Notes under the pieces: generated by a model
Seen by the model: only the letters and a program-made list of their open reading frames with translations
Database searches by the model: none
What the model was told of the DNA's origin: nothing
Made by a program: the position numbers and the translations under genes
DNA from: Candidatus Bathyarchaeia archaeon
GTDB taxonomy: Archaea; Thermoproteota; Bathyarchaeia; Bathyarchaeales; Bathycorpusculaceae
Direction of reading: 5' to 3'
Length of the DNA stretch: 19,792 nucleotides
Assembly: GCA_050010755.1 (NCBI GenBank)
Contig: JBEKKK010000008.1
Location: forward strand, 1-19,792
Shown: positions 1-19,792 of the stretch, in pieces
How positions within the stretch are numbered: position 1 is the stretch's first letter
How the letters are laid out: every line of letters starts with the position of its first letter

Positions 1-116
1 TCCGCGCCGACGTTGATGCCCGCGAAAAAAGTGGATGCCAAAATGATGCCCAGCAACAGGGCTATAAACAGTGGCCACGAACGAACCAGCCGCTTAAACG
101 TGTACGAGAACGACAA
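1..116 (-). CDS. 5' part of a probable FtsX/MacB-like ABC transporter permease (runs off the left edge)
   Basis: Manual translation from TTG at 116: MSFSYTFKRLVRSWPLFIALLLGIILASTFFAGINVGA. An amphipathic helix plus first TM helix is typical of FtsX-family N-termini. Not in the ORF track. Confidence 0.6.
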   Translation of the reverse strand, partial: MSFSYTFKRLVRSWPLFIALLLGIILASTFFAGINVGA

Positions 117-249
117 GTTTAACCAAATAGTAGTTTCACCTATTGCCAATTTCAACGTTTTGGTTCAACGCGCGCTTACGCAGAAGACCATTTAATTGGG
201 CGTGCTACTTATATGTAGAACTGAACATTACTTTGGTTGGGTGTCAAAC

Positions 250-999
250 TTGAGCAAAACAAACGAATCGAAAATCCCCAGAAAAGGCGCCCTTATTGCT
301 CTCGGAATAATCTCCATCGTTCTAGTAGCCATCTTGGGCGGTGTGATTGCAGAATACACACTGATGACAAACGACAAGAACAACACAATCTCGACTCTAA
401 ACAATCAGGCTTCTCAACTAAACTCTACGATAGCAAATCTTCAAGGCCAAGTTGCCTCTGCCAATTCCTCCATCAGCGCGCTGACATCAGAGCTTACAAA
501 CATGACCAATAAAGTCACAAACCTAACAAGCGAAGTCACAAACCTAACGAGTGAGGTTACAAATCTGACAAGTCAATTGGCCGCGTTCCTTCCCAACGAT
601 TCAAGCACGTACTTCGCCATTTCAGACCTGGCCGGAACCTATCTAACGATAGGAACCGCATACAACGGCTCGGGCAGCCCGCCTGTTTCCGTCCTGTTCA
701 ACAACCTCGCGTTCAACTGGACACCGGTCGGAGGAGACGCAAGCAACGTTAGAATATTCATTCTGGGAATAACCTACCCCGAACAAACTTGGTGGCCAAA
801 TCTGACCAAAAATGGCACCTCAACTTATACAGGAACGATAGAGCTCGGATCCCCAGTGCTCATCGAAAAACAGGATAACGGAACATACACCTTCCCAATA
901 TTAGTAGACGCAGACCAAGCCAACGGAACGATAACGCTAAACTTCAACGCGACCATGCCGGGGGGCAACTTCATCTGGGTGGGACAGTATGTTTCCTAG
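250..999 (+). CDS. Membrane-anchored surface protein with coiled-coil stalk and C-terminal beta-rich domain
   Basis: ORF 196..999; likely start TTG 250 after TATA-like TTATAT (~209) and GGGTG. N-terminal TM, VTNLTSE heptads, many N-x-S/T sequons. Confidence 0.8.
   Translation: MSKTNESKIPRKGALIALGIISIVLVAILGGVIAEYTLMTNDKNNTISTLNNQASQLNSTIANLQGQVASANSSISALTSELTNMTNKVTNLTSEVTNLTSEVTNLTSQLAAFLPNDSSTYFAISDLAGTYLTIGTAYNGSGSPPVSVLFNNLAFNWTPVGGDASNVRIFILGITYPEQTWWPNLTKNGTSTYTGTIELGSPVLIEKQDNGTYTFPILVDADQANGTITLNFNATMPGGNFIWVGQYVS
514..576 (+). repeat. 3 x 21-bp coding tandem repeat (VTNLTSE heptad)
   Basis: gtcacaaacctaacaagcgaa / gtcacaaacctaacgagtgag / gttacaaatctgacaagtcaa. Confidence 0.9.
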
Positions 1000-1139
1000 T
1001 GTTTAGCACGCGCCAGCACGCACGAAACTTCTTCCGATACACATAGAAAGATGATTACAACAGAAGAATGGTCATCCACAAGACCAAGTCAATAATGAAG
1101 TCTAAAGCTCTTTTTTGGAACGCTGCCTAGGCAACATGG

Positions 1140-1186
1140 ACACACATGTGGATCCATTACGCGGATCCATTACATCAGATGTGTGT
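1140..1186. repeat. Intergenic direct repeat inside an inverted repeat
   Basis: GGATCCATTAC at 1150-1160 and 1163-1173, flanked by ACACACAT (1140-1147) and ATGTGTGT (1179-1186). Confidence 0.7.
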
Positions 1187-1301
1187 GAAAAAAGGGGAGG
1201 GGGCACCCCCAACGATTTGTACATTGTGATCCAAGTGCCTTCGCCTGGTAATCGTCAAACTTAATAGTTGAATTAGCCTATGATTCAGTTAGGTATGCTG
1301 T

Positions 1302-2144
1302 TTGGGAATTTTGTCTGTTATTGAAGAATTTCTCAAGCGAAGTGATGAATTCTTAAAGAATTTGATTGACGAGAAGGGTCTGACCGATTATTTTGTTGAT
1401 GCCAATTTGGCCATCTTGTTGCTTTCGGCTGTTTACGGGGCGACTATGGGAACTTGGGCCGGCGGGTTGTCGATTCTCTACAGTGCATTAAAAGTTCCGA
1501 TACTCCTGCTCATCTCTCTTTATTTAACTGTCCCGAGTTATTATGTGCTCTATTCGCTTCTGGGCGGAAAGCGAACATTGCGTCAGACCACTATGCTCTT
1601 GCTGTTCAGTTTCACCGTGATGGCGACGGTTCTGATTGCCCTCGTTCCCATAAACCTGTTCTTCGTCATCACAACCACGAGATCTTCTAACACGTACGCG
1701 TTCATGGTTCTTCTCAACATTGTAATCTTCACCCTAGCCGGCTTTTTCGCGCTCACCAACTTTGTCAAGGGCGCCAAAGTGCTGTACGGAGAGTCTCTAG
1801 AGAACTGGAAGCCCGCGTTCCTCCTCGGAAGCCTAATCCTCATGATTGTCGGAACCCAGCTGGCATGGGTCCTAAGGCCGTACTTTGATTACTACCCATG
1901 GTTCATAAGGCCACTGGAGAGTAATTTCTACACCGCCATGGTACAACTGGCTTCGCAGTTCATAGGCACGGGCGGAGCTTATCTCATCGCCGCTGTTCTC
2001 GTCATCATCATTGTTTTGCTGTTCGTCACTGCCCTCGGACAAGCTGCAAAAGAGATGCCCCCACTGCCCCCACCTCAATTAGAAAAGACCGAAGAACCCT
2101 CCAAACAGACTATGGGACCCGAAGAAGCCGACTTGACTAAATAG
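1302..2144 (+). CDS. Polytopic membrane protein of unknown function (GTQLAWxLRP family, Yip1-like topology)
   Basis: About 6 hydrophobic segments; YGATMG, KVP and GTQLAWVLRP motifs; Pro-rich acidic tail. Confidence 0.8.
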   Translation: MGILSVIEEFLKRSDEFLKNLIDEKGLTDYFVDANLAILLLSAVYGATMGTWAGGLSILYSALKVPILLLISLYLTVPSYYVLYSLLGGKRTLRQTTMLLLFSFTVMATVLIALVPINLFFVITTTRSSNTYAFMVLLNIVIFTLAGFFALTNFVKGAKVLYGESLENWKPAFLLGSLILMIVGTQLAWVLRPYFDYYPWFIRPLESNFYTAMVQLASQFIGTGGAYLIAAVLVIIIVLLFVTALGQAAKEMPPLPPPQLEKTEEPSKQTMGPEEADLTK

Positions 2145-2271
2145 CACGCGCAATGCAAATGATCACAAATTCATAAATGTTATCAAGCCTCCCCAAACAT
2201 CAGAACAAGAATTAAATAAGAGCGCAACCTAGTCTAACATGCTGAATCTTGGAGTCTGAGGTAGGTAAAGC

Positions 2272-2502
2272 ATGGAGATAGATGAGATTTTCAAACTCTC
2301 AAGAGAGAACGCTGAATGGTTGAAGGAAAACTATGAGAGTCTAAAGAAGAAATACGACAACAAATGGGTCATAATACAAGAGAAGAAAGTGGTGCACAGC
2401 AGTAGCATGTTCGATGAAGTAATGAAAGCTGCAAGGAAATATGACCCTAAAACTGTGATAGTCGAGTTCATGCAAACACAACAGATAGCAATGTTCTTCT
2501 AG
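2272..2502 (+). CDS. DUF5678-like small protein
   Basis: NxEWLxxNYExLxxKYxxKWVII...VV motif; 76 aa; directly upstream of an aspartyl protease gene. Confidence 0.75.
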   Translation: MEIDEIFKLSRENAEWLKENYESLKKKYDNKWVIIQEKKVVHSSSMFDEVMKAARKYDPKTVIVEFMQTQQIAMFF

Positions 2503-2576
2503 TCTATGGTCAAGAGGGGACGGCCATCAAATTCCGTGGTCTAGTCATTGACCGTCGCCCAACGATCCAAGTTCTG

Positions 2577-2969
2577 GTGGAGATTCCAGCTTTTCACAAA
2601 CAGAGAGTCATCAATTTCTTGGTGGATACAGGGTCTGTTTTTTCTGCTATAACAGAAAAAGAAGCAACTCTAATGGGAATAGAGTGTGCAATTCTGCCAG
2701 AAGCAAAGGGGGACGCCATAGGGTTCGGTGGATTCTTCAAGAACAGAATGATAAATAGATCCGTTTTCCTTATCTTCGATTCTGGCAAAGAAAAATATAA
2801 AATCAACTTTAGCAGTGGTCTTAAGGTAATCTGTGTCCCATCTGATCTTGACCAGGAAGACAGAGAAAGGTACTTCAGATTAACGCCTTGCGTTCTTGGG
2901 ATGGATGTCTTGCGATATTTTGAGACACGCGTGAGCAAAGACAGAATAGAATTGGAGTTAATTCCTTGA
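2577..2969 (+). CDS. Retropepsin-like (clan AA) aspartyl protease; true start probably upstream near 2520-2526
   Basis: FLVDTGS catalytic motif, GFGG flap, VLGMDVL motif. The frame is open upstream (IKFRGLVIDRRPTIQVL). Confidence 0.85.
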   Translation: MEIPAFHKQRVINFLVDTGSVFSAITEKEATLMGIECAILPEAKGDAIGFGGFFKNRMINRSVFLIFDSGKEKYKINFSSGLKVICVPSDLDQEDRERYFRLTPCVLGMDVLRYFETRVSKDRIELELIP

Positions 2970-3012
2970 CCTGGCGCGCGTTACTGGAAAAGCTACGTGG
3001 GTCAGCGAAAAA

Positions 3013-4347
3013 CTATCTAGACGATTCTGTGGGAAGCTGTTTTTGTTTCTGTTTTTGTCTTCCTCTCAGGTAGAGTACCGTCAACAGTATGGGCAGGATT
3101 ATGGTGACGATGGACAGTGAAAAAGTGAGGATTGGGAACCCTGGGGAGCGGCCTAAGGCGTATACCATGCCGTCAGGTCCTCCGTCCACGTAAATCAATC
3201 CATCAGCCACGATGGGAGGGCCTTCGAATCCGGGGCTGCCTCGGCTCCAAACGATAGCTCCAGTAGTAGCGTTAAGGCCGTAAATGGTTCCATTAGCTCC
3301 TGCAAAGACAACGTTTCCGGCTACGGCGGGAGACGTAACGATGGAAGCGAAACCGAACTCACTTATCCAAACGGGGGCACCGGTACTGGCGTTCAGACAA
3401 TACAAACAATCGTTAACGGTCGCGTCGTCGCCGTCAGGTGCGAAGTAGACAAGACCGTTAACAACTGCAGCAGACTGCGATATCATGTTAACTGCTGCGT
3501 ATTTCCAGACGAGCGCTCCAGTAGCGGCGTCCAAACAATAGAAGTTGCCGTCCTTTGACCCTGCGTAGACCAGGCCGTTGACAACGGTGGGGGAGCACGG
3601 CGGAGAAAGGCTTCCAAACTCATAATTCATATCGGGACCCGTCGTGTAATTCCAAGAGAGCGATCCATCCGTGGCGTTCAAGCAGCAGATACTGTTGTCG
3701 CAGAGTGCAATGTAGAGCCTGTCTCCAACGACGGCGGGGGAAGACATAGGCCCTTGCACTGCCAGGTTTTTTTCCCAGACGGTGGCGCCCGTGTCAGCGT
3801 TCAGACAGTAGACGGCATAACCTCCAACGTAAACGAGGTTCCCCAAGACGGCTGGAGAAGAGCCTGATGAGCCTGTTTCGGTTTCCCATATGAGCGCACC
3901 CGTTGTGGCGTTCAAAGCATAAAGATAGCCGTTGTTCGACCCCACAAAAACAATGTCTCCTGAAACAGCAGGAGTATCAGAGATCCAATTTTCAGGGGGA
4001 GAACTCTGAGCCCCGTCAGGTATCACGTATTTCCAAACCAGCGCTCCGGTAGCAGCGTTCAAACAGTAAACATTCCCATAGAACGATCCCACGTAGAGAA
4101 GGTTGTTGGCAACGGAGAGATATTGAGTCCAATCGTTTGTATTGTAGCTCCACAACGTGCTGTTTGTTGCTGGGACGCTTGAAGTTGAAACTCCCGTGTG
4201 GCTCACGTCATGATTAAACATCGGCCACCAATCCGTACTCGAAGCCTGAGAGCCATCGTTTGCTTGGACAAAATGAAACGAGAAGGCAGTTATGAATAGG
4301 CTGAAAAATAACAATGCCAACAACGCTGAGAAAAGGATTCCTTTCAC
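3013..4347 (-). CDS. PQQ-binding-like (BamB-type) beta-propeller surface protein with signal peptide and C-terminal TM anchor
   Basis: WPMFxHD motif, about 8 repeats of SPAV..g.vY...YCLNA.TG...W, hydrophobic C-terminus followed by basic residues. Confidence 0.92.
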   Translation of the reverse strand: MKGILFSALLALLFFSLFITAFSFHFVQANDGSQASSTDWWPMFNHDVSHTGVSTSSVPATNSTLWSYNTNDWTQYLSVANNLLYVGSFYGNVYCLNAATGALVWKYVIPDGAQSSPPENWISDTPAVSGDIVFVGSNNGYLYALNATTGALIWETETGSSGSSPAVLGNLVYVGGYAVYCLNADTGATVWEKNLAVQGPMSSPAVVGDRLYIALCDNSICCLNATDGSLSWNYTTGPDMNYEFGSLSPPCSPTVVNGLVYAGSKDGNFYCLDAATGALVWKYAAVNMISQSAAVVNGLVYFAPDGDDATVNDCLYCLNASTGAPVWISEFGFASIVTSPAVAGNVVFAGANGTIYGLNATTGAIVWSRGSPGFEGPPIVADGLIYVDGGPDGMVYALGRSPGFPILTFSLSIVTIILPILLTVLYLRGRQKQKQKQLPTESSR

Positions 4348-4528
4348 CCGTTTTCTCCCCTGTTAAAGATTATGGCGCCTAGGAAATCAAATTTGTGGTT
4401 TCCGCGGAGCTGTTGCCCAAGCGCGATAACGTGCTTCTTTCGGGGTATGCCAACATTTTCAATTACCATTAGTCACAAGACTATTCTATTTGATTCCACC
4501 GCGCACCGCTAAACCAGTGCGTACAGCA

Positions 4529-5041
4529 TTATCCTTCCGTTCTTCTGATATACTCGATTTTCTGTTTTGTCCTGTTCTCTACCGACAAAGCCGTTATGAA
4601 AGGTTCCCCAAATTCATTGGAAACCTGCTCCCTCTCAGTCCGCAGCAGACCCTTCTTCTCGACAGTAAATGCGCAACCGCTGAAAAGGCCCGTTATAGCT
4701 ACCTTGTCATCCCCGGCAACGTCGAGGTCGGCCAAGTACTTTACCAGAATGCTAGTGCCCGCATCGTCTTCGAGATAGAAATACGTCGCCGAGGCCATCG
4801 ACTCCACAGTTTTTGGCCCGCTCATGAAACCCCAAGTCTGCACCGTCGTCTGATCCGTCTCATCGATGCTGACCACACCCTTCACTTGACCCTCGACACT
4901 CACGGCTTTTGTATGGTACTGCTGTTGATGATGAAGAAGCTCGAGAACGCTTAACTTCACAGGCGACAATTCTGATGCCATCTTTCCTAGTTCATTCCAA
5001 GCGAAAGCTGGAAACTTCATGCTAAAATCTTTTGTTGACAC
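4529..5041 (-). CDS. Hypothetical protein, probable OB-fold
   Basis: KAVSVEGQV...FYLEDDAGTSILV...GDDKVAITG pattern; GGGTGA RBS and TATA-like box upstream. Confidence 0.7.
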   Translation of the reverse strand: MSTKDFSMKFPAFAWNELGKMASELSPVKLSVLELLHHQQQYHTKAVSVEGQVKGVVSIDETDQTTVQTWGFMSGPKTVESMASATYFYLEDDAGTSILVKYLADLDVAGDDKVAITGLFSGCAFTVEKKGLLRTEREQVSNEFGEPFITALSVENRTKQKIEYIRRTEG

Positions 5042-5456
5042 GACAAATCACCCGTTAATTGCATCATCCGTAGAACTATATATAACTTCAAGCACGCGCT
5101 AAGCCAAATTAGCTCAAATCTCAGGCGACGCTGAACGCAAATTTTTAACCTACTCATACAGGCTCAATTGATTTTGGGAATATGGATGTCTTAGTCAGCC
5201 AAGAGCGCGTGCTGTTCAAGAAACGGAAGTGAATGAAAAATGGGCCGGGAGAGGTTTGAACATGGCCTAACTTGGAGAGGTCTCCCGCACAATTCCCTTT
5301 TTTTGTGTACCCCGCTGATGCTTTTAGATACAGAGTCAATGAATCGTTGGGCGTGGTGGGCAATTGAGCATAGAGGCGCGCGACTTAGAACAGTGAACTG
5401 CAAGGATCAGAAGTCTTATATTTAGAGCATTGGAACAACCAGTTTGGCGAAAAATC

Positions 5457-6080
5457 ATGTTAAAATCTGAGAATTCAACTCCTATGCCTTCCGCACCTCC
5501 TATTCCTCCCCCATTAGGTGCAACGCCCAAGAGTCGTATGAAGCTTATCATTGCTTCCATACTCATAATCGTCGTTGTCATCGCGGCCGTTCTAGGTTTC
5601 TGGCTGTTGAGATCTGGAGGAGGAAACCAGTCATGGATTTTTAAAGGGGCCTACGCGAACTTTCAGGGACAGGAAACACTAGCAGGCTTGGGTTACACTC
5701 TGAACATGACGATTCACATGGAAGTCTTGGGCTTCAACAGCACGGAAGTGGAGATATTCTCAAACACTACCTCGGAAACAGGGTTAGGAACGCCCTTCAG
5801 CTACAATTATACATCGTGGATGCTTCGCACCAGCGCTAACGACTTCAACGTCGAAGGCGGAAATTTGACTAACAGCTATGACACAACCGTCACATTGAGC
5901 AACTTGGGGAAACGCAACTGCATAGCCTATGAATACTCGATCTCGGGAATAAATGAGACCATGACAGTATACGTTGACAAAACAGTAGACTTTCCAGTCG
6001 AGTGGAGCGTGACCTCCACAGGAACCCCCAGCCTCAACTTTGACGTCACTCTAGTATCAACGAACATACCTGGCCTGTAG
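5457..6080 (+). CDS. Membrane-anchored extracellular protein
   Basis: ORF 5430..6080, ATG at 5457 preferred. Pro-rich N-terminus, single TM, Thr/Asn-rich beta domain ending TNIPGL. Confidence 0.8.
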   Translation: MLKSENSTPMPSAPPIPPPLGATPKSRMKLIIASILIIVVVIAAVLGFWLLRSGGGNQSWIFKGAYANFQGQETLAGLGYTLNMTIHMEVLGFNSTEVEIFSNTTSETGLGTPFSYNYTSWMLRTSANDFNVEGGNLTNSYDTTVTLSNLGKRNCIAYEYSISGINETMTVYVDKTVDFPVEWSVTSTGTPSLNFDVTLVSTNIPGL

Positions 6081-6321
6081 TTGACGCGTGCTAACGCTCC
6101 CTTCCCTTAACTCCGCTCTCTCAAAATCCTGTCTTCTCCTCGATGGCCAAATGCAGAGGCATCAGGTACTTTGCAAATTGATTTCGGAGCAACCCCGCGG
6201 GCTAAGCCTTGTGGAAAGATCTTTCATATCAGCGCAAGCCGTACTGGTTTTAGAACAGGCTGTTCTAATGCTTGGCATTAAGTCGAGGCAAGACACATTA
6301 ATTATTCGAGGTGCTCCGAGA

Positions 6322-6720
6322 GTGGTTCCTGTTAGGGAGGCACAAAAACGTAGCATGTTGATTGTAGTTATTGCCATCGCATCAGCTTTTGTTGTGATCG
6401 TTCCATTGTTTGGCGTGTTTGGTTTTCCACTTTATCCTGTTCCTGTGCCGGTGACCGTTGATGAGCTCAATGCGAATCCAGGCTTCTGGGTTGGAAGAAC
6501 AGTAATTGTTGAAGGACAAATCAGATTCATGCTCTCAATTCCGGAAGACAAACTAAAATTTCTTCTCGTGCTTCGTTCGGAAGATGGAATCATCGGAATT
6601 GACTTTAAAAACCCAGGCTTCAGCGTGTATGACCAGAACGTCACAGTCATAGGAATAGTCAAACGTACGTTGATCTATGAAGCGTACTATCTGGAAGCCT
6701 ATGTATTTTTCAAAAAGTAG
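6322..6720 (+). CDS. Membrane-anchored OB-fold-like protein
   Basis: GAGGTG RBS (6308-6313) before GTG 6322; TM then VTVDEL..P..WVGRTVIVEG...NVTVIG. The upstream part of ORF 6088..6720 looks non-coding. Confidence 0.7.
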   Translation: MVPVREAQKRSMLIVVIAIASAFVVIVPLFGVFGFPLYPVPVPVTVDELNANPGFWVGRTVIVEGQIRFMLSIPEDKLKFLLVLRSEDGIIGIDFKNPGFSVYDQNVTVIGIVKRTLIYEAYYLEAYVFFKK

Positions 6721-6892
6721 GAAGACGGGTCGAAACCGTGCCTAGCCCTCGAGCGCGCCTGGTGGACTGGTAATAATCGACCTTCTCACTCATTAGCGCT
6801 AGAAAATTACAAAAAACTACTAAACTCTAGCCCCGAAAAAAGTGGGGGGTTTGGCCTAGACTTTGCCAAGTCTATGCGTAGCGCGTGCCGTG

Positions 6893-7474
6893 CTAGGCGT
6901 GGCTTTCGAAGTTTCTGGCTACCAGTGTGACGTCTTCCATGTTGACTGTGCCATCGCCGTTGATGTCTGCAGCAGGGTTCCAGTTTGGACCGCCTGGAGT
7001 AGAGCCGAATGCTCTGGCAACCAACGCAATGTCCCTCAGGTCGACTACTCCGTCACCATTGACATCGCCCAGAAGTTTGATTGTGACGTTCCCGTCGGAG
7101 AGTGTGGTCGAGCCCGTGGGTATCGTTGCGACTGCTGTAAGCGTGTAGTTTTGGTAGGGGACGCCCTCAGTGTTCCACGTGAATGTGAACGTCAAGCTCT
7201 GTCCAACGCCCAACGACAGTCGGTACGTGTTCACGCTCTCGGCGGCTGTCACGTTGTAGTAGACGGTGACTGACACGGCGGGTTCATTGAAATCTCCGAC
7301 GTTCTTGACCGTGACGTTGATTGTGAGTGTTCCTCCTCGGTAGACCCATGTAGTGCTGGCTGTTAAGTTCGTCACCATGACTTCATGGATACCAGTCTCG
7401 GAAGCGCGGGCGCTAAAGAGGGGCAAAACCATCAACAACAAAAGCAAAATCACTATTGAGCTAAGCTGCTTCAT
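6893..7474 (-). CDS. Secreted CARDB (Ig-like) plus type I dockerin domain protein
   Basis: AAGGAG RBS before ATG 7474; signal peptide; INVTVKNVG CARDB motif; GDVNGDGVVDLRD and ADINGDGTVNMED Ca-binding loops. Confidence 0.9.
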   Translation of the reverse strand: MKQLSSIVILLLLLMVLPLFSARASETGIHEVMVTNLTASTTWVYRGGTLTINVTVKNVGDFNEPAVSVTVYYNVTAAESVNTYRLSLGVGQSLTFTFTWNTEGVPYQNYTLTAVATIPTGSTTLSDGNVTIKLLGDVNGDGVVDLRDIALVARAFGSTPGGPNWNPAADINGDGTVNMEDVTLVARNFESHA

Positions 7475-7755
7475 TTCTCCTTTCTCCGTGCAACAAATGA
7501 TGGACAATTCAAAGAATTAACATTTGTGGAACGCTCTTCTATAACATATTACAGCACAGCCCACGCTCTTGAGCGCGCTTTCCAAGACTCACAATGTTTT
7601 AGTCGCTAAGGTACGGTACTCTGATTAGAAACACCTGTCGTAATGTTGAGAGCTTGCGTTTTGGCCCCTTATTCCGGTTGCGCGCGCAATCAGTCTGCGC
7701 GTTGCGCCAGAACATCTTTGCACAAGTCTTATCTGTTTGTTGAACTACGTATAAA

Positions 7756-9438
7756 ATGGAGAAGGGGAAGATGCGGAAGGTATTTTCTGGATTAGTTATG
7801 CTTATGCTTCTGGTCGGCACGTTAGCCGCGGGGTTTAAGATTCAACCAGCAAGTGCGGACAATGTTGATTGGTGGCCAATGTTTCATCACGACCTCAGCC
7901 ACTCGGGAACTTCAACATCAACAGCCCCAACCACAAACAACACCCTCTGGACATACACGACAGGCAGCTATGTGTGGTCCTCTCCTGCCGTTGTCGGCGG
8001 TCTCGTCTACGTTGGATCTGCTGATGATAAGGTATACTGCCTGAACGTTGCTACCGGATCGTTCGTCTGGAGCTACATGACAAATGGCTCTGTGTATTCT
8101 TCTCCTGCCGTTGTTGGTGGCCTGGTCTACATAGGGTCGTTGGACAGGAATGTCTACTGCCTGAATGCAACTGACGGAACGTTCGTCTGGAGCTACACGA
8201 CAGGAGGCCCGGTGGAGTATTCTTCTCCTGCCGTTGTTGGCGGTCTGGTCTACGTAGGATCTTATGATTATAGGGTATATTGCCTGAACGCTGCTACCGG
8301 AGCGTTCGTCTGGAGCTACCTGACAGGCAGCTATGTGTGGTCTTCTCCTGCTGTCGTTGGTGGCCTGGCCTACGTAGGATCTGCTGATCATAACGTTTAC
8401 TGCCTGAACGCCGCAACTGGAGCGCTCGTCTGGAACTACACCACAGGCAACTGGGTGGAGTCTTCTCCTACAGTTGTTGGTGGCCTCGTCTACGTCGGAT
8501 CAGTAGATAATAAGGTATACTGCCTGAACGCTGCTACCGGAGCCTTCGTCTGGAGCTACTTGACAAATGCCACGGTTCAGCCTTCTCCTGCCGTTGCTAG
8601 CGGCCTAGTCTATGTGGGATCTAATAATGATAATATTTACTGCCTGAACGCTACTACCGGAGCGCCCGTCTGGAGCTACATGACAGGCGGCTATGTACAG
8701 TCTTCTCCTGCCGTTGCTAGCGGCTTAGTCTATGTGGGATCTAGTGATGATAATGTTTACTGCCTGAACGCTACTACCGGAGCGCCCGTCTGGAGCTACA
8801 TGACAGGTAACGTGGTGCGGTCTTCTCCTGCCGTGGCCAACGGAGTAGTTTACGTAGCATCACAAGATGACAATATCTACGCTATCAGCAGCGGTGTTCT
8901 ATTAAGCGTCGGCTCGAACGTCACGGTTTCTCCGACAAACAACCTTAACCTGACCTTCGCGAACGTTACAGCCGCGGGCATTGCAACCGCGAGCGGAACG
9001 CCGACTGTTCAAGCGCCCGTTCTGAACAACACCGTGGGATTATACTACGTCATCAACGTAATGGCCAGTTTTTCTGGCAACGTGACGGTGAGCCTAGCCT
9101 TTGACGGGTCAAACATGACGCAACAACAGAAAAACAGCCTGACTATGGTGCAGTACACGCCGATAGTGGGCGACGTCCAATCCCCGTTCGGCACGGTTAA
9201 CATGAGGGACATTGCGTATATTGCAAGGCACTTCGGGACAAACTCCGCGAGTCCCAACTGGGATCCCGTCTGTGACCTCAACAGTGACGGCAAAATAGAC
9301 ATGAAAGACATGGCCTTGGTGGCTAGGCACTTCGGGTTCACCGCCAGCTGGGTAATCATCACCACTTACGTTGACACGACGAGCAACGTCATATACGGAA
9401 GCACAACCCACTTCTCGTTCATAGGAATACACTCGTGA
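7756..9438 (+). CDS. Secreted PQQ-like beta-propeller protein with C-terminal beta domain containing a dockerin
   Basis: Signal peptide, WWPMFHHD, 8 x ~40-aa repeats, dockerin (GDV..FGTVNMRD / DLNSDGKIDMKD), C-terminal TTHFS. Start may be ATG 7771. Confidence 0.92.
   Translation: MEKGKMRKVFSGLVMLMLLVGTLAAGFKIQPASADNVDWWPMFHHDLSHSGTSTSTAPTTNNTLWTYTTGSYVWSSPAVVGGLVYVGSADDKVYCLNVATGSFVWSYMTNGSVYSSPAVVGGLVYIGSLDRNVYCLNATDGTFVWSYTTGGPVEYSSPAVVGGLVYVGSYDYRVYCLNAATGAFVWSYLTGSYVWSSPAVVGGLAYVGSADHNVYCLNAATGALVWNYTTGNWVESSPTVVGGLVYVGSVDNKVYCLNAATGAFVWSYLTNATVQPSPAVASGLVYVGSNNDNIYCLNATTGAPVWSYMTGGYVQSSPAVASGLVYVGSSDDNVYCLNATTGAPVWSYMTGNVVRSSPAVANGVVYVASQDDNIYAISSGVLLSVGSNVTVSPTNNLNLTFANVTAAGIATASGTPTVQAPVLNNTVGLYYVINVMASFSGNVTVSLAFDGSNMTQQQKNSLTMVQYTPIVGDVQSPFGTVNMRDIAYIARHFGTNSASPNWDPVCDLNSDGKIDMKDMALVARHFGFTASWVIITTYVDTTSNVIYGSTTHFSFIGIHS
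7945..8885 (+). repeat. About 8 x 120-bp coding tandem repeats (propeller blades)
   Basis: Recurring tcttctcctgccgttg...tactgcctgaacgc...gtctggagctac; 8581-8700 and 8701-8820 are nearly identical. Confidence 0.9.
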
Positions 9439-9525
9439 AATGCAGGAGGAACACCCCGCGCTGCAAACTCTTAAGAGTACGCGTTAGATGTGTAAGATTG
9501 CCGTTTCCGTGGGCTGGGTTGATTC

Positions 9526-10662
9526 TTGAAGAAGTCTTTGGTAATTCTCGGAGCTGGATATGGCGGTTTGCTGACAGCGGTTAAACTTGAAGAGAAAGCA
9601 AAGCGTTTGAAAGATGTAGAGATTGTTCTCGTTGACCGCAATGATTATCATCAGTACCTGCATCTCGCCTACGAGATAGTCACAGGCGTCAAGAAAGTCT
9701 CCGATCTCACAATACCATTGTCCGAGTTGTTGAAGAAGCGAAAAATCCGGTTTCTACAGGCGAGTGTATATTCAATCGACTTTGCCGACAAACTAGTAAG
9801 GACCGACAAGGGCGACTTGCCCTACTGGGAACTCGTAATCGCGCTCGGAAGCGAACCGAACTATTGCCACATCAAAGGGGCTGAAGAACACTCCTTCTGC
9901 GTCAGCTCTGTAGAAGCAGCCGCGCAAATCAGGGACAACCTCAAGAAGACCCTCGCTCAGAAAAAGAAAAACACGATCGTGGTCGGCGGCGGAGGCTTCA
10001 CCGGCGTCGAGTTGGCAGGAGAAATCGTGGACGAACACAAATGCTGCGTCACGATAATCGAAGGCTCCAAAACCCTGCTTCCAACATGGAACATCCCAGA
10101 ATTCTCCAGAAAAGTAGCCAACGTCCTGACCGAAATGGGAGCCAAACTCATCCTCGGCAAATTCATCGCCGAAGTAAAACAGGACACCGTCGTCTTGAAT
10201 GATGGCAGCCAAGTTGAATGCTCTCTCTTCATCTGGACCGGAGGAGTACAAGGCTCCCATGTGACCGGCTGCAGCGGCATGAAGACCGAGAAAGGCAACA
10301 GGGTGAAGATCAACGAGTTCTGCGAAGCCGTCGGGTTTCCGGGCGTCTACGTAGTGGGCGACTGCGCCCTCGTGGTTGATCCCAAAACCGGAGAAACTCT
10401 TCCTCAGTGCGTTGAGATTGCCCTGCAACAAGCCGAAGTGGTAGCCCAGAACTTGTACGCGGATGTAACAAAAAACGAAAGAACCGTTTACATCCCCAAG
10501 TTCAGCGGGTTAATCCTAGCCGTGGGTGAGAAGTACGGCATTGGAAAGATTTCCGGAGTAAAGGTAGAGGGGCGACTTGCCCAAACGATTAAGACAATGA
10601 TCCATCTGCGCTACGTCTACGAAATAGCCGGCCTTGGAAAAGTACTCAAAGAAGCCACATAG
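9526..10662 (+). CDS. ndh: NAD(P)/FAD-dependent oxidoreductase, type II NADH dehydrogenase-like
   Basis: GAGYGG and GGGFTGVELAGE Rossmann motifs, LVIALGS, WTGGV, VYVVGD. Confidence 0.85.
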   Translation: MKKSLVILGAGYGGLLTAVKLEEKAKRLKDVEIVLVDRNDYHQYLHLAYEIVTGVKKVSDLTIPLSELLKKRKIRFLQASVYSIDFADKLVRTDKGDLPYWELVIALGSEPNYCHIKGAEEHSFCVSSVEAAAQIRDNLKKTLAQKKKNTIVVGGGGFTGVELAGEIVDEHKCCVTIIEGSKTLLPTWNIPEFSRKVANVLTEMGAKLILGKFIAEVKQDTVVLNDGSQVECSLFIWTGGVQGSHVTGCSGMKTEKGNRVKINEFCEAVGFPGVYVVGDCALVVDPKTGETLPQCVEIALQQAEVVAQNLYADVTKNERTVYIPKFSGLILAVGEKYGIGKISGVKVEGRLAQTIKTMIHLRYVYEIAGLGKVLKEAT

Positions 10663-10736
10663 ATGAGGCACACGCCAAAATCTCAATTCCCGAATCCAAA
10701 CTGGATTTTTATGTAACTTGAGACTAATTTGCAAGT

Positions 10737-11720
10737 GTGAAAATGAAAGCCATTGTGCGCACACGGTACGGTTCACCGGATGTTCTTCAACTCAAAGAGG
10801 TGCCGAAACCAGCTCCCAAGAACGATGAGGTACTCATAAAAATATATGCGACAACAGTAAACCGAACAGACTGTGCCTTCTTGAGAGGTAACCAATTCAT
10901 TAACAGACTTGTCAGCGGCCTCCTCCGACCGAAGAGAACGATATTGGGGAATGAGTTCGCCGGAGAAATTGAAGAAGTAGGCAAAGACGTCAAATCATTC
11001 AAGAATGCTGACCGTGTTTTCGGATTCAGCGGACTCAGGTTTGGCGCCCACGCCGAGTATATGACCATGCCCGAACAAGGCATACTTACTGCTATGCCAG
11101 CGAACATGACCTATGAAGAAGCCGCCCCAAGCACCGAAGGCGGACTCTATGCACTCAACGATATTAGAAAAGCAAACGTTCAAAGCGGACAAAAAGTCCT
11201 GATCAACGGCGCAACGGGCGCCATCGGTTCAGCAGCAGTCCAGCTTGCGAAATATTACGGTGCGGAAGTTACAGCGGTGTGCAACACCCGGAATGCAAAA
11301 CTAGTAAAATCTCTCGGAGCCGACAAGATAATCGACTACACACAGGAAGATTTCACAAAAAGCGGTCAAGACTATGATTTTGTTTTTGACGCCGTTGGCA
11401 AGAGTTCATTTGGCGCCTGCAAAAAACTGCTAAAACCAGGCGGAATTTATTGCTCAACCGACCTCGGTTTCATGTCGCAGAACCTATTCCTGACACTATG
11501 GACCTCAAAATTCGGCAGCAAAAAAGTCATATTTCCAATCCCAAAAGAACGAAAAGAAACCATCCTTTTCTTCAAAGAACTAATTGAGGCGGGAAAGTTC
11601 AGACCGATAATAGACAGACGCTATCCGCTGGAACAAATTGCCGAAGCCTACAGGTATGTCGAGGCAGGCCAAAAAACAGGAAATGTAGTCATAATTGTGG
11701 GACACGATGACAGAACCTAA
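10737..11720 (+). CDS. NAD(P)-dependent MDR-family (zinc-independent, quinone-reductase-like) oxidoreductase
   Basis: MKAIV...YGSPDVL, VLINGATGAIGSAAVQLAK, IIDRRYPLEQI, KTGNVVI. Start GTG 10737 or ATG 10743. Confidence 0.9.
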   Translation: MKMKAIVRTRYGSPDVLQLKEVPKPAPKNDEVLIKIYATTVNRTDCAFLRGNQFINRLVSGLLRPKRTILGNEFAGEIEEVGKDVKSFKNADRVFGFSGLRFGAHAEYMTMPEQGILTAMPANMTYEEAAPSTEGGLYALNDIRKANVQSGQKVLINGATGAIGSAAVQLAKYYGAEVTAVCNTRNAKLVKSLGADKIIDYTQEDFTKSGQDYDFVFDAVGKSSFGACKKLLKPGGIYCSTDLGFMSQNLFLTLWTSKFGSKKVIFPIPKERKETILFFKELIEAGKFRPIIDRRYPLEQIAEAYRYVEAGQKTGNVVIIVGHDDRT

Positions 11721-11764
11721 TAAAGCAACTTGTGCGGCAACACTGATTTCGGAACACGCACAAT

Positions 11765-11918
11765 CAACATGGAAATTCACAATGGTTTGTCACAATGCAA
11801 CATTATAATTAATGTCACAAACGTAGAGGCGAGGGGCGAAACGCAACATGGAAACCTTACAAAGCAACATTACATTGCAACATTATCAGTCTTAGTGACT
11901 TGTTTAGGACACAACATT
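11765..11918 (+). repeat. Cluster of short direct repeats (CAACAT x6, TGTCACAA x2)
   Basis: CAACAT at 11765, 11798, 11844, 11865, 11878, 11912; TGTCACAA at 11788 and 11813. Confidence 0.7.
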
Positions 11919-11934
11919 TATAGATGTTTTCTGA

Positions 11935-11995
11935 ATCAATTAATCAGTTGATTAAAAAAGCCTTTCTGCATCAGTTAATCAGTGAATTAAAAAAG
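11935..11995. promoter_or_regulatory. Two 26-bp direct repeats with palindromic TTAA-N8-TTAA cores (operator-like)
   Basis: ATCAATTAATCAGTTGATTAAAAAAG (11935-11960) and ATCAGTTAATCAGTGAATTAAAAAAG (11970-11995). Confidence 0.65.
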
Positions 11996-12027
11996 GGAAA
12001 GGCTCCAAATTCTCCGTTAAACTTTTA

Positions 12028-12043
12028 CGGAAAATGTTTTATG
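12028..12043 (+). promoter_or_regulatory. Putative BRE/TATA promoter for the structured RNA
   Basis: CGGAAAATG followed by TTTTATG, about 25 bp upstream of 12067. Confidence 0.5.
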
Positions 12044-12064
12044 CTCATTACAACATATTAGCGT

Positions 12065-12148
12065 TTGGTGTCTAGGGCTCGTTCAAGCACGGGTACTCCG
12101 TCTTACATACGGGGCAACTATGCCAACGGGTGCAACCCTAGACACCAA
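12065..12148 (+). ncRNA. Cloverleaf tRNA-like structured RNA candidate
   Basis: 13-bp closing stem 12065-77/12136-48; arm CTCGT/ACGGG; arm CTCCGT/ACGGGG with 7-nt loop CTTACAT; weak third arm; ends ACCA. Confidence 0.6.
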
Positions 12149-12179
12149 TTATGTCGGTTTGTGGTGTTCTGGAAGGTCG

Positions 12180-12223
12180 GTTTACTTCTGGTTTACTTTG
12201 CGTTTACTTTCTGTTTACTATAC
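12180..12223 (+). repeat. 4 x 11-bp tandem repeat GTTTACTnnnn
   Basis: GTTTACTTCTG GTTTACTTTGC GTTTACTTTCT GTTTACTATAC. Confidence 0.9.
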
Positions 12224-12368
12224 CTACAGCGCGCGCTATTCTTAATAAGTCTTACTAATTTCTGAACAAAACTTTTTTCCATGGAAACTGTTTAGTTTTT
12301 TGTTAAGTTTTTGGTTTGGAAAAATCTTAAATCTGCACAGCTTAGAAAGTAGAATTGAGAGAAAAGGT

Positions 12369-12845
12369 TTGGTTCCAAACAATGAAGAGACCAAGATTAT
12401 TGATGAAGTAGTGGCGTATATCAAAAAGAAGTATGGCAAATATGCAACCATTAAATTTGAAGTCTTTGAACCACTAACTCCAGAGTGGAAAAGTAAATTC
12501 AAGCATCCTCTTGGCGGATATGCTTGGGGCGACAACTGGACTAATTTTCATATTAATTTAACAAGATGTAAAGACAAAAAAGCGTTCTCTGAACTTGTTT
12601 TCCATGAAATCTATGAAAATATAGTCCATGCTGGACATGAAATAGTTGTTCCAGAAGAAAGACGATATATTGAAGAAGAATTGAAAGTCAAACTTGATAA
12701 ATGGGAACCTCTCCAAGATGAAATGATTAGAACACTTTATTATGTAGATAAAAAAATGTTAGAAGATTCTTTCAAAAATTGTGGAGAACAATCGAAAACT
12801 CCACAAGAGATAAATCAACGAGCAAAAGAACTTGGGTTTTTCTAG
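12369..12845 (+). CDS. Hypothetical protein with zincin-like metallopeptidase-type motif
   Basis: ORF 12300..12845; likely TTG start 12369 after promoter GAAAAATCTTAAAT. LGGYA...FHEIYENIVHAGHE. Confidence 0.65.
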   Translation: MVPNNEETKIIDEVVAYIKKKYGKYATIKFEVFEPLTPEWKSKFKHPLGGYAWGDNWTNFHINLTRCKDKKAFSELVFHEIYENIVHAGHEIVVPEERRYIEEELKVKLDKWEPLQDEMIRTLYYVDKKMLEDSFKNCGEQSKTPQEINQRAKELGFF

Positions 12846-12944
12846 TTTTCGTCATGCGACACAAAAGGCTCTAGTCAAGCTGAAAAAAACCAATACCAAA
12901 AAGCCTATTATCTGAGGGAAAATCATAGGTTTTACTAGGTAGTC

Positions 12945-13682
12945 ATGTCCCGAACTAAAAAACTCCTTACCATCGGAATACTGATTACAATAGTAGGTGT
13001 GATAGTGTACTTTTCTCCAACGATATCGTCCTATTTTCAAAGTTCCTCTTCTAATTCTTCAAATAATCCTAGTGCTTCTTTCACAACACTGATGATTAGA
13101 GCACCGTATAGCGGGCATGAAGAAAATTTTACCACTGTTGACTTCGGTGACACGGAATATAATTTTCTTTATGGTTCGGGATGGCTTGCCGTTTATGCTC
13201 CTCTTCAAGCAGAGTATCCGATTTCATACCCAGAAGTTGGGGACACTTACAACGCCTTTGGTTTGGAGATAAAAATAGAGAATGTCAGTTCAGACTATCT
13301 CTCCGATTATGTCATATTTGGAGTCAAACCTACGGTCACTAATTATATGTATTCTACATACCGTTACACAGAAGTTAATCTCACTCTTGAACAGAGTCAA
13401 CCAATTCAGTATGGAACAGTGCCTTTAACGAACTACAGCGTAACAGTGAGTATTAGTAGTGGTATAATCAACGAAACAAATCAGTACACATTTACATACA
13501 CCAATGCTCCCTCTGGAACCTATGGTGCAACATTGGTTGTGAGTAACTCTTCTCAATCTAAACAATATGAGGCTTATGTTGGGTCATTCGTTGCGGGGGC
13601 TGAAACAGATTTCAATATTGAAATCGGAGTTTACAAAGCAGATGCAAATAATATGATAATCTATGTGAAACCTCTCTATTGA
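12945..13682 (+). CDS. Membrane-anchored extracellular protein with two similar beta-rich halves
   Basis: N-terminal TM, Ser/Asn linker, halves ending FGLEIKI...GVKP and FNIEIGV...YVKP. Confidence 0.8.
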   Translation: MSRTKKLLTIGILITIVGVIVYFSPTISSYFQSSSSNSSNNPSASFTTLMIRAPYSGHEENFTTVDFGDTEYNFLYGSGWLAVYAPLQAEYPISYPEVGDTYNAFGLEIKIENVSSDYLSDYVIFGVKPTVTNYMYSTYRYTEVNLTLEQSQPIQYGTVPLTNYSVTVSISSGIINETNQYTFTYTNAPSGTYGATLVVSNSSQSKQYEAYVGSFVAGAETDFNIEIGVYKADANNMIIYVKPLY

Positions 13683-13774
13683 CTCTCTCGGAAAACGGAA
13701 AACCAAAAAGAGGGAAGAAGGGTAAGGAAAGGCGCGCGCTACAAACTAGGGGGGTTCAAAAATGAGGGAAAAGA

Positions 13775-14221
13775 ATGTTAGCTGAGAAAATTCTAACGGA
13801 AAAGGAGCAAGAAGACCATTTAAACAATAATTGGAAGGTCAACCCAAAGGTAACCTTTACATTTCCAGAAGGGCTAAGAATACGGACAGGGCATTTGCTT
13901 GAACGCATTGTTGTTAAGGATTCAATCGAGCCATCAGTCAATTATTGGAACATTCTAGATTTTATTAAGTTTCAACATGACCCTGATAATCTTTGGCTAA
14001 GAATAACATACTATCGCTATTTGAAAGACGAGATTGTCAGAACTAAGAAAGGTAAAATCACAAACAAAAGATGGATTTTCGCTGGGCAAACATCGATTTC
14101 AGACCCGATAAGTGCATTTGAGAGATTGTTTGTGAAGGCAATAAAAGAAGACAAAAGTGGAAAATGGATACGACCTCTTTTCAAAAATATCATGAAGGAA
14201 TGCCATAAGGAATTAGAATAG
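13775..14221 (+). CDS. Hypothetical basic soluble protein
   Basis: 148-aa ORF with GAGG RBS; LRITYYR...WIFAGQTS segment; family not recognised with confidence. Confidence 0.7.
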   Translation: MLAEKILTEKEQEDHLNNNWKVNPKVTFTFPEGLRIRTGHLLERIVVKDSIEPSVNYWNILDFIKFQHDPDNLWLRITYYRYLKDEIVRTKKGKITNKRWIFAGQTSISDPISAFERLFVKAIKEDKSGKWIRPLFKNIMKECHKELE

Positions 14222-14685
14222 GCTTATAGAATAGAAAAGGCTCTTAGTCAAGTTGAAAGAGGAAAGTGACCGAGCGAATTAACAGCTTTTGTTAAGCCAC
14301 TAACCTAAGATTCCCATGATGGACCCACACCATGAAGATAGGGACCGTATTCTACTGGTTTTCGTCCATCTACAGACAAGCGGGGGAGTTTGCGGCACGG
14401 TTTAGGCTTGTTTTCCTGTTCTGAGCCTGTCGGACGAGTTCGACCTATGGTATGTAAATCATTATTTAGTTGTTTATTCCATGCTTTTGGCTGTTATCAA
14501 TCGAACAAAGAACGAAACCATGCTTTATTGGATTGTCCTACCTAGTACATAGGCGACTTTTTACGGATGGTATTTTTAGAATCAACAATTTAACTCTTTG
14601 AAAGGGCGCTTATACTCCACTTTCTACAGAGCCTTTCTACAGAAACTTGGATGCTAACACTTTTTGTTCTGGCTCTTGACCATGC

Positions 14686-15333
14686 TCAACCGTTGAATCT
14701 GGGTTTAGTGTCGAACCGTCCTCTAGGCTCAAACCGTGTCTTAGGTGCTGTCTCAGTGGCTTTCTCTGGTGTGCTCTGATGTTGATGTAAGTGGTTTAGT
14801 ATTGCTATAGCTGTTGGCTCTCTAGGACCAGAGTATTGGTCGAGAGTTGTTAATGATGTGCTTGACGGACCCGAAATTTTTCGTTTTCGTGGTTTGAGTC
14901 GTTGAGCTAGTGAGTAGAGTTTCGACTTGAATAAGTGTCGTATGAATGTTGCTCGGTTTGTTGTGTCGGCATGAACACCGACTTCGATTAGAACTATTCC
15001 GAGCTTTTTGATTTGTTGCTTTATGAAATCGGAGAAGAGAGCGAAGCTAACCACGAGAACCCAGAGCAATTTGTGAAAAGGGTCTTTCCGCTTGAAATAG
15101 TCGAGTTTGTTGAGCATTATTTTGTCGTTGAGGAAAGTTGTTTCTTTCGGATTGGTGCACTCGATTAAGGTTTTGTCTCGAATTACACCGTCAACAACAT
15201 TATGATTGTCGTTCGGGTAGATTGATGGATTAAAATTGTTGTGCTCGTACTGAGAACCCAGACCGCGCATTTCGAAAAACCGAGCTATGTACTTCTCAAA
15301 TGGAATTCCGTTAAGATACAAAGCTGTGTCCAT
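14686..15333 (-). CDS. PD-(D/E)xK superfamily nuclease, Mrr-catalytic-domain-like
   Basis: GIPFEKYIARFF helix, VDGV..., LIECT (K replaced by T), VLVVS...FS, GIVLIE; low-complexity C-terminal tail. Confidence 0.7.
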   Translation of the reverse strand: MDTALYLNGIPFEKYIARFFEMRGLGSQYEHNNFNPSIYPNDNHNVVDGVIRDKTLIECTNPKETTFLNDKIMLNKLDYFKRKDPFHKLLWVLVVSFALFSDFIKQQIKKLGIVLIEVGVHADTTNRATFIRHLFKSKLYSLAQRLKPRKRKISGPSSTSLTTLDQYSGPREPTAIAILNHLHQHQSTPEKATETAPKTRFEPRGRFDTKPRFNG

Positions 15334-15382
15334 TGTCGTTTTCTATCCATTTCCTAGCTTGTTTCACTATAATAGACCAATA

Positions 15383-15407
15383 GCACCGTTGCTTTTAAGC
15401 TTTATGC
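15383..15407 (-). promoter_or_regulatory. BRE/TATA promoter copy 1 (nuclease gene)
   Basis: Minus strand GCATAAAGCTTAAAAGCAACGGTGC, about 50 bp upstream of ATG 15333. Confidence 0.65.
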
Positions 15408-15412
15408 CAGAA

Positions 15413-15495
15413 TTAAGCTATTGATTAAAAAAGCGGCATGTATTGTTGTTCTACAGCTAAACCGACCTCAATTTGCGAATTAATCAATAGCTTAA
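15413..15495. promoter_or_regulatory. Perfect 16-bp inverted repeat, operator-like
   Basis: TTAAGCTATTGATTAA (15413-15428) and TTAATCAATAGCTTAA (15480-15495). Confidence 0.7.
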
Positions 15496-15505
15496 ACTTT
15501 TGGTC

Positions 15506-15618
15506 AAAAAAGCTCTCTTCAACGGGGATTTGGTGAATGGACAGAAGAGCGGGGCGATGTGAAGATTTGAACGAAGCTCAAAGCCTAAACAAGCTATCCC
15601 CGCTCTAAATGGACATCT
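15506..15618 (-). ncRNA. Candidate ~110-nt sRNA with complementarity to the nuclease mRNA leader
   Basis: Lies downstream of promoter copy 2; long hairpin 15546-15606 with G-U pairs only on the minus strand; T6 run at 15506-15511. Confidence 0.55.
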
Positions 15619-15628
15619 AATGCTATGT

Positions 15629-15653
15629 GCATCGTTGCTTTTAAGCTTTATGC
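15629..15653 (-). promoter_or_regulatory. BRE/TATA promoter copy 2 (24/25 identical to copy 1)
   Basis: Minus strand GCATAAAGCTTAAAAGCAACGATGC; no sizeable ORF follows. Confidence 0.65.
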
Positions 15654-15723
15654 TCTGAGAGGCTCGAATTCTGTCTTATTCTTGAAAATAGGCTCATTTT
15701 AAACACTTTTTGATATGTAGAAG

Positions 15724-15738
15724 CGAAAGCTTTAAATA
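15724..15738 (+). promoter_or_regulatory. BRE/TATA promoter of the rightward operon
   Basis: CGAAAGC followed by TTTAAATA, about 40 bp upstream of ATG 15777. Confidence 0.75.
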
Positions 15739-15776
15739 CCCAAATTGGGCTTAATTATCATAAATAGGCGATAATC

Positions 15777-16100
15777 ATGACGGAAAACGACAAAGTAACG
15801 ACATTCAGCCTCTATTCGTCCGATGCGGAGATTATCCGCAAGTTCTTCGGACGAACACACACCGACATGACTCAAGTTTTTCACGAACTAGCGGTTGAGC
15901 TACAGAAAGCAGATAACGATTTAGATTCTGGAAAACTTTTGTACTTGTGGTCTTGGGATGTCCTTCACGGCATGGTCCATCTTTACATCGGGAAAGCTCC
16001 GAGAGTATGCAACATAAGTGACCTTTGTCCTACTGCACAAAAGTTCTATCGAGCACAGAAAGAAAAAGAAGATGCAGAACTTAAAGGTGAAAAAAGTTGA
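15777..16100 (+). CDS. Probable ribbon-helix-helix (CopG-like) regulator
   Basis: N-terminal alternating strand VTTFSL, then two helices (DAEIIRKFF; DMTQVFHELAVEL); first gene of the operon. Confidence 0.55.
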   Translation: MTENDKVTTFSLYSSDAEIIRKFFGRTHTDMTQVFHELAVELQKADNDLDSGKLLYLWSWDVLHGMVHLYIGKAPRVCNISDLCPTAQKFYRAQKEKEDAELKGEKS

Positions 16101-16771
16101 GTGACGAAAATAATCCGAAATCCGAGAAGAAAGGCTTACACATAACTGTAGATGACCGTGCGCTCCAAATCATGAGTGATGCAAATTCCGAGCTAAAGCA
16201 AGAGAACAAGCAACTCAGTGAAGCTCTAACTCAGAGTGCCGAAGCTGAAAAGGTTTTTGACGATTTGAAGAATCGACTCAAATCCGACTATGCCAAATTG
16301 GGAGAAGTCGCTCCCGACATAAACACGAGCGAAGAATTCGATTTAGCTATTCAGCAACTCGGAAAACTCAAACAGTCGAAAGTCGGTGCACCGAGCGGCA
16401 CACCTAACACTCTAAACGAGCGGCAACTCGGACGCTCTCAAGACAATTCGGACCTCATGACTCGGAAATTTAATTCTCCCGAAGAAATGATTAGCTTTCT
16501 CCGTGCTCAGAAGACGAAAGAATCTGAGGCAATTCTAAACAAGATGTGGCAGAAAACTCTTGAGGCTCAGAAAAGTGGAAATATTGACCTCACTTACAGA
16601 AGGAACCCGACTGAGGAAAAAGGCGATGGAAATCCCGTAGAAAAGGTAATTAGCGGTGAAATAGACAACTCGGACGAATCGGAGCTAGAATCTTGGGGAG
16701 TTCGCAAAAAGACGCATAAATCGAAGATGTCACACACCGATAAAGAAGGTAATCCGATAGGACAATCTTAG
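16097..16771 (+). CDS. Hypothetical coiled-coil protein
   Basis: GGTGA RBS, TTG start overlapping the previous stop, charged helical sequence. Confidence 0.8.
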   Translation: MSDENNPKSEKKGLHITVDDRALQIMSDANSELKQENKQLSEALTQSAEAEKVFDDLKNRLKSDYAKLGEVAPDINTSEEFDLAIQQLGKLKQSKVGAPSGTPNTLNERQLGRSQDNSDLMTRKFNSPEEMISFLRAQKTKESEAILNKMWQKTLEAQKSGNIDLTYRRNPTEEKGDGNPVEKVISGEIDNSDESELESWGVRKKTHKSKMSHTDKEGNPIGQS

Positions 16772-16896
16772 AGAAGAAAGTTAAGAAACTAACTATCCCT
16801 GTCATCTTTCGAAGAGAAGCTCTGAATCACGAAACCCTAAAAACAATCTCAGCTTACTTCGAGTCGAGCGTCACTTTTGAAGTCTCGAAAGACGAA

Positions 16897-17181
16897 ATGT
16901 ACGAGAATCACACTCTCACGCTTTTGCTGGGTCACAGTGGCTATATTGATAGTGCCGAAACACCGCACTTACAAAGAATGCTCAGAGTTTTTCTTGAGGA
17001 CGGAAATGGTTCGATTCAAGAAATTTCTTGGTGTGCTATTCACGGCAAAACAGAAGGTGTGAAGGTCACACGCTCAGAAGAGGAAATCAAGCTCACACCG
17101 AAACAAGTAGTCGAGAAGCTCAAGACGAACAAATACAAATTGTTCGATAACGAGAAGCTTGAGCTTTCAAATCTAGGTTAA
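16897..17181 (+). CDS. Hypothetical protein; frame open upstream to 16753
   Basis: 94-aa ORF inside the operon, with 48 extra open codons that lack a canonical start. Confidence 0.65.
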   Translation: MYENHTLTLLLGHSGYIDSAETPHLQRMLRVFLEDGNGSIQEISWCAIHGKTEGVKVTRSEEEIKLTPKQVVEKLKTNKYKLFDNEKLELSNLG

Positions 17182-17185
17182 AGAG

Positions 17186-17446
17186 GTGATATGTACGAGC
17201 AACAATAACGAAACGGGAAAAGACATCGAGCTAAACATCGATGAGGTCAAGCGCAAACAGAGAGCTAAGAAAGAACCTCAGAATCCGATAGTGGACGAAA
17301 GACTTCACGGCGGCGATAAGATTCAGCAAATTGACATCGAGAAAGAGGTTAGCTATCCTTTCACAGATGTGACGAAGCAAAAGAATCGTCCTAAGAGAGC
17401 ACCGAGTCGGACGCTCCCGTGGGAGACAGAAACGAAAACTGAATAA
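17186..17446 (+). CDS. Hypothetical charged protein (start uncertain)
   Basis: GAGGTGA RBS at 17183-17189 overlaps the called GTG; in-frame ACG at 17195. Confidence 0.65.
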   Translation: MICTSNNNETGKDIELNIDEVKRKQRAKKEPQNPIVDERLHGGDKIQQIDIEKEVSYPFTDVTKQKNRPKRAPSRTLPWETETKTE

Positions 17447-17550
17447 AATCAGTACGAAGACACGAAGGTTTCTTCATGATGGTCGTATTGACAGTTTCGG
17501 ACATGTTTCCTTCGTGCCTTCTTAATCACAGTAATTAAAAGGTGAAAAAT

Positions 17551-18174
17551 ATGGTGAAAAGAGTAACGAAAGAGCAACAGAAAAAGCTCGAAGACGAAGA
17601 AAACGAAGAAAAGATAGAGGTCACTATTCAAGAAAACAGTGAAATCGAAGAATCCCAGAGCACTAGCGAAATCGACACGAAAGAACAAATCGAGCAAGAG
17701 CTTGACTATCAGCAAGAGCTTGAGAAATGGTTTAAGGACCTAGAGCAAAAGCATCCTATCGAGTATGTGAACGAGCTTAGAAAGAAGATTAACGCTCAGA
17801 GAGAGCTTAAAGCATGGTTCGGTTCTGAGCAATGGCTCAAGACTTTTAGAAACTTACAACTCAAGCAACTCGAAACTATCGACAAACAGAACGAAGAAAT
17901 CACTCAAAAGGTATTAGAGTACACCGAAAAATCACAAGAGCGTATCGAAAAGTTTCTTGAAGATTTTGACGCTCGTGACGAACAGCTTAACAAAAAACTT
18001 CTTGGGTTGCTGGAAAGAAGCGAAGAACGAGATAGAAAATATTACGAACGACTCAACTCAGATTTGGATTTGGACATTAAAAGAGACAGTGAATGGTCCG
18101 AGAAAACCCTAGAGCTTGCGAAGTTGAAAAAAAAGGTTTACGAAGCTCAACTCGAAAACGAAAGGCGAAAGTAG
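17551..18174 (+). CDS. Hypothetical E/K/Q-rich coiled-coil protein
   Basis: AGGTGA RBS before ATG 17551; helical charged composition. Confidence 0.8.
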   Translation: MVKRVTKEQQKKLEDEENEEKIEVTIQENSEIEESQSTSEIDTKEQIEQELDYQQELEKWFKDLEQKHPIEYVNELRKKINAQRELKAWFGSEQWLKTFRNLQLKQLETIDKQNEEITQKVLEYTEKSQERIEKFLEDFDARDEQLNKKLLGLLERSEERDRKYYERLNSDLDLDIKRDSEWSEKTLELAKLKKKVYEAQLENERRK

Positions 18175-18176
18175 AA

Positions 18177-18371
18177 TTGCCTTACTGTAGCTACTGCAAA
18201 AGAAAAATTCCGAGACATCTAGCTACTTATGTTTCTGGAAAAGTCTTCTGCAATCTTGACCACTCACAGAAATACGAGCGAAAGCAAGAGCGCATTAAGA
18301 AACGACTCGAACGAGAAGCTCAAGCTCAACGAGAACAAATGAGTATTCTAGTGTGGACGGGAGAAGATTGA
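18177..18371 (+). CDS. Small zinc-finger protein (CxxC...FCxxxH)
   Basis: GGCGA RBS, TTG 18177; YCSYC...GKVFCNLDH. Confidence 0.65.
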   Translation: MPYCSYCKRKIPRHLATYVSGKVFCNLDHSQKYERKQERIKKRLEREAQAQREQMSILVWTGED

Positions 18372-18688
18372 GAACCGTAACATGTGCCAATTGTGGAAAA
18401 ATCTTCGAGACTACTCAACGCAATAAGAAGTTTTGCTCAGAAGCATGTTCTCGTGACGCTTATGAAAAGAGAATCCGTGTCGAACCGCTTAGTAAAATCT
18501 GTTTGTGGTGTAAACAAGAATTCAAGACTCATGCACCGTTCTGTCGTTTTTGCTCGACTGAGTGCAATAATAGCTTTCGGTCCGTCCGAGACTCAATCAT
18601 GAAACGCTATAGTTTCGAACCTCAGAATCGTGACCACGAGCTTGAACGACTCGAAAAAGAAGGAAAGAACTATGTCGGAACAAATTAA
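18368..18688 (+). CDS. Double TRASH/treble-clef-type zinc-finger protein
   Basis: CANCGKIF...KFCSEAC and CLWCKQEF...RFCSTEC; TTG start overlaps the previous stop. Confidence 0.75.
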   Translation: MRTVTCANCGKIFETTQRNKKFCSEACSRDAYEKRIRVEPLSKICLWCKQEFKTHAPFCRFCSTECNNSFRSVRDSIMKRYSFEPQNRDHELERLEKEGKNYVGTN

Positions 18689-19073
18689 AGTTCTCAAGTG
18701 CTCAAGATGTCATCGAACCGTGACCGTGCCTTCGAGCTACGATTTCAAGACTTGTGCTGAATGTCGAGCGGATATGAAAAGACGCTACGAAGAAGACGAA
18801 GAAGAGCTTAGTGAAGAATGTCGAGCTTTCAGAGAGCATCCAGAGGACCCTTTCTTATACGATTCTCACTTACCGTATTGTAAGAAGTGTAAGAGATGGT
18901 TAGCTAACCGTCAACGAGCACAAGAGGAAAACGACTATTGGGCACAAGAGATTCATAAAAGTCTGGGTGAATGCGGGGGAGAAAACGGTTTAGGTTGGCA
19001 AGATTGTACGGACCAAAACGACAAAGATATTCTTGACGCAATCGGACCCAAAAAGAAAGAGGGAGAAGAATAA
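18672..19073 (+). CDS. Zinc-finger protein with acidic regions
   Basis: CSRC...CAEC and H...CKKC motifs; ATG 18672 overlaps the upstream gene. Confidence 0.7.
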   Translation: MSEQIKVLKCSRCHRTVTVPSSYDFKTCAECRADMKRRYEEDEEELSEECRAFREHPEDPFLYDSHLPYCKKCKRWLANRQRAQEENDYWAQEIHKSLGECGGENGLGWQDCTDQNDKDILDAIGPKKKEGEE

Positions 19074-19080
19074 CGGTCAC

Positions 19081-19338
19081 GAGCTTAGGGTTTGCTGTTT
19101 CACCTCACTTACTTCTAGGCTCAAGACTTTTGGCTCGTAGTTTTGGGCGACATCTACGAGCCACTATTAACAATTGTTGTTTTCACAGTCACGGACGGAC
19201 GGTCCGAGCAAATTGAGGATGACTCTTGAGGTCACTACGAGAATCCCAAATCTCAAATCAGTCATGTCAAGAGGACGAACGGTTAAGTGAAGAGTTACGA
19301 ACTTCACAATTTAACCGACTCGAACCGCTCTCCATGAC
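19081..19338 (+). other. Intergenic multi-hairpin region
   Basis: Stems 19081-90/19113-22, 19131-40/19154-63, 19192-206, 19220-34, 19280-92/19302-17, 19261-66/19333-38. Confidence 0.55.
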
Positions 19339-19388
19339 ACTTAACGAAAAATAGAAAAAAGTCGGAAAGAAGAGGGAGATAAGGACCG

Positions 19389-19466
19389 CTATAAATCATC
19401 TTCGGGGTCGGGGTCTTCGTCATCGAATCCTGTTTCGTCTGGGTCCTCTGGCTCTTCTTCGTTCAT
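19389..19466 (-). CDS. 25-aa hyper-acidic microprotein
   Basis: MNEEEPEDPDETGFDDEDPDPEDDL; GGTGA RBS (19471-19475) overlaps the upstream stop. Confidence 0.55.
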   Translation of the reverse strand: MNEEEPEDPDETGFDDEDPDPEDDL

Positions 19467-19470
19467 GATT

Positions 19471-19641
19471 TCACCGTCCTTCTAGGTGTTTTAAAGCGTC
19501 TTGTTGATACCATGCTTCACGGCATTCAAGACGGCAAAAGTCGAGCGTTTCGGTTTTTCCGTCTTCCGTGCGTATTGTGTAATAATGCGGTTTGTCGATG
19601 TCTAAGAGTTTTCCGCAATGGTCACACTTTTTCATTCTCAT
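19471..19641 (-). CDS. Small TRASH/zf-FCS-like zinc-finger protein
   Basis: CDHCGK...DFCRLEC; GGTGA RBS before ATG 19641. Confidence 0.7.
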   Translation of the reverse strand: MRMKKCDHCGKLLDIDKPHYYTIRTEDGKTETLDFCRLECREAWYQQDALKHLEGR

Positions 19642-19792
19642 GCTTATCACCTTCTGATAGGAATTCTCTGAGTATTTCATTCTCCCTTTTTGTCTCTTCG
19701 ATGTGTTTCTTCATTGCTTCCTTACTTGGAAATACCACCTTTCCAGACTCGAACTTATGCTCTTCAAAGTTAACCTGTCTTTTGGCAAGAAT
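19622..19792 (-). CDS. 3' end of an unknown gene (runs off the right edge)
   Basis: Open frame ILAKRQVNFEEHKFESGKVVFPSKEAMKKHIEETKRENEILREFLSEGDKHENEKV* overlapping the next start. Confidence 0.55.
   Translation of the reverse strand: MLAKRQVNFEEHKFESGKVVFPSKEAMKKHIEETKRENEILREFLSEGDKHENEKV

What the first reader, a model, noticed from the sequence alone, without database searches (positions are those of the whole stretch)
168..13739. Palindromic octamer GCRCGYGC marks most gene boundaries
Seen: exact GCRCGYGC at 1006, 2144, 5092, 5205, 6881, 7680, 12229 and 13732, all at intergenic positions (the 2144 copy starts on the last base of a stop codon). One-mismatch copies occur at 168, 1016, 2974, 5376, 6084, 6751, 7571 and 10668. 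Many lie 0-7 bp after a stop (999, 2144, 2969, 6080, 6893, 10662). After the stops at 999, 2144 and 6893 the copy reads GCACGCGC on the coding strand. I saw no exact copy inside a likely-real CDS; my rough chance expectation is under one copy in the whole window. The flanked genes are unrelated, stand-alone and in mixed orientation. Inference: a gene-delimiting signal. It could be the crossover core of a cassette acquisition/shuffling system (conceptually like integron attC or pdif modules, but not resembling either), an analogue of cyanobacterial HIP1, or a termination/chromatin-protein site. The alternating purine-pyrimidine sequence is also Z-DNA-prone.
Basis: partly seen in the sequence, partly recalled or inferred. 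Interest (0 to 1): 0.85.

Follow-up and report, generated by a model that had tools for sequence, protein, structure and literature searches.

The report
Eight-base palindrome at gene-cassette joints
In one genus of peat-dwelling Bathyarchaeia the palindrome GCGCGCGC occurs almost only between genes, is densest in variable gene islands, and often lies where related genomes gained, lost or reordered genes, so it may mark the joints of an undescribed gene-shuffling process.

Summary
The window has 8 exact GCRCGYGC copies against 0.76 expected, all intergenic. It is a genome-wide signal: 388 copies in the 2.19-Mb genome, 309 of them in the 19.4% called intergenic (16-fold density). Intergenic count is 298 against 13-61 expected; coding count is 79 against 51-91.

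The true consensus is (T)A-GCGCGCGC-T(A). The R/Y positions are transition decay seen at all positions. "Most gene boundaries" is overstated: 7 of 20 window gaps and 12-18% of gaps genome-wide carry it.

The 12-mer form occurs in all 5 genomes of the genus and in 2 of 26 other relatives. Sites cluster in accessory islands.

Between two close relatives, 27 of 53 structural differences have the motif within 15 bp of a junction, against 18% expected (p = 5.5e-8). One reordering has motif-like sequence at all 6 breakpoints.

Best reading, confidence about 0.5: the motif is the joint of a cassette insertion and shuffling process. The enzyme is unknown. It fails the tests for integron attC, REP/RAYT and HIP1, and does not look like pdif.

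The parts
168..175 (.). ACGCGCGC, a one-transition variant of (GC)4, lying at a homology breakpoint
   Evidence: Window 1-167 is about 93% identical to the reverse complement of the last 168 bases of contig C1. The similarity stops at the left edge of this copy. Matches to G004 and G003 also end at 166-168.
1006..1013 (.). Exact copy GCACGCGC, 6 bp after the stop at 999
1302..2144 (+). Stand-alone accessory gene, no Pfam family, that behaves as a movable unit
   Evidence: It is 83% identical in DNA to single genes in G002 and G004, with no flanking synteny. In those two genomes the same gene sits in different order relative to its neighbours, with GCGCGC-like sequence at each junction.
2144..2151 (.). 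Exact copy GCACGCGC that shares its first G with the TAG stop of gene 1302-2144
   Evidence: Genome-wide, 11 of 638 TAG stops overlap a copy in this way.
2974..2981 (.). GCGCGCGT, a one-transition variant, 4 bp after the stop at 2969
5092..5099 (.). Exact copy GCACGCGC in the gap 5041-5430
5205..5212 (.). Exact copy GCGCGTGC, second copy in the same gap
6881..6888 (.). Exact copy GCGCGTGC, 4 bp after the stop of the minus-strand CARDB/dockerin gene 6893-7507
7680..7687 (.). Exact copy GCGCGCGC in the divergent gap 7507-7756
   Evidence: A related strain in run X5 has TAA inserted directly behind 7687 (table 4).
9455..10682 (+). Pyridine-nucleotide disulphide oxidoreductase gene (9526-10662), replaced as a unit in another strain
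   Evidence: A contig of run X5 joins 9455 to 10682 with 184 other letters between. Contigs of X5 and X9 also break at 9455/9457. The left edge reads CCGCGCTG. The right edge lies 7 bp after the degenerate copy GCACACGC at 10668. No ortholog was found in G001-G004 (best match 29% amino-acid identity). A 66%-identical one lies in another Bathyarchaeia genome.
12229..12236 (.). Exact copy GCGCGCGC followed by TA
13732..13739 (.). Exact copy GCGCGCGC followed by TA, 35 bp before the ATG at 13775

Best explanation
GCGCGCGC, with a weak (T)A...T(A) flank and transition-decayed variants, is most likely the joint left or used when stand-alone accessory genes are inserted, excised and reordered in this Bathyarchaeia genus.

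Proposed working, mostly inferred. A sequence-specific factor, probably a dimer because the site is a strict palindrome with a fixed phase, cuts or synapses the 8-mer. Units bounded by the 8-mer are joined at other copies or at secondary sites, in either orientation. Recombination between two copies removes the cargo and leaves a solo copy.

Shown: the intergenic, genus-specific, island-clustered distribution, and the excess of the motif at structural breakpoints.

Inferred: that the motif is the actual crossover or cut site, and the nature of the enzyme. Candidates are a tyrosine recombinase, a restriction-like nuclease, or end joining through the self-complementary 8-mer.
For: 1. Specific enrichment. 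309 of 388 copies lie in 19.4% of the genome. Intergenic count is 298 against 12.6-60.7 expected under Markov orders 0-3; coding count is 79 against 50.6-90.8. Thirteen other G+C-containing palindromic hexamers give intergenic/coding ratios of 0.6-1.3.

2. Sequence-specific. Runs of exactly 8 read GCGCGCGC 125 times and CGCGCGCG 20 times in intergenic DNA. Nothing is conserved beyond +/-2 and there is no extended palindrome. There is no orientation bias relative to genes.

3. Genus-specific. TAGCGCGCGCTA occurs 10, 3, 9, 23 and 16 times in the 5 genomes of the genus, and 0 times in 24 of 26 other relatives (1 and 3 copies in the other two). The reversed control occurs 0 times in all 31 genomes.

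4. Clustered in the flexible genome.
- Variance/mean is 3.0 over 105 bins of 20 kb.
- One 20-kb stretch holds 24 copies, at most gene boundaries there.
- Density is 4.48 per 10 kb in G004-specific DNA against 1.36 in DNA shared with G002.
- Neighbouring genes are slightly shorter, lower in GC and lower in coding score.
- Cargo is heterogeneous: P-type ATPases, a glycosyltransferase, a restriction-modification pair, a TIR-domain gene, a TBP paralog and surface proteins.

5. Breakpoints.
- G004 against G002 (93-97% identity, 287 kb aligned): 27 of 53 events have a strict copy within 15 bp of at least one junction end, against 18% expected (p = 5.5e-8). With one-transition variants it is 33 of 53 against 24.8%.
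- A first subset gave 12 of 22 against 11%.
- In one locus two units are swapped in order, and all 6 homology breakpoints sit on GCGCGC-like sequence.
- A locus near G004:C1:125-130 kb holds 4.3 kb in G004, 2.2 kb in G002 and only a bare GCGCGCGC in G000.
- Within the window's own assembly, homology with the C1 end stops at the copy at 168.

6. Recombinase context. The densest island starts next to a non-Xer tyrosine recombinase beside the RNase P RNA gene. The window's last 74 bp are identical to contig ends that carry a divergent recombinase-like gene.
Against: 1. The site is only 8 bp with no conserved arms. From recall, known tyrosine or serine recombinase sites are about 28-40 bp.

2. 26 of 53 events have no strict copy. 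A second class of clean insertions with 7-18 bp overlaps has none.

3. Polarity is a problem for simple copy-by-copy crossover. Only 14 of 45 collinear events could be polarised with G000. In 4 of them (2 deletions, 2 insertions) the motif is in the derived state although the ancestor had none at either end. In 1 it is only in the ancestor. In 9 it is absent. A pure 10-bp indel AGCGCGCGCG also exists. These cases need a two-step history or secondary-site insertion.

4. No enzyme tracks the motif. The multi-copy recombinase-like family was not found in G002 or G003 at E <= 1e-15. The island integrase has no close ortholog in G001, G003 or G004.

5. In the window itself, most strain breakpoints seen in metagenome contigs (1131-1235, 11841-11885, 11938, 12341) are not on the motif. 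The first two groups sit on another repeat.

6. G002 against G000 gave only 12 of 30 breaks against 5 of 25 collinear gaps, which is suggestive only.

7. Gene calls come from my own crude caller with over-long starts. The null model for junction ends treats the four ends as independent.
Confidence: 0.5

Rival explanations
1. The motif is a binding site for a genus-specific DNA-binding protein, such as an insulator, a roadblock terminator or a silencer of foreign genes. It travels with accessory genes or is selected next to them. Its presence at breakpoints is then a by-product, because genes move as complete units ending at their boundary element.
For: It is a strict palindrome with a fixed phase, as expected for a dimeric binder. 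It is intergenic only. It is twice as frequent as expected just after stops (37 of 309 against 5.8%) and densest in convergent gaps (1.05 per kb against 0.55 in divergent gaps). In divergent gaps it mostly stays 50 bp or more from starts (56 of 58 copies). It is enriched beside accessory genes.
Against: Copies are no better conserved than neighbouring 8-mers between G002 and G004 (62% against 63%). There is no fixed spacing to any A/T-rich promoter element or T-run. Only 12-18% of gaps carry it. This reading does not explain why homology stops within a few bases of the motif. Nor does it explain why a 2.5-kb deletion is replaced by just TAGCACGCGC.
Confidence: 0.25
2. The motif is a fragile or mutagenic sequence without a dedicated system. 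It is a self-complementary G+C 8-mer that stalls replication or is nicked, and is then used as microhomology in end joining. Breaks and joints therefore accumulate there, and copies spread passively with rearranged DNA.
For: Any two copies can anneal in either orientation, which fits the mixed gene orientation. Copies turn over quickly, and their single-base variants are mainly transitions. The motif appears at derived deletion junctions.
Against: This does not explain a 5- to 24-fold intergenic excess over Markov expectation. It does not explain the restriction to one genus. It does not explain the strong preference for GCGCGCGC over CGCGCGCG or for length 8. The coding-region count is as expected rather than depleted.
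Confidence: 0.1
3. The motif is a self-recognition tag, like the DNA uptake sequences of Neisseria and Pasteurellaceae. It would bias uptake or recombination of DNA from the same genus.
For: It is genus-specific, has hundreds of copies, is short and works in both orientations. It is associated with exchanged DNA.
Against: From recall, uptake sequences need not sit at the insertion junction and are also frequent in genes. Here the motif sits at the junction and shows no coding excess. I did not search for competence genes.
Confidence: 0.07
4. The pattern is a chance or compositional artefact, or an assembly artefact.
For: All genomes are metagenome-assembled. Gene calls are my own.
Against: None of 200 shuffles reaches 8 copies in the window. 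The genome-wide excess is over 200 copies. The same motif occurs in 5 separate genome assemblies of the genus. Contigs from runs of other studies cover motif sites in the window. An 8-mer is far shorter than any assembler word.
Confidence: 0.02

Closest known systems
Integron gene cassettes and attC sites, including the archaeal integrons of Ghaly et al. 2022 (PMC9668308; passages read)
   Same: Arrays of unrelated stand-alone genes are each bounded by a recurring site. Order is reshuffled between relatives. A tyrosine recombinase gene sits next to the densest array.
   Different: There is no attC-type imperfect inverted repeat around the site. The site is 8 bp. Gene orientation is mixed. The neighbouring recombinase scores far below the integron/XerA model cut-offs. 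Copies are spread over the whole chromosome.
REP/BIME elements and their RAYT transposases (recalled; PMC2817692 seen only in the search listing)
   Same: Intergenic-only, palindromic and present in hundreds of copies. It is biased to 3' ends and convergent gaps, is lineage-specific and is linked to genome plasticity.
   Different: REPs are 20-40 nt hairpin-forming units with a conserved head (recalled). Here there is only an 8-mer with no extended pairing. No Y1 transposase was found in the 93%-complete genome.
HIP1 (GCGATCGC) of cyanobacteria (recalled)
   Same: An 8-bp G+C-rich palindrome that is strongly over-represented in one lineage.
   Different: HIP1 is abundant inside genes as well and has been tied to methyltransferases (recalled). 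This motif has no coding excess. No C5 methyltransferase passed the cut-off in the genus.
Mobile G+C clusters of yeast mitochondrial DNA (recalled)
   Same: Short G+C-rich palindromic insertions in intergenic DNA. They are polymorphic between strains, often sit next to TAG and are hot spots for deletion. Their mobilising enzyme is unknown.
   Different: Those clusters are about 30-50 bp with internal structure and occur in an organelle (recalled). Here the unit is 8-10 bp in an archaeal chromosome.
pdif modules and other Xer-site-bounded gene modules (recalled)
   Same: Genes bounded by short recombination sites can move in either orientation.
   Different: Xer sites are 28 bp with two conserved arms (recalled). 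No conserved arms exist here.

Membership tests
Integron (attC cassette array) | attC: an imperfect inverted repeat of some tens of bases up to over 100 bases, with paired core sites at each cassette end (size recalled) | tested here: not met
   Flank complementarity at offsets 1-20 is 0.23-0.30 against 0.21-0.28 in controls. 338 of 366 sites extend the palindrome by 1 bp or less. No flank is conserved beyond +/-2.
Integron (attC cassette array) | An integron-type integrase next to the array | tested here: not met
   The recombinase at the island border scores 72.8 bits against a cut-off of 220 for NF040815. The other scores 51.3 bits against 265 for TIGR02249.
Integron (attC cassette array) | Cassette order and content vary between relatives, with breakpoints at the site | tested here: met
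   6 of 6 junctions in one reordering. 27 of 53 events against 18% expected.
REP/BIME with RAYT | The repeat unit is a hairpin-forming palindrome of about 20-40 nt | tested here: not met
   Only the 8-mer is conserved and there is no extended pairing.
REP/BIME with RAYT | A Y1 (IS200-like) transposase gene in the genome | tested here: not met
   PF01797 gave 0 matches in G000 (93% complete). The control rang in 6 of 14 known genomes.
REP/BIME with RAYT | Intergenic location with a bias to 3' ends | tested here: met
   16-fold intergenic density. Convergent gaps are densest. 37 of 309 copies lie within -3..+10 of a stop against 5.8% of positions.
HIP1-type iterated palindrome | Over-representation in coding as well as non-coding DNA | tested here: not met
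   Coding count is 79 observed against 50.6-90.8 expected.
HIP1-type iterated palindrome | A cognate cytosine methyltransferase | tested here: inconclusive
   PF00145 passed its cut-off in 0 of 5 genomes of the genus. N4/N6 methyltransferases were not surveyed. The one I saw belongs to an MvaI/BcnI-type restriction-modification pair.
Type II restriction site | A palindromic site plus a cognate endonuclease and methyltransferase | tested here: inconclusive
   The palindrome and phase preference fit. The only restriction-modification pair seen is of the MvaI/BcnI family, which from recall reads CCWGG or CCSGG. The site is not avoided anywhere.
DNA uptake sequence | A lineage-specific over-represented short motif | tested here: met
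   5 of 5 genomes of the genus against 2 of 26 others.
DNA uptake sequence | Biased uptake by a competence system | not testable with these tools
   This needs transformation assays.

The most novel reading that the evidence does not exclude
GCGCGCGC is the complete 8-bp palindromic core of a previously undescribed archaeal gene-cassette system. A genus-specific dimeric enzyme acts in trans on hundreds of chromosomal copies. It inserts, inverts, excises and reorders single accessory genes, including defence, transport and surface-protein genes. Solo copies are the empty sites left behind. This would be a recombination site far smaller than any known recombinase target.
Probability: 0.35. Interest if true: 0.9.

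Novelty: new variant of a known kind. Interest (0 to 1): 0.78.

Why it matters
Bathyarchaeia are abundant and uncultured, and how their flexible genome is assembled is unknown.

If the best reading is right, an 8-bp word would predict where genes enter and leave their genomes. That gives a simple handle for mapping accessory genes, including defence genes, in metagenomes. It would also be a concrete target for finding the responsible enzyme. Such an enzyme would act on an unusually small site, which makes it interesting as a tool.

If the motif turns out to be a boundary-protein site instead, it would still be a rare case of a genome-wide, genus-specific regulatory word in an uncultured archaeon.

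My literature searches found no description of it. They cover open-access text only.

Tried and rejected
- Rfam on the window gave no family at gathering score. ARAGORN found no tRNA in the window or in island 2.
- AmoA family search gave no hit, but the control rang nowhere, so it is uninformative.
- PHROGs on 10 ORFs of the low-GC right part of the window gave no hit. Whether it is a provirus remains open.
- Orientation tests found no bias, either for the flank A/T relative to gene direction or for GCACGCGC against GCGCGTGC relative to the coding strand.
- Extended palindrome or hairpin around the motif: none.
- Sixth-order Markov expectation is uninformative because the sub-words are themselves enriched. 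I replaced it with orders 0-3 run separately on intergenic and coding DNA.
- All-against-all BLASTP of my gene calls found paralog families but no obvious high-copy transposase. Collapsed repeats in a metagenome assembly could hide one.
- G004:C1 was fetched first and did not overlap my first G002 sample. I mapped it and fetched the matching contigs. G004:C1:280-300 kb has almost no counterpart in G002.
- A 75-bp repeat family was tried as a control for the breakpoint test. It is nearly absent from the G002 and G004 samples (0 and 1 copies), so the control says nothing.
- Sequencing runs: no RNA holder is listed. All four runs laid were Logan contigs, so starts, ends, split reads and circles could not be examined. 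Parts of the window without cover in X5 and X9 (beyond about 12.5 kb) are reported only here.
- Literature. Searches for GCGCGCGC + intergenic + archaea found 0 papers. Bathyarchaeota + integron + gene cassettes found 1 irrelevant paper. Octanucleotide/palindrome/intergenic terms found 10 listed, none on this motif.
- For the archaeal integron paper I read only the passages returned by a term search. "Bathyarchae" does not occur in its main text. Its supplementary data, which I did not see, may list Thermoproteota genomes that bear on this.
- I did not run structure prediction, complex prediction, the protein atlas or the large protein searches.

Full report
**What the window is**

The window is the whole of contig C8 of a 2.19-Mb, 8-contig genome with 47.7% GC, 93% complete. 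The nearest named relative of one of its genes is an uncultured Bathyarchaeia genome. Public runs that hold the window are peat, wetland, freshwater-sediment and soil metagenomes.

The genes are unrelated stand-alone units:
- a coiled-coil protein;
- PQQ-type beta-propellers with dockerin;
- a CARDB/dockerin protein;
- a pyridine-nucleotide disulphide oxidoreductase;
- a zinc alcohol dehydrogenase;
- many ORFs with no family.

Almost none of the window has DNA-level homologs in the four other genomes of the genus. The window is accessory DNA.

**The observation**

The expectation is 0.76 and no shuffle reaches 8.
- The one-mismatch class as a whole is not above chance.
- 7 of 20 gaps in the window carry a copy.

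**Genome-wide distribution**

- There are 388 copies. 309 of them lie in the 19.4% of the genome that my own hexamer-trained ORF caller leaves intergenic: 0.73 against 0.045 per kb.
- Against Markov models fitted separately, intergenic DNA has 298 copies against 12.6-60.7 expected. Coding DNA has 79 against 50.6-90.8. This is a positive intergenic signal, not coding avoidance.
- Thirteen other palindromic hexamers show no such contrast.

**The motif itself**

- The core is (GC)4. Among maximal alternating runs, exactly GCGCGCGC is the commonest form of 7 bases or longer (147 runs, 125 intergenic). CGCGCGCG is rare (22 runs, 20 intergenic).
- The flanks prefer A at -1 (49%) and T at +1 (51%), and more weakly T at -2 and A at +2. 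Nothing else is conserved within 20 bp.
- The flanks are not complementary to each other.
- Single-base variants in intergenic DNA are mainly transitions at every position: about 18-42 copies each, against about 7-18 for most internal transversions.

**Position relative to genes**

- 12% of tandem, 13% of divergent and 18% of convergent gaps hold a copy.
- Copies are twice as common as expected within 10 bp after a stop.
- In divergent gaps 56 of 58 copies lie 50 bp or more from the nearest start.
- There is no orientation bias.
- In 11 genes the TAG stop is formed with the motif's first G.

**Lineage and clustering**

- The 12-mer TAGCGCGCGCTA is found 3-23 times in each of the 5 genomes of the genus. 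It is absent from 24 of 26 other genomes of the family and order. The reversed control is absent from all 31.
- Within the genome, sites are over-dispersed.
- There are three islands: C1:930-985 kb, C1:1340-1375 kb and C2:65-95 kb. In the densest 20-kb stretch, at C1:1,350,000-1,370,000, most gene boundaries carry a copy.
- Island cargo is a mixture. It includes P-type ATPases, a glycosyltransferase, an old-yellow-enzyme-type oxidoreductase, PhzF, an MvaI/BcnI-type restriction-modification pair, a TIR-domain protein, type IV-pilus-like ATPase genes and beta-helix surface proteins.

**Breakpoints between relatives**

G002 and G004 are 93-97% identical in DNA.

- At the locus of the window gene's homolog, two units are swapped in order between them. 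All six homology breakpoints sit on GCGCGC-like sequence.
- Over 287 kb of alignment there are 53 structural events. 27 have a strict copy within 15 bp of at least one of the four junction ends. The expectation from non-ORF positions is 18% (p = 5.5e-8). Allowing one transition gives 33 of 53 against 24.8%. An earlier subset gave 12 of 22.
- G004-specific DNA has 3.3 times the motif density of shared DNA.
- Against the more distant G000, single genes that are adjacent in G002 map to scattered G000 loci at 85-92% identity, often with the motif at the joint. The count there is weaker: 12 of 30 breaks against 5 of 25 collinear gaps.

**Polarity of the events**

With G000 as outgroup, only 14 of 45 collinear events could be polarised.
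- In 4 the motif is present only in the derived state. One example is a 2.5-kb deletion replaced by TAGCACGCGC. Another is a 6-kb insert with motif-type sequence at both ends, one of them a two-transition variant.
- In 1 it is present only in the ancestral state. There a bare (GC)5 is replaced exactly by a 992-bp insert.
- In 9 it is absent. Several of these are clean insertions with short overlaps, a different class.

A pure 10-bp presence/absence of AGCGCGCGCG also occurs. Copies inside alignments are no better conserved than neighbouring 8-mers.

**How I read this**

The sharp phase and length preference argue for sequence-specific recognition by a symmetric factor. So do the palindromy, the genus restriction and the hundreds of intergenic copies.

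Several results argue that the motif takes part in, or is deposited by, the joining of accessory DNA:
- the excess at junctions;
- motif-bounded cargo;
- loci where relatives carry different cargo and a third genome carries only the motif;
- the arrays in the islands.

Solo copies and "deletion plus motif" can be explained by insertion of a motif-bounded unit followed by copy-to-copy excision. That two-step history is inferred, not shown.

**Candidate enzymes**

I could not identify the enzyme.
- Tyrosine recombinases are present. One, at C1:1348836-1350134, lies directly after the RNase P RNA gene at the left edge of the densest array.
- A divergent recombinase-like family has 5 copies in G000, including both ends of contig C2. 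Those ends share their terminal 74 bp with the window's right end.
- Neither is present in all five genomes.
- No Y1 transposase and no C5 methyltransferase were found.

**Evidence from other strains in the window**

Metagenome contigs of other strains give mixed support.
- The oxidoreductase gene (9456-10681) is replaced as a unit in one strain. Its edges lie on degenerate motif-like sequence.
- Other strain breakpoints fall on a different, 75-bp repeat.

**Comparison with known systems**

It works most like an integron or pdif-type cassette system. In distribution it resembles REP elements. It fails the defining tests of each:
- no attC-like structure;
- no conserved arms;
- no hairpin;
- no RAYT;
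- no coding-region excess as in HIP1.

I therefore file it as a new variant of the general kind [quoted passage not shown]. There is a real chance, about one in three, that it is a new kind of recombination site.

**Limits**

- Gene calls are my own.
- All genomes are metagenome-assembled.
- The junction null treats the four ends as independent.
- Relatives are few and related to each other.
- Polarity rests on one outgroup.
- No RNA, methylation or read-level data were available.

Noticed in passing
window about 1131-1215 and 11776-11885; 30 strict copies in G000 (e.g. C1:128191, C1:192576, C2:1357): A second intergenic repeat family of about 75 bp: GCAACATGG..GCAACATTACA..GCAACATTACATCTGATGTAAAGAAAAAAAGGGGAGGGGG. 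It holds tandem GCAACATTACA units and a short hairpin. The pattern occurs once in the G004 sample and not at all in the G002 sample. In metagenome contigs these window places show very high depth and many loose ends, so they are strain breakpoints. Its words also top the genome's 8-mer excess list..
   Followed up: partly
window 12000-19792: The right part has low GC (36-43%) and ORFs with no significant Pfam or PHROGs family. It carries no motif copy beyond 13739 and is not covered by the strains in runs X5 and X9. The last 74 bp are identical to both ends of contig C2. Those ends are inverted copies (91.6% identical) carrying a divergent recombinase-like gene of 424+ aa. It may be an integrated element..
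   Followed up: partly
G000 C1:1348651-1350134 (L070:8651-10134): The archaeal RNase P RNA gene (197 bits) is directly followed by a 432-aa non-Xer tyrosine recombinase gene and then the densest motif array. The first about 45 codons of my over-long ORF call are really the RNA gene. That explains their 65-93% matches in many genomes. It looks like an island integrated at the RNase P RNA gene..
   Followed up: partly
G004:C1:104874-105440 (L036:4874-5440): A complete extra TATA-binding protein gene (TBP, 203 bits) lies in a 1.1-kb G004-specific insert that is absent from G002 at that site..
   Followed up: no
G000 C1:958628-960352 (L094:10628-12352): An MvaI/BcnI-family restriction endonuclease gene and an N4/N6 DNA methyltransferase gene form a pair inside island 1, with motif copies on both sides (956503; 960399/960401)..
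   Followed up: no
G002 inserts relative to G004 at G004:C12:14867, C12:35112, C15:20890, C15:41522: A separate class of clean 1.9-4.1-kb insertions has flanking alignments that overlap by 7-18 bp, like target duplications or att repeats. They carry no GCGCGCGC at the ends. Their content was not examined..
   Followed up: no
G000 C1:1351735-1352796 (L070:11735-12796): A CAP12/Pycsar-type TIR-domain protein gene, defence-like, lies among the island cargo..
   Followed up: no
window 5273-5334: A short stretch matches other genomes of the genus at up to 97% (G003:C3:210825-210856). It shows loose ends in run X10 on both sides. It is another small repeat of unknown kind..
   Followed up: no

Follow-up and report, generated by a model that had tools for sequence, protein, structure and literature searches.

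Introduction

The described systems closest to the locus analysed here include small regulatory RNAs, cargo genes and recombination sites of mobile elements. The C4 RNA (P1/P7) and the CI RNA (P4) look tRNA-like at their ends, and Rfam includes a C4 family. The prophage 'moron', a concept from bacterial phages, is a self-contained cargo unit made up of promoter, gene and terminator, and the boxes of integron attC sites follow the consensus RYYYAAC / GTTRRRY. Phage-induced regulatory RNAs of the C4/CI kind are RNase P substrates according to one part of a published account (PMC4919922). In a genome of Candidatus Bathyarchaeia archaeon, an initial annotation had proposed a tRNA-sized cloverleaf RNA with a Val(UAC)-like anticodon loop, and had offered as interpretations a tRNA mimic or decoy, a highly diverged tRNA, or a new non-coding RNA (ncRNA) that may serve as an integration target. 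We found that the locus folds as a stable rod-like hairpin close to the left end of an integrated element, downstream of an exact copy of a host promoter block, and we compared it with these systems and with several other kinds of RNA and DNA hairpin.

Results

The window, that is, the whole stretch of 19,792 nt that was analysed, is an entire contig (C8) of a 93%-complete genome of 2.19 Mb in 8 contigs. The stretch is present in 10 public runs of peat and wetland origin, and the Logan copies of the hairpin stretch show zero variation. GC content within the window is 48.5% at 1-11720 vs. ~41% at 12369-19792. Ordinary genes lie to the left of this drop (beta-propeller, dockerin and CARDB proteins, an oxidoreductase and a zinc-type dehydrogenase). 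To its right, a Pfam family was found in none of the ten largest ORFs, NCBIfam and PADLOC gave no match at E<=0.001, and PHROGs returned an HNH-like match for a zinc-finger ORF (18353-18688) and one weak match of unknown function, and nothing more.

Positions 11842-11885 (plus strand) are the last unit of a host-wide dispersed repeat with ~47 further matches in the genome, and the final 10 nt of this unit, TGCAACATTA (11876-11885), form the proposed crossover core (attL). In uninterrupted copies of the repeat, ...GCAACATTACATTGCAACATTA is joined straight to CATCTGATGTAAAGAAAAAAA..., the core TGCAACATTA leading directly into CATCTGATGTAAAG; in the window the repeat breaks off at 11885, unrelated sequence follows, and the missing half is found 3' of a tyrosine-recombinase-like gene. 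This gene crosses the junction between the window contig and contig C2 at either C2 end and is then followed by TGCAACATTA-CATCTGATGTAAAG; the last 74 nt of the window contig are identical to both C2 ends, which gives two candidate right ends. Because the repeat is interrupted at 11885 and its missing half comes after the recombinase gene, the element spans 11886 to the second TGCAACATTA. Its in-window part is 11886-19792 (plus strand, GC ~41%), with 1.1-1.3 kb more in C2, which gives a length of ~9.2 kb by our own count via the C2 5' end and ~180 nt less via the C2 3' end. Other metagenome contigs that carry the repeat part ways with the window exactly after 11885, into CATCTGAT....

The boundary was also found in an independent assembly. 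Logan contig X3, assembled from another run, covers 8778-13301 (4524 nt) with 0 differences; contig X5 spans 11920-12277 and contig X4 only the 3' arm of the hairpin, both without differences in the hairpin stretch. Since X3 runs across the element boundary, the junction is not an assembly artefact. The right part of the window is collinear with two islands in contig C3 (16.4-25.8 kb and 118.6-126.5 kb), and a fourth similar island lies in contig C1 (195.8-205.6 kb). The hairpin is part of this ~9.2-kb integrated mobile element and not of the host chromosome proper.

Against the Pfam phage integrase family, the recombinase-like protein scored below the cut-off (E 0.0017, 18.6 bits vs. 27.1 required), as did a paralogue (E 0.0088), and the residues R, K, H-x-x-R and Y are kept in the expected order in four recombinase paralogues. 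Among the best 120 of 365 database relatives, 4 contain a Pfam integrase domain and 7 carry the source name integrase or XerD. Sequence searches of the PDB with the protein returned nothing relevant, and its structure model was poor (mean pLDDT 46). We take the protein for a divergent tyrosine recombinase, judging by its sequence. A 14-nt sequence, ATTTATAGATGTTT (11916-11929), is an inverted copy of a 14-mer beside the start of the recombinase gene (C2:1305-1318; 100% over 14 nt, E 0.008). In an excised circle, this inverted pair would flank the core at ~31 and ~34 nt, and its members are candidate binding sites for the recombinase or an accessory protein.

The hairpin starts 180 nt inside the left end of the element, and nothing from 12020-12170 recurs at the right ends in C2. 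The crossover core TGCAACATTA, which ends at 11885, has its second copy 3' of the recombinase gene, whichever of the two candidate right ends is considered. As core and duplicated sequence lie elsewhere, the hairpin is not the integration target for which it had been proposed.

The hairpin is 85 nt long (12065-12149, plus strand), and both the structure and its high stability are real. A perfect 13-bp closing stem, TTGGTGTCTAGGG / CCCTAGACACCAA at 12065-12077 / 12136-12148, agrees with the initial annotation and is followed inwards by a 5-nt bulge (12131-12135), a 6-bp helix (12078-12083/12125-12130) and then two short helices that lead to an apical stem of 6 bp, with CUUACAU as its 7-nt loop (12096-12114). 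This apical arm, previously described with the loop CTTACAT, lies within the minimum-energy fold, and the outer helix is, as had been stated, 2 bp longer (15 bp) on the minus strand. G-U pairs had been advanced as an argument for the plus strand, which does not hold: the two strands fold alike (-39.7 / -39.6 kcal/mol), with 3 and 4 G-U pairs.

Folded as a 96-nt stretch, the plus strand reached -41.3 kcal/mol (z -4.72) and the minus strand -40.1 kcal/mol (z -5.15), with 0 of 200 dinucleotide shuffles as good in either case, and the hairpin stretch folded with single-stranded DNA parameters gave z -5.17. The interior alone (12078-12135) was near chance on both strands (plus, z -1.69, 13/200 shuffles as good; minus, z -1.40, 19/200), so that the statistical signal is essentially that of the 13-bp arms. 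GC content is 54% in the hairpin and 55% in its interior, against 34-36% in the flanking spacer.

We also counted perfect inverted repeats with arms of at least 13 nt and loops of 20-90 nt. A script found 7 in the 2.19-Mb genome, 2 of them in the window contig, and by our own arithmetic ~2.3 are expected per genome and ~0.02 per 19.8-kb contig. The arm 13-mer has 2 exact matches in the genome, which are its own two arms, and 1 more at 1 mismatch vs. 2.6 expected. The element has a second perfect inverted repeat, at 15413-15495, whose arms are operator-like and which occupies the spacer between two divergently oriented ORFs; its interior folds weakly, and the whole fold amounts to -21.6 kcal/mol. 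These operator-like arms are a sign of inverted protein-binding sites at the DNA level in the element.

The cloverleaf that the initial annotation had drawn is not the favoured fold. It reached -31.2 to -32.3 kcal/mol as drawn and -34.5 kcal/mol with its helices enforced and the rest optimised, vs. -39.7 kcal/mol for the rod, which makes it 5-7 kcal/mol worse, and zero three-hairpin folds lay within 4 kcal/mol of the optimum. The third arm of the drawn cloverleaf has 2-3 bp. The reported ACCA near the 3' end is present at 12144-12147, with 78 nt from G12070 to A12147; it is paired with 12066-12069 inside the perfect stem and would be free only in an RNA that starts exactly at G12070. U8, the D-loop GG and the T-arm TTCRA are missing, again as described, the sole TTCAA lying at 12082 in the 'D-arm' position. 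At 12096-12114 the features of an anticodon arm are all found (6-bp stem, 7-nt loop CUUACAU, U33 and a purine at 37).

ARAGORN called 0 genes in the whole window and 0 in 11950-12250 at thresholds down to ps80; at ps70 it made two calls in that interval, both spurious, with other coordinates and anticodons. Rfam gave 0 matches in the window at gathering scores and, at E<=10, three weak matches in 11700-12500, none of them on the hairpin. Compared with 34 host tRNAs (the ARAGORN set with introns allowed), the region shared no words beyond 9-mers, and the host genome has a normal tRNA-Val(UAC). The negative ARAGORN and Rfam results, the disfavoured cloverleaf, the lack of similarity to host tRNAs and the ordinary host tRNA-Val(UAC) tell against the proposed tRNA mimic or highly diverged tRNA. 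A tRNA identity was rejected on the grounds that tRNA models fail to recognise the sequence, the rod is preferred to the cloverleaf and D-loop and T-arm signatures are absent.

Upstream of the hairpin lies promoter P1, GGAAAATGTTTTATGCTCAT (12029-12048, plus strand), which we read as a BRE and TATA box and which is an exact 20-nt copy of the block upstream of a host gene. The block is found at only two places in the genome; it is identical at C1:1198858 and in 4/4 other genomes of the genus, and at all five host loci a small zinc-ribbon gene begins with its ATG 29-30 nt (own count) further downstream, while both flanks of the block differ. The plus-strand promoter of the initial annotation is thereby upheld, as an exact copy of a genus-conserved host promoter block. 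Archaeal promoters have a usual TATA-to-start distance, and this distance, with the block ending 16 nt upstream of the hairpin, places the predicted start at ~12065-12070, the first bases of the stem. Rightward of the hairpin, the minus strand showed no promoter-like motif.

Two 33-nt direct repeats (11928-11995, plus strand, 88% identity) precede the promoter, and each contains an operator-like palindrome, TTAATCAGTTGATTAAAAAAG (11940-11960, with a variant at 11975-11995). The motif occurs in 5/5 genomes of the genus, where a reversed control pattern gave 0 matches, and it adjoins the left-end repeat cluster in the C1 and C3 sister islands. In the C1 island, operator and a similar promoter stand ahead of a protein gene and are there taken as its driver.

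Downstream of the hairpin lie four GTTTACT repeats with exact 11-nt spacing (12180-12219, plus strand), whose function we assign by conjecture: they may be a U-rich tail part of the P1 transcript, phased DNA-binding sites, or both. Three T-runs follow within 12273-12312 (plus strand; T6 at 12273, T6 at 12296 and T5 at 12308). Archaeal transcription generally terminates at oligo-T, and on this basis the runs are likely terminators, candidates for closing the P1 unit. A second promoter-like motif, P2, GAAAAATCTTAAATCTGCACAGCTT (12319-12343, plus strand), has the same BRE/TATA pattern as P1 and stands before the next gene; 5 other sites in the genome share 18-22 nt of this motif. Given the succession of P1, T-runs and then P2 for the next gene, P1 appears to drive its own short unit of ~210 nt, which would apparently have the hairpin at its 5' end and the GTTTACT repeats in its tail.

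The first protein gene of the element encodes 158 aa from TTG 12369 (12369-12845, plus strand) and has a conserved LTRC..FHE motif and no known family. The protein had no match in Pfam, NCBIfam or PADLOC and one weak match in PHROGs, to a family of unknown function. Seven genomes of another genus carry homologues with 55-70% identity (alignment A4), at 8 loci altogether; all of these genes begin at the equivalent codon, and the hairpin lies upstream in 0 of the 8.

An ORF of 65-66 aa spans the P1 unit itself (12065-12265, plus strand), running from TTG 12065 or GTG 12068 to TGA 12265 and ending 8 nt before the first T6 run; the C-terminal half of its product is hydrophobic. A search of 5.8 billion proteins returned 0 homologues of this product and not even a self-match, which indicates that no gene was called there. 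Across 331 family genomes, the ORF was matched only weakly and by hydrophobic sequence, 9 times in all (E 5e-4 to 0.01; identity 31-55%), and in-frame stops interrupt 5 of these matches.

No collection searched yielded a second copy of the hairpin, which is a singleton. Neither of the two collinear C3 islands has it, nor does the C1 island at its left end, and a comparable hairpin was found at 0 of 8 other operator loci examined in the genus, downstream of which the best 90-nt folds ranged from -18 to -30 kcal/mol vs. -39.9 kcal/mol at the hairpin. With 12020-12170 as query, BLASTN against 60 relatives recovered the 20-nt promoter and nothing more; with 12055-12300, a search of 331 family genomes gave only matches of 17-42 nt, the best of them (E 4.5e-5) in the T-rich repeat part. 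A covariance model (R1), built from the single sequence, recovered only the hairpin itself from the genome of origin and had no match in 150 family genomes.

The stem pattern had 0 matches in viral contigs and 4 in metagenome contigs, namely the window's own contig and three unrelated perfect palindromes. The apical 19-mer had 0 matches in genome contigs and viral contigs, and the phage and plasmid collections gave no match to the hairpin. Neighbouring genes were also used as a route to relatives, and no relative of the hairpin was found either in genome contigs with the 158-aa protein or in viral contigs reached by a 181-aa reading of the same gene, alignment A2 or the recombinase alignment. 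The initial annotation had reckoned with homologues; none was found by BLASTN (331 genomes), R1 (150 genomes) or the viral, plasmid and metagenome scans. Literature searches for proviruses of Bathyarchaeia and for tRNA-like RNAs in archaeal viruses gave nothing specific.

Several other candidates were tried and rejected. A Y RNA was set aside on the grounds that the 93%-complete genome has no TROVE (Ro60) match, in a search whose control matched 2/14 control genomes, and that the hairpin has no Rfam match. For an archaeal C/D guide RNA, no RUGAUGA C box was present on either strand of 11980-12320, the only CTGA of the D-box type lying at 12262, and for an H/ACA guide RNA the ACA at 12142 is inside the perfect stem. 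A decayed zinc-ribbon gene left no trace in 11900-12400. For a CRISPR-repeat mimic, our own script found no array in the genome that could serve for comparison. A MITE or insertion-sequence end was rejected on the self-match alone in the genome (BLASTN and covariance model) and on arms found nowhere else beyond chance. The longest perfect complementarity between the hairpin and the rest of the element, the only kind of match scored, is 10 nt, and 133 of 200 shuffles reach at least 10; an antisense RNA of the C4/CI type was rejected for want of a family match and of target complementarity beyond chance.

Discussion

We tentatively read the hairpin as a cargo non-coding transcription unit of the element, a possible explanation and the one that best accounts for four observations taken jointly: the promoter is an exact copy, the stem falls at the predicted start, terminators follow, and the sister elements lack the unit. 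In its favour, no open protein gene follows P1, the next gene has its own promoter-like motif and is set off by T6/T6/T5, and the hairpin is a GC island with z -4.7 and 0/200 shuffles as good. Several observations weigh on the other side: the interior is not better folded than shuffles; both strands, and single-stranded DNA, fold equally well; a singleton is also the expected look of a neutral or recent accident; complementarity to the element does not exceed chance; there happens to be a 66-aa ORF across the unit, open from the predicted start until shortly before the first T-run; and operator-like arms are seen in the other inverted repeat of the element (15413-15495). Of the interpretations first offered, the new ncRNA is thus the one that stands best, by virtue of the promoter copy and the terminator-like T-runs, and not by conservation of structure. 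The reading as an RNA gene is plausible and is founded on a promoter inferred from sequence.

If the unit is such a gene, it would be the first transcription unit after the left attachment site and would comprise the operator pair, the copied promoter, a rod-like hairpin of ~85 nt at or near the predicted start and a U-rich tail reaching to the oligo-T terminators, giving a transcript of ~210 nt, or of ~85 nt if trimmed to the hairpin. It may be a 'moron'-like non-coding RNA gene acquired by this one copy of the element. Pairing of the 5' and 3' ends would make for a stable RNA, which would act via a protein or RNA partner and whose role would probably be regulatory or protective for the element, for example by conferring immunity to related elements or by interfering with a host factor. 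The analysis establishes the inverted repeat and its stability, its place within the element, the promoter copy, the T-runs and the lack of the unit in sister elements; we infer transcription, the start and end of the transcript, RNA rather than DNA as the active form, and any function.

The main rival places the function in the DNA: the arms would be inverted sites for a dimeric or looping protein of the element, in control of P1 or P2, or the palindrome would serve replication or recombination as a structural signal formed in single-stranded or supercoiled DNA. We consider this doubtful. It would suit a significance that sits in the arms and not in the interior, the single-stranded DNA fold (z -5.17), the density of protein-site-like repeats in the region (operator pairs and four 11-nt-phased GTTTACT units) and the contig's one other long perfect inverted repeat, 15413-15495, whose arms are operator-like. 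However, outside the hairpin the genome contains the arm sequence no more often than chance predicts, which would imply a regulator with a single pair of sites, and the interior is GC-rich (55%) and prolongs the helix, unlike that of 15413-15495. The position of the stem exactly at the predicted start of a strong promoter would have to be coincidence, and the recombination core with its flanking 14-nt inverted sites lies 135-190 nt to the left. A further rival is a neutral origin, in which a recent inverted duplication by template switching made a functionless palindrome in the spacer and any P1 transcript is incidental. A singleton in every collection searched, absent from the sister islands and with no significant structure in its interior, is what such an accident would leave, and ~2 perfect repeats of this kind are expected by chance per genome (own arithmetic). 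Only ~0.02 are expected for the window contig, though, and this one falls on a GC island, has a conserved promoter copied exactly at the distance of a start site and is followed by terminator-like T-runs, and it shows no differences among independent Logan contigs (X3 and X5, and X4 for the 3' arm only); we judge a neutral origin improbable.

Two further readings keep the transcript and change its nature. The unit could be a leaderless mRNA for a membrane peptide of 65-66 aa (TTG 12065 or GTG 12068 to TGA 12265), the hairpin then being coding sequence. From the predicted start, no stop interrupts the frame until 8 nt short of the first T6, and the C-terminal half is hydrophobic, yet T-rich sequence by itself yields hydrophobic codons, 5.8 billion proteins include no homologue, and of the 9 weak matches in 331 family genomes 5 have in-frame stops. 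A stem of -40 kcal/mol at the 5' end should moreover block leaderless initiation, and a period of 11 nt is not a multiple of 3, so that the repeats are kept at the nucleotide and not the protein level; we regard the peptide as very unlikely. Less credible again is a mimic of the tRNA acceptor, in which an RNA starting at G12070 would have an 8-bp stem, a discriminator A, a free CCA and a Val-like anticodon loop and would act as decoy or substrate for tRNA-processing or tRNA-cleaving enzymes. The sequence permits it: G12070 falls within the predicted start range and comes after a pyrimidine, and the apical loop CUUACAU fits U33 and a purine at 37. On the other hand, all the tRNA detectors used (ARAGORN and Rfam) fail, the cloverleaf is disfavoured by 5-7 kcal/mol, T-arm and D-arm identity and similarity to host tRNAs are lacking, and the ACCA is simply the end of an arm of a perfect palindrome. 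We give similarly little credence to the idea of an abundant minihelix RNA under the copied host promoter, with an acceptor-stem-like end (8 bp, A, CCA) and a valine-anticodon-like tip, that would be a decoy or competitive substrate for host tRNA-processing, CCA-adding or tRNA-cleaving defence enzymes.

Should the RNA of the cargo unit prove to exist, it would join a very small number of candidate non-coding RNAs placed in a mobile element of Bathyarchaeia, for which we know of no cultured host-element system, and the exact promoter copy would be a clean case of an element borrowing a host expression signal. The value of the analysis is largely negative and contextual, in that it removed the tRNA and integration-target readings and fixed the boundaries of the element. 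The hairpin is an orphan feature, and the family of ~9-10-kb elements inserting into a dispersed host repeat may be of wider interest than the hairpin itself.

Set against the known systems, the hairpin shares with tRNAs its size (78-85 nt), paired ends, a 6-bp stem with a 7-nt loop that fits U33-NNN-R37 and an ACCA near the 3' end, but it is undetected by any model tried (Rfam and ARAGORN), folds as a rod and has no similarity to host tRNAs. Like MITEs and insertion-sequence ends, it is a short unit with 13-bp perfect terminal inverted repeats; unlike them, it is single-copy in the genome, with unrepeated arms and no target-site duplication in its flanks. The integron attC and the attP of CTX phage are likewise imperfect bulged hairpins of 60-140 nt inside a recombinase-bearing element, but by eye no RYYYAAC / GTTRRRY boxes are present at the ends of the hairpin stem, the crossover core is elsewhere, and with 13+6 paired bp the helix falls short of a two-arm recombinase site.

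Among RNAs, the C4 RNA of P1/P7 and the CI RNA of P4 are comparable as short stem-loop RNAs of an integrated or temperate element that have their own promoter and lie in a control region, the hairpin RNA being predicted. They differ in that the hairpin has no Rfam match at E<=10 and no perfect complementarity beyond chance to target sites in the element, and in that the host is an archaeon and the element unrelated. Compared with prophage morons, the product of the unit behind promoter P1 is apparently non-coding and its expression is a prediction, whereas the arrangement is alike: a unit with its own predicted promoter, a short product and terminator-like signals, set between conserved modules near the end of the element, present in one element and absent from its close relatives, the sister elements.

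Apparent insertion site and contig junction

A dispersed repeat of composite structure, with many CAACAT(T/G) motifs, was observed in the window at 11742-11885 and 1129-1207, and elsewhere in the genome on contigs C1, C2, C3, C4 and C7. The repeat comprises a part of ~75 nt and a 44-nt core, which lie ~100 nt apart in several copies, and the core alone had ~47 matches across the 2.19 Mb genome. The insertion point of ~9-10 kb elements with a divergent tyrosine recombinase appears to be TGCAACATTA, located inside this dispersed repeat. We saw four islands of such elements in this genome, with the island on C1 forming an exception in that its right end adjoins a tRNA gene instead of the repeat. 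By attaching at a dispersed repeat, such an element would gain many places in which to land. Among the products encoded on the host side are secreted proteins with beta-propeller (PQQ-like), CARDB and dockerin domains (3013-4347, 6893-7507 and 7756-9438).

The window contig stops within a recombinase-like gene (19622-19792), for which either end of C2 (C2:1-1274 or the reversed 3′ end) offers a continuation. Copies of this gene at the two C2 ends are 97% identical, lie in inverted orientation and sit in ~1 kb inverted repeats (92% identity). We attribute the assembly break at this gene to the presence of two near-identical elements; the window contig would join C2 at one of its two ends, both of which are candidates.

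Repeated motifs and gene content of the elements

An operator-like palindrome, TTAATCAGTTGATTAAAAAAG, occurs in the element at 11940-11960 and 11975-11995, and also forms the arms of the element's second perfect inverted repeat, which is 16 bp long (15413-15433 and 15480-15495) and sits in the spacer separating two divergently oriented ORFs. The palindrome was present in all five genomes of the genus (reversed control, 0 matches); within this genome, three islands carry it close to their left end. A different motif, AGCGCGCGCTAT (12227-12240), lies a short way 3′ of the four GTTTACT repeats of the hairpin unit; it also makes up the arms of two more long perfect inverted repeats (C1:953899-953989 and C1:233642-233734), with loops of 63 and 67 nt and AT-rich interiors.

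Three islands of this genome have in common a conserved module of four genes (window 15777-18371, C3:20715-23418 and C3:118617-121298; 29-62% identity) with no assigned function, whose products are coiled-coil proteins of charged composition plus a zinc-finger protein. Searching viral contigs with one module protein (16097-16771) returned no relatives. The element's first protein gene (12369-12845) encodes a 158-aa product that carries the invariant motif LTRC..AF.ELVFHE and matched no known family, and is 55-70% identical to proteins from seven genomes of another genus (eight loci, L008-L015). At four of these loci the homologue comes after a small zinc-ribbon gene; in the window the 158-aa gene comes after the hairpin unit, and the unit's promoter is a copy from a zinc-ribbon gene different from the one at those four loci.
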